Assembly: GCA_973895155.1 (NCBI GenBank)
Contig: OZ316892.1
Span: 9,838,283 to 9,902,282 of the forward strand
From: Marsupella aquatica
Taxonomy: Eukaryota > Plantae > Marchantiophyta
Length of the DNA: 64,000 bases
Reading direction: 5' to 3'
Positions 1 to 64,000 of the stretch are shown in pieces. Below the pieces are notes generated by a model. The model did not search any database and was not told the origin of the DNA. It worked only from the letters and a program-made list of their open reading frames with translations. Made by a program: the position numbers and the translations under genes. How positions within the stretch are numbered: the stretch's first letter is position 1; each line of letters starts with the position of its first letter.

Positions 1-18
1 AAACAAACTCCGATTGAA

Positions 19-1478
19 ATGCCATCACCATCACTGCGCACATTGGAGCTTCTTGCAGAAATTGTCGAGCACTTCTCTTCGGCCCTTTCAATCCAGTTGC
101 GCTCTCCGCTGTTGTTGGGTAAACTCAGTTCTTCTCGCGACGCACATCCACTGCTGGTTGACAGATTGCATCGTATGGCTTCTCTTGCAAATTGGAGGAA
201 AGATTTCATGAGAATGCAAGAGGCAGACGAAGCAGATTGGGATGAGGAGGAGAGGTTTTGGGAGATGATTCTCTACCAAGGACCACTGGCGATCACCTCC
301 ATCTTGGGAGAAAGAAGGAAAAGAAAGCATGGAGGCTCCCGGCCAGGAAGAAGCACCAACGTGGACTGAAACAGAGAGAAGGGAGCAGGCAATCTCTTCA
401 ACGATTACTTTGCGTTGAATCCCACATATTCAGAGCTCTCATTTCGAAGAAGGTTTAGGATGAGCTCTAAGGTTATTCAACAGAATTTTTCCTGCTGAGT
501 GTGCCCATGATCCTTATTTCCAATTGAAATATGATGCTACAGGAAAAGCGGGCCTCTCCCCACACCAGAAAATCATTGTTGCACTTCGTCAATTGGCTTA
601 TGGGATTGGGGCGGATGCAATTGCAGGATTGCTGAGAGCACTGCTCTTGAATCCCTGTATAGGTTTGTGAAGGCCATTTGAGAATTGTATCAAGGAAATT
701 ACTGGAGGAAGCCGACAGCACAGGATTTCCAAAACCACCTGGAAATCAATGCGGATCGAGGCTTTCCAGGAATGTTTGGCTCTCTTGATTGCATGCATTG
801 GCAATGGAAAAACTGCCCTGTAGCTTGGCAAGGTCAGTACACCGATAAGGATAAGACCAAGTCAATTATTCTTGAGGAAATTGCAAACCAAGAATTGTGG
901 ATTTGGCATGCTTTCTGGGGATTGGCAGGGGAAACAATGACCTCAATGTGTTGGATCGTTCACCACTCTTGAATGAGTGGTTAGCCAATGACTCGACCAA
1001 TGTTTCTTTCCATGTGAATGGGGTTGAATACAATCGATCCTACCTACTAGTGGATGGCATGTACCCAGATTGGTCAATGTTCATCTCCACTGTCCACTCG
1101 CCACAGAGTGAGAAATTGAGTCACTTTGCCAAGTGCCAAGAGGGTGCTCAGAAAGATGTTGAGAGAGCATTTGGTGTTCTGCAGGCTAGGTTTGAGATTG
1201 TGAAAAGGCCAGCCAGATCTTGGTTTCAGTCCAATTGGACAAGCATTCTGATGGCGTGTGTGGTGTTGCACAACATGATCCTGGAAGTCGAGTGAGGAGA
1301 GGCTGTTACACATTATCTGAGAGTAACCCAACCAGTTGTGAGGCATGGATTAATGCCTTGGCTCAAGTACCTTGAAGCCACTAGGGAAATCCACAACAAG
1401 GACTCTCATTTCAGGTTGAGAAATGATCTTGTGGAGCATTTGTGGGCATGTAGGGGTTCTGGGTTTGTAAACCATTGA
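19..1478 (+). pseudogene. PIF/Harbinger-type DDE transposase / ALP1-like nuclease, disrupted
   Basis: Pieces in different frames give GGSRPGR, NDYF..NPTYSELSFRRRFRMS, RGFPGMFGSLDCMHWQWKNCPVAWQGQY, YLLVDGMYP, KDVERAFGVLQARF, ACVVLHNMI and LRNDLVEHLW, which carry the D-D-E residues of Harbinger nucleases. There is an in-frame stop at 367-369 and several frameshifts. The true start is uncertain. Confidence 0.9.
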
Positions 1479-3620
1479 ACAGACCCCTGTAATGGTTCAA
1501 TTTATAGAGGAACAGTTGTTTTCAATTGTGAGAGCAAATACATTGTACAACCCTTGCATTGCCTTATTCTTAGGAGATTTTATCCTTGGACCCTCTCCTT
1601 TTTCAGGGTGACCTTGTTGAGCATATGCACACTTTCACACTCTCTAGCATCCTCGTCAAGGCACCTGAAATAGACCAAGTTTGGATTCTTCCTTCCAAAG
1701 GGAAAGGTACTAGAGGGTGGCTTTAGGCCCATCCGACCATCCCTCATTTGTGGATGTCTTGAGACGAGTTCTCAACTGCCATTCATCTTTGTCTGGGGTA
1801 CCTCACCCTCTTCTTGTAGGTCTTCCCATTTCATGCACATGTGGGAAGCCTTGTGATTTTGTCCATCTTCTTTGATGCGATTTGTGAGGCAAAGCGATAG
1901 TTGTGCATAATGCTAGGAGAGATGCTACTGCTCAGGTTCTCTTTGGGTCTTTGGTACACCTGCTGCTCAAGGTGGTGCCCGGTCCTCCACCACTGTGATT
2001 ACGGGTCAATATAACCATGGTCCGTGATGGTCGACATACTTTGGCGGATGTTGTGGTAGCAAACCCTTTGTCCCAGGACCTCCTTGAGATAGCGAGTGTG
2101 TAGCTTAGTTAACCATACCATGTCTCCAACTACGGTTAGCCTAAGTATGGTTATATATTGTAACCCTAGACTTGAGAGTAAATACCTAACAATGCATATG
2201 GAGACACACAGGGAGACAACATGGCCTCCCACTGCCTATACATGAAACCAAAGATCCTATTGTATGTCCCAACATCTTTGTGTAGCAAACTACCAACAAC
2301 TTCTTTGACTGGTAATTTTCCCTCTATTAATGTGTACTAAGACTCTCCAACATTCAATTTAGAGATCGACAAAGTGCAACCGCAAGTTTGAAACAAGAAC
2401 TTTGAACGAAGATCCTTCCAGGGAATTGATATGCTGGCTTAGACTCTGTAGCTTGTTGCCTAGTCTGGTCCTTGCCTACATTCAGCATTGGATTCAAAAC
2501 TCAAGGATTCAGACAGTTTCTATATACATTGTGATTCAAAGGATCTTGTGCTTAAATATTTGTTGTTTAGTGTATAGACCTCCAGAAACAATTATAAAGC
2601 TGCTGAAGAGATCTACAAAGAAACATATGGGGAAAAACAGCCAACCTTGCACATTCCTAGGGTTTGCAGGTAAAGCGGGTGCACTAAGAGCCCCCACAGG
2701 TGGAACTATATAGTGAAATGCATTTGCAAACAAACAGAGTATAGTTTTCCGGAAGTTACTTCTACCAATGATTCTTATCAGATCTGTCATTCCTTCAATG
2801 AATCTCTTTCACAACACCTCATTATTTCCCGGAAGACAGATGACAACAACAAGAGTGTACACTCCATGAAGTGGATGTGAGAAACATTAGTTTGTTGGCA
2901 GAACTTGTTACAACTAGTGTAGGTTCCAGAATGGCTTATCCAAATCTGATCCCCCAATGACAACTAGAATTGACCAATAATCTCTAGATTATGAAATGGC
3001 CTGTATCTTAGAGCATCTCTGACCCAATGGGGTTTTGTTATTCTAACCAGGCCCTGTAAAGATATGCAAAAAATTGAGGTTCAATCCACTCACTCAAATG
3101 TTATTTGGATTTCAGGAATGAGGTCTTTGTGTTATTGGATGTGTGTATGGAAGAGATTATACAATAGTTGATTTCTTATAGCGCTCAGGGTTTGTTACCA
3201 GGTTTCAGGATTTAAATCTATGGTTGTTAGATACAAATACCTGCAGTTAGGGATATTGCCCCATCAGAATTGGGGATGCTTTTGAGTTGGCCATGATAGA
3301 TACATATACTGAACTAAAAACAAGACATTGTGAGATTGAACATTGTCAGATCGGGTATTTAATGTACCCAATTATAAGCAAAACCCCGTTGGGTTGGAGA
3401 TCTGCTCTTAGAGAGACATCTGTATTCCAGTGCATTTCATGCCAATGGCCCTCATGGGGCTGTTATGGTTACTGGCCAGTGCGGTTGCCACAAAAGAGAA
3501 AGACCAACAGACATGGTAATGCGTACTTGGACCTGCCTAGGGACCTGAGCGAATGGATGTGACCTGAATCCCGGAAAATCAACACAGAACACAACTGGAG
3601 TGCAAGGCCCATCTGGTATG

Positions 3621-3946
3621 TGTGGGGAGAAATCAGATCAGGAAGAACACTCCAAACATACACGTGCTCAATAGTTACGTGGTTCGCCTCAAGGTTGACT
3701 ACGTCCACGGGAATACAAAGCTTTATTAGCGGTTATGTGTGTACTCAAGCATCACCATAGCTCTCATCTCTTCAAGCTCTCATCTCTTGCTATATCACTG
3801 TGTTCTCTCTTGAGAACTCTCTTGTGTGTGTTCTCACACCACATACAAGTTGAAGAGATAAGGATCAATCTCTTCAACTAGGGTTTACTCTAACCCTAGT
3901 TAACATCCTAACCATAGTTCAACCCAAGACTGAGTTAGCCTCTACA
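3621..3946 (-). repeat. 3' LTR of the copia element (326 bp)
   Basis: Matches 9343-9668 with about 11 substitutions counted by eye; lies next to the PPT. Confidence 0.97.
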
Positions 3947-4138
3947 AACTCCCCCTTGACTCACGTCTTGGGAGGGTTCATAATATTGTCTTTTCCTTAC
4001 AAGTTCCTCTGCGGGAAGTTCAAGACAGTAAGGCCAAAAGGCCCTCCCCCTAATGCAAGGGTTAACTAGAACTAAGCCGTAGCCGATAAGCCATCGGATG
4101 GAGTACTCATATAGAGACATTTTCTTGGTTAACTCTAT

Positions 4139-7100
4139 TTACAATATTTGTAAATAATTACAATGCCTTGAAAAACTATTGGAGTCTAATACTTTGGTAA
4201 AAGCATCCGCTGGATTAAGCTTTCCATCAATCTTGACAAGCTCAAATTCATTTTCCGATAATGCCTGTTGGATGAAATGATAGCGGACATCAATGTGCTT
4301 TACCCTGCCATCCAGCACCTGATTCTTGGCAGTGTAAATTGCACTTTGACTGTCACAATGAAGATACACAGAATCTTGTGATAAGCCCATCTCTTTGACA
4401 AGCTTTTTCAACCAAATGGTCTCTGATGCTGCTTCTGCTGCCGCTACATACTCGGCATCCATAGTAGACTTTGCAACACACTTTTGGAGAGTAGACTTCC
4501 AACTAATGCATCCACCAGCAAGTGTAAATACATATCCAGTTGTTGATCTCCTCTTATCCAGATCACCTGCGTAGTCTGCATCCACATAACCTTGAAGCAC
4601 TTTCATATTGTTTGAACTTGCATCAAACAATAAACCCTTCTTAGTGGAACCTCTGATGTAGCGCAAAATCCATTTCACTGCTTCCCAATGGACTTTTCCT
4701 GGATTTGCCATGTATCTGCTTACCTTGCTAACGGCATAAGCTATGTCTGGTCGGGTGCATACCATGAGATACATTAAACTGCCCACAGCACTTTCATAAG
4801 GAACTTTGGACATCAAACTTTTTTCTGTTGCATCCGATGGACAAAATGCTGCAGAAATATTGAAATGCCTTGCCAAAGGAACACTCACAGACTTAGCATC
4901 TGCCATGTTGAATTTTGAGAGCACCTTCTCTGCATATCTTTTTTGCGTCAGCCAAAGTTTGGCTTTGTTCACATCCCTGACAATCTCCATGCCTAGAATC
5001 CTCTTGGCTGGGCCCAAGTCCTTCATCTTAAACTCAGAACTGAGTTGGGCCTTAAGCTTATCAACTTCGCCCCTATCCTTTGCTGCAATGAGCATGTCAT
5101 CCACATAAAGTACAAGGATGACAAACTTAAAACCTATGTTGTTCACACGCCTGATGTAAACACATGGATCGTTCACGCTTCGCACAAATCCAAGCGATTT
5201 CAAAAATTCATCAAAACGCTTGTTCCATTGCCTTGGGCTCTGCTTTAATCCATACAAGGATTTTAGCAATCTGCATACCAAATTTTCCTTGCCCTTTTGT
5301 ACAAAACCCTCTGGTTGCCTCATGTAAATCACCTCATCCAACGATCCATATAAGAATGCCGTGACAACATCCATTTGATCTAAAACTAGATCAAATAAAA
5401 CTACAAGAGCACATAGCAAACGTATTGTTGAATACTTTGCTACGGGTGAAAAAACCTCATTGTAGTCTATACCTTTCTGTTGAGTAAAACCCTTGGCTAC
5501 CAACCGAGCCTTAAATATCTTCTCAGCATCCTCCGTGGGTCCATCTTTCTTTCTATACACCCACTTGTTGTCAACAGCCTGCTTGTCACTAGGTAGACTT
5601 GTGAGTTCCCAAGTCTTGTTATCATGAAATGATTTCATTTCCATGCGCATCGCCGCCTGCCATTGTTGCTTCTCCATAGAAGCTAGGACCTCTCGAAATG
5701 AGGATGGATCTCCATCTTCTGTCACCAATGCATCAATAGATTCTTCATCCAAATCCACTTGATCAGAAGGAAGCCAAGTTCCATACCTTTCTCGGGCTTG
5801 ACGTTTGCGAGTTCCTCTTTGCACTGAAGACTCTGGCTGATCTGATTGTAGTGTGCTTTGCCTTACAGTGGTGTCAACATATTCTTCATCTGACACATCC
5901 TTTCCCCTTAAATCCTCTAGAGGAGGAGATTGCACTTTGTTAGTAGTAGGGAATTGATCTATCTCCTCCTCCTTCAATGATTTGTCTTCATTGAAGGATA
6001 CATCCCGACTAACAAGTAACTTGCAATCAACTGGATCCCACAATCGATATCCTTTAACGTCACGCTGATAACCAAGAAAAATGCATTTCTAGGCTCTAGG
6101 ATCTAGCTTAGTCCTATTGTTGCTAGGATTATGTGCATGTGCTTCACAGCCAAAAATCTTAAGCTTTGAATAATCAGCAGGTCGATTGTGCCATAGCTCA
6201 AAGGGGGTTTTGTAAGTAATTGCCCGACTAGGAGAGAGATTTACGAGATAAGCAGCTATGTTGACAGCTTCCGCCCAAAAGATTTATGGCAATTTAGAGT
6301 GGCTCAACATGCTCCATGCTCGCTCCAACAATGTGCGGTTGAGTCGCTCAGCAATACCATTTTGCTCAAGAGTGTACACAGTTGTGAGATGGTGAGTAAT
6401 CCCTTATTTGCACAATATGCGTTGAACTCGCTAGAGGTGTATTCACCACCATTATCTGATCGTAGATATCTCACATTCTTTGCAGTCTGTGTCTCAACTT
6501 GAGCTATCCATTGTTTGAAGATGGAAAATACTTCAAACTTATGGGCAATGAAATAAATCCAAACAAACCTTAAGTAATCATCGATAAACGATACATAGTA
6601 TTGTTTGCCTGAATGTGAGGAAACCGGAGCAGGACCCCACACATCGGAATGAATATACTCAAGTACAACTTTAGAATGATGAATGGCAGTCGGAAATGGA
6701 GTTCTTATTTTCTTGCCGACAATGCAATGATCATAAAAACTCAACTTGCATGCTTGCAATCCTGGTAGGAGATGTCGCTTGTGTAGGATTTCCAAACTTT
6801 TTTCACTCATGTGACCAAGCCGAGCATGCCATAAATTGATTTTCTCCTCCTGAGATGTGACCAAATTGACTTCGGCAAGAAGTGTGGTGCCTTCCAAGAC
6901 ATAGATGTTTCTTTTCCTTGCCAATAAGAACTTCAGTTGATCCATGCGTGACTGTTAACACCCCATCAGTTGCACTCCATTGATAACCCTTCGCATCCAA
7001 GTAGCCAAGAGAAATCAAATTCTTACACATTTCTGGAATGTGTCTGACATTTGATAGAGTACAGTACTTGCCACCGGGTAGTTGAATCTTTACGGATCCA

Positions 7101-8170
7101 ATCCCTAAAACTTTGCAAGAATGATTATTTCCCATCAAAACAGATCCATTGATAGGAGTGTAGGATGAGAAAAGTTCACGCATATAGCACATGTGATATG
7201 AGCAAGCGGAATCCAAGATCCATTGACAATCCTCAATTTGGGAAGTGGTACACAATGCAAATCCTTCACTATCCTCTTCTCGAACAACTACTTGGGCTGA
7301 AGAACCGACAACTTCCTTGAATGTGTCTTTGACGCGACAATCCTTCTTCATGTGGCCCACTTTGTCACACTTCCAACACTTTATCTCACGAGTAGACTTG
7401 GATGGTGATTTGGATCGAGATCTAGATCTGGATCTAAACCTCCTCCTACCAAAAGATCGGTCGTGGAACCTTCCACGCTCCATGGGAAGTGGGTTAAACC
7501 TTTTGTTTTCATGAGATAGCTCCCTTGATTTGCCTCTTTCTACCAACAGTGCGGTTGATGATGAGGTTGAGGTAGGATGAGCTGAAGAAACCAGCTTAGA
7601 CTGCATGTCATCGGTCAACAACGCACTCACCACATCATTGTAGGATATAGTTGTCTTATCACGGAATAGAAGAACTCAAGACAAAGATTGGTACGAAGGT
7701 GGTAGTGAGCTCAAGAGTTGTAAGGCTTTCTTTTCTTCGCTCAAATGCTCCCCCAAATTCTCTAGGTCAACCACAAGATCATTGAACTGATCGATATGAT
7801 CTTGAATCTTGACTCCATCAGCCATTTTGAATTGCATGAGCTGCAGGCTTGCATACATTCGGTTTGACATCTCCTTCTTGTAGTACTTGTTGCGCAATGC
7901 TTGAAACAAGTCCGTCACCGTTTGTGTTGCTTTTTCCTCGAACTGCTTCTTCACATTGTTTTTCAGGTACATGCCAACAATACTTACCGCTTGATCCTGG
8001 AGATCATGCCAATCATCATCTTCCATCTCCTTGGGTTGAGATCTTAGTACCTTGCCTAGGCCCATCGCCCTAAGTGCATCTCTCACGTTACGTTCCCACA
8101 TTGTATAGTCCATCCGACCATCAAATTTTTCCACCTCAAACCTTTGACCTCCAATCCTAGTAGTCGCCAT
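4139..8170 (-). pseudogene. Copia gag-pol polyprotein with one nonsense codon and frameshifts
   Basis: Gag (EKFDG..YTMW; LLSSLPPSY), then TGA at 7676-7678 with the frame continuing. Zinc knuckle CWKCDKVGHMKKDC, protease WILDSACSYHM, GAG-pre-integrase LWHARLGHMS, integrase HSDVWGP / RSDNGGEY, RT KARLVAKGF / LYGLKQSPRQW / LYVDDML, RNase H DADYAGDLDKRRSTTGY. Frameshifts near 6910 and 6280-6400. Confidence 0.96.
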
Positions 8171-9328
8171 CGCTAGAATGCCAAATGTAGTGTGGAGTTG
8201 CCTTCCAACAAGAAATAAATGTCGAATGCTCAGATGCGGGGTGTGAAAATAAGGCCAAAAATGAAAGTTGATGAATTTTGAAACTGATCACTCCTGTGTG
8301 TAGCCCACAAGGTAACGCTCCAAATGCTGAAAACGGTTTGTCAAACGGACTCTCGAGTGCCGAGAATTTTTACTCTGACCGGAGGGGGGTAAAAAATGAA
8401 ATAAATACCCCTCGAGGGAATCTTTTATGCCAAAGATTCCACTAGTATGCGTTTCCAAAATTGAGCACACCAATGCTTGCCTAGCTTCCCCAAGTACACC
8501 TCTCCAAAAGTTGAAGTTGATTCAATTTTGTTTGCCGCTCGGAATCTTTGACCTTCGGTAAAAATTTAAGCTTCTGGAAAAAGAATCTTTTCGGGAAATT
8601 CCGTCCGCCCTTGTACAGCCCCTGTGGGGGAAATTCACAGGGGGCACTTCCCCCTGCCCGAGCCTTGTCGAGCCCTAAAAGGCCTCCTCGAAGTTTTCGA
8701 CCTCCTCGCGCGTCCGCGGAAGTCGCGACTACTCACGGCAGAAAGTACCCCTCGGCGGATTCACTCAAATTCCCGTCTCAGTTTTTGACGAAATCCAATT
8801 CTGATTTCAGATTCAGAAACTAGACTTCGAGGGCATCAAGATCGATATAAAGAACTTGCAAAACGGTGGAGTAATGAGGGAGAAACGATTCGTTGAAAGT
8901 GACTGATATTAAGTTATCCGCCATAGCCAAAATTTCGAGCTCAAAAAACGAGAATTGAAATTAAGATTGTTTCTCAACCGTTTGACGGAATTCAACGATG
9001 TTGGTATCGAAACGTCTAGAAAGACAAAGCGCTCTAGCGTATCTCAGTTTCAAGTCCCGATAGAACAATCAAAATGACTGATATGAGAAATTGACCTTAT
9101 CTCTTGCCCGATAACGTAAATTGAAAACCGTCACTTACAATTGTTTCCATTTCTGACCTCAGGCCTTCATTGCTTCACTGAAATGAGCCCCTGGTTGTGT
9201 GCTCCACACTTGTGAGAAGATTGAGTCCGATCTTCTTTCAATAGCTCCGCTTCGAAGAGGAAATCATCCGCTGTTCGCTTTGCTTGAAGCAAGTTCTATG
9301 GAGTTCCTAATCGACTGAAAAAATCTGA

Positions 9329-9340
9329 GCTCTGATACCA
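9329..9340 (-). promoter_or_regulatory. Primer-binding site complementary to the tRNA-iMet 3' end
   Basis: GCTCTGATACCA on plus equals TGGTATCAGAGC on minus, 2 nt from the LTR. Confidence 0.95.
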
Positions 9341-9342
9341 AT

Positions 9343-9668
9343 TGTGGGGAGAAATCAGATCAGGAAAAACACTCCAAACATGCACGTGCTCAATAGTTAC
9401 GTGGTTCGCCTCAAGGTTGGCTACGTCCATGGGAAGACCAAACTTTATTAGTGGTTATGTTTGTACTCAAGCATCACCATAGCTCTCATCTCTTCAAGCT
9501 CTCATCTCTTGCTATATCACTGTGTTCTCTCTTGAGAACTCTCTTGTGTGTGTTCTCACACCACATACAAGTTGAAGAGATAAGGATCAATCTCTTCAAC
9601 TAGGGTTTATTCTAACCCTAGTTAACATCCTAACCATAGTTCAACCCAAGACTGAGTTAACCTCTACA
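9343..9668 (-). repeat. 5' LTR of the copia element (326 bp)
   Basis: Matches 3621-3946; followed on the minus strand by the tRNA-iMet primer-binding site. Confidence 0.97.
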
Positions 9669-12199
9669 GTATGTACAACATTGGCCAACCCATCAGTCAG
9701 CCCAGCCACACTACCACAACCCCTCCATTTCATTGTCCCAAGCAGGCCCACTGGTGTGATGTGGCAGATGTCAATGGCTGGTTGTTTTTATGGTTGGATA
9801 CTGCCCGCCCCCATGGACAGGTGGAGGGAAGGTGACTAAAATGGTGGGTTGTGGGGCGGGTCCAAGATGGCCAGCATAGCAAGCGGGTACTGTACTATAG
9901 TACCGAAGATGAATGAAATGAATATAAACTAGCCGGAATATTGGGCCTATGCACACCCATACCGTCCAATGCCAATTATTCACAAGCATAGACTAAATAT
10001 CAAAATTCGACGTTACCAAAGAAATTATGCCCTAAGGCTTGTCTCTTTGGAGTAGGTCATTACCCATAGACTTCAGTTGTGGATTAGAGTGAAGATAGAT
10101 TATGTGCTCAACTAGCTTGACTGCCTCTCTTACAAATTTAAATTCAACAAGGAAAAACAAGGCCTTGTGACAAAATGGATTTTCTTCTTTGTCACTTGAG
10201 ATCTTGCCCATTGAGGGTCACCATTCACTTTGATATGTTTTCAAGTGACTTCTCCCCAATCCTGCCCATTCTTGCCAGCACCCCAGTTTCAGTTACTCCC
10301 CCATGTTATAGTCACAATTGTGACAATTATTTTTTCTTGAGTGGATATTACATGCTGTCACAATTAGTTTCTCTTTAGTGAGTATTTTATCTGCCATAAA
10401 TCCATCCCTTTCGAGGAAAAAGAATGGTCCCATTTCTGTTGTTGTGCTGGATGCGTTTGGTTGTGACTCGTGGTTGGGCTCCTGTTCTGACTTGTAGCTG
10501 GGTTTATGGGCCCGCTTCTGCATTACTGGATTTAAGTCTCTGAAGCCACCATCCAACGGTGTAACCTGCAATGTGGGGCCAAAATAAGGACGTCCCATTG
10601 TTAAGGTTTTTTCAAACTTTAAAAATAAAAAAATCAATCATCGAGGACGTTGCCTGACAAATCACCATACGATCAACCCGCTCAATTTTAAACGTTTTCT
10701 TTTTTCCATCTGTAAGGGAGAAGATGCTAGGAACATGCCTTCTCGACTTTTGTTAAATTAATTTGTAACCATCAAATCCCCCTAGATTTCGGGATAACAG
10801 TTAGATTTGGGCTAGTGGGGGTCGGTGGTTATCTGAGCAACGGGCTAATGGACGACAGTAAAACCTATAGAAAACCTTCTCAGAGCGGTCCTGTAGCGAA
10901 TTTTCGCCACTAAAAGAAATGCGACGGGAGGTTCCCTTATCAAGCCAATCGCGAACTGTTACGTACTCTACAGTATCTCTATACGGTATGTGGCTGCCCG
11001 CAAGCAGCGGAGCCAGGAATGCCAGCAGGAATGCCACGTCATGTCCTGTAGTCACGTTGATTGGTTTCCCCCTGCCCCGAATACCAGAGTGCAATTCTGC
11101 GCGAACCCGCGCCCGTGATCTGTCCCGGGTCTTCTCTTCTTCGCCGGTTCGGCCCCGCCGCGTTACCCGGGTCCACGAGTCCAGGCCCCTGCGCTGGCCC
11201 CGCCCCGCCTTTTCCTCAGTACCGTAGTATGGACGACAGGTCCCGTCTATAATTGACCCCACTTTCGGGACCTGAGTGGCTGAGTACCTGAATTGTTTTA
11301 ACCCATTAGGGCGTGTCAAACTTAGAGTATCCCGCTTTGAGAAATTTAAGTCCGTGACATGATATAAACTTAACTTTGGGCTACTTCAATCAGGGGGGTT
11401 CCCCTTTGGATTGGTTTCAACAAGCTCCCACAGGTCAACAAGGTGCCAACAGATTTTTAATAGACCTACCCTCAATTTTTGGGCAAATTTAATCAGGGGG
11501 GTTTTCAGTCTTATGCTGGTTTCAACAAGCTCCTGCAGGTCAAGAAGGCACCAACAAGTTTTGAAAAGAGCCCAAAAATTCTTGAAGGGTGTCAACACAT
11601 ATTTCCCTATGACCCATCTAACTATACAATTGCAATAGTGCATGTCAAAGTTCTCCCTAACTAAAATGTTACTATTTTATTTTTTGAACATATTATTCTT
11701 ATGGGGTACTTATTTTGGTAACCCATAATGATTATGTATTGAACCGTAACTGAATTACAGCTATGTTTTTACACTCTAATATGAACCTTGTGCTCAGGAA
11801 GTAAGGTCAAGAGTGAGGCCTCTGAATCTGTTGGGCGGAATTGAAATCCAGGGTTTGTGTAGAAAATGAGGAGTACGTGCATGGCCAGTTTGTGAGAATG
11901 CACATGTAATTGGTGAACAGGCAAGGTTTGAATATAGTCATCTCTATTTACTTTCAAGAAACTAAGTACAGCGAATAGGCAAACGGCTTGATCTCCTCGT
12001 GACTATTCATTGTCAAAGAATTGGTAGTCAGTTTAGTATCTATGACCTTTATTCAACGTTTAATCAAATTTCAAGTTTAATGAAAATAATCAAATGTAAA
12101 GGAACACTGACCAGGAGGGTTTACGTGTCAACTTGGCGAGAGTTCACTGTTCCCGGAACCTGCCTCCCCTGACCGTCCGGATGGGCGACGGACGGGCAC

Positions 12200-12577
12200 C
12201 TTTGCTTGTGCTCAACGCACGGCGGGCCGGGCCGAGCCGGGCCGAGCCGGGCCGAGCGTAGCCCGCGCAGAGCCGAGCACCGCAGAGCCACAAAGCAGCG
12301 CCCCATCGTCTGTTTCGTTCCTTCTTCGTCTGTCATTCCTCAGTGCCCACTAATTCTCCTGTCCATCACTCCGTCTCTCAACTGCCTCCCAACCTCTACA
12401 AGAGGATTTGCCTCCGCCGATCTCCACCGCAGAGTGGCATTCGTGCGCGTACCCCCTTTCTTTAAAACAAGAAGAACACGAGCGAGCGAGAGCAAAGCAA
12501 TCATTATCGTCACGCGAAAGGCCATTCGAGATCCAACGAACGGGTTCGTTGCTGTGCTGAGAGACGGAAGGAAGCGG
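12200..12577 (+). promoter_or_regulatory. Probable SAMDC promoter and first non-coding exon
   Basis: GC-rich patch with tandem GCCGAGCCGG units (12224-12257), then a CT-rich leader from ~12310. Candidate donor GCG|GTGAGG at ~12577 could pair with acceptor TTTTGGCAG at 13630. Confidence 0.5.
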
Positions 12578-13639
12578 TGAGGTGTGGGTGTGGTGTGGGG
12601 TGGAGCGGAGGAGGTTGGGTTCTGTGATTTGAGCGTTTAGGGTCGAGTTTTCCTTCTCGAAAACGCGTTGTCGAAGGCGATTGTGGTCGTATGGTTGTGG
12701 CGATTGAGCGTCTAGGTTTCTGTCGTCGATCTTGAGCGGCGGATGGTTGTGGTTGCGGAATCGTGAAGGTGAAGTACGGTGAGAGGCGAAGAGCTTTTGT
12801 TGGAGCAGGGATTTCTGGCGTGGGCGGGTGGCCGGACTGGTCAGCACGACGACGACGCCTACGGGAACAGAGCATGTATGTATATCGGTACTCGAACTAG
12901 AGTTGCACGGTGCGCCACTGCACCAGCGAATGTGTACTGTCTAGAGTCTGGTGCCGCAGTTTTCCTCGTAGACTGACAAGTTTTTCGTCCTTGTCGGGAT
13001 TGGTTGCACTCATTGCAGAATAGTCCCTTTTGGCCCTTGGCTGGCATAGATGTAGACCTAAATTCCGAATCCCAGTTGTGACTTGAAATAGTTAGATTTA
13101 CCGAGTTTATTCAGCGAAGGACGAGTCGAGGTTGGAGGATATGGCGGAAAAGTGTCCGTCTCTCCTCTCTCTAGGGAGTGGGGATGTGTGTAGGGATGGA
13201 TGTTTTGGAGTCTGGTTTGACCGTTTTTGTGCCAAGGATGAGACGCGAGGCATCGCGCTTGAGTTGTCCCTACGCCTCCCTGTGGGGTCGCGGTACTTGT
13301 CTCTGTGTCTGGCAGAGCGTGCACGGATGGCGGTTACAGAGCCGTGATTATTTTGCAGTGTGCACTCTCAAGAATCTGCACCTTTTTCTTTCCGTATTAG
13401 CAATCGCCAACGAATTTCGCTGAATGGATTGCCAGGCTGCAGCCAGCCCTAGAGCCCTCCGTGATGAGCAGCTGCTATGATGTGACCCGCGCGGCTGTTC
13501 TCACTGTCTATCGAAGACTTTCATTTTTTCCGATGTTAAGGAAGATCATACACTTTTTCGTACGCTGTCTGTCTGTCGCAGCAGAGCCGCTGATGTTGTC
13601 GATGCTTTTGTCCTTGTTGGATTTTGGCAGAAGGCCTTA

Positions 13640-13648
13640 ATGTTATAA
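13640..13648 (+). promoter_or_regulatory. SAMDC tiny uORF (ATG TTA TAA) overlapping the small uORF start (TAATG)
   Basis: ATGTTATAATGGAG at 13640-13653. The last base of the stop is the A of the next ATG, the known plant AdoMetDC leader arrangement. Confidence 0.9.
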
Positions 13649-14071
13649 TGGAGGCTAAAGGAGGTCGCAAGCAAATTTCCAATCTTAGTGCGTGGCAATA
13701 CGAGAGCCCTCTAGGCTACGTTGTGGAGGACGTGCGACCGCTTGGTGGTGTTGAGAAGTTCCGAACTGCTGCTTACTCCAACGTGAGTGTCTACGTTCAC
13801 ACACAACTTGTGCTTCAAATGTTATCGTCGTAGTGCCCACCGTTTGAATGAAGTTGTTTAGCATAGTGTCTCATCGGAGACATTCAATACTAAGCCACGT
13901 TACCGCGACCTACTGACCCAGTTTTGTTTAGTGTTTTCCTTCCGTTCAATTCCGTCTTTTGGAAGTTACAGATTCAGAAGGTTTTAGTTCGAATTTGTCG
14001 TGAATGTGAGTTCTGATGCAGATTCTAATCGTGGTCTGTCCTCTGTGCAGTGTGTCCGGAAGCCATCCTGA
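13648..14071 (+). CDS. SAMDC conserved small uORF (AdoMetDC leader peptide), 51 aa, exons 13648-13782 and 14051-14071
   Basis: MEAKGGRKQISNLSAWQYESPLGYVVEDVRPLGGVEKFRTAAYSN|CVRKPS*. GT-AG intron 13783-14050 (AAC|GTGAGT ... TGTGCAG|TGT). Matches the YEAPLGY.IEDVRP.GG..KF....YSNC...PS consensus. Confidence 0.95.
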
Positions 14072-14270
14072 GATACCCCAAAGTAATCCGAAATTAAGCG
14101 TCGCTGACCGTCCAAGATTGGGCTGGTCTGCCTGAGCTCGTGGCGCAGACCGGCTCCCCCTCTCTGTCGGGCTTGCTCCCGTGTTCCGGTCATCGCTTTA
14201 GTTGCTGCTGCACTTGAGACACTCCCGTTCCTTCTGCTCGTTGTTCTCATCTCTCTTTGGCGTGAAGAAG

Positions 14271-15659
14271 ATGGGCTCTCCATTCGCATCAGCCGATTGC
14301 GTGAACGGGGTGGAAATGAATTCCTGCATAGGATTCGAAGGATTCGAGAAAAGACTGGAAGTCGAATTCTACCCTGCTGCAATTTTTACAGATCCAGCAG
14401 GCCGAGGATTACGGACTTTGTCACGAGATAACCTTGACCTTATGCTGGATGCTGCTAAGTGTACCATAGTTGCGCAACTCAGCAACGCAGATTTTGATTC
14501 CTATGTGCTGTCTGAATCGAGTCTTTTCGTTTACCCCTTGAAGATGGTGTTGAAAACTTGCGGTACGACGCAGCTGTTGAAGGCTATTCCTATTTTGCTG
14601 GATTTCGCTTCCGGACTTACCATGAAAGTCCGTCGTGCTAAGTACACCCGGGGTACTTTCATGTTCCCCTCCGTCCAGCCTTACCCACACGGAAGCTTCG
14701 GGGACGAGGTGGATTACTTGGAGCAGTATTTCGGGAAGTTAGGAGCAGGAGGGAAATGGGTCATGGGCAATGCAGCGCAGTTCCCAAGCTGGCATCTTTA
14801 CTCGGCATGTGATGAGAATGACTCAGGCTTTTCTGATCTTACCTACACGTTGGAAATGTGTATGACCAAGTTGGACGTGATGAAGGCTCGTGCATTTTTC
14901 AACGCGGATGGGGCGAAGACCGGCCCGGACATGACTGCAGCATCAGGCATTGGGAAGCTTCTTCCAAATTCTAAGATTTGTGACTTCGCTTTCGAGCCCT
15001 GCGGATATTCTATGAACTCCATTGAGGGAACTGCACATTCGACCATACATGTCACCCCTGAGGAGGATTTTAGTTTTGCTAGTTTTGAGACGATGGGATA
15101 TGGTCCGAAGGACGTGAACCTGGTGGGTCTCCTCGATAATGTGGTCTCCGTCTTCAAACCTGCGAGTTTTTCTCTGTGCCTGCATGTCACACGCGGGGTT
15201 GATGGAGGGGAGCGATCATCATCGTGGGGAAGTCCAATATGCCCTTCTGGCTACGTCTGCGATGGGACGAGCCGTCAGGAATTGCCCTGTGGAAGCGTCG
15301 CAGTTTTCCATACTTTCAAAGAAGATGCCAACCGTTCGGAGATGGTTCTTCAGCCTCTCGCCCTTATGAAATACGCCGAAGAGCCTCTGCCCCTGTACGT
15401 TGGTGAAATTATTCCAAACAAGATGGTTAAGGAGTCTTACTACAAATTGCGTCGTCATGGTAGTAAAACAAATGGTAATGACGTCAAGGAAGCGCCCTCA
15501 ACATTCTACACTTTGTCCTCGGGCGACAAGGAATATCAATATTTTGACAAAGTGGACGTCAGCGGCGACGGCAGTGATTCATGTGAGGAGTATTCCATTT
15601 TTGGTTTCCCCAGTGCCTCTAGCAGCAACAGCAGCAGCGACGACGAGCACTACTTTTGA
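14271..15659 (+). CDS. SAMDC: S-adenosylmethionine decarboxylase proenzyme (462 aa, intronless main ORF)
   Basis: IGFEGFEKRLE, proenzyme cleavage site DSYVLSE/SSLFVYP, LKTCGTT, FEPCGYSMN, STIHVTPE. First ATG at 14271 in an AAGATGG context; preceded by the conserved uORF pair. Confidence 0.98.
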   Translation: MGSPFASADCVNGVEMNSCIGFEGFEKRLEVEFYPAAIFTDPAGRGLRTLSRDNLDLMLDAAKCTIVAQLSNADFDSYVLSESSLFVYPLKMVLKTCGTTQLLKAIPILLDFASGLTMKVRRAKYTRGTFMFPSVQPYPHGSFGDEVDYLEQYFGKLGAGGKWVMGNAAQFPSWHLYSACDENDSGFSDLTYTLEMCMTKLDVMKARAFFNADGAKTGPDMTAASGIGKLLPNSKICDFAFEPCGYSMNSIEGTAHSTIHVTPEEDFSFASFETMGYGPKDVNLVGLLDNVVSVFKPASFSLCLHVTRGVDGGERSSSWGSPICPSGYVCDGTSRQELPCGSVAVFHTFKEDANRSEMVLQPLALMKYAEEPLPLYVGEIIPNKMVKESYYKLRRHGSKTNGNDVKEAPSTFYTLSSGDKEYQYFDKVDVSGDGSDSCEEYSIFGFPSASSSNSSSDDEHYF

Positions 15660-16401
15660 TGCTTCTTGCATCTCAAAATTTTGTTGAGAAAAATATTCTT
15701 TCCCGTTTTTCGTTTCTTAGCCGCGACGTACATATTCCGCGAAAGCCATCCGCAGCCATCCTAAGTGGAGATGTCATTTGTTCTTGTAGTTGTTGGAGCC
15801 AAACCGGTCTGTTTTGTGAAGTTCCTGCTTGGTACTGTGCTTTTTCCTCACGTTTTTCCAACGCCTTCCGCGTTTCGGGAATGCGTCGTCACGGCGACGA
15901 CGGCTTTAGGACAGACTTATGTTTAGAAGAAGCAAAACTACGGCACTGTTGTTATCGAGACGTAGATATACAGTAGGGCGGAGTTTTAAAGCAGAAAGGC
16001 GGTCAGCTGGAACAATTCTTTACCGCGGAAAAGGTTGAAGTTTGGTTTGATTTGTAGATATCACTCGGAACGCGTCTCTCGCAGAGTGATGTCTTATATC
16101 ATTCGAACATTTAATGTTTTCGCACAATTCTGTTCTTATATGTATATAGGTGTAATTACATCTATATCAATAAAAAAGGTTGCTCCCAATCATGGGTACT
16201 GCTGGCAACCTTCGTACTGCGGGCCCTGGTTAATATAATTCCCCAGAGTATGTTGAACATTTGTGGATATTCTATGTCGGAATGGTGATTGTCAACCCGT
16301 TAAGGTATTTCGACTCAAACATAGGGGTAAGTATTTTTCCATGTCCATCAATTAAGCTAGGGAAAACTCGACGACCATAGCTCAGACAATTAGTTAGGTT
16401 T

Positions 16402-16445
16402 ACGAATGTCAAACGGACGAATGTCAAACGGACGAATGTCAAACC
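16402..16445. repeat. 15-bp tandem repeat x3
   Basis: ACGAATGTCAAACGG repeated three times. Confidence 0.9.
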
Positions 16446-19279
16446 CTTACCGAATGCCAGCATGAACATTCTCAGAGATTCTGTCCCAGAGATAATTTTC
16501 AGCTCTGGCTTGGGAAGAGTCTGCACCCCCCTCCGACACAAGACTAAACCAATCTGAGAGTAGAAACGAAGGATTTGATCTGCGGCACGCAGCGGCTTAG
16601 GAAAAATTAAACCAGGAACTTTGAATAGGAACAGTCTTGTAAAGAAGTCGGCAACTCCCCAACAGCCAAAATCTCGTCCGAAACCAATATGGGGGTGACG
16701 TGAACATCGGCGAGCTGTGAGTCTCCTAGTTCAGTCAATTTGTAGTACGATTTTGGATCGCTTCGCGTGTGAACTCGGACTCGGTGTCGGCCGGAAAGGG
16801 AGAAGTCGACATTCGACACCCCATTGGGATTTGATGATGAATCCTGTTGGAGAACGAATTTGCGATCAGAGAGAAAGCAATTCAATCGACCCTTCATGGA
16901 AAGTAAAAGTCACATCGGTCAAAATCTTGCAATGCTCTATTGCAAAATCAATTTCAGCCGCCGAAATCGGGCACCCACCCCATGCTCTACTGCAGAATCA
17001 ATTTTGAAGTACGAGCAGCGATCAGCGTGACAGCAGACGGGGGGACGGAATTCACACCCATCAGACGTAGAATCGATCAGTCCCACTGGAAAACGAGAAG
17101 AACTTGGTTGAGAAGGAGGCAGGTGAAAGGTGTTTCGAGTCCATGCATTTCGTAGAGACAGTCGATCGCTACGAGAGCAGGCAGGTGGATCGGAGATAAG
17201 CTTTACTCTCATCCTGAACAAGTGATTGATATGAAGGGCTAGGTGGAACCCAATAATCCACAGCAAGCGAATCGAACAGGTTTAATTTCAGACTGACGAA
17301 GCTGTTGCTATAGGAGGAGACACGTCGGCGCTTTACAATGCCTTTGGGTTTTTCACTTTTTTTGCCAGGATGGCGAATGTCAACCATTGGGAAAGATGAA
17401 GACCCTCAGATCATTCCTTATCTATTTTCTAGGGATTTCTGACCCTTTGAGTTGCCTGGATTGAGGATAAGGGTTAGATTCTGGGTATGGAGTTAGTGGC
17501 GAGGTCTCTCACCTGGGTACTCGAAGACAAAAAACATAATTTTAGCCAAAAGTGAGGGACACACTTCAGTGAGGTGCAAGTAGGCTTATTTTTGCCAGTG
17601 AAAAGAGGAGGGTGGGGGCAATTTCGACTTTTTCTCAGTACCCAAGCAATACTATTATATGCAACCTCTCCAAAAAGGAGAAGGTTTGTTTACAAAAAGC
17701 AAAACAGATCCTGATAAATGGTGGCTGTAGCCCAGAAACAAGTTTTTTTGCACCTTCAGATTCACCAGTAGACGCTCCTTCACCCCTCCTGCCTCACTTG
17801 CATGCTCGAGCTGCCTTATGCCTACCACGCCTGATCAAACAATAAAAGAAAAATGAAGAAACAGAAAATAAAAGAGAAAAACAATTCACGGAAAATCTCA
17901 CTCCTTTTGTGCAACCATGCTTGGGGACTCTGTTACATTGCGGCTATTGTCACCTGTCTTGCATACCTGCGCCCTTGCCCCTTTCAAGAATGAAATTTTC
18001 ATAACAATATCACTGCCCAAAATCCTGCCCAAAATGGTTACATTACTAAAACAACCAACCACCCATGGCAAGTGAAACTATCAGACCACAACATGACTAT
18101 ATAGATGACATATTCAGTCAAGATTTTTACTAAAATAAATAAATCAAAGGATAATCTGTGAAACCCCACATAAAGGGAACAATATAGTCTCCACTCAAGT
18201 GAACTACCACACAATCATGTCTCTTTGGGTTATTCAATCAGAATTGTAACACTATTGCCCCAGTTGCATATCTCAGATTTAATTGTCTCACCTGGACATT
18301 TTTGTGTCATGCACCGGTATTACAATAACAACCACAAATCCAGCCCCAAACGCATGGGCATTGGGCTATCAAACACATGGCCTCATCTTTATATTTAAGC
18401 ATCTTACATATCATGTCTACATTGAGATTAGGATTATTGACTCTTATTCTTCATTTATGTTTACCCACACTAAACATGGACACTCAGTAACATAGCTGCA
18501 ATCACCTGATCCCATGACTGCAATGATTGCATGATTACATGGCTGCAACGGCCCCATGGGAAGGTGACAATTGCCACCTGGACACCCCTGTCACCCTGAA
18601 GCAAGGGGTCAGGCCTTGATCTTTTGACTCACCTTGAGGGAGGGCAAGGAGGACCATTTTACTGTATACTCAAACAATTGGGAGACCTAGCTTGGCTCCA
18701 CAATGGCAATAGATCAACCTTGTGGGTTGCTACTATGCTACTGCTGGCAGTAATTTATAGTTTGAGGGGACCAGCATTGTGAGGCAGAGTCAAATGAGGG
18801 CAAATACATGGGGATTGTCCATGCTTAGGTATCCTTTGCGTGAGCAGGGAGGACTTAACAATTAACCTGAGTGGTCGAATCCATTAACCACCAATGAAAA
18901 AAGGTGTGGGAGTGTCAGAATTTCCACAAGAAAATGGCAACCGCATACATCTTAGTTTTTTGTTACATTTTGAAAAGCAAAGGGAAGCCATGCCTGAAAG
19001 CCAATGTCGAATGGGAAAACTCGAAATAGCCTTAGGAATGGGGATTGAAACCCTTGAGTTGAAATTTTCAACAAGGCTAAAGAACCTGGTACCCTGGAGT
19101 CAGAAACAAGAGTTGCATAAGAGTCAAAGAGGGGACCTAAGTAATAATAAATGTACATCTCTGTTCATGTGGTCATGTAAGTAAAAATCTCAGTTATGTA
19201 GTCACTGACCCAATTTGTGCTTGCATAATATTGTCAATAGTAAATGATGTTGAGCACAAGCCTCGTTGAGCCTAAGTGA

Positions 19280-19462
19280 AAACTCAAAGGCCAGGCAATA
19301 GGACCTGTCCAGAGTTTGTGAGTTGGCCACCTTCCATACTAATTAGAAAGAGTGTGCAGTCTGGAGGGAAACTCAAGACCAGGCAATAGGATGCTGTCCA
19401 GAGTTCATGAGTTGGCCACCTAGGATACGAATTCAAAAGAGTGTGCAGTCTGGAGGGAGACT
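19280..19462. repeat. ~87-bp tandem duplication
   Basis: CCAGGCAATAGGA..CTGTCCAGAGTT..TGAGTTGGCCACCT...AAAGAGTGTGCAGTCTGGAGGGA occurs twice. Confidence 0.85.
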
Positions 19463-20099
19463 GATGGGTTGGGTGCCAAAAAGGTGCACAATGGCTCCTC
19501 TAGGCTCATCTCAATGGTAAGGAAAATATTCCACCATGTTCCAACAGCCAGCGAGGTTCTCCCCACAATGACATGTTGCAATTGACCATGAGAAAGGAAG
19601 AGTGTGAAGTAATGTTATAGTACTTATTTAATATTAAAAAACGTTTTGCAGTCTTATATCTAAGAAGCAATCCTGGTCAATAAAATGTTGACAAGAAAGG
19701 GGGCCCGTTCCTCCATGGGGGCTAAAATCTTGTCAAAGCGGCCATAGCTATACCTTAATGAAAACTACAGTAGGAGTCTTCAAATGGCAGACAACCTCAT
19801 TTTAAAATTTGCAAAGCATATGAATGAGTGGCTTAGAACTAATGTCCCTTTCGTGCCCAATAAGGATGTGCGAGCGTTACATTCGATGGCGCTTGTTATC
19901 CAATTCGACCAAGGAGAGAATATCAACACCTATGACTTGATAAACAGTAGGAAAGATAAAGGTTCTGAAGGGGACCACTTTCTTAAGGGGGCCACCCTTT
20001 CACCGGTGGATTCTCTACTGGTTAGTATTGGTTTGGTGCGTGTGTTGGACCACATCTGTTTAATTATATATACAGCCACCTGGCAATCGAGAATTTTCA

Positions 20100-21105
20100 T
20101 AGATTTGGAATTCTTTAATACACTATGTTGAGTGTTGGATCCAAACATCACGACCCCAACTGCCATTACAAAAAGACAATATACACGGAAATTGGATATT
20201 TGCATAGATTTAAAATAGGTATACCAGGTTGAGTGTTGGATCCAAGCATCACGACCCCAACTGCCATTACAACAATATACACGGAAATTGAATGTTGCAT
20301 AGATTTAGAATAGGTATACTAAATTGAGTGTTGGATTCAAACATATCATGACGACCCCAACTGCATTTACAAATCAGTTTGAGGACCCCTTGGTTATGTA
20401 AGACTCATTATGTTATTCACAAGTTAGAGCTATTACAGACTTACATATTGGAATAGGTTTGAATATGGATACAAGAGGAAAAAACGAGAGATTATTCATG
20501 GTAAGAGTTCATGCAAAATATTCCCTTGGTACTCTCATGTGCATAGAGTTTATGTAACATTCCAGGCATGCAATCAGTGCAAATGTTATAGTAGGGGAAG
20601 GTTTCTTATGCCCTTTGGTATTAGTTTGTCCATAGCAGCCGAAGGGTTTCTTACCCCGTTTCTTACATCACTTTGTAATGTTATAGTAGTTGAAGAGTTT
20701 CTTTTTACCCAATTTGCCATTCCTATACTTTTTGGCAAACATTGATATATCAATCACACCCCATGGAAGGTTATTTTCTCTAACCCATTTCTTTGTTTAA
20801 TTGGAGTGTTACTTTTCAATTGTCCATTGTTTTTACAATTACTAGGGTTAACCCTTTTTTTTGCTTTGCCTTGAATAGACATAGTCAAGTTTGGTTCTTT
20901 CTTCATTATGAACCTTTCTTGTTTTGAGCCAATAGTGCTCATGTGGCTGTACATGTTTCCAAGAACTTTGGCAAGCCTTTCCCATGGGGGTGGGTAAAAA
21001 CAACATACACAGAAATTGAACACTTGCCTAGATTTGGAATAGTTATACTAAGTTGAGTGTTGGATTTGAACTTCACAACCCCAACTGCCATTACAAAAGA
21101 CAACA
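20100..21105. repeat. ~100-bp repeat: three tandem copies plus a displaced fourth
   Basis: TTGAGTGTTGGAT.CAA.CATCACGACCCCAACTGCCATTACAA at ~20128, 20229, 20324 and 21053. Confidence 0.85.
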
Positions 21106-22044
21106 GACATTAAAAAAGACAACATAGGGGTTCAAAAACTACTGTATGACTTCCCTTTTACAAACTGAAACCTCAAGCTCTGCAACCTGCTTGAGATTTA
21201 AGGCTTGACAACTGTTTTGTTTCGAGGGAAACAGCCCATGAGCACTCCGTACAACTGTGGATTGGACTATACTTTACTTACGGCTATGAGCTATCACATA
21301 TGTTGTAAGTTGCTACATTGACATATGCACCACTTCTGTGTACACCGCCACATAAACTCTGGGTGTTTGTGGAAAATGCATAGATCACAAAGTTTAACAA
21401 ACTGCTCAGAATCAACCATCAAAACTTGCATGAACAGATTAGAAATATTAAATATTCCTCAAATAGCACATTCTCATTCTATGAAATGCTCAAATTTTCT
21501 GTAACTTTGGTCACTCTCGTAATGACTGACCTAAAGATAGCTGGAAATATTGAGAATCTTCTTTGTGTTAAACAAACGAGAGTCATCATCCATAATCTTC
21601 AGTCCTCCTCTATGGGTTTTGTGTGAGATTTCCCTTGTCCTCTGTCCTCATCTGCTGTGTGTCTCTCGTTTGTTTAAAACATTTGATTCAAAAGCTTTAA
21701 AATTACAGATGATGACTTTAGGCCATAAAAGAATGATCATAAATTTTTCACAAGATTGTGTAAATGTTTTCTTTTCACTTGCCTCTATAGTGACTGGTGG
21801 TAATGGCATATGACCAATTCTTTATGGCAAAAAGTTAAGGACTATGAATTTGGGAGTCTAAATTCTTGCATCCCCAATCATATGGCAAAACATTATGGAC
21901 CATGAATTTGGTAGTCTAAATTTTTGCATCCGTAACCCATAAGAAGGGAGTTAAGGGCAATAAAAATCTGAGCAATTTGAGCTTTTGGGATAGAGTTTAG
22001 ACCCATCAAATTCTGAGCTTTGAGACGCCCCAATGAGGCTGCCT

Positions 22045-22562
22045 TTCAGAGATGGGCAGGACTACCGAGGCAGGCCTTCGTTTCCCTTTTGTATCCCTTT
22101 CGTAACTTGAGGTGTCGTATTAGGGCAATTGTATACCCCAACCTACTCTGGGTTTTGAGTGAGATTTTACTCCTCCTCTGTCCTCAGCTGCTGTGAGTCG
22201 CTCGTTCGTTTTAACACCTCTGATTTGTACTCAATCAGAGGTCTTTCATCTTCAGAGATCGCAGAAGTACTGTGAGTCTCTCGTTCGTTTTAACACCTCT
22301 GATTTGTACTCAGTCAGAGGTCTTTCATCTTCAGAGATCGCAGAAGTACAGCAGCAGCAGCAGCAGCCTTTCGATTCCCTTTTGTAGCCCTTTCGTACCT
22401 TCGGGTAATTGTATAGTCCAACCTTCTGTGGGTTTTCAATGCGATTTTGCTACTCCTCTGCCCTCAGGTGCTGAGATTCTCTCGTTCATTTAGCACATCG
22501 GATTAGTAATCGATCAGGGGGTCTTTCGTCTTCAGATCGGCAGGAGTACCGCAGCAGCCGCA
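22045..22562 (+). repeat. Tandemly duplicated 5'-leader module upstream of the 22563 ORF, including a near-perfect 79-bp duplication
   Basis: 22191-22269 is repeated at 22270-22348. The larger unit TTCAGAGAT.GCAG.A.TAC...CCTTTTTGTA.CCCTTTCGTA...CCTCTG.CCTCAG recurs at ~22046 and ~22330, with its start again at ~22531. Confidence 0.85.
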
Positions 22563-22799
22563 ATGGCCGCGTTCTCGGGAACCACCGCATTGCAAGTGGT
22601 CATCAAGCGCACAGGCGGGCTGGTGTGGAAGAACTGGCCCATGAATCACACTCGTCGGGCGAATGCGAAGGCTCGGCACATTCGACTCGCGCAGGTGGAA
22701 GAAGTCCTGAGGGCCTGCTCACAACTTCCGCCTCCTTCCCCTTCTCCTACTTCTCCTTCTTCCCAGCTGGATGAAATGCAGCAGCAAAGCTCGCAGTGA
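22563..22799 (+). CDS. Small basic protein (78 aa), candidate mitochondrial large-subunit ribosomal protein mL60 (YmL31-like)
   Basis: Strong GCAATGGCC start context and GC-rich codons. MAAFSGT...GGLVWKNWPMNHTRRANAKARHIRLAQVEEVLRAC resembles, from memory, the fungal mL60 N-terminus (GGLLWKIPWRMS..QK.RQR.RLR.VD.V), followed by a low-complexity P/S/Q tail. Not verified by a search. Confidence 0.55.
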   Translation: MAAFSGTTALQVVIKRTGGLVWKNWPMNHTRRANAKARHIRLAQVEEVLRACSQLPPPSPSPTSPSSQLDEMQQQSSQ

Positions 22800-23116
22800 A
22801 GTTGTCTCTGCTGTTCTATGGCTTTCAATTTTGGTGCTCGATGACAAGGTGACCGCTCTGCAGGCAATCTGTGACGCTGTTGGAAGGAGCTGCGCGAGGG
22901 AATTTTCGAGGTGCACTTCTCTAGTCCATTCTGTAGGATACCGAACTTTTAGGGCAAAATTTAAGACTGAATTTCCAAATGGTGGATGGTTCTCCCAACA
23001 AGAGTTTCGAAGTGGATAGTTAGAAAAATTTGAGAATAGAGAGACACACGGCTTGTCGCGTTTGATGAGTGTGTTCGCGGAATCAGGTTTTGAAATTGCC
23101 TGGCCGTCCCCTGTTT

Positions 23117-26100
23117 GACATCTTCATTAAGGGCGCTGGCGCTTCCTGTGCATCATAAACTTCTAGCAATGTTTCCAACCATAATCTCCAAAACGTGTAC
23201 TTTCTTAGATTTGAAAAGTTGGGGTTATAATCTTAGGTCCCACATATGTCCTAAGAATGGAGTTGTGAGTGTCCCTAGCGTAATGCCCAGCAAGCACCTA
23301 TAGCATAATCAATGCGGATGTCTGTGGGCTTATGACATTCTCATTAAGGGCGCAAGCGGTTGCTGTGCATCATTTGTCATCCCGCACTTGACATTTTGGT
23401 TGTACTTATATATCCTTAGGATTAGGAATGGAGTTGTAAATTGCTCGAAGCATAATGCCCAGAAAGCAGCTAGCATACTCAGTGCGGATGTCTCTGGTTT
23501 TCTAACGACATTCCCATTAAAACGCTAGCTGTTTCTGTGCATCTTTCGTCCAAAAGTTTACATCCGGCTCCTGACATTTTGGTTGTACTTATATATCTTT
23601 AGGATTCGGAATGGAGCTGTGAATTGTTCGAAGCATAATGCCCAGCAAGCAGCTAGCATACTCAATGTGGATGTCCGTGAGGTTCTAATGACATTCCCAT
23701 TAAGGGCGCTAGCTGTTGCTGCGCATCATTCGTCCAAGGGTTTACATCCGGCTCTTGACAATTTGGTTTTACTTATATATCCTTAGGATTAGGAATGGAG
23801 CTGTGAATTGTTCGAAGCGTAATGCCCAGCAAGCAGCTAGCATACTCAATGCGGATGTCTGTGCGGTTCGAATGGTATTTCCATCAAGGGCGCTAGCTGT
23901 TGCTGTGCATTGTTTGTCCAAAAATTCACATACGGTTCTGGACATTTTGATTGCTATGTATACTGACCGATTGTGATTGTTACAGTGGAAACGCTCGGTT
24001 TATAAAACACGCCCCACCTTGAAATGTCGAAGAGTACTTGTGAATTGGTCAGTAGCAGGTCTCCCAGCAAGCAGCCAGCACTCAATTTGGATGCCTTTGG
24101 TTGCCAATGTTGTGACGTCGCTGTTTTTGGGCTCGAGTGCTTGCTGTGCATCGTACTTTAAACATTTTATTGACCGTGTATCAGCCTTCAGTACCCTTTC
24201 TATAACCTAAGAACGTCGAGTGAGCAGAGCCTGCTGGAAGCCAGTCCCTTGGAACTTATGTCACTTCTCTGGAAATGAACTGGTTGACCAGGCCCAGCTC
24301 ATGTCCTTGCAGAACTGAATTCTGCTCCGGGACGTCTGCTCCCAAGCAACTAAAGCTGCTCTTGACATTCAGGAAGCCTGGGCGAGCAAAATGAGGAGAA
24401 TTGGTCCGGACAGCATCTGGGTAGGATAAACATCCTGCGCAGAATCCCGGCTTTGTATCAAAGGTCGACATAATACCTGGTGAAAAGGCTAGCAAAGATA
24501 ACATGCACGTACCATCGTCAGAATTTGCAATCATTCGCATGCTTGAGTGGGAATCGACTTTGTGTCTGTTATGTTTCCTAAGGAAGCAACAATTACCTGG
24601 TTTGCAGAGACCCGTGCATGAAGTATCATCGTCTGGAGAACATGTAGATTTCATGTGAAGCATATTTGCATAGTGAAGAATGATCTAGTCTTGGATACAA
24701 TGAATGAGCGGGTAAACTTAAATACCCCGGCCGAGGCAAGAAAAGTGAAAGAAACTAGACCCGTGATTATGGGAAGGCCGAAGCACCAGACTAATGTACA
24801 CAGCATCTAACAGTGTCCTTGTTAGGTAGAAACCTTGGTAGAAACCTTGATACTCGCTAACCAACTCTAACAGTCAAATAGTCCAAGATCTAATTATAAA
24901 CGACACAATCATAAAGTGGACAGTAACGCTTATAGTCCGTTGAAGAGAGAGCTGCACGTTGGCACAAAGAAGCGAAGATTTCTCCACTTGCACAACGGAA
25001 GGCGACATTTGCTCTCCATTCTTGGCGAACTCATCAGCAGGTATCATCAGAATCCCGTGCCTTCTCAGAATTCGCAGAAGAGGGGTTTGCCGAGTAATTT
25101 CTTCAGTATGTCAGCAACCTGATCAAGCAATGGAAGAAAGCGAAGATCAACTGTGCTCTTCAGAACGTGTTCCAAGATGAAGTGCTCCCAAACCTCCACG
25201 TGCCAGCACCTAACAAAGGAGCAAGGTAGGAATGTGAACACCACCATAGGTGCGGCATTGGGAATTCGATAAGGCAGTTCGATACGAGGTCGATATTGTC
25301 GGTAGATGCCAGGAACACAACAGGGTCAATGACTATACTCAGATGATCAAAAATTGATTCAACAATATTTTAAGAAGAGCTTTCCTAATAAGCCATGACT
25401 GTACCTCGACTAACATCCGGGCAAGGAGTGAATGAAAGGATTTGATATAAAATTTGGGGCGCCAAAAGTTCTTGTTCATCATCTTTAACACGTATGTTTA
25501 CATTTCTCCCGTCTGAAGCGTTTTGCTAGACTGAAAGATGTGAGTCTTCATCATTTCTTTTTGCACGTGAAAGGTTTGTATTCATAAGCTAGATTCCCAC
25601 CCCTTGTCAGCTGCAGAAAAGAGGGATCGTGCATTACACAAAGCACATTGCCCACCAAGTAGGTACCATGATTATACTCAATGTGGATGTTGTTGGGTTT
25701 TCATGTTATGACATGTCCATTGTTGTGCATCATACTTCTAACACTTGCCTTGAAAACCAAAAGCAGGCCCATCCAACAGAGGATAGACGTCGCCATCGAA
25801 CAGAGGATAGACGTCCTGCTTTGGAGCATACATTTCTATGCAGTGCAGTCGTCACAAGAGGACATGCATTTCTATGTAGGGCAGCCACAAGGGGACAATA
25901 CCCACTGATCCCACAGGACCCAGACCAGGAGGGAGAGAGTATTAAACCAGAACCCAAAGTGGACAACCAGGGCTGAGTAGATAATCAATATTCCCACCCC
26001 TACACCCCACCCACACACACATACCCTCCACACCCCTTATGTGTGGAGCGAGTATTGAACCTGGGCCAGTTGGTTTACTTCGAACAAAGCCGGTTGGTTT

Positions 26101-29100
26101 AATTCGAACATTTAGTAAACTTAGCTTGAGATTTTTTTAGCTACCTAGGCCCTCAAATTGTTTGATTTATGACCTTAGGCCCTTGTCAGCGCAAATGGAG
26201 ACGGATACAGATCGACACCGTGCGGAATTTAAGTCCCGATCTTACAGATCGACATGCAACTCACTTAATTTTACGTATCCAAACCATCGATGGAATCAGA
26301 CAACTCACAGACTGACAATTTCATGGAAGGGGGAAGAGTCGGGAAGAAAACTCAAGGCCATAAATTAAACAAGTCTCCTGAAACTAACTTTTCCTACGTC
26401 TTGTCTGTAAATGTAGTTGGATTCAGAGTAGCTTCGGGCACCCATTCTCAGCGTTTTCGACATAAAGGGACAATTGTGCTCGTCAGATAGGGAACCCATC
26501 ACAACCTTTAGCGTAGAAAAGAGTAGGTGTGAGTTGTAAGAAGCATGCTGCCCAGAAAGCAGCTAACATACTCAAAGTGGCTGTTTTTGGGGTTCCCATA
26601 TTTTGACATCTCCGTTAAGGGCGTTAGCGTTTGCTGTGTATCATAATTGAAATGATTCATATGTAAACTGCTCGTGAAATTGTTTACGAATCTTCAGTGG
26701 AAACGATTTGTTCGATCATAAACTTAGGCCTCTCAAATTGAAAGAGCAGAATCACTTAAAGGGTTTGTGAATTACTCAAAATGTACGAAACATATTTGCC
26801 GAGCCCCGCGGTTGCCACAGTTGATTTGGAAGCTGCCCTATGGATTGCTTAAATTATGACGTTCCCGGAGTTAAGTCGCTAGTTGTTGTTACGCCTGAAT
26901 CCTGGGCCTGAATCTCGTTGACAAGCCTGTTATGATAATTTAAGAGGAGCATCCCAAACGAGATCCCAGATGATTCCTAACCCTTTAATCAAGTTCACGG
27001 TACTTACCGAGAGAGTCGAACTACAAATCGAAGATTGAAGCATAATTTTGCCCAGCAAGCACCTAGAATAGTCTAATGTGGACGTCGTTGAGTTCTGATA
27101 TTTACCTGGACATCTTTATTAAGGGCGCAAGCGGTTGCTGTGTATCACATCTGAGACAAAAAGTCATTCCGTTCTTGTACCTAAGATATAAAATTGTCTC
27201 GTCTGTTGTAATGGACAAATACATATGCAGGCGACAGAAGCTAAATCAAGATTATTACGTACTCTTGAACAAAAAAAAGCAGTTGTTGACCAAAACGTAC
27301 ATTAATCATATCCTTGGTCTTCACATAGTCACTGCTGTAGTAGTTCATTAAGATGCATAAACGCAGTTTGATTATCCTGAGGTATTCTGTTCCTCTGATA
27401 GTCTTAAGGCTAGGTAAGAAAAGATTTGAAGTTGTAAACTCTTGTACCGCAACTGACACAGGTGAAGTTCTAATCCGCTAGAAAAGTAGTGGTCGGAAAC
27501 AGAAAGGCAAGTACCGCAGTGAATTTTAGGAAGCATATTGCCCAGCAAGCAGCTAGCATACTGAATACGGATGCCTTCGATGGTGATCAATATGCTGACA
27601 TTGCCATTATATCATACATCCAGCAACTCATAGCTACTCTTCAAATGTTATATCAACGCATATTTTGTTTCAGTGGTCCAGGAGGTGTTCGGTTTTTTTC
27701 GTTAGGCCACCCATATAATTAAGGCTAGGAAATAGCAGAATGACATGGCCATTGAGGGCGCTAGCACTTGCTGTGCATCATACATCAAACAATTCATAGC
27801 TACTCTTGAAATGTTAGATCAATATAGGACATGAATGGTTAATTTGTTTCATTGGCCCAGGTCGGAGTTGTTCGGTTCATATCATTAATTAGGCCACCCA
27901 CATCAGGCTAGCTAGGAAAGAGCAGTTACAACGTTTCCAATAGCATATTGCCCAGCAAGCAGCTAGCATACTCAATGTGGATGCCGTTCACTAAATGGCA
28001 TCGCCATTAAGGGCGCTAGCTCTTGCTGTGCATTATACATCGAAAAAGGCATAGCCACAGTTGAGTGGTTTTATCAATTCTGAGAATGTTTTGAGTCAAA
28101 AGTGTTTTGTTCATATCCTTACTAGGCCACCCACAAGAGTAGGAAAGAGGAGTTTTCAATTCTACCAAGAATATTGCCCAGCAAGCAGCTAGCATACTCA
28201 ATGTGGATGCCTTTGGTTCCGAATGTGATGGCATCTCCATTAAGGGCGCTAGCGCTTGCTGTGCATCATACTTTACACAACTCAATAACCATCAGTCGTT
28301 GAATTACAGAATGAAAAACTAAAATCAAAGTGGTGGAAACCTAACCAGAGATTGAGTCGAAGTATGAATTGAACGAAGCATCTTGCCCAGCAAGCAGCTA
28401 GCACACTCAATGCTGACGTCGTTGAGTTCGGATAATTAGACATTTCCATTAAGGGCGCTAGTGCTTGCGGTGCATTATACCTGAGACAATTCATTTAGTT
28501 CTTGGACCTAAGACTTAAGACTCCCTGGTCTGTTGTGACTGATATGCTCTGATACATTAGACTGATATTGCATGCGACAGATGCATAATCAAATTAATTT
28601 GTTACGTATTCTTGATCAAAACAAATTGTTGACCCAAACCTAGCGAGAGATAGAGCTCAAGTGCAAATTACATGGAGCATATTGCCGAGCAAACAGCTAG
28701 CATACTCAATGTAGATGTTGCTGAGTTCCAATATCTAGGCGTGTTTATTAATGGAACTAGCGCATGCTGTGCATCGATCATACTTCATACAATTCATATC
28801 CTTCTTTCTAAATTTTTGACCTAGCCAGAACTGTGTAGTTTTTTGTACCAGTAGAAACAGGAGTGCAACGATATACTGTCTGAGACTCAGGAGTGACTTT
28901 CATTTTCAGATCAAGAACAGCAAATGAATATATTTACTCTGGATAAAATCAAAGCGTTGACCCAAACATAACCAGAGATTGATTCTGTCTACAAATCGAA
29001 AGAAGCATGTTGCCCAGCAAGCAGCTAGCATACTCAATGTGGATGTTGTAATTAATCATATGTAGATTATTTCCATTAAGGGCGCTAGCGCTTGCTGTGC

Positions 29101-32100
29101 ATCATGCCTCAGACAGTTCAAAAACCACGGTTGAATTACAGAAAGAAAACACGGAACTTAATCCCAGCTTGCAACCTAGACAATGATGCATAGTTTTGCT
29201 AATACAGTGAAAGTAAGGACTACCTAGGACACCCTCAAGAGTACAAAAGTCTGGTTGTGCATTGCGAGAAGTATACTGCCCAGCGGATTTCTCTCACGAC
29301 CAATTTTAGGACATCCCCATCAAGGGCGCTAGCTCTTCCTGTGCATCATACCTCAGATAATTCGTAAACCAGCTTGCAGCCTTGATTCTGAAAACATTCA
29401 AGGATACCCACTTAAAACAAGCACTTTAATTTGTGAACGGAGTCACAATTAATGTGTCCTACACAGACTCAGGTCCAAGACATGAGAGTAGAAAAGTGTG
29501 GTTGTGAGTTCTGTGAAGCACACTACCCAGCGAGCATACTCAAATAATGTGACTGTCATTAATTGCAGATTTCTTGAAATCTCCATTGAGGGCGCTATAT
29601 ATCTCTTGCTGTGCGAGCATACTATCGATCAGACAATTTATACACCATAAACCAGCCTTGATTCCAAAAAACAAGATTATGAACTAATACCTGTACTTTT
29701 GTTAAGACAGCGAAAAGGTGTTCTACATTTATTTGGGCCCCAAGCTTCAGAGCAGAAAAGAGTGATTGTAATTTATGAGAAATTAACATGCTGCCCAGCA
29801 AGCAGCTAGCATACTCAGTGTGGATATTATCGATGTTCTCGATATCTCCATTAAGGGCGCTAGCTATTGCTGTGCATCATGCCCCAGACTATTAATAAAA
29901 CCACTCTTTAAGTAAGCATTCATTTTACCCCCCAAATGTTTACCAGCTTATGACATGAGCTCTTTGTTGATGTAAAAGACAATGTGTAATACACTTCGTT
30001 AACGTAAAAAATAGTTTTGAATTGTGAGTAGCATATTGCCCAGGAAGTAGTTAGCATACTCAACGTGGATGTCTGTTAATTACTACCTTCATGACATTTC
30101 TATTAAGGGCGCTTACTAGCGCTTGCTGTGCATTATACTTCAGACAATTCAATCGTGAAAGCTTTCCTTGAAATGTTAGTCCCTTCACATGAGTGTTGTT
30201 GTACATGAGAAGGTGTAGTAAATGTACTCAGCCCCGCCCGAGAATAAAGGAAAGGTTGTGTATTGCTAGAAGCATACTACCCAGCAAGCAGCTAGCATAC
30301 TCAATGTGGATGTCTTTGATTACCAATATGATGACATGGCCATTAAGGGCTCTTGCTGTGTATCATACTCCATACATCTCACAATCCTCTTTAAAAAATT
30401 GTACTTTCAACCTTAGAAATAGTCAGAATGGGGAATGCATATATTCTTAATTATCGACTTAATGTGTCACCAGATAATGAGAATAAAAATATTAAACTTA
30501 TAGAGTTATTTGAATTGTACAAAGAAGATTGCTTAGCAAGCAGCTAGCAGACTCAATGTGGATGCCAACTAAGATGACATCCCCATAAAGATTGCTAGCA
30601 CTTGCTAAGCATTACACCTCCAATTTTGAATCAGTTTTGAATTATAAACTCATCATTAACAATTATAGATATTTGATGGCATCAAATTTATATATCACCC
30701 ATATATACTCAATTCTTCTCAAAATTTAGAGACATACTTCACAAATGAGAGTAGGTCGGAATTGTAGAAAGCACTATTGCCTAGCAAGCAGGTAGCATAC
30801 TCAATGCGAGACTCAATGTAGATGTCTACTTCATTGACATCCCAGAAAGGTCGCTACCTCTTGCTATGCATCAAGCTTCACAGTTCTCATGTACTCCTCT
30901 AAAATGCACAAGTTGAGAGTTGAAATGGAACATGTTGCCTAGCAAGCAGCTAGCATACTCAATGTGAATGTCTTTGTGCTCCTTAGTTCTTCCTGTAATC
31001 TGCCCTAGCTAGTCAGATCCATAAAATTGACATTCCCATCAAGGTTGCTAGCTTTTGCTATGCACCGAGCTTCATGTAGCCCATCAACTTCGTATTAGAA
31101 TTTTAACATGCATGTACGTAGTTACTATGAACAGTGAATTTTCTAAGAAATCAGAGTAACATATTGGATCCTAAACGTTAGCAAGCCGAGGGAAGGAAGA
31201 CAAAATCATTGGACCATGCAAGAATAGGAGGCCCCACACCAGTATTATTTACCTATTCCATGGACTTCCATCAAATCAGTGTTAATATATCCTGTCATAC
31301 TATACTACACTCAGATATTTGAACATTCCTTAGGTAGTTAGTATGAGAATCTTATCCACATTTCAACATACACTTTATCGTTAGTCTTGTTCGATCCCGT
31401 TAATCATGTGGAGCTGATTAAATTATCACTTGTTTGTACAGTCTGTATTTTTGCAGCAGCCAAGAAAAATAATACTGCGTGTATTATGCTGATGAGTCGC
31501 CTGAAGCTCATTTCCTAGAAACGAGCCAGCAGAATCATTTGGGACGTTTGTGGGCAATGGCAATCAAACAAGCAGCCGAAGTGCGCTTGAAATCGCCATT
31601 AATTAATGCTACTAGCTCGTGCTAAGAATCAAGCTAGTATTTCAGTCGCCTCTTCCACAGTGAAATAGAATGAATGTTAGATCGCAGTCTGATGCAGATG
31701 TGATCAGCGATTCGGCCCGCCAAGAACGAATTCGAGTCTAAAACGGGGAAAGAGTTCTGACTGCTTCATATATGTGACAACAAAATGGACGTGCTTGATG
31801 AAGAAGTGTTAGTGATCAAGGTGGGTATTCCTGCCACCAGCTGTAAACGTGACACCACTTTTACGATCACTGGCTCTTCCCATATACAATACCTAGTAAT
31901 TGCTCTATCGTGGTCACTTGAAATTGTTATCACAATTGGAAGTAATTCTAAACTGGAAAACTGAAAATCTCCACAACACGACGTGATCTTGTACGTAGCA
32001 GCTAGCTGCTCCCGGAAGAACATAACCAATCATGACATAGAAGTGAGTTGTAGTTTGTTACCTAGCAAGCAGCTAGCATATATACTCAATGCGATGCGAT

Positions 32101-34590
32101 GGTCTCAATCTGGACTTTACCGAATTAAGGCCGCTAGCGCTTGCTATGCACCAATTAAGCTTTGCGCACCTACCCTCAATATCTAAGCAATGTCACATTG
32201 GCAACGGAAACTATGTTTAGGGAAATAAATGACAATCAATGATATTCAGCTCTTGGATCATTCTCAGTTGGCGGGTATCTGGAGCTGGACTATGTCCTCG
32301 TAACAAGTTCCATAGGAATGCTGCTAATACCATATGAGGATCCTGCCTGACAAAGATCATGTACGTCACAGTAGGGTCCTATAGATCAGGAGCGACGGAA
32401 TATGGATTATTCGACAAATGCCTACCTGAGACCCTCTGAGGATCCTGGATCTACTTGATATTTCGGCCCTTGGAATCTCCCCTAGTTGCTGCAGAGGGAA
32501 CCTATTTCGCTCAGATCCCAGTATACTTCAACAACTATCGCCCTAAAGAATCCTTTGCTAGGTTTTTCCGTTCCGATGGAGGCCCCAGGGAATGCCTAGA
32601 TTCGACCTCTCTGTACTATCAAAACCGAAGACAGACAACGCTTCGTCATTATGACCTCATATCAGCTTAAGTTTTGAGTGGGAAGACGTTATTTTCCAGT
32701 TTCACAAAATTTTACGTATTTAACACACGTATCAACATTTCCCTCATCGCTTAAAATGAGTGAGGGAGATATATAATCAACTGTGAAGACCCCTGTCTGA
32801 CCAATGTTTTTGACAATGTCACCCGAGCAGTTCCCCTCTTGTTCATCTCCTATCAGCCACAGGAAGTACGACGTACAGTACGTGCTATGTACTCATCCAA
32901 ACACTAACCAGCGAGATGATACTAACACGGTGTTCCGGCTTCTGTCATTTCTCGAATAATCTTGTACTAATGGCCAGTCCTACAGAAGCTGCCCATAGAA
33001 TCAGTAGGATTAAGAATGCAGCTGGGAATTGTTCGAAGCATATTGCCCAGCAAGCAGCTAGCATACTCAATGCGGACGTCTGGGTTTATAATGACATTCT
33101 CATTAAGGGCGCTAGCTGTTGCTGTGCATCATTCGTCCAAAAATTCACATGATTCCACTCCTGACATTTCGATTTTTCTTATGTACACCTAGAATTAGGA
33201 ATCGAGCTGTAACTTGTTCAGAGCATACTCATTCTACTCATTGAAACACTAGACCTGCAGTGAGATGATACTAACACATTGCGCCGACTACTGTCATTTC
33301 TCGAATATAATCTCGTAACTTGGCCAGTCCTATAGAAGCTGCCCATAGAATCGGTAGGATTAAGAATGCAGCTGGGAATTGTTCGAAGCATATTGCCCAG
33401 CAAGCAGCTAGCATACTCAATGCGGACGTCTGGGTTTGTAATGACATTCTCATTAAGGGCGCTAGCTGTTGCTGTGCATCATTCGTTCAAAAATTCACAT
33501 GATCCCGCTCCTGACATTTCGATTTTTCTTCTATATACCTAGGATTAGGAATGGAGCTGTGAATTCTTCAAAGCGTACTGATTGTACTTATTGAAACACT
33601 AGACCTGCAGTGAGATGTTACCAACACATTGCGCCGACTACAGTCATTTCTCGAATATAATCTCGTAACTTGGCCAGTCCTATAGAAGCTGCGCATAGAA
33701 TCGGTAGGATTAAGAATGCAGCTGGGAACTGTTCGAAGCATATTGCCCAGCAAGCAGCTAGCATACTCAATGCGGACGTCTGAGTTTGTAATGACATTCT
33801 CATTAAGGGCGCTAGCTGTTGCTGTGCATCATTCTTCCAAAAATTCACATGATCCCGCTAGCTCCTGACATTTCGATTTTTCTTCTAGATAGCCTAGGAT
33901 TAGGAATGGAGCTGTGAGTTGTTCAAAGCGTACTCATTGTACTTATTGAAACACTAGACCTGCAGTGAGATGATACTAACACATTACGCCCTCTACAGTC
34001 ATTTCTCGAATAACCTCGTAATTTGGCCAGTTCTATAGAAGCTGTCCATAGAATGGGTAGGATTAATTAAAAAATGCAGCTGGGAATTGTTCGAAGCATA
34101 TTGCCCAGCAAGCAGCTAGCATACTCAATGCGGACGTCTGGGTTTGTAATGACATTCTCATTAAGGGAGCTAGCTGTTGCTGTGCATCATTCATCCAAAA
34201 ATTCACATGACACCACTCCTGACATTCCGATTTTACTTCTATATATATATAGCCTAGGATTAGGAATCGAGCGGTGAATAAACATACTCATTGTACTCAT
34301 TCAAACACTTGACCTGCAGTGAGAGCATACTAATATATTGCGCCGACTACAGTCCGTTTTTGAATATTCTTGTAATTTGACCAGTCCTATAGAAGCTGTC
34401 TATAGAATATATCCGTAGGATTAGCTAGGAATGGAACTGGGAATTATTCGAAGCATATTGCCCAGCAAGCAGCTAGCATACTCAATGCATGTGTCTATGG
34501 ACTTCTAATGACATTCTCATTAAGGGCGCTAGCTGTTGCTGTGCATCATTCCTCCAAAAATTTACATGATCGATCCCGGTCTGGACACTT
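23117..34590. ncRNA. Array of ~30 pre-miRNA-like hairpins (putative polycistronic MIRNA cluster)
   Basis: Unit consensus GAAGCATATTGCCCAGCAAGCAGCTAGCATACTCAATGYGGATGTC-[variable loop]-GACATYYCCATTAAGGGCGCTAGCKSTTGCTGTGCATCATWC; the two arms are reverse-complementary. Cores at about 23284, 23456, 23639, 23823, 24062, 25649, 26549, 27049, 27539, 27949, 28175, 28384, 28683, 29011, 29277, 29524, 29792, 30037, 30278, 30530, 30778, 30936, 32059, 33044, 33394, 33744, 34102 and 34459. Remnants at 23117, 26797, 27742 and 31565. Confidence 0.75.
23385..23955. repeat. ~184-bp tandem sub-array of hairpin units
   Basis: Cores at 23456, 23639 and 23823 (spacing 183-184) with conserved linker TGACATTTTGGTTGTACTTATATATCCTTAGGATTAGGAATGGAG. 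Confidence 0.93.
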
Positions 34591-34770
34591 CGATTTTACT
34601 TACATATCCTAAGGTTAGGATTAGGAATGGAGCTGTGAATTGTTCAAAGCAGACACATTCTACTCATTCAAACACTAGACCAGTGAGTGATATATACTAA
34701 TAGAGTGCGCCGACGTACTGCAGTCAACTCTCGAATAATCTTGTAATTTGGCCAGTGCCTTAGAATCTGT
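32895..34770. repeat. ~350-bp tandem sub-array (5 hairpin cores, each alternating with a second module)
   Basis: Cores at 33044, 33394, 33744, 34102 and 34459 (spacing 350, 350, 358, 357) with high identity across whole units. Confidence 0.95.
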
Positions 34771-35559
34771 CTTTCCCGACAGGTCACACCAGCAAGTTAA
34801 TTTAAATGTAAGAGAGATGGATGGTAGCTGATATGGTCTGACGGAGCATTGTAATTCAGAGCACCATATATATCTCCTCAACTACGTACATTCAATCTGC
34901 ATTTCCTCTCGACAATTCGACAATATAGTGATCTAACATGTCATTGGTCAGAGTATACTACTAACTGTGTTCACTGGCATCGATCCCAGACTTTCACTCG
35001 ATCCGGAATTTAGTCACGTTAGTGCGACATTGCAACTTCTAGAAGAGCACATGGCCGGTGAGCCCCAAGCCATACTTCCTTCACTCAAGGCTCTACAATA
35101 GAAAATCATTCTCAAGACTATTCAGTACGTGTATTCTCCCACGAAACGTACATGAGCACAACTCTGAGGTACCCATGCTTACTGTCAAGAAGGGTGTCTA
35201 TGGACCGGAATTGAAGTAGAGCTTTGCGTTTGCATTACATTACCTCCATCGAGAGTCCATCACCATACCTGCAGCAGAAATGTTGCCATCTGAGCTCCAG
35301 CCGCCACGAGAAACAGTCTCTCCGTGGCCAAGAACTCCCATAGGGCCTCTCTCCCAACCAAAGACTCGAATGGCGCTTCAATTCCACATCAGAGACTTTA
35401 AGAGCACATAAAACATGAACACTGTACCATTCCGAAACTAAAAGTGAACTTCGAGAGTCCTCTTTTTCCTTTCCGGAGACCCATGTAGAGTGAGACGCAC
35501 GTACGAAGACAGGTTAACTGGATCCGAATCGTGGTTAGGATGGAAAGAGAGACGTAAAG

Positions 35560-35900
35560 AGAGGAGCGTGCGGTGTTTCGTTTGTGTGGCGACTCGAAAT
35601 CCGAAGGCCGATGGGAGTACGGGACGTGAGTGAAAGGGAATGGGATGACGAATGGGAGTCCGGGCGATCCTGTTTTATAGTCGCCGTAGGCGGCCCGGCG
35701 CTGGGGTCCGTAGGACCGACGTTGACGGCGTGCCGTCCGGAGAAGTCTGTGCAATTGCTTGACTCTGCCCTACTGGGGAACGCGCCCCCGCGCGCCATCT
35801 GTCAGTTTAGAGGCCCTACATCTCAGGGTCGCGCCTTTTGCAGTGGGCACCCTCCAAAACAACAAAGGGCCGCTATGAAGTGGGAATTTTGTTTCTCTTC
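35560..35900 (-). promoter_or_regulatory. Candidate Pol II core promoter firing leftward toward the hairpin array
   Basis: Minus-strand CTATAAAA at 35680-35673 and Inr-like TCA about 33 nt downstream (~35646). A CT-rich tract follows and a GC-rich island lies upstream; no long ORF follows. Confidence 0.55.
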
Positions 35901-38900
35901 TCCCCAATCTTGTGACTCGTCGCAAGCCATATATATGGACCCCTAAATTCTTGAGGCACGTGAAAGAGGAATTCAGTCACAAAGCCTCAACCACATTGAA
36001 AAATGCTCCTTAATGGGTCCCATGTGATTTTGATTTAAGGTCCATCAATTGACTATCACTCATAGGGTCCATCAAGTAACACTTTTCATTCTAGGGGTAC
36101 ATCAATTGAAATATTTTGCTCCACACAATAGGAATGCCCTGACCATGGAGGAAACGCTCACTAAGTTGGTTACCTTGAGTGTGAAGTGAAAACCCCACAC
36201 TTGATTACCCTTCACTCTTCATTGGTCTTAGTTACTAGACCAATGTCCTTCAGTTTGGTCAGTGCAATCAACAGTAAGTGATGTTAAGTAGAAAAGTATT
36301 GTCAAACATATTAATTGGAAATTGCCAGGAAATCAGACACTGTGGGGAATTGGCAAATACGTACTAGGTGTCAGTGGCAAATTGAATGTCATGGAGTGTG
36401 TCACCTAGTGGCAAAACTGCATGTCATGGAGTGTGTGAGCTGTGGGGAGAGTGGTGTGTTGGGCATGTGAAAGGTGCACTTTAGGCCCATCTCATGGACG
36501 GTGAGGAAAAACAATTCACCATGATCAAATGGCTGTGGAGGTTTCTGGCATATACATGACATTTTGTAACCACAAATAAGAAAGAAAGGGCAAGATTGCT
36601 ACAAATTATAGTGTTTAGATTGCATGAATACTAAGTTTCCACCCGCCTGGATGTCTATATGAGCCATATATGGTGGCTACATTCAGAAGTTTGACAACTG
36701 CTGTCCAAGGTAGCAGTGGACATGACAAACTGGGATGGAATGGGCTGAGTGGGTGAGTGGGAAATTAAGGAAATGACTAGAAAAACAAAGTAACCTAGGA
36801 AAAGCGTGATTGAGTAAGACTTTTCAAAGCAATGTTTCTTCATATGGCAAAGAGCTACCAGCAAAGTGGAAAATGACCCGCTAACCTATTTATTTGGGCC
36901 CTGTTTTTTGACTCACGTGGTAGGCTACCGCTGTACTCCCTGGTTTCTATTTCTTGAATAAAAAATCCATTTCAGTAAAAAATGTGTCTAATGACTTCAC
37001 AAACAAAAAAATTTTAAATTACATTTTGAAAGTGAAGTAAGGAATTCTAAGCTTGAATATGATCTCCATCCAAACCTTACAAACTCATATGGGATTCTGC
37101 ATTTTTCTTTGCACGAAAACTCATAGAAGTTTAGTTTTAATTAGTAATTTAGTAGTAGCAAACTCTTGAAAACCGGCTTTTTCGTCCAAAGGCTTTTATA
37201 CTAAACTACTAATTTACTCATAGAAAGGCTTTTATACTAAACTTGTATCATTTTATACCAAAATAAAGGAAACTTAGAAATACTATCCTGGCAATAACAA
37301 TTAATTATCTAAGGATGACTTGTTGCCAACTTTGCAAAGTTTCTCAAAAACAAAACCTGAAAAACTTCTATAGTTACCAAATTTCGGCATTTAGTCATAA
37401 ACTAGGGTTTGCAAGAACCGGCAGCCGCTTTAGAAAAATGGGCAACAATACACTCGACGGTGTGCAGTCCATATAATCTCCGTCGTTTTGCAGGGAGGGA
37501 TTCACGAAGACCGTATCCAAAAAGTAGACAGGGCATTGGGCAGACGATCCTGCGCCACGTGGCTATTTGGACGCCCAGAATGAGGTTAGATGGAATCTGG
37601 GATGAATCGGAGCCGGTGGAGGTTCCTGAGAACATACGGTCTACATGGCACTATGCATGGGATGAGATGCCATGCATGATTTCAGTAAAGTCACACGTCC
37701 ATTAGTGTAAATCCCCCATAATTCCTTGTCACTTAAAAACAACCCTTATTAAATTCATCTCTTCTTACTAAAAAACAATTTTAAAATCAGTTTCAAAGGT
37801 ATCATCTTATAGCTATCAATGTTATTTTACTGAGAAACTCTTTTTAAAGGATGCTCTAAATGCGGTCAAGGATTTAGGGTGTATCTAATTGAGACAAAAA
37901 AGAAATCGCCACCAAGAATTTCTATAATTGAATGGTTTGTCTGGTGAGAATTTATGTGGTTCGATAAAAATAACTTATTTGAGGCAACGAAAGTGCCACG
38001 GATGACATACTCAGACAAAAGTCCTGCTTGAAAGACAAGCACACAACCAAATCTGGTTGTGATTTGAAGACGTTCCACATGTAGGCCAGACAAAGATAGA
38101 GCTGCTCTGAGGTTACGAAGTTCAGAGATGGAGTCTTACTGAGATATCGAGGTTCAATCATATATCTGAAGTTCATGACTATAGTGCTATTTTAATTTTT
38201 CTGTAGTAGGGTTTTGGGTTTTATTAGACTGTACCCTGTTATAAATTAATTGCTAGAATAATGTCAGTCACTTTTTGTTGGCACTAAACCCTTGTCTCAC
38301 GTGACAAAAAAAAGTTGCCCTTGACCCAAAACCAGGTGACAGGATTACCCCGAGGATTCCTAGATTTTAGAATTTCCTAGAAAACCCACAAAAGACTTTA
38401 AATGGGTGTTTTTGCAAGGAATACCTGGGTTTCCCCTTTGTATAGCGGAAGAACAAATAAATAAAACAAAAGCCTTCAAAAATTGGTAATTGAAAAAGAA
38501 ACAAGTCGCTTAATGCAGTGGCTCAACCTTAGGATTTATATTGCTTGCTGTAAGGGAGAAGTTCAAGCCAGTGAAACTACGCATAATTATGCTTTTTTGA
38601 TTTTTAACTCAAAATATATATATATCACGATGCCAGAGGGTAAAAACGCCAAACCTGGTGACAGAGTTCCACACGCAAAACAACGCAATGAAGGGGGGAG
38701 AGGCCCCAAGAAGACCAGAGAGCCCAACAAGCCAAGGGGTCCACAAAAGCAAAAGAACAAAGATACAAATAAAGAACCTGCAAAGAAACCGAGAAGATTT
38801 ATACCCTACTGAGGAGAGAATGCATTAGTATATTGCAAGACCTCAGAAAGATACAGTGCACGTGTTGCATGAGGAACAGGGACACCACCAACCACAAAGG

Positions 38901-41900
38901 CTGCGAATATACCAATGAATTGTGCCATTTTGTAGACCTCAAATATATAAAAACAATCAAAATTAAAGAACTTAGCTGGTCAACCCTCTCCCCCCCCCCC
39001 CGGCCCCCTACATACACTCAAGTCAATAATCTAGCAACTGAAAAGAAGTGCTCGATGATATGTTTTTCTCAGGTTGCCTGGACAACGGGACACAGTATGG
39101 CCCGGCCGTACAACAAGAGTGACAAGATTGGACATGAATCCACTGAGATTTCAAGGCAGCGGAAGTTTAGGGAGGATTGGGGAAACATTCAACCGCACAG
39201 ACATCGAGGGCGGGGAAGTGACTGAGGAATCCGTCAGATCGACATCAACTTCCAGAGAGGCCATGGAACTGAGGAAACTAGGTATGGCTGTACTTTAGTT
39301 GTTAGGAATTGCTTCACAGGATGTCGGATGTCTACTGTAGAACTGATCAGGCTTCCATTCCGAACAGCTCTTCGATTAATTTGTCATTTGCCTAATGTCC
39401 AGAACTGACCAGGTTATCCATTCTGAACAGCTTTTCTACTAACTTGCCATTTGCGCCATTAAACCTGTGATACAATTTTCACAGCTGTGTAGGATCCTAT
39501 GCGTGCAAGGTGCTGGAGACAGAGACCTGGGTGGGCTTCACAGTATGTTTGTCCTTTAATTGGGAGTTGGCCGCTCATTGTATTTTGGTTTGGCTGACAC
39601 AACTTCGATCTGACAAAACAAAGCTCTGGCATCTACATAATTGAATCGATGGAACACCTTAGATTAAATCTCCAGGTGGCAATTATCAAGCTCGAGCCAT
39701 TACAGCTAGCTATTAAATTGACAAATCCGCTATTAATTATCGAAGGGGCAAGAGAACTTTCATTTCTTCCTTCAAACAAAATCAGACATAAAGAAGCAGA
39801 TCTCTCTTTGAAGAGAGTCAGTTGTTGACTTGACATGACGTTATATTTTAGTTCTACAGGGCATGAGAATGGTAAACTCAGCCAAGAGAAGTGTGAAACG
39901 ATAGATGGAAGAAGCTTCTGGAGATCCTTAAGTGGGCACGCACATCAATACAATTCTAATACAGAGAGACAATTAATTACGGGTACGTTAAAACCTAAGA
40001 CAGCATATAAATGAGACTATTTATCAAATGAAGTAACAAGTTATTGGCCTTTCAAGTGTCCTGGATGTGAACTGCAATCGGGACTGCAATCAGCACAACG
40101 GATCCTGCGCATGAGAGTAGTCTGATTAAATTACCCCAATATCACACTGTATTCGAGACTGTATTACGAAATGTCTAACGAAATCGATAATGTGTGACTA
40201 GCGGAATAAAACTCTACCTCGTGAACCCCCCTCCCTCCTCCTCTTCTCCAGATTGGCTAGTTCCAATGGGAAAAGAAAAAAGGATATTACAAAGCAGACG
40301 TGGTGCATGTAAAAGAAGGGACTGTACAAGATCCATCACAATGATACAATCGTGCATGATGACGAGCACCTTACTCGCCTCAAAATTGCCTAACTCTCCT
40401 TGCTGCTTTCTATAATTCTATGTCCACTCATCACACATGCAATACACTAAACATAATGTACCTCGATCACTTGGCAGATAGTAGCCTCGATCGAAACAAC
40501 ATTGGGAAAGGTTGCGTATTACCCCTATGATAACATGAAACACTAATGCAATGTCTTGGATACGAATTAAGGCATAGCTACATGCAACACAGATTCTCTT
40601 CTTAAAAACTTCGTTAGGACGATTATAGAACTTTCAATCTTCATCTCAATAATCTTTGGTGGAAACCTTACTAAGTTTTGTGCCTACAGGTGATTGTATG
40701 TAGTTGGAAGATGTCTAGATAATTTGTGATACTAGGAGGACGAATTGAATATCTTAAATAACTTATTTGGTAACCAGCTGATCGACTGTGTAAAAGTAAA
40801 GCAGTGGCGTGACAAGATACCTACTGTAGCGTGCATGGCTTTAATGAGACATTATGTTTACATGCAGGCTGCATGTAAATGGAGGTAGAGCTAAAAAAAA
40901 CCTGATAATAAAGGGAATATTCAGTTCAAGCCATGAAAACCTCGTCTGTGGGCAACATGACAGTGTAAGAGATGAACACGAACACTGGATATATGTAAAC
41001 AAATATCCACCTCTTCTCATGATATGGTTTTTGCTTTCCCCAACGGACGTAAGGGTACTGGATGAGTCATTTTCGATGCAAACAGTACAGTCGTAATGTA
41101 CTTGGCCTTCCAAAGCGGTCAGGGTTAGGTTTTTCTTTGTCTTTTCACGAGATTCTAAATGAACCCTAATTTCTTGTGTATAAATGGATACTCTAAGAAG
41201 TTTGCATGGACACTTTCTCTAGAATAAGATGTACACCTGATTGCACTCTATTTCTAGGCGGACATGAAGGTCTTTTTGAGCTTATTTGAGATACCAAGCT
41301 GATGTTGTGATGCAAGAGTGCTTGTCGTTTAGTGACGTAAGTGTAAAAAATCGTGTTGGTTGTAGAGGGGAAAAGCCTTCGTGCGGGCCTTCGTGCTGTG
41401 CAGTTTTCAGAGACATTCCAGTTCTTCCACGATAATCCTTAACTGGATATTGTAAATACTGATCCACATGAAATCGAAATCTTACACTGTAAAATTGGTT
41501 ACAGTCTGATATATCAGTCGTTTCCACATCAAAAGAGAGGTAGACTTCCAGATGCAACTGCACAATCGACCTACCACCTGAATCAACACAGCATAAAACA
41601 ATATGCGGAGTTAGCCCAGGAGTTAGATTAGCAAAAGTGAAGCCCAGACGTACCACCACGTTGGACGCTGTGCTCCCGTGGCTCGTCCTGTGGACCACAT
41701 TTTGGTGGTCACGTGGTCCATGAGAGTTTTCTGTTTATAACCTGATTATTATGATCGAGTTAAAATAATTTTTAGTTGTTGGCCTGCAATGTTACTAGAG
41801 AAGGAGGACACATAACAAAAATGCAAGCCCTAATATTTCATATCAACCTAAATAATGCAAATCAATCTAATAGAATGTACCCCTCTGCATTCGACCAAAG

Positions 41901-44900
41901 TGGCCAAAAACTTCAGTCATTTCCAGGAAAGGGTTGCTTACCTACTCTTCCAGCACATATTCAGAGCTAGAATATATTTGAGTTTATGAATGTCAACTTA
42001 TTCCTTGTCAACTGTTGCAGATCCCACATGGAATGGAGTGGGTCTCTTCCTCTGACTTCTTGGTCCATTCCTATTTTGAGTTTCTTACATTAAAAGTGGA
42101 CCCACATGCCCCATATCAAATCTTCATGTGTCAGAGCAAGAAGGGCCCTAGCCACAGAACTCCTATCTGACGTGCAAGTGGAATAGTCCCCAACCTGTCC
42201 CCTTGCATATTAGCAGATTATTCTAGCACCATTTAGTACACATTGGGGACCACTAAATAATTCAAAACTCTCATTTAACCCCAGCATACTATTTTTAGAA
42301 TCATGCTAATCGACAAATAGATTAGCTTTGGTAAAATACAGTCAAACCAACCCCAAGGTTATGTAGAGCCACTCTTATACTTACGTAATCAACATTGAAC
42401 ACTGATTAAGTACAGTTTACTTAGAAGCGGAAATGTGAATTCTTCGAAGCCCGCTTCTAAGATTTTAGATCTAGACGAAAGTATTTGTATACATATGTAT
42501 TATAGATAGAATTAAACTTGTTGAGGTTTGTCTCATAAGAACATGACATGGCTCGAGATTGATTGTCTCAAATTCCAAAATCTGTGGAACTCATGGCAAG
42601 GAATGTTGATTATTTTGTTCTCCATTCTCACAGTTGCGGAAGACAACTACAGACGAGCAACAACTTTTCCTGCTAGTAGCGCTTTTTCATTGACTACTTC
42701 TCGTGATTCTCGGGATTGAGTTCCCCTTATTCTTATTTTTCGGGCTGATTGATTCGTCAAAGGTTGAGATCGAGAGTGGCCAAGACTGGAGTGAAAATCA
42801 ATGGCAGCTGTGCAAGACACCCCGCAAGACACATCTGTTACAGCAGAGTTTACAACGCCAGAAGACAGAATTTCTTATCAGCCTTGCAGTGTGGATTTCC
42901 TCTCTTGTTCGTTATATCCCAGTACATTCGCGAACAAAAAAGGTTGAGTCGAGTCAAGACGGGTAAACCTAGGTCGCGAGTGCTCGCAAGTACCCGGAAA
43001 CTAATGAGATCGGTTGGATTGTTGCTGTTCCAATCGCCTCTTTTTTGGTGGGCTCAATGATTACTTCGTTTCATAGGCTGAGAATCCGGTGCTTGTTAGA
43101 GATGGTCATTAAGCAACTTCGAATATATTTCAAGGAACTGAAATACAAATGCATCGCGACTCAGAATTATGAGCCTAGGTACGAGCTTATCTCAGTGATA
43201 CTTGATTACAACTCTTGCTGTTCCAATCGTCACAAGATCGATGACTTCAAAATTCAAACAGTAGTGCATGAGGCGGCGTTCCACTATTGCACCAAATTAA
43301 TTAAAGGAAATCTGCAAATTTTGGACGAGATACACAGTTATGTGAATTGAACAGATGTGTAACTTGGTTGTCATCCAAACTCCTCCGTCCAAATCATAAG
43401 GAGACAATATCAACTGACCTAACCAGATACAAAAACAGTGACTCAAACCTGCCACCTGCCAGTCCTGACGACGATCTCAGTTGATTCGTCAAAGTCTCAG
43501 ACATCAGTTGTCCACAGCGAAGCACATTAGAAACAAGTTTCCAATTAGTGGAATTTGGAACGCAGTAGTACGTCAAAACATACAAGATATTCCAGCAGAC
43601 AGTCTATCCGGGAGTCTATCTTGGCAGTTTTCTTTGTAATCTATTTTTCGTTGACAACCAAACCTCAAGCTCGATTACCACCAGTCCAGACATTCGTGGG
43701 CAAAGGCATGTCCATGGAAATGAGAGGTCCATACTTTATCATGCACCCTCAAATTGTTAGTTAGTCTTCGCTACTCAATTGAATATTAATACAAATTAAT
43801 TGAAGTTGCTCTTGTCCATGTGTTAATCTGGGCAACATCCACTCTTCGTCTACTCCCTGTAGCGTGCTCTCACCATCCATCATCCAGCTGATATTCTGAC
43901 GAGTCGCTGCGTGACTTTCACTGTGCGATGCTGGAAAACATGCATGAAGAGACAGCCCCAAGAATGCAGAAAGGGGAAATTAAAGAAGCGGCGACAAGGA
44001 GTTTGTTCGTCAAGTTTAGGACGGAGATTTTTGTTCGGGTTCCTCGATCTTGTTGCGTTGTTGAGCATGATGACTTCATCTCCGCTCTTTTGCTTTTACT
44101 CGGTGTACTTTATTCGTACCTTAGTACTTTTCTCTCTTCTTATGATTCTCGTTGGACTAATAATCACGTTATAGATAGATTTCTGGGGTCCTCCGAGCAA
44201 AGAATTTCATCATCAGCCTGATTCCATGCAATGCAATCCACAATATTTAGAGGTGATCGCAGGCGCACCATTCACGGCCACACAATGAATTCTCCTGGCC
44301 TTCTGATTCTTAGACAGATATAGCCCGTGACGGATAGTGCCTCAAAAGCAGAGTAAGCTTCTTTGTTCCTTGCGTTACTAGAATACCCACTTTTTCTGTT
44401 ATCTAAATAAATACTGTGTCACTCCTTTCACTTATTAAATTATCGATCATATACTTTTCAGCAGTGGTGAAAGGAAGTAACTTTGGTTTACTTAGCTTGG
44501 ATTCAACATCTTGTCATTTTTATCGTTGCATGGTCCTGTTTGCCCTCACCTTATTCAACTCAGTAAGTTCATGCGCTTCACCATTTGCAGAGCTGAGGTG
44601 CCAATGGTTATGCTGGTTGACAAGGAGCAACAGAATCCAATTTGCAGGTACAATTAAAAGATCATTTTAAATACAAGATAACCCTGCTCTACCGCCCCAT
44701 CCAATGACTGTCCGAACTCTAGTTTACACTCTAGTTGCTCAGAAACCAAATTTTCCTCCTGGAGACTTTTTTGCCATTTTTTATTAGAACGCTCATGCTT
44801 TCATTTCTGTCAGGGGGGGGCGGCTGGGGGCGTACTTGAACCGTTGCTAGAATTACAAGACCGGCTTGCAATTGGCATTCCATAAATGTCTTTTAAATGC

Positions 44901-46929
44901 TTAAAGGTTAGAATTCTGATCGCTGGCCTAGTTTTCTATGATGTGTATGATGTTAAATTTTCTAGAGCTTCACTAATGATGCCTTCGCAGTCTAGGATCA
45001 TCAGTGCCATGCTAGGACCTTCTGTGGTTGGATTCAAGTATCCACCAAGGCTCGGTTCATAAACTTGAATGGATATAAATTCCAATGCATTTTTTGATAA
45101 TGAGAGATGTGAGGCTGATGAGAGATGAAAATATCGGAGGGGAGGGCATTGTGTGACTGCCAAAAGTCATTTGTTTTTAGTGAATAGTAAATGTGTATGA
45201 AGTGGTGGGGTACTGGACTACTGGAGCCCATGCTGCCGCTGTTCACCATATTCACGATTCACCAATGGTTCTAACACAGCCAATTTCCACCACTAATAGC
45301 CAAATTCAGCTGCAACCATTGGTGCCAAACAGCCAGTTTTCTAGGCATATTTTGCATAAATCTTCCTTGAAATCTCTGCTGACATGCATGCGAGTTGGCC
45401 CTTAGTACCCTAGGTCAAGGCAAAGTAGCCAGATCTAATTAATGAGATCTGATGCTTGCCAGATGTTGTCCAAGAGCTCAGGGGTTTTACTCTGTAGATG
45501 TTTTCTATAGTCTTTAATTGACTCTATGGGGTCTGACTATATAGAGCCCCCCACATGTGCTGTGACGTTTTTAGGTGAAGTACACGAAAGTTAAGACCAA
45601 AAATAATAATTCTACCCCTATTAATCTAGAATATTCGCAAAATCTTCCAAAATTGGGTTTTGTAAGCCCTATTTTTCCTTATGAATTGGATTTGAGAGAC
45701 ACTAAAGTTCTTAAGCTGCTATCAGGTGAAGGGTTGATATATGTCTTAACATTACCCAAGTGCCATATATTCAATGCAGCCCATTATCAAGCGCAGCCAT
45801 CAGGTGAAGGCGTGAGGGAATATGTGTTGACTTCATATTACCTAATTTGATCTAGGCTATGTGGATCCACTGTAGGCCAGGTGACGGTTCATTATTGATC
45901 GATCGCTACCGATCTCGCTCAAGGTGAAGACACGAGGGTGTAGGTTTTGACATCACTGAACACAACTGGGGTGAGGATCCACCCCAGGCAAGGTGAAGGC
46001 ACTCCCTGGTAAGTATTTATGGGGATCTGCCCAAGTTTGGTCCCCAGAAATTTGGTGACCAGCTTAATTTGGTCCCCAACCACAGGACCTGCCCTCAGAC
46101 TTGGACGTTGATGTAGACTTGGATGTTGATGTCGAATGCTGGTTGTAGTAGGGTGTCTCACAAACAAAAACTACTGGCACATCACGGGAGGCCGGTGAGG
46201 CAATAGGGAGCACCGCAACAAGGTACAAACAGGCAATTATTTTTGGGAGTACGGACAAATGAGTGGCCTCATGACACATTGAATGCTATTGTGTTTACTG
46301 TGAAATTGGGGCCTTTTACGGTCCCAGGCGTGACTGGTCAGTCCTCACAATTGGTGCCCGACCAGTCAGGACCACAACTCACCCAAGCGCACTCAAAGCA
46401 GAAAAATGGAGGTATTTGAGACGCCCTAGCGATCAGTCATGATTGTTATCCCAAACGACGACACACCCAAGCGCACTCAAAACAGAAAAATGGACAAAAC
46501 AGAAAAATGGAGGTATTTGTGACGCCCTAGTGATGTCTCATAATGTTCTCAAAATAGAGTTTGGGCCTGAAAGTTATGCCAACTTAATAATAGGTGGCAT
46601 TGAATGGTTGGGATGGATTAGCAACAATAAATGAGTTGGAGAACTCCTCCACATTAAGAGCGAGCTACAAGTGAGGAAGGCTCGTCCACAATTAAAAAAA
46701 GATAAAGGGAGAATCACCATCAGTTTTTCCAGGTCTTTAGGACAGGATGTGGGCACCAACCAGGACCCGCCTGAAGAAAGCAAGATTCCTGCTGCGGTGT
46801 CCCCACTTCCACAAATCGACTCCAGAACAAGCGTTTCAACGAAGGACTAGAATTGAAATTGATGGTTGACGCAGTTACGCAGTTCAACACCCTCCACTGT
46901 AGAATCGTTTTTTTCGCGTGTGTGTGCAG

Positions 46930-47120
46930 AGACGCACTACCTCACATATAACCCTTCGTCCTCAGCTCCGGATTCTGCAGTGGAGTGGAGTGGAGTGAGG
47001 TCGAGTGGATCTCCGTTCTCCACTGTGCGATGAGTGCAAGAGTTGGAGAGCCCGAGCCTGGAGTGTTCTGCTTGGCGTTTGCTACAAACGGAGGACGACA
47101 AGGGAGCCGTTGACTGGTGA
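46930..47120 (+). promoter_or_regulatory. Probable ureide permease promoter and first non-coding exon
   Basis: CATATAA at ~46946, followed by a leader-like exon ending in a strong donor CTG|GTGAGT at ~47116. Confidence 0.45.
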
Positions 47121-48263
47121 GTGTCATCGCTTCGTTTTCATCGGAGCAGTATTTTGTTGGATAGTCTTTCAGAAAGAAACAGCGCCAGTGATTGATCACC
47201 TGTGAAGACTGTACCTCCGTGTGAAGTCCCGTGAAGTCCCGTGAAGTCCTAGAATATTTCCACCAGGCTGCTCTATTCTTCCGATTTGTCTGCGAGCTGA
47301 AAATCTATGCGGTAATGGGGAATGTTTTTTTTCGTGTTGTACGTCTCTTTGGCAATGCAATGACGGAGAAGCTGCCATTTCCGTGTCTGTAACCAATTGT
47401 ACTCTGTGGATGAACCCACACGGAAGCATTTGCTTGTCCTACGTTGGGCATGCCTACCTGCCTACCTGCCTGCCTGCCCCAACACCGAAAATCAGTTAGA
47501 GCACCTCGCCTGAGATGACACACAATTCCCAGTTTTTCTTTCACCATTGTGGTAGAAAAATTCAGCAGCGGTCTTTGTGTCTACCTACAATCCTGTCATG
47601 GTTTTGAACAGCAGAGTTGTTGTAACTAAGATTGAGTGACTCTCCTTTTTGTGCAATGCTTTTTCAAAGTGACTGTTTCTCCACAGTCCTGGTATGGTAT
47701 TGAACAGCAGATTGTTTGAAGTTTTTGGGTGACTCTTGGCCCTGTAATTCGGTTTTCTTGGAAGGCTTTCGATTACAGATGGCCGTGAGGGACATAGACT
47801 GGTACTGAAATGGTCCTCACGCCTTGTGTTTTGGTGTTCCATCCTGGGCCGTGCTTAGAGTGCCTACAATCTTAAAACAATCTCCTTCTCAACATCAAAT
47901 TGGTGCAGTCAGTTTGTTACAAAAGGGCCAGTGGGTAATGGCATGGGCTATAGTGCCAATAGGGTCCTGATGTCTGAATTGAGGAGAGCCTATATTGTCA
48001 ATGTTGCCAGCCATCAACGAGTTGATCCTGTTTGGTCGACGTCTGAAAGGTAATTCTCAATAATTGCCATCCATTGTTGACTTGATTCTCGTGAACACCC
48101 TGGGTGGTCATGAGAACAAAACTTACAACCTCTTCCATTATTGCGCCGGGGGCTCTGACGCGGGAAACGTGAATTACCATGTCAGGGTCTGGGGATCTGG
48201 CACTTCATCCAGGTTGCATCATTCTGTCTGCACAACTCGTGGCTATCAGGCGAGCTCGGCAAG

Positions 48264-51200
48264 ATGTATCTGATTCATGATAAAGGCGGTGCCATAGCAT
48301 TGATGATAGCAGCATTGTGCTTTCTGGGAACATGGCCTGCTATTATGAATGCTCTGGAGCGGAGGGGCCGTCTACTGCAGCACACTTATCTCGACTACTC
48401 AATCACCAACTTTCTCGGAGCAGTCGTCATTGCATTCACCCTGGGACAAATTGGGTCGGCCAAGCCAGGATCTCCAAATTTCTTGACGCAACTGGGGCAG
48501 GTTTGTATAATTGCCTCGCTTTGTTCTTCGTGACATCCTGTCTTTCCAGCGATAATATCTGACGCAGAAGTTGGTTCTTGGGAAATTATTCATTCCCCGT
48601 CACTGTCACGAAATTGCGAAAAGTACCCAGAACCGATAGACTGCCATTTTCTTCAAGTACTTGTATATATGTAGCATCTCTCAAAACATAATGTACGATC
48701 AAGATTCCCTTCTCAGGGCGAACGCATCAAATAGCAGTCACATTCATGTTACAGTTGAGGCCGGGTGCAGATAAGTAGGGTACTTTTGTAATTTTGAAAC
48801 AATAATGGGCAATTTTGTAATTTCACTTTGGGTAGTTTGTTAATTTGTAGATTAGCCCACACGCATAGTTCTAAGCGCCAAGATACGTAGTTGCTCTCAA
48901 GTACAGGGTTGTTCTTTCCAGTACCACTCTGTTTTTTCAAGTGAGACGTATCTTTCCAATTTCCACTTTGGGGTCAGTGACTGAATCTCTATCGGGTAGA
49001 TGCTTCTTCTTCCCTCTGGTTTTCTCGTCTGTAGAAGCTTTTCTTTTCCAGTGGTCACTCTCTGGTACGTACAAGGCTAAGGGCATTCATGCAATGCAAA
49101 ATGCCTGGAGCAACAGAAAGTCCCAATTGGGGAGGAAAGTATCTTTGTCCTTGCACTCGCGCGCATGTAGTCCTTATGGGTCCTTTCCTCCTTGGTTTTC
49201 CAGAGGAAGTTTGAAGAGGACCCGAGATACTTTTATTTTACTTTCCTTACGTTGAAATTGTTCAGCATTTCATATGCGTCTTGCTCAGATTGTCCGGTAT
49301 GGGAATTGACTTTCCAAAACCAGCTTGTCCCTACTGAGATGGATGTTACTGTTTACGTTCGTTCGTCTAACCTGCTTCTAGCGGCTTTGATAATCTGCAT
49401 ACCAAGCTGGCTATTTCTGAGGGCTCGAAAGTGATCTAAAAGTAAAAGTTGGACTCCAAGATTTGCCTGTTGCGTTTCCCACTACCGTAACGAAGTTGTT
49501 TTTAAGTTTTTGGGAAACCTTTCGAGGTCGAGACCCTCTCTGAATATGATATAAGAGTTTTCAGAGCAAGTCGCTGCTCTGGCCACTCTGATGCTCTGCC
49601 AGTGAACTTCTACTAATGCATTCGCTTCGCTGTTGTTTTGTACCATGTAGGATAATGGGCCGTCCGTGGGCTTTGCTCTGGCGGGTGGGTTGGTTCTCTC
49701 GGTGGGCAACCTAGCCACTCAGTATGGGTGGCCTTTCGTAGGTCTATCTGCGACAGAGGTCATCTCCTCGAGCATTGCAGTCGTCGTCGGTGATTCTCTA
49801 TCTCTCACAACCAAAACAGATCAAATAGAATCCTGCCAAATCGCTTTACGTTCTTGACGCAGCTCAGCTGAGATCTCTCTTACAGATTGGCTGTGCTCTC
49901 TCAGGCACTACAATGAACTACTTCCTGGACGGGCGCATCAATCGGGCGGAGATTTTGTTTCCTGGAGTCGCTTGCTTTTTGATTGCGGTCTGCTTGGGCT
50001 CCCTCTTGCACGGCTCCAATACGGCAGACACGAAAGCGAAGCTGGAGGTCGCCAGAAAGCAGAGTGCGGTCGAGGAGATGCATACCCTTCAGCCGGGATC
50101 CGATGATGTTGAGAAGTGTGTAAATCTGCCCGATTCCAAGGCAAGCAAAGGGCTGCTGTTGGTCAAAGGAGCTAATGAATTATTCGGAATTGCACGAAAT
50201 ATAGGAACAAGTTTCGAATTTGGGAAGTCAATTTGTAAGCAGTCGATGATTTTGCTGGTATTTGGTCTTTCGAAGTGTTTTGAGAACCCAGCTCAGAATT
50301 AGAAACTTTCACTTACAATATTTAGAGGGAACGCACCTGAGAATTAAAAACTGATCTTTGGAACAAGGTTAGGTACCGGAGCCCAGGACTAGAGTTTGCC
50401 AAATGAATGTGAATTTCTTCTCCGGAATGCATTGAAAGGTTTCATATTATGTTAACTCCTATGACTGTTGTATCCGTTTCAGAGCTGCTGCTGCACCAGC
50501 AACAGGTGAAAAGCGTGCCGTAGGTTTGTTGATCAAATGTGCTACTCTTTGATTGGACTCATTGACTCGTGAAAGAACACGCTGCTGATTATTTAGAATG
50601 TTGCCAAAATGATTGGAACTTACTTGTTAACGAAGACTGTTTGTTTACGACTTTTCACAATTGGAAATGTAAACTAAAGACGGATGTAAATCACCTGTTT
50701 TCCTGCTTGAACAACTGAAGTATGTATGTGTGGGGCCACCAGATAGCAAGACCGAGTCTGGGAGTGCTCAGTATTTCCAAGAGCTGGATGACAAACGAGC
50801 GGTGAAGGTAAGTTTGAATAAGTTTTTTTCAGGTTTTGAATTTACACTTTTCTTATGCTTGTTAACACACACTGAGGAATTCACAGCCTGCGTTTCCTTT
50901 GGGGGCAATTATGCATCTATTTCTGTGGCTTACTGGCTAAAATCTCAAGATACTAACATTTGACCTCGCTTTCCGCAGTTGAACAGCGCCAGTTACATCT
51001 TTGGGCTCGGAATAGTCTTCTTTGCAGGCTTCTGCTTTGCACTTTTCAGTCCCGCCTTCAACTTGGCAACAAATGACCAGTGGCATTACTTGAAGCCAGG
51101 AGTTCCACACTTGGTGGTCTACACTGCATTCTTCTATTTTTCGATTGCTGCCTTTACCTTTGGGTTTGGCATCAACCTGATCTTCCTGTACCGGCCTCTG

Positions 51201-51818
51201 CTAGGCTTGCCCAAGTCGACAATTTCTGCCTGGCTAAGGGATTGGGAAGGTCGCTGGTGGGCACTATTGGCAGGGGTACTGTGTAGCATTGGCAATGGGC
51301 TTCAGTTCATGGGAGGTCAAGCAGCTGGGTATGCAGCAGCAGACGCTGTTCAGGTTAGTCCAAGTCCCAACCATGTGTTCTTTATGGTTGATAATATAGC
51401 GAAGACCTTAAAGTCATAAAAATGGATGGAGAGGGACAAGAGCAAGAACCATAACCATAGAAAAGGGCTTGATAGAAAAACAGAAATAACGACTGGAAGT
51501 CAAGATGCAAAAAAATGCAAAACTCATGCCATTGAGAATGAATGTTCGGTTACCTGTCAAAGTCTTTGACTGAAAGTAAACAATGATAGATTGTTGTCAA
51601 GAATGCTACTCCTTGCAAGATTGTATCTCTCTGACGATTCTGACTACTTTTGTGCATTTTTGTAGGCTTTGCCCTTGGTGAGTACCTTCTGGGGCGTCCT
51701 TCTCTTCAAAGAATATCATCGATCATCTCGTAAAACCTACACTTTTCTGGTAGGTATGATTGTCATGTTCATTGTGGCCGTGGCCCTCTTGGCAAGCTCA
51801 GCAGGGCACCGAAAATGA
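48264..51818 (+). CDS. UPS: Ureide permease (allantoin/uric acid/pyrimidine transporter), multi-exon
   Basis: Exons: 48264-48500 (MYLIHDKGGAIALM..LGTWPA...ERRGRL.QHTYLDYSITN), 49651-49789 (DNGPSVGFALAGG..LS.GNLATQY), 49905-~50140 (GTTMNYFLDGRINRAEILFPGVACFLIAV), ~50721/50743-50807 (GSAQYFQELDDKRAVK), 50979-51353 (FSPAFNLATNDQWH.LKPGVPHLVVYTAFFYFS...GNGLQFMGGQAAGYAAADAVQ), 51666-51818 (ALPLVSTFWG..LF.EY.RSSRKTY...SAGHRK*). Splicing of the central loop is ambiguous. Confidence 0.95.
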
Positions 51819-52959
51819 TCTCAGTATTGGCCATGGGATAGGATTGTGGCGGCAGAAGCTAGATTGTGGTGTCCAATGTGAATCCCAGATGCTGGCAATC
51901 TTGGTCCCAAAGAATATGGACCTCCTGTTTATGAGTATTAGTCGAACTGCCAACTTAGGTTGTCATTATATCATAGATGTAAAATATACCCATACTGTTT
52001 CAAATTTCACTCGATGCACATTCTGCCGGGACTATCATATTGATAAGTGTTCCAATTCAGGCTGTCATTCTTCAAACAGAATAATTAAATAAAAATTGAT
52101 CAGGGAAGCGTCTGGAAAGTGTACTTCACATTCGTCAACATCAAATCTTCCAAGAGACTGGTCTCTATACACCTTGAGCCATTCCTGATTTCGGAAAGCT
52201 GCGGCCCCTCTCAACCTCTGGATAGACACAACCATAAATGCCTTGTACTACTCCCCACCAACTCCACCAGCGAGGATGAACCTGGTCATCACTACAATCA
52301 GTCAGACCTCACTCCTCTACCACATTGTTGAGTAGTGACAGACAACCTGCCTTCAAACCTTGTGGCAAGAACCTGAGTCCACCAATAGAACCTGGGAGGC
52401 ACCATCATGTCCCTTTAAAGTGTTCTATGGACAGTCACTACTTCCACAAACAGTCCCATTCAAGCCCAATGAAAGATGTGATGGGGCCCTTGTAGGGAAA
52501 TAATAAAAACAGACAAAGACCTTGTTGAGGTCCGTCTCTGCAAGCTGTGTGTGTCCCCAGCAGCAACCAGGTCGTCACTTTGCAACAATGTTTAGGATCT
52601 ATACCAACTGCTTCCCGTCACACCAAAGTCTGTCACAAAAATGCAGCCTCGCAACAAGAAGTCTTCATTGTGGACCCTCAAGATTGCAGCAGAGTGGTGA
52701 CCCAGTTGCTGCAGCAGCACCACGATTGTGGTGCTCGCTACTGGGAAGTGGATGTGGCCCAACAGGGGATACACAAGGGTTTCTGGGACAAGGGCCCAGA
52801 TGCCCCTTTCAAAAGAAGGGGCATCATGGGGGTTCTATTGTCCAATTTAAATTTTGTCAACATGTTCTCTAATGTCCAATTTAATACCTCACAAAGTTTG
52901 AGCTTTTTCTGAGACTATTTACCCCATTTTCAACAAGCACAAAAGTGAATATTATAAAC

Positions 52960-53370
52960 CATTTGGAAATGGATGTTTCACTAAAATGAAGGACACCCTG
53001 AGTATTTTGAACATGAACACCTAATCACCATGTTTTTGGAAGGATGCTTCACTTTTGTGAAGAAAGTCCTGAGTAGTTTGGGCTAGGGGCAAATTCCCAC
53101 GTTTTTGGAAGGATGCTTCACTTTTGCAAAAGATGCCCTTAGTAGCTTCCGCATGAGCAGGGAATTGCCACTTTTTTGGAAGTATATTTCACTTTTGCGA
53201 AGGACACCTTGAGTAGTTTGGGCATAATAAACAAATCATCACTTTTGGGTTTGCAAAGGACATCTTGAGTAGTTTGCATAATCAACAAATCATCACTTTT
53301 GGGTAAGGACGTTTCACTTGTTTGAAGGAGCCTCTAAGTAGTTTGGGCATGAGCATCAACTTACCACCAG
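52960..53370. repeat. Degenerate ~70-bp minisatellite, ~6 copies
   Basis: TTTTGGAAGGATGCTTCACTTTTG..AAGGACA.C.TGAGTAGTTTGGGCAT recurs, e.g. at 53035, 53103 and 53174. Confidence 0.8.
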
Positions 53371-55798
53371 GTAAACACTTTGAAGCAGTTGAAACAGGTT
53401 GCAAACGGTCAAGAGCCTATTCACAGGTCAGATTTCAATTGAGATTTTCAAAGGTGCTCCTCGATTTCTTTTAGATGTTCTGTGCCATTCCATCCAAGCT
53501 TTGGAAATCCATCCATGCAGATGCCTCAGTCCATCCAATTTTCTTTTCTCTGTTTTTATACATATTATTTTCATTTTGAAAGAAATGTATACACTGAAAA
53601 AGCCAGTGCTTACACCAAGATCTTGATATTTCCATGACAAAATTCTTTCCGGGTTTCACCAGGATGTCAAAGTTCTTTGCTACTTGGGCCCAGAATATAA
53701 ATAATTAGTTGTTTTTTTTCGCAAACCGAGATTGCACTACTGTAATTGATCAGAGGCAGTAAATAGCGCCGAGTCTACAAAGTACACGATAGTTCTGACA
53801 GTAAATATTTCTCCGTACAGCCGTACTCACGTACTAAATAGGGTCCAAAGTCCAAAGTCCAAAACGGACAGCCTATTTATTATGGCAGACTTTTACCTCA
53901 AGAGTCAAATACATTCGCAGTAAATGAGTGTTTGACTCCTAGGCCAACAATATCAGCCAAAGTAGATTCCCTGTGGGTCAAATAGGGAATTACGTTGACC
54001 TGGAGTTACACAGAGTTACTATTTGCTGACCTAGACATACCCAGGGTTACACCGTTACACTGTTACACTGACTTGCTCTACTTCAGGTGTTTGCCTCCAA
54101 TCTGGACAAGATAGCAACGTACGTCTATCCACTATGTAGAACTTTTCCTCTACCTGAGTGGTGTGACATCTACGGCCCAATCGTTCCCGGGAAAGTTTAA
54201 TGGATAACTTTGACCGTTGATCTGCCCGTCCAAAGCCTGCCATTAGTCATCTCCAACAGTGGATAAAGTCTGCCAACTGTAGACTAACTGCCCAATTGTA
54301 TTTGAGCTGATATTCACTCCCAAGGTCAATTCACAACCACCACGTAGATCAATGGTTCATGTTTTGCAATGTTTCTGATAAATCCATATATATATAGATG
54401 GAGATAGATGGAGAGATATAATGGATCCCCCAAAATGAAAGTCTATTTTGAGACACTCTTGAGCAACCCAGACCCATGATGAACCTCAAATAGACCTTCC
54501 CAAGACCTCCTGGGGTGATGGGATACATTAAGTAACGCTTTCCAATTTAGGGGTGGATCAGCTATATCTCTCTCCAATATGTGACTTATGCCTATTTAGA
54601 TGACCAATTGTGTTTGTTGCTGGTACTTACTGAAATATTCCAGTCTGACAGACTCACGCAACAGACAGTTGTTCAGACTTGTCCGCAAATGGTCCGAGCT
54701 GGAGTACTTCTTAGCAGCATTAACCGTCACCTCAATATTGGGGTTTGCTTGATGGTGCACCGAAGTGGTGTAGAATTGGCTCTCGACCCATATGTTATAT
54801 ATGCTAACAATTTGGATACCAAATGGATATTCAAACCACTTTCCTGATTATGCACTCCCCCATGCACTCCTCTTACTCTGTTCTTCCCCACTCACCTGAC
54901 CCTTGCATTGTCTTTTAGCCCTTCTTTCCACCCTCAATTTTAGAGGCGGCCATATTCCGCATCTACAATTTTCTCAAGATAAACCTTTTTGCAATGCATG
55001 GCCACTGTTCTAGTTTTGTTATAACTAGTAGGGTTTTAATTGTCCCAAGTTTCTCATCACAAACAATTTTTTTGTCCATTTAAAATATCTCTTGAGAGTC
55101 CAGATTCCAAAGACTTGTAAATTTATTCCGCCCGGGATTCCACCAAGACTTTTCCAGTATGACCAAAATTATAAAGAGGTCAATTTTCCCAATGCAGCTT
55201 CCTTATCCTTAATGGTGAATGATGGATTTCCATGGAGTTGTCCCAAACAAACTTTGGCTAGGCCAATTAATTTACACTAAACTAAAGTTTTTTGGACTGT
55301 AGCTATATGGAAATGAACCCATCATTTGCAAGTCAAGCGTTAGGAAGTTGAGTTGTGAAAATTGACGTGTTAAAAACTTTAGATAGGCTTCCCCAGGAAA
55401 AAACTTTAGATAGGCCAAATTTCCCAACTCATTTTCCTTAGTGTCCTTTACCAGTGAAATGATGGGGTTCCATACTACCATACAATCAATTACAGTCTAG
55501 TCTGAAGGTAGTTATGGTAAGCGGATAGATCCAAATAACCAGGAAGCAAGTGGGCCATCATGTCATGCACATACGTCACCCTACGGCTCAAAGTAGATAA
55601 GTGTAATTTGTTGCCGCTGGAAAAGGTGAGAATCTAGTGAGAGTCTAGCTCCATTTAGGGTGCGAGCTTCTTTTAATGGTTGGTGAATAGCTTTTCAGGG
55701 AGCAAGCCATTTAACATTGTTGTAGGGAGACGGGGGGAATCATGAAATCTCTCACACCTTCAGTGCATTGTTGATCCAAATGAGTCATTATAGAGACA

Positions 55799-56031
55799 CG
55801 AACGCTATGCCAGTGCTTTGCAGTGTGCAAAGAGGGCAGGCCCATAGGGATTGGTCCGGGCATTATTGGGCAGTGTGGAACAAATATGTGATAGGGGTGT
55901 GTATTTCTTTCATCAATGGTGAGTTAAAACAGCTAATCAAATCCAACGGCTGTGGATCTTTCCTGCACAGAAGCTTTTTTGTATGGTGACGAAGGACGAA
56001 AAAAGGTGGGATCCCTTATTATAGTTGTAGA
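55799..56031 (-). mobile_element. Short non-autonomous Helitron-like element (copy 1)
   Basis: On minus: A|TCTACAACTATAATAAGGGATC ... CTGCAAAGCACTGGCATAGCGTTCG|T. Homologous along its length to 63109-63323. Confidence 0.65.
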
Positions 56032-56799
56032 TTTGGAGGCATTGCACAACTCATATCGGGCTCACCTCTGATTATCTAGCCATGGGAGACTCTATTTAGG
56101 GCATTGGACAGTTGAAATGTGATTGAGCCATAGTAGAAAGAGGCCAATGTGTTCTTTCAGGCAGTGAGGGAATAATTTTGTGAGGATGAAACATGTAATG
56201 TGTGGTAAGAAGAAAATTATTTTCCATGTCACTGTTAAAATAACTCATTCAGAATTATACTTATATGCCAAAAATTAACTTCTATAATACATCATTGCGC
56301 CTTTTTTCCCCTGTCCATCATTCAAATTTGCAGGGCATAAAAAATAAGAAATCTGGTAGAATGGAAGAATATAGACAAAATAAATTTAGTTTAGTGTGAA
56401 TGAAAAAGAGTCACACCAATGTACAAGTAGGAGAGAATCAAATGGGATAACCAAACAAAAAATTGAAGTCACTAACACAAGGATCAAAGAGTATCCTCCC
56501 TCCATGATCCATGATAGGGAATATTATACATACTCAATAAGGTTTACATATTCAATAGAGTGAGATAGTGCATAGCTTAGTGTAATATTAATACAAATTA
56601 AATTTCAGATACTATTTCAGTCAATAGAGGACTACATACACTAATCAAATAAAACATCATCCTCCCAATATTTAGGGTGATTTTTTATATTCAACTTTTG
56701 TGCCATTTTCACTGCAAAAAAAAAAAAAGTTATAAGGTTCAGAGACATAGTAAAGATCATGGCACTGGCGTTGATGGCAAGGTGTCGGGCGAGGGGCAC

Positions 56800-57740
56800 A
56801 CTTGCACTTGATGACATCTTTTTACTTCACACTATCTTTCACATATTTACCCATTTGGTACCACATCAGCTTTTTACTCGACAACATCTTTTATTTATGG
56901 CAACTTTCACTTAACGACTTCTTTGGCAAAACAACTTCTTTTTTGTTAACCACAATTTTTTACTTGATGACAACAGTTTACTTGACAACATGTTCGGAAA
57001 AGTGACTCCTTTTTCCTTAACAACATTTTTTTTACTTAACAACATTTATTTACTTGACAACGTCTTTCAAATAACTACATATTTGGCGAAACAACTTCAT
57101 TGTGCTTAACTACATCATTTTACTTCATGGCATCTTTCACAAAACGACATCGTGGGTGACACAACATCTTTTGTGCACGCACAGGTATTAAGCTATTTTG
57201 TATTTAACAACATTGTTATACTTAATGAAACCTTTCGCATAATGCTTTACAACATCATCGGCAACACGACCTCTATTTCTTCCACAACCTCTTGGTTGAC
57301 ACGGCATCTTTTGTTCTCAACTACTTCTTGGCCGACACGACATCTTTTGTTGTCACTGACATCTTGCCTGACACAACATCTTTCTTCTCAACAACCTCTT
57401 TGCCGACACGACACCTTTTTTTCTCAACGACTTCTTGGCCGACACAACATCTTTTGTTGTCACTGACATCTTGGCTGACACAACATCTTTCTTCTCAACG
57501 ACCTCTTGGCCGACACGACATCTTTTGTTCTCATCGGCATCTTGGCCGCCCGCTTGGCTGACATGACATCTTTTGTTCTCAATGACATCTTGGGCGACAC
57601 GGTATCTTTCTTCTCAACGACCTCTTGGCCTACACGACATATTTCTTCTCAACAACCTCTTGGCCGACACTACCTCTTTTGTTCTCAACGACATCTTGGT
57701 TGTCATGACATCTTTTGTGCACAGGTATTGAGCTAGTGTC
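56800..57740. repeat. Degenerate ~36-bp (18-bp based) minisatellite
   Basis: CCGACACGACATCTTTTGTTCTCAACGACCTCTTGG units at 57290-57715 with more decayed copies to the left. The block is bounded by two copies of TTTTGTGCAC(GCAC)AGGTATTRAGCTA (~57169, ~57713). Confidence 0.85.
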
Positions 57741-58832
57741 ACCTGCTTATCAAACGATTTACACGACAAATACGTATTTACTCCTACTAAAATCATTTGT
57801 TATCGTATGACGGGAACATGGAGGGACGCTATTAGGATTCTATTGCATGTAGGATGAGTATGTTTTTTTCCGCTCCCGGAAATGTAATTTTTGATCAAGT
57901 CTACTGACTAGCCGCTCTGCTTTTGATCAAGTCCCATGGACTACACCACACACACTCCTACTGGTCGTTGGTGGAGTGCTGTCACCACCCCTCCTACTCA
58001 CATGGTTGACCAAACCGTGCAAGGATTCCTTAGACGCTTCTTGGGGAAAGAACACAATCGTGAACCAGAAAAGGTAACACCACAACAAAACTTGAGGAAT
58101 CAAACCAAATCCATATCTTTTGGCAAAACGTCGTAACACATTGCAAGGACAACCCGGCCTCCTGCCGTCTGCCCAACTACTGCCTCCCTGGGGCAAGTGC
58201 TACACTTCTACCTCACTACTCTGGCTTGATTCCCTCTTCTGGCTATGAGCTAACTTCCCTAAGCAAACACTAGATTGAGTTCCCCCCCTCACTACTCCGG
58301 GGCTCTCCCCCTAAATACTGAAAAAAACACACCAAAGCACCCCTCACGGGATCACCATGGTGGCGGCCACCCTAGCGGCGCCGCTAAAACCTTGCATAAA
58401 CTTTCACACAAGAAAATCCCTAATCCTAAACCATGTGGCACACACATGCTCCTAAAACCCTAATCTAACAATGGGACCGACGGTGCCTTCGACGGCGCCC
58501 CAACATCGCTTCGTAAATCACGAAAAATGCAAGGGACCTCACAATTGCCGAAACTTGGTGCCACTCTGATTTCACCTCTGAGCTCACCCCTGGGTAGCCC
58601 TACTCCCCCTGATCATGAATCACAAAACCACTCCCGAAACGGACGTCAAACGACCAAGTTATGGTCGTTTCAGTATCACTTACTTACCAACTTCGTCGGC
58701 CCCTAACTTACTCATCCTGGCTCCGTTTGAGGAGCGCCGCCTCTTGTTGGAATCAGCTCCGTGAGCTCTTTCCAACAAGCCCGTGAGTGCACCTTTCCAA
58801 AAAATTTCACAATCCAGAGGTCGTATGATAAG

Positions 58833-59164
58833 TGTTAAGGATTGCTCTTAGTCTTGTGACTCATAGGTTACGGCACTTAGGCTAACCACAGTTAGGATCT
58901 TAGCTGAGGTTAGGTTAGTCGTGTGTGACCTTGTATATACCAGGGCTAGTGTAAGCCGCTGGTGTGTGGTGCTTACTCATTGTAACAGAGCAACAGGAGG
59001 AAGAGAGAGGGCATGTGTGTTTGTCTACTCTTGAAGTAAAGCTTGAGTGTTCGTGTGGACGTAGCCTTGGAGAAGAGGTGAACCACGTAGAGATTGTGTC
59101 GACTACGTGTGCATGGAATGAGTCATGGTTGTATGGTCGTTGCGAATGACGTCTTAGTTCAACA
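58833..59164 (+). mobile_element. Solo LTR (332 bp) of a copia-type retrotransposon
   Basis: TGTT...AACA termini with a perfect 5-bp TSD ATAAG (58828-58832, 59165-59169). Internal TATATA, and a GTGGACGTAG...GAACCACGTA motif also present in the LTRs of the element at 3621-9668. Confidence 0.88.
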
Positions 59165-59183
59165 ATAAGTCCGTACGGCTACC

Positions 59184-61013
59184 CTAGTCCTCCTCCTCCT
59201 CACTCACGGTGCCATAGCTTGAGCCCCGTGAGTTGGTCTCTTCGTCGCTCTCAATCGGAGTGGAGACTACTACGCTTCTCTTCTTCTTCACAGGTGTACT
59301 CCTCCCACTAGTGCTCCCTTGCTTCCTCAATGCTGCCAAGGCTTGCCAAGCCCTGACATAGCCTTCACCGATGGTATCCTTCCACAAGGCAGCCTCCTCT
59401 CCAGATTGCAACTCCAACGGTAAAACCTGCCCGGTGGCCATGGGAGTCCCTGGTGTCACAGATCTGGGCGGCATCCCCGGGGTTCCCGTATTGACCTGGG
59501 CCTCCCGTAACGACTTACGTACCTCCTTGAGCTTTTTCTCCAAGCTCTTATTCTTCTCCTGATTCTTCTTGGCAGCTTCCAGCAAGGGACCGTACTTCTC
59601 ACTTACTTCCTTCACCACCATCTCAATGGCCTTGGAGACCAGGTCAGGGGAAAGCGTGGAGCTAGGTGGGCAGGGACTTTTCCGCTTCCCCAGACTCAAG
59701 GCCTCACTCCTTTTGGCCCTAGTCTCAAAGATCCCCACCTGACTCCGTAGTTCTGCAATCTGGCCTCTTAACCTTTCCACTTCTCCCGTGTTCCGCTTCT
59801 CTTTGGCCAATGCTTCTCTTAGCACTCCAACTTCCTCTGCTTCTTTGGCCTTAGTAGACAGGGCCCCCCTCAAGTGAGAAATCTCCACTTGAGCCGCCTG
59901 GAGCAGCTTGGCCTTCTCTTGTATGGCCTCCTCCTTAGCTTTTATCACCTCCTTCATCGACATGGCACCCTGCTGCAATGTTTCCACCATTGTGTTGGCC
60001 TGCTTGAGCGCATCTCTCAATGTGTGGGCTAGCTTGAGCCCCTCATGGGCCCCTTCACGAAAATCCCATAGTTCCGCCAAGTAGACCTCCGGAATGTCAT
60101 AGGTAAGGGGCTCCTCTGGGTTCCCCACCAGAGATTCTAGCCACTCCAATGTGTACTCCTCATCCTGGATGTCCTCATCTTGACTGTCTCCAATTCCTGC
60201 TGACACTGCTGGCACCTCCGTGAGTTTCCCCAAGATGGTAGTGGCAATGCTGCGGATTTCTGTGGTAAGGGATGACCCAGCTTCTTCTGGTCCCGGGGAG
60301 GCAATCAACCCTTCTGCCCTGGCCCCTGGTTTCAGACTCTTGGGTTCAGCAGCCAATAGCTTTGTCAATCCGTAATACCACCATTCGTAAGCATGGGCTG
60401 GATATTTCCGAATATCTAGAGCAATTATGAAATGCTCCCCATTCACTACCCTGGATTGCACATTACCAAGGACCTGTTGATGAACCTTGGCCAGAAATCC
60501 CTTGTGTGCTGCATCCTTGACGGCCGAGAGATGAATGGCCGTGGTGGAGGTAGGATTGTTCACCTAGCATGCCACCATTGTCAACGTGAGATCCCCAACA
60601 ATGTTTCGGGGGGTGAATGAGAACTGGTGGTTCTCCAAAAACATAAGCTTAGCCAATTCTGCATGAGGTACCAAACGTTGAATACATGCAAAATAAATCC
60701 CCTCCGTGCGCAATTCCATTCCAGCCTCCAAGTCCCAATTCTTCCCTGGAGGGATTCTAATCTCTGCTCTCATGAAGTCGGTGAGCCCGGTGGCCTGGAA
60801 CATGGCTTTGCAATCCACCATCACCTTGGCAGAGGTCTTGGGATAAATTCGACGGAAAACCTTCCTCATAACCGGTGCTGGACTTGCTGCCGGTCCAGTG
60901 CTCATTGCCGCTCTTTCTTCTCCCTCCCCCTGAATTAGTGTTGCAATGTACTCACGGTAAGCGGCCTTGTATCTACGAATGCGAGCCACGCTGAACTCAG
61001 GCCGATCAAGCAT
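59184..61013 (-). pseudogene. ~610-codon intronless coiled-coil ORF with one in-frame stop, probably a TE accessory gene
   Basis: ORFs 60564-61013 and 59184-60563 are in the same frame, separated only by TAG (60566-60564). Long K/E/A-rich heptad region and an acidic C-terminus. Upstream on minus there is a CCTATATTA motif (~61310) with a CT-rich leader. No domain recognised. Confidence 0.6.
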
Positions 61014-61774
61014 TCATGCTCAGGAAAAAATAATACTCAATCACAAAATCCCGTCACCGGATGTAAGCCCTGGCCCGAACGGCCCCCGTATCCCGATTAA
61101 GAACCACCCTCAATTTCCCCCGAAGTCACTCAATGCCGTCACCCCTAATGCCCAAAAAAATGAGTCACCAAGCTCCCATAATCAACCATGAGAGAGCTTC
61201 AAAAATAATTGCAAGAGCTGGAGAGAGCTTTCGGCAATGAGGGAAATTGCTTTCGGCAAAGAGAGAAATTGCTCGCGTAGAAAGTAGGGAAGGAGAAAAA
61301 AAGCTAATATAGGGGAAAGGGAAGGAAAACCCCTTTCGCCTTGCGCCCCGGCTTGCGACCCTATGCAGGGCGCGCGCAGGCCGCCACACGGCTGCCCCCC
61401 TTACGGGGGTTTTACGTTCTTATTTCCCTCCCCCCCGTTTTCTCTCTAATCCTTCCTCGTCTGCCTGCGGCTGCTCCTTGGCCTGGGCAGCCCTCTTCCA
61501 CTCGCGGCAGCCTTTTCCTGCCCCGACTCGCTTCTTCACGCGGCACGCGACCCTATGCAGGGCGCACCGCCTCATTACTCCCGGCCTCTGCCTCCCGTTT
61601 CTGCCTCCCGTTTGTGCCTCCCTCCCGGGAGGGTATAAAGTGACTCCCCCCCGGCTGCGCCCCGTTTTGGGGAATTTAATTTCCCCCCCGGCAGCCTCAC
61701 TCCCGGCCACCACTCGCGGCTCACTGGCTCACCTCCCGGGAGGGTATAAAGTGACTCCCCCCCGTTTTTGCCCC

Positions 61775-62010
61775 TCGATACCCTCCTGGTCTTGGGTACC
61801 CTCCTTCGCCCTCGGTACCCTGCTGCGCCCGGTACCCTCCTGTCCCGGGTACCCTGCTGCTCCCGGTACCCTCCTGGTCTTGGGTACCCTCCTTCGCCCT
61901 CGGTACCCTGCTTCTCTCGGTACCCTGCTTCCCCCGGTACCCTGCTTCCCCCGGATACCCTCCTGGTCTTGGTACCCTCCTGGTCTTGGGTACCCCCTTG
62001 GTACCCTCTC
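61775..62010. repeat. GGTACCC-anchored short tandem repeat, ~14 units mostly 17-19 bp
   Basis: Series GGTACCCTCCTGGTCTTG / GGTACCCTCCTTCGCCCTC / GGTACCCTGCTTCCCCC. Confidence 0.92.
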
Positions 62011-63108
62011 TCTTAAAGTTCCTCTCCCTACTCCTTGCTATTGGGGCCCCCGGAAATGGCCATAAAATAATGGAGAATCCCCCAAAGCAGGGCCTTCCAT
62101 CAAGTTCTATTTCTAAGGGCCCAACGTATAAAATACTCCGGTCCAACATAAGTGACCGAATTAACTTTAAAAATTAAAAAAAAGGCGTATTTACAATGGT
62201 TATTTTCATGGCACAACCTCAGTAAACAATTATGGAGGGTTTTCAGTGACGGGAACCCCGTCACAGCTAGTAAGAGATTTTTCTTGCTATGGGCAACCAC
62301 AAAAACCGTTCTTACTCAAAACCAAATCACTCCTTATGTCTTTGTGTAGTAGATAATTGATTATGAAACTGTTGTTAAGTTTCCAATGGTGAACAAGAGG
62401 GGAATTGAGGCACATAGTTAGGAATATCAGGCATATTTATAATGCAGTGTCATTATATATGTAGCACATTGGTGGTGACCTTTGTTTTGGACTGACAGGT
62501 GGAGGGCTGAAAGCAAGCCCTGCTTTAATCTCTGACTAAGAATTCATGGCCGTGAATAGGGGCAAAATTGCAAAACTAAATATTTAAGTTGAAACAGGGC
62601 TGTAGAAGGTTCAACATTATTTGGCAGAAAAATAAATTAAAAAACATATATAGGGGGGTCAATTAACTTCAGATGGCAAGAATAATAAAGAGGACAACCC
62701 TCAGACATAGGCCAAAATTAAAATAATAACCAGAAGAATTGAGTTTTGGGAGACTGAAATAGATATGCCCCATATATAGCAGTGTCAAATTTTATTGCTT
62801 ACACACTTTAGACTATAGAAAAGCACCAAATGGCCACGTGAACTTTAGGAGAGGAAAGTAGCTCAACTTAGGTGTTACTTAATCTACTCCACTCCACTCA
62901 ACATTCACTCTAACAACAAATTGAAGTAGATTTATTCCACATGAACTCCATAGATGGGGGAACCGACAGGCCCCAGAAGAAGTACCAGTCTTTTTTCTTT
63001 CTTCCCCTCTCTACATCATTCTTTCTTCCCCTCTCTACATCACACAGCCAAAATTCTTCAAGGATACAAGTAGCCTCGCTGCTTCACAGAAAAAACTGGA
63101 TCATCCTA

Positions 63109-63323
63109 TCTACAACTATAATAAGGGATCTCGCATTTTTCATCCTTTGTCCCAATTTTAAAAAGCTCCAGGGCTGGAAAGATCCATAGCCGTTGGATTT
63201 AATTAGCTGTTTTCCATAAGCCTTGATAAAAAAAATGTGCACCCCTAGCACATATGTGCTTCCCACTGCCCCACAAATGCCCTGGCCCTCCTTGCACATT
63301 GCAACGCACTGGCATAGGGCTCG
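63109..63323 (+). mobile_element. Short non-autonomous Helitron-like element (copy 2)
   Basis: A|TCTACAACTATAATAAGGGATC ... TTGCAACGCACTGGCATAGGGCTCG|T. It has a 5' TC, a 3' subterminal TGCAACGCAC motif typical of plant Helitrons, an A|T target and no TSD. Confidence 0.7.
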
Positions 63324-64000
63324 TGGTAACATATAGCATTAAGAATTCAGTCCAAAGTACCAGCTAACTATGCAAGGTCACTCTAACAAAAACCATATTT
63401 GTCAAAACCATCTATCCCTCCATTCATAGAACTAAAGCATTGCAGTCAACACTGCTCAGACACCTGAACCACAAAGAACCAAGCCCAATCAGGCTAGAGC
63501 ATCCTGATTGAAGCAAAGTTTTTGGATTTACATGTATCAGTTCCAAATATGGAGGTTGCATTCCTTCAGGACCATGTTTGGCTAGTGTGTTTTTGCCAAA
63601 ATCTTACCTCCTCCTTGACCTCCACCAACTCTTGGCCAACAATATAACCCAAAATCAACGTCATTACTAACAAAACTTATTCACTCGGAATCAAACCAGA
63701 ATTTTAAAAAATAAATACTAACAAATTTTGCCTTTAGCGGGAGGGTTAGCCATTTCGTCCCGGCATTTCATTGAAGATCTGACAGCTCTCCTCAAGATCT
63801 GGAAAACTGACTGCCTTCCTTAACTTTATTCACAAGCATTTTAAGTGGGTCCCATCTATTTTCTCTCCTACTGTGGAACCTTGAGAAATTCGCCAGTCAA
63901 CCTCTCGCACAAAATCCAGAAAACAATCACTGCAGTACCGGTACAGTCCCACAGTAGCACGGCTACTTTTCCACTTTTCCTCCCCTTTCCTTGCCAAACC

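Follow-up and report, generated by a model that had tools for sequence, protein, structure and literature searches.

A tandem array of about 29 hairpins in the liverwort Marsupella aquatica as a candidate expanded microRNA cluster

The hairpin array found in a 64,000-nucleotide stretch of the genome of the leafy liverwort Marsupella aquatica (contig OZ316892.1; hereafter, the window) is, on balance, probably a greatly expanded tandem MIRNA cluster, with a minus-strand primary RNA predicted to originate at a TATA site at 35.68 kb and a 3p guide that DCL1 would cut. This reading is supported by arm-specific conservation, two-sided pair changes in the stem, low copy number, a promoter-like site and likeness to Marchantia loci.

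Layout of the array and conservation of its arms

Scanning the entire window by local alignment identified 28 left-arm and 28 right-arm matches, all on the plus strand and all in 23117-34549, while three shuffled windows used as a specificity control gave 0-1 matches each. The scan corroborates the co-oriented hairpin array described in an earlier note on this DNA, and the count that the note gave for a 25-mer was reproduced exactly (11 copies on plus, 0 on minus). Its inventory of the array stands, with the addition of a diverged but well-folded hairpin that it had overlooked (unit D, Table 1), so that the 28 defined units and unit D make a total of about 29 hairpins. Both arms are largely intact in about 22 units, and deletions or insertions have damaged roughly one unit in every three or four. 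Gaps between units are mostly below 0.5 kb and the longest is about 1.5 kb. The hairpins are 80-125 nt in size, or about 130-145 nt including the outer helix, and the stem measures about 45 bp rather than the 100-170 nt initially proposed. Each 350-bp repeat of U24-U28 also contains a truncated half-unit.

Table 1. Features of the hairpin array and its surroundings (positions in the window)
Feature	Positions	Strand	Remarks
Conserved 78-aa gene, homolog of Marchantia Mp5g05950	22563..22799	+	Convergent neighbour, outside array
Whole hairpin array	23117..34549	- (strand inferred)	About 29 units plus remnants
Right-arm-only remnant, array end	23117..23156	-	Arm scan
U01-U04, 184-bp repeat	23284-23373, 23456-23546, 23639-23729, 23823-23913	-	
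U05, degenerate	24061-24155	-	Arm scan, folding
U06, degenerate	25649-25735	-	Arm scan, folding
Dispersed high-copy repeat inserted in array	25745..26065	.	No hairpin unit; internal control, read depth
U07-U09, damaged	26549-26644, 27049-27148, 27539-27781	-	Right arm duplicated in 27539-27781
U10-U14, old	27949-28036, 28175-28269, 28384-28478, 28683-28781, 29011-29105	-	Loops and spacers diverged
U15, U16, left arm deleted	29278-29349, 29526-29620	-	
U17, U18	29792-29880, 30037-30136	-	
U19, right arm partly deleted	30278-30366	-	
U20-U22	30530-30615, 30778-30874, 30936-31067	-	C-G to U-A pair change in common with U23
Unit D, strongly diverged hairpin	31496..31640	-	Minus-only fold
U23, partly damaged	32059..32153	-	Arm scan, folding
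U24-U28, five young units, 350-bp repeat	33044-33132, 33394-33482, 33744-33832, 34102-34190, 34459-34549	-	
Conserved 3p arm of U24, candidate 22-nt guide UUGAGUAUGCUAGCUGCUUGCU	33049..33070	-	Register uncertain by about 4 nt
5p partner arm of U24, predicted star strand	33101..33121	-	1 nt shorter than 3p arm within duplex
Predicted 1.1-kb 5' leader of primary transcript	34550..35650	-	Splice-donor-like sites, inferred by reading sequence
TATA box (CTATAAAA)	35673..35680	-	GC-rich upstream, pyrimidine-rich leader, faces array

Among 14 intact units, mean identity is 0.95 in the guide arm, 0.78 in the partner, about 0.72 in the lower stems and 0.55 in the flanks, with 0.49 for random sequence; the conserved region comprises roughly 30 nt of the left arm together with both stems and has a sharp peak on one arm. 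The candidate guide is exact in 12 of the 28 units and has two or fewer mismatches in 20. In 23 of the 24 units aligned, and in unit D as well, two letters face three, and from this asymmetric duplex the 3p product is predicted to be probably 22 nt long.

In the alignment of units 86.7% of cells are paired, and 10 of 36 pairs are changed on both sides compared with 5.2 in shuffles (2/500), a number which does not exceed the 5-10 two-sided changes given by slid controls. The pairing structure for this comparison was derived from the same unit sequences, and arm-to-arm DNA conversion could also produce changes of this kind. RNAalifold recovered the lower stem alone from the gapped alignment. Consensus-like units have 2 mismatches and a 1-nt bulge on the minus strand, in line with the structural criteria for MIRNA loci; Axtell and Meyers 2018 reportedly call for a single hairpin below 300 nt with a duplex containing no more than 5 mismatches and up to 3 nt in asymmetric bulges.

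Resemblance to the MIR11888 cluster of Marchantia

The tandem loci mpo-b3.0r1-1334, -1335 (mpo-MIR11888a) and -1336 of Marchantia polymorpha, at scaffold_3:892447-893382, are read-validated MIRNA loci, of which 1334 falls in dcl1a and all three fall in dcl1b (PMC11799827). Their RNAs match the conserved arm of the array at 17, 15 and 15 of 21 positions, respectively, in one register, with 18 of 21 matching in U22; the chance of a 17/21 match is about 0.004 over 319 miRNAs. Like the array units, the Marchantia loci are arranged in tandem on the same strand, 400-500 bp apart, and locus 1334 is 87 nt long, as are U11-U14 in that register (78-125 nt over 21 units), whereas the Marchantia cluster has 3 seen members against about 29 hairpins here. 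The array family and the MIR11888 cluster likely share an ancestor, with mature sequences differing at 4-6 positions. Rfam 15 gave 0 matches at gathering score, and two matches with E > 1 were far below threshold. The initial view of the array as an unrecognised family is weakened by this likely Marchantia relative.

On the conserved arm the Marchantia RNAs read in the plus sense, as the complement of the arm on the favoured minus strand; a minus 3p guide is at odds with this sense, except if the two liverworts use different arms. The array and the Marchantia cluster are not syntenic: the orthologs of three flanking genes are on scaffolds 27, 102 and 103 and the cluster is on scaffold 3; these three orthologs are mutually unlinked in Marchantia as well. 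Predicted targets of the Marchantia look-alikes were weak, with expectation 4-5 among the matches listed, and for four candidate guides no target sites (score <= 7) appeared in the window outside the array.

Further searches returned no tRNA, no Pfam family at E < 0.01 among the array ORFs scanned and no matches to the arm motifs in paper full text or in the supplements of PMC4368373, PMC5569507, PMC10841014 and PMC4788410 (the last without its file 1), and none of the Pellia novel miRNAs in one published table matched the array arms by eye. Metagenome contigs contained 0 exact 21-mers; 17-mer matches in metagenomes (31 loci) and viral 16-mer matches (4 loci) were rejected as chance, since all 32 that were inspected of these 35 loci had no partner arm (scores of 12-22 versus 94).

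Probable transcribed strand, promoter-like site and competing explanations

Folding of each unit on both strands, a check suggested in the earlier note, was carried out with 40 shuffles per unit and strand and bore out the hairpins, giving z <= -3 in 16 of 28 units on minus and in 14 on plus, the others being damaged. Ensemble energy was lower on minus in 14 of 17 unit groups, and strong array folds were on minus in 11 of 14 cases. Unit D, in which 7 of 22 guide positions are altered as read from the alignment, folds at -51.4 kcal/mol (z -4.6) on minus, with 9 G-U pairs, and at -37.0 kcal/mol (z -0.7) on plus. The conserved G-U pairs of minus are A-C mismatches on plus; private substitutions revealed no strand bias (G-U 16 on minus, 19 on plus). 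Transcription of the array from the minus strand is likely, and of the two products previously put forward, a plus 5p and a minus 3p, the latter is favoured by the better minus folds and by unit D, which folds on minus only.

Among the 72 TATAWAW sites of the window, only the TATA box at 35673-35680 has a promoter-like context (upstream GC 0.66, downstream pyrimidine 0.67), with a predicted transcription start near 35650 directed into the array on minus. At the other end, the nearest left neighbour is the 78-aa gene and not SAMDC, which had been named as the left flank. The genes neighbouring the array are most similar to those of Calypogeia fissa, in one copy of which SAMDC, the 78-aa gene and UPS have consecutive accessions, with no annotated gene in the interval that corresponds to the array, between CAM6105048 and CAM6105049.

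It is unlikely that the array is instead a plus-strand MIRNA cluster, produced by read-through of the 78-aa gene or driven by local promoters, with the left arm as a 5p guide in the Marchantia register (from 33047 in U24) and PPR mRNAs as possible targets. The major RNAs of Marchantia loci 1334, 1335, 1336 and MIR11867 have this sense and register in common, many Marchantia hairpins lie within UTRs (PMC9291395), and the plus strand retains the 14 folds mentioned above. Its folds are nevertheless the worse ones in most groups and absent in unit D, with mismatches replacing the G-U pairs, and the promoter-like site is oriented oppositely. Base composition speaks on both sides: on plus, T outnumbers A in the unit loops (165 vs 96) and the U01-U04 spacers are likewise rich in T, whereas the other spacers have the skew of intergenic DNA and the middle ones lack the T excess of three plus-strand genes. 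The complement of the plus 5p guide reads LSMLAAC in one frame, which we take to resemble the L motif of PLS-class PPR proteins, but unit translations gave no PPR signal in Pfam or PDB.

A minus-transcribed hairpin RNA that is diced imprecisely or by another Dicer (e.g. DCL1b, DCL4) into a mix of siRNAs appears quite improbable. Such dicing would suit the breadth of conservation, which exceeds one 21-mer, and the drop of the Marchantia relatives in dcl1b mutants; the short stems, the fixed mismatches and the sharp one-arm peak argue otherwise, as does the MIRNA class of the Marchantia loci, for which a sequenced star is required (PMC7111516).

Read depth bears on whether the array is a functionless tandem repeat, or derives from a MITE, with arms kept alike through DNA conversion and hairpin-assisted repair, which we regard as very improbable. 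In run X1 the inserted repeat reached a bin depth of 5755 over a baseline of 15-19, about 300-fold, and arm depth was 1762 compared with 1165-1898 simulated from the window alone; this low copy number contradicts the dispersed, high-copy MITE family raised earlier as an alternative. The array ends, made up of young tandem blocks (184 bp and 350 bp), the many damaged units and the extra unit copies seen outside the window are what a functionless repeat could show, yet one arm is kept far better than its partner, the fold of unit D is strand-specific and the units resemble validated MIRNA loci. Least probable of all is an undiced structured RNA, serving as a protein-binding scaffold or a miRNA decoy of repeated hairpins. 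On minus the conserved arm could pair with the major RNAs of Marchantia (duplex energies of -26 to -30 kcal/mol), as a decoy site would, but it is buried in a stable stem, the anatomy and 87-nt span of the units fit pre-miRNA geometry and no Rfam family matched.

Proposed origin and place among microRNA clusters

For the expanded MIRNA cluster, we propose that RNA polymerase II would start at the TATA site and produce one roughly 12.5-kb minus-strand primary RNA; given the damaged units, the gaps of up to 1.5 kb and the inserted repeat, a single continuous transcript is not certain. DCL1 would then release one small RNA in many copies from the conserved 3p arm, and the guide from unit D would be a different one. 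The conserved lower stem and the free loop length would fit cutting from base to loop, a mode of processing which expects conservation of the lower stem, and the duplex, with 1 nt more on its 3p arm, would yield a 22-nt guide beginning with 5' U, a type that triggers secondary siRNAs. Hairpins would have been duplicated in tandem again and again together with their spacers to give the units, with selection keeping the 3p arm and its pairing as loops and spacers drifted, and higher copy number would raise the small-RNA dose.

More speculatively, and with considerable doubt, an ancient liverwort family, represented in Marchantia by three weakly expressed hairpins, may have been amplified about tenfold in a leafy liverwort into a single-promoter 12.5-kb polycistron whose opposite arm supplies a 22-nt trigger of secondary siRNAs, while unit D would already be evolving a new guide. 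This would be a bryophyte mega-cluster of the animal style, for which miR-430 and C19MC offer a comparison.

The surveyed plant MIRNA clusters of Arabidopsis, rice and poplar contain 2-8 hairpins, and the homologous rice cluster Osa-MIR395m-s,x consists of one-family stem-loops on one strand, derived by successive duplication and probably sharing one promoter (PMC2812943). The array is like the rice cluster in its same-family hairpins, single strand and short spacing, and differs in having about 29 hairpins over 11.5 kb against a maximum of 8 members (497 bp) in that survey, in its unrelated sequence and in its liverwort host. Asymmetric duplexes also give rise to the 22-nt phasiRNA triggers miR2118/miR482 and the miRFBX cluster (PMC5902766), to which the array is similar in its predicted 22-nt 5'-U guide, extra duplex nucleotide and clustered copies, a likeness of predicted length and duplex with none shown in sequence. 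As a candidate liverwort polycistronic MIR gene it may be likened to Mpo-MIR390/MIR11676, two unrelated hairpins in 2.9 kb and the sole Marchantia polycistron named in PMC9291395.

If the proposed reading is true, the array would be among the largest plant microRNA clusters, its roughly 29 hairpins lying far beyond the range of those surveyed. Its young, old, dead and diverged copies would form a natural series on what DCL1 needs and on how new guides originate. The link with MIR11888, if true, would define a miRNA family common to liverwort classes, whose function could be tested in Marchantia by a 1-kb deletion of the cluster.

Conservation and folding of the hairpin units

A local-alignment scan of the 64 kb found 28 left-arm and 28 right-arm matches, the left arm being the conserved one in plus-strand reading order, all in 23117-34549 (three shuffled windows gave 0-1 matches apiece), which bears out the single orientation proposed in an earlier note made from the sequence alone. 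The 25-mer singled out there occurs exactly in 11 copies on the plus strand and in 0 on the minus, and the roughly 28 units it claimed are defined here as U01-U28, with a 29th, unit D, added afterwards (see table). The array ends are young tandem blocks with periods of 184 bp and 350 bp, and loops and spacers in the middle have diverged. In a folding scan of 16-47 kb, 16 of 1550 window-strand folds cleared a threshold of MFEI 0.80 with 30 nested pairs, 14 of them inside the array; a tandem repeat at 22.2 kb accounts for the other 2. No tRNA was found by a tRNA search, and the scanned array ORFs had no Pfam match at E < 0.01.

Pairwise identity was averaged over 14 intact units, with damaged units and near-duplicates excluded. 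It is 0.95 in a 22-nt left-arm block, 0.78 in the partner arm (a value depressed by three units cut off register), 0.71-0.73 in the lower stems and 0.54-0.55 in the 60-nt flanks; random pairs give 0.49. The conserved 22-mer is exact in 12 of the 28 units and has at most 2 mismatches in 20. The conserved arm carries a 1-nt excess over its partner, and in 23 of 24 aligned units (U06, U09, U15 and U16 left out) two variable letters of the partner arm lie opposite three fixed letters. Across this alignment a 36-pair stem is 86.7% paired, and 10 pairs changed on both sides compared with 5.2 in shuffles (2/500); because slid controls yield 5-10 such changes, the same range as observed, and with a tested structure derived from the same unit sequences, this count is supportive of kept pairing but not decisive. 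The hairpin array is real and under selection and, both strands counted together, it is quite likely a giant tandem MIRNA cluster.

Features in the window and probably related Marchantia loci
Feature	Location	Strand	Remarks
PIF/Harbinger-type transposase fragments	682-1295	plus	
Ty1/copia retrotransposon	4139-8287	minus	gag-pol split over several frames
Repeated 5' region of 78-aa gene	21600-22560		
79-bp tandem repeat	22201-22330		folds on both strands
78-aa gene	22563-22799	plus	homolog of Mp5g05950; no Pfam family
Dispersed repeat within array	25745-26065		high-copy, about 300-fold depth
Unit D	31496-31640		diverged 29th hairpin
Second small hairpin in unit D loop	31555-31600		with short pieces resembling consensus arms
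Truncated half-unit in each 350-bp repeat	33215-34670		flank present, without full arm
CTATAAAA box	35680-35673	minus	1.1 kb before first hairpin
35/36-bp and 17/35-bp tandem repeats around two long ORFs	57250-62170	minus (ORFs)	459 and 149 aa, no Pfam match; possibly a mobile element
mpo-b3.0r1-1334	scaffold_3:892447-892533	minus	typed MIRNA, PMC11799827 supplements
mpo-b3.0r1-1335 (mpo-MIR11888a)	scaffold_3:892952-892972	minus	typed MIRNA, PMC11799827 supplements
mpo-b3.0r1-1336	scaffold_3:893362-893382	minus	typed MIRNA, PMC11799827 supplements

Probable relatives in Marchantia and the reading strand

Lists of differentially expressed loci, searched by motif, led to three adjacent MIRNA loci, here 1334, 1335 and 1336, in the supplements of a study of Marchantia DCL mutants (PMC11799827), whose main text does not mention them. 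The MIRNA class of the source annotation requires every criterion, a sequenced star included, in the portion of PMC7111516 consulted. According to the supplements, 1334 is reduced in dcl1a (log2 -3.8) and dcl1b (-3.9), and 1335 and 1336 in dcl1b (FDR 0.08 and 0.05), with counts that are low throughout (2-8). The RNAs listed for the three loci agree with the conserved arm, in its plus sense, at 17, 15 and 15 of 21 positions, ungapped and in one register. The 1334 RNA reaches 17-18 of 21 in 15 units and at most 15 outside the array; the chance of 17/21 against unit arms is 1.2e-5 per sequence and 0.004 over 319 miRNAs, and this match was reached in 0 of 60000 shuffles, while one 15/21 match by itself falls short of significance (0.31 over 319). 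Measured in that register, U11-U14 are as long as 1334, at 87 nt (4 of 21 units; all 21 span 78-125 nt), and mpo-MIR11867 likewise matches there, by eye, at 14-15 of 21. Comparison of flanking-gene orthologs revealed no synteny between the array and the Marchantia cluster. Judged by sequence resemblance, the array is probably homologous to these loci, so that the family described earlier as unrecognised likely has a Marchantia relative; it does lack an Rfam match at gathering score, two E > 1 matches falling far below it.

The array is quite likely read from the minus strand, on which the conserved arm is 3p and its partner 5p. Folding each unit on both strands, as the earlier note proposed, gave the lower energy on minus for 20 of 28, on plus for 7 and a tie for 1; with recent duplicates pooled, minus was lower in 14 of 17 groups, and the other three consist of damaged units. 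In unit D the arms have diverged strongly from the consensus; it retains on minus the 1-nt excess and a fold of -51.4 kcal/mol (z -4.6, 9 G-U pairs), compared with -37.0 (z -0.7) and no fold on plus. Of 72 TATAWAW sites, only the CTATAAAA box combines GC-rich DNA upstream with a run rich in pyrimidines downstream. Against the minus reading, private substitutions are unbiased by strand (16 vs 19), and loops (165 T, 96 A) and the U01-U04 spacers are T-rich on plus; the remaining spacers show the same excess of A as intergenic DNA. The main conflict comes from a less likely rival reading, a plus-strand MIRNA cluster with the conserved left arm as guide, which would gain if the listed Marchantia RNAs are guides. 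The Marchantia match itself leaves the strand unfixed, because any star strand will look like its conserved partner in reverse complement, and where the Marchantia RNAs differ from one another internally, the changes are of a type that preserves G-U pairs with the minus 3p core of the window in computed duplexes. The complement of the conserved arm reads LSMLAAC, which we take to resemble the L motif of PLS-PPR proteins; unit translations gave no support for a PPR link.

Copy number and neighbouring genes

The region is present in four sequencing runs, none of them listed as RNA, and depth was compared in one of them, X1, where the baseline is about 15-19, unit-bearing bins have 13-61 and the repeat inserted in the array reaches 5755. 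Such depth is no copy number, but the repeat exceeds the units about a hundredfold, so the units do not form a dispersed, high-copy family of the MITE type named earlier. Summed X1 depth on the conserved arm of one unit is 1762, where simulated unitigs built solely from the window sequence give 1165-1898. Some further units lie beyond the window: three X1 contigs (2125, 958 and 1264 nt) bear units and are absent from the simulated unitigs, and an about 94% identical version of 28485-28898 coexists with the exact one. X1 and two further runs, X2 and X4, contain part of 27900-29800 in a second form of about 94% identity, which implies further units outside the window or collapsed in assembly. 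In other copies of the inserted repeat a T run precedes the position of 25745, the pattern expected of a minus-strand retroposon with a poly(A) tail.

SAMDC (14.3-15.7 kb), previously taken for the left neighbour of the array, gives way to a 78-aa gene conserved in liverworts, mosses and streptophyte algae. The SAMDC protein is nearest that of Calypogeia fissa (85% identity, against about 57-63% for moss and Marchantia), which makes a leafy liverwort the likely host. In C. fissa the 78-aa gene shows microsynteny with SAMDC and ureide permease, and one copy of the three has consecutive accessions (CAM6105047-49), implying, from accession order only, no annotated protein gene in the interval matching the array; the second copy has one extra accession between the 78-aa gene and ureide permease.

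Known clusters and predicted processing

Since larger miR2118 clusters exist in grasses, we do not claim the array as the largest in plants. The part of bioRxiv 2020.04.25.061721 consulted holds no confirmation of these clusters. Those of Arabidopsis, rice and poplar covered in the accessible text of PMC2812943 have at most 8 members, whereas the array has about 29 units. The consulted sections of PMC9291395 name one two-hairpin polycistron in Marchantia, do not name the trio as one, and give 25% polycistronic miRNAs in Physcomitrium. The literature searched, with subscription papers outside its scope, held no description of the arm motifs, miR11888 or bryophyte tandem clusters; nor did the arm motifs match the text and supplement (without file 1) of PMC4788410 or the supplements of PMC4368373, PMC5569507 and PMC10841014.

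Most likely, Pol II would start near 35650 on the minus strand and run through the array toward the 78-aa gene, which is convergent with it. Each intact hairpin would then be cut base-to-loop, which follows a 15-17-nt lower-stem rule, and the predicted products are a 22-nt guide with 5' U from the 3p arm and a star of 21 nt from the 5p arm, in a register that may shift by about 4 nt. Such a cutting mode is described in the portion of PMC9864873 consulted, and phased siRNAs triggered by 22-nt miRNAs from asymmetric duplexes in that of PMC5902766. Outside the array, the window contains no target sites of the candidate guides. A candidate MIRNA by its hairpins alone, the array would operate in the manner of miR395-type homologous miRNA clusters.
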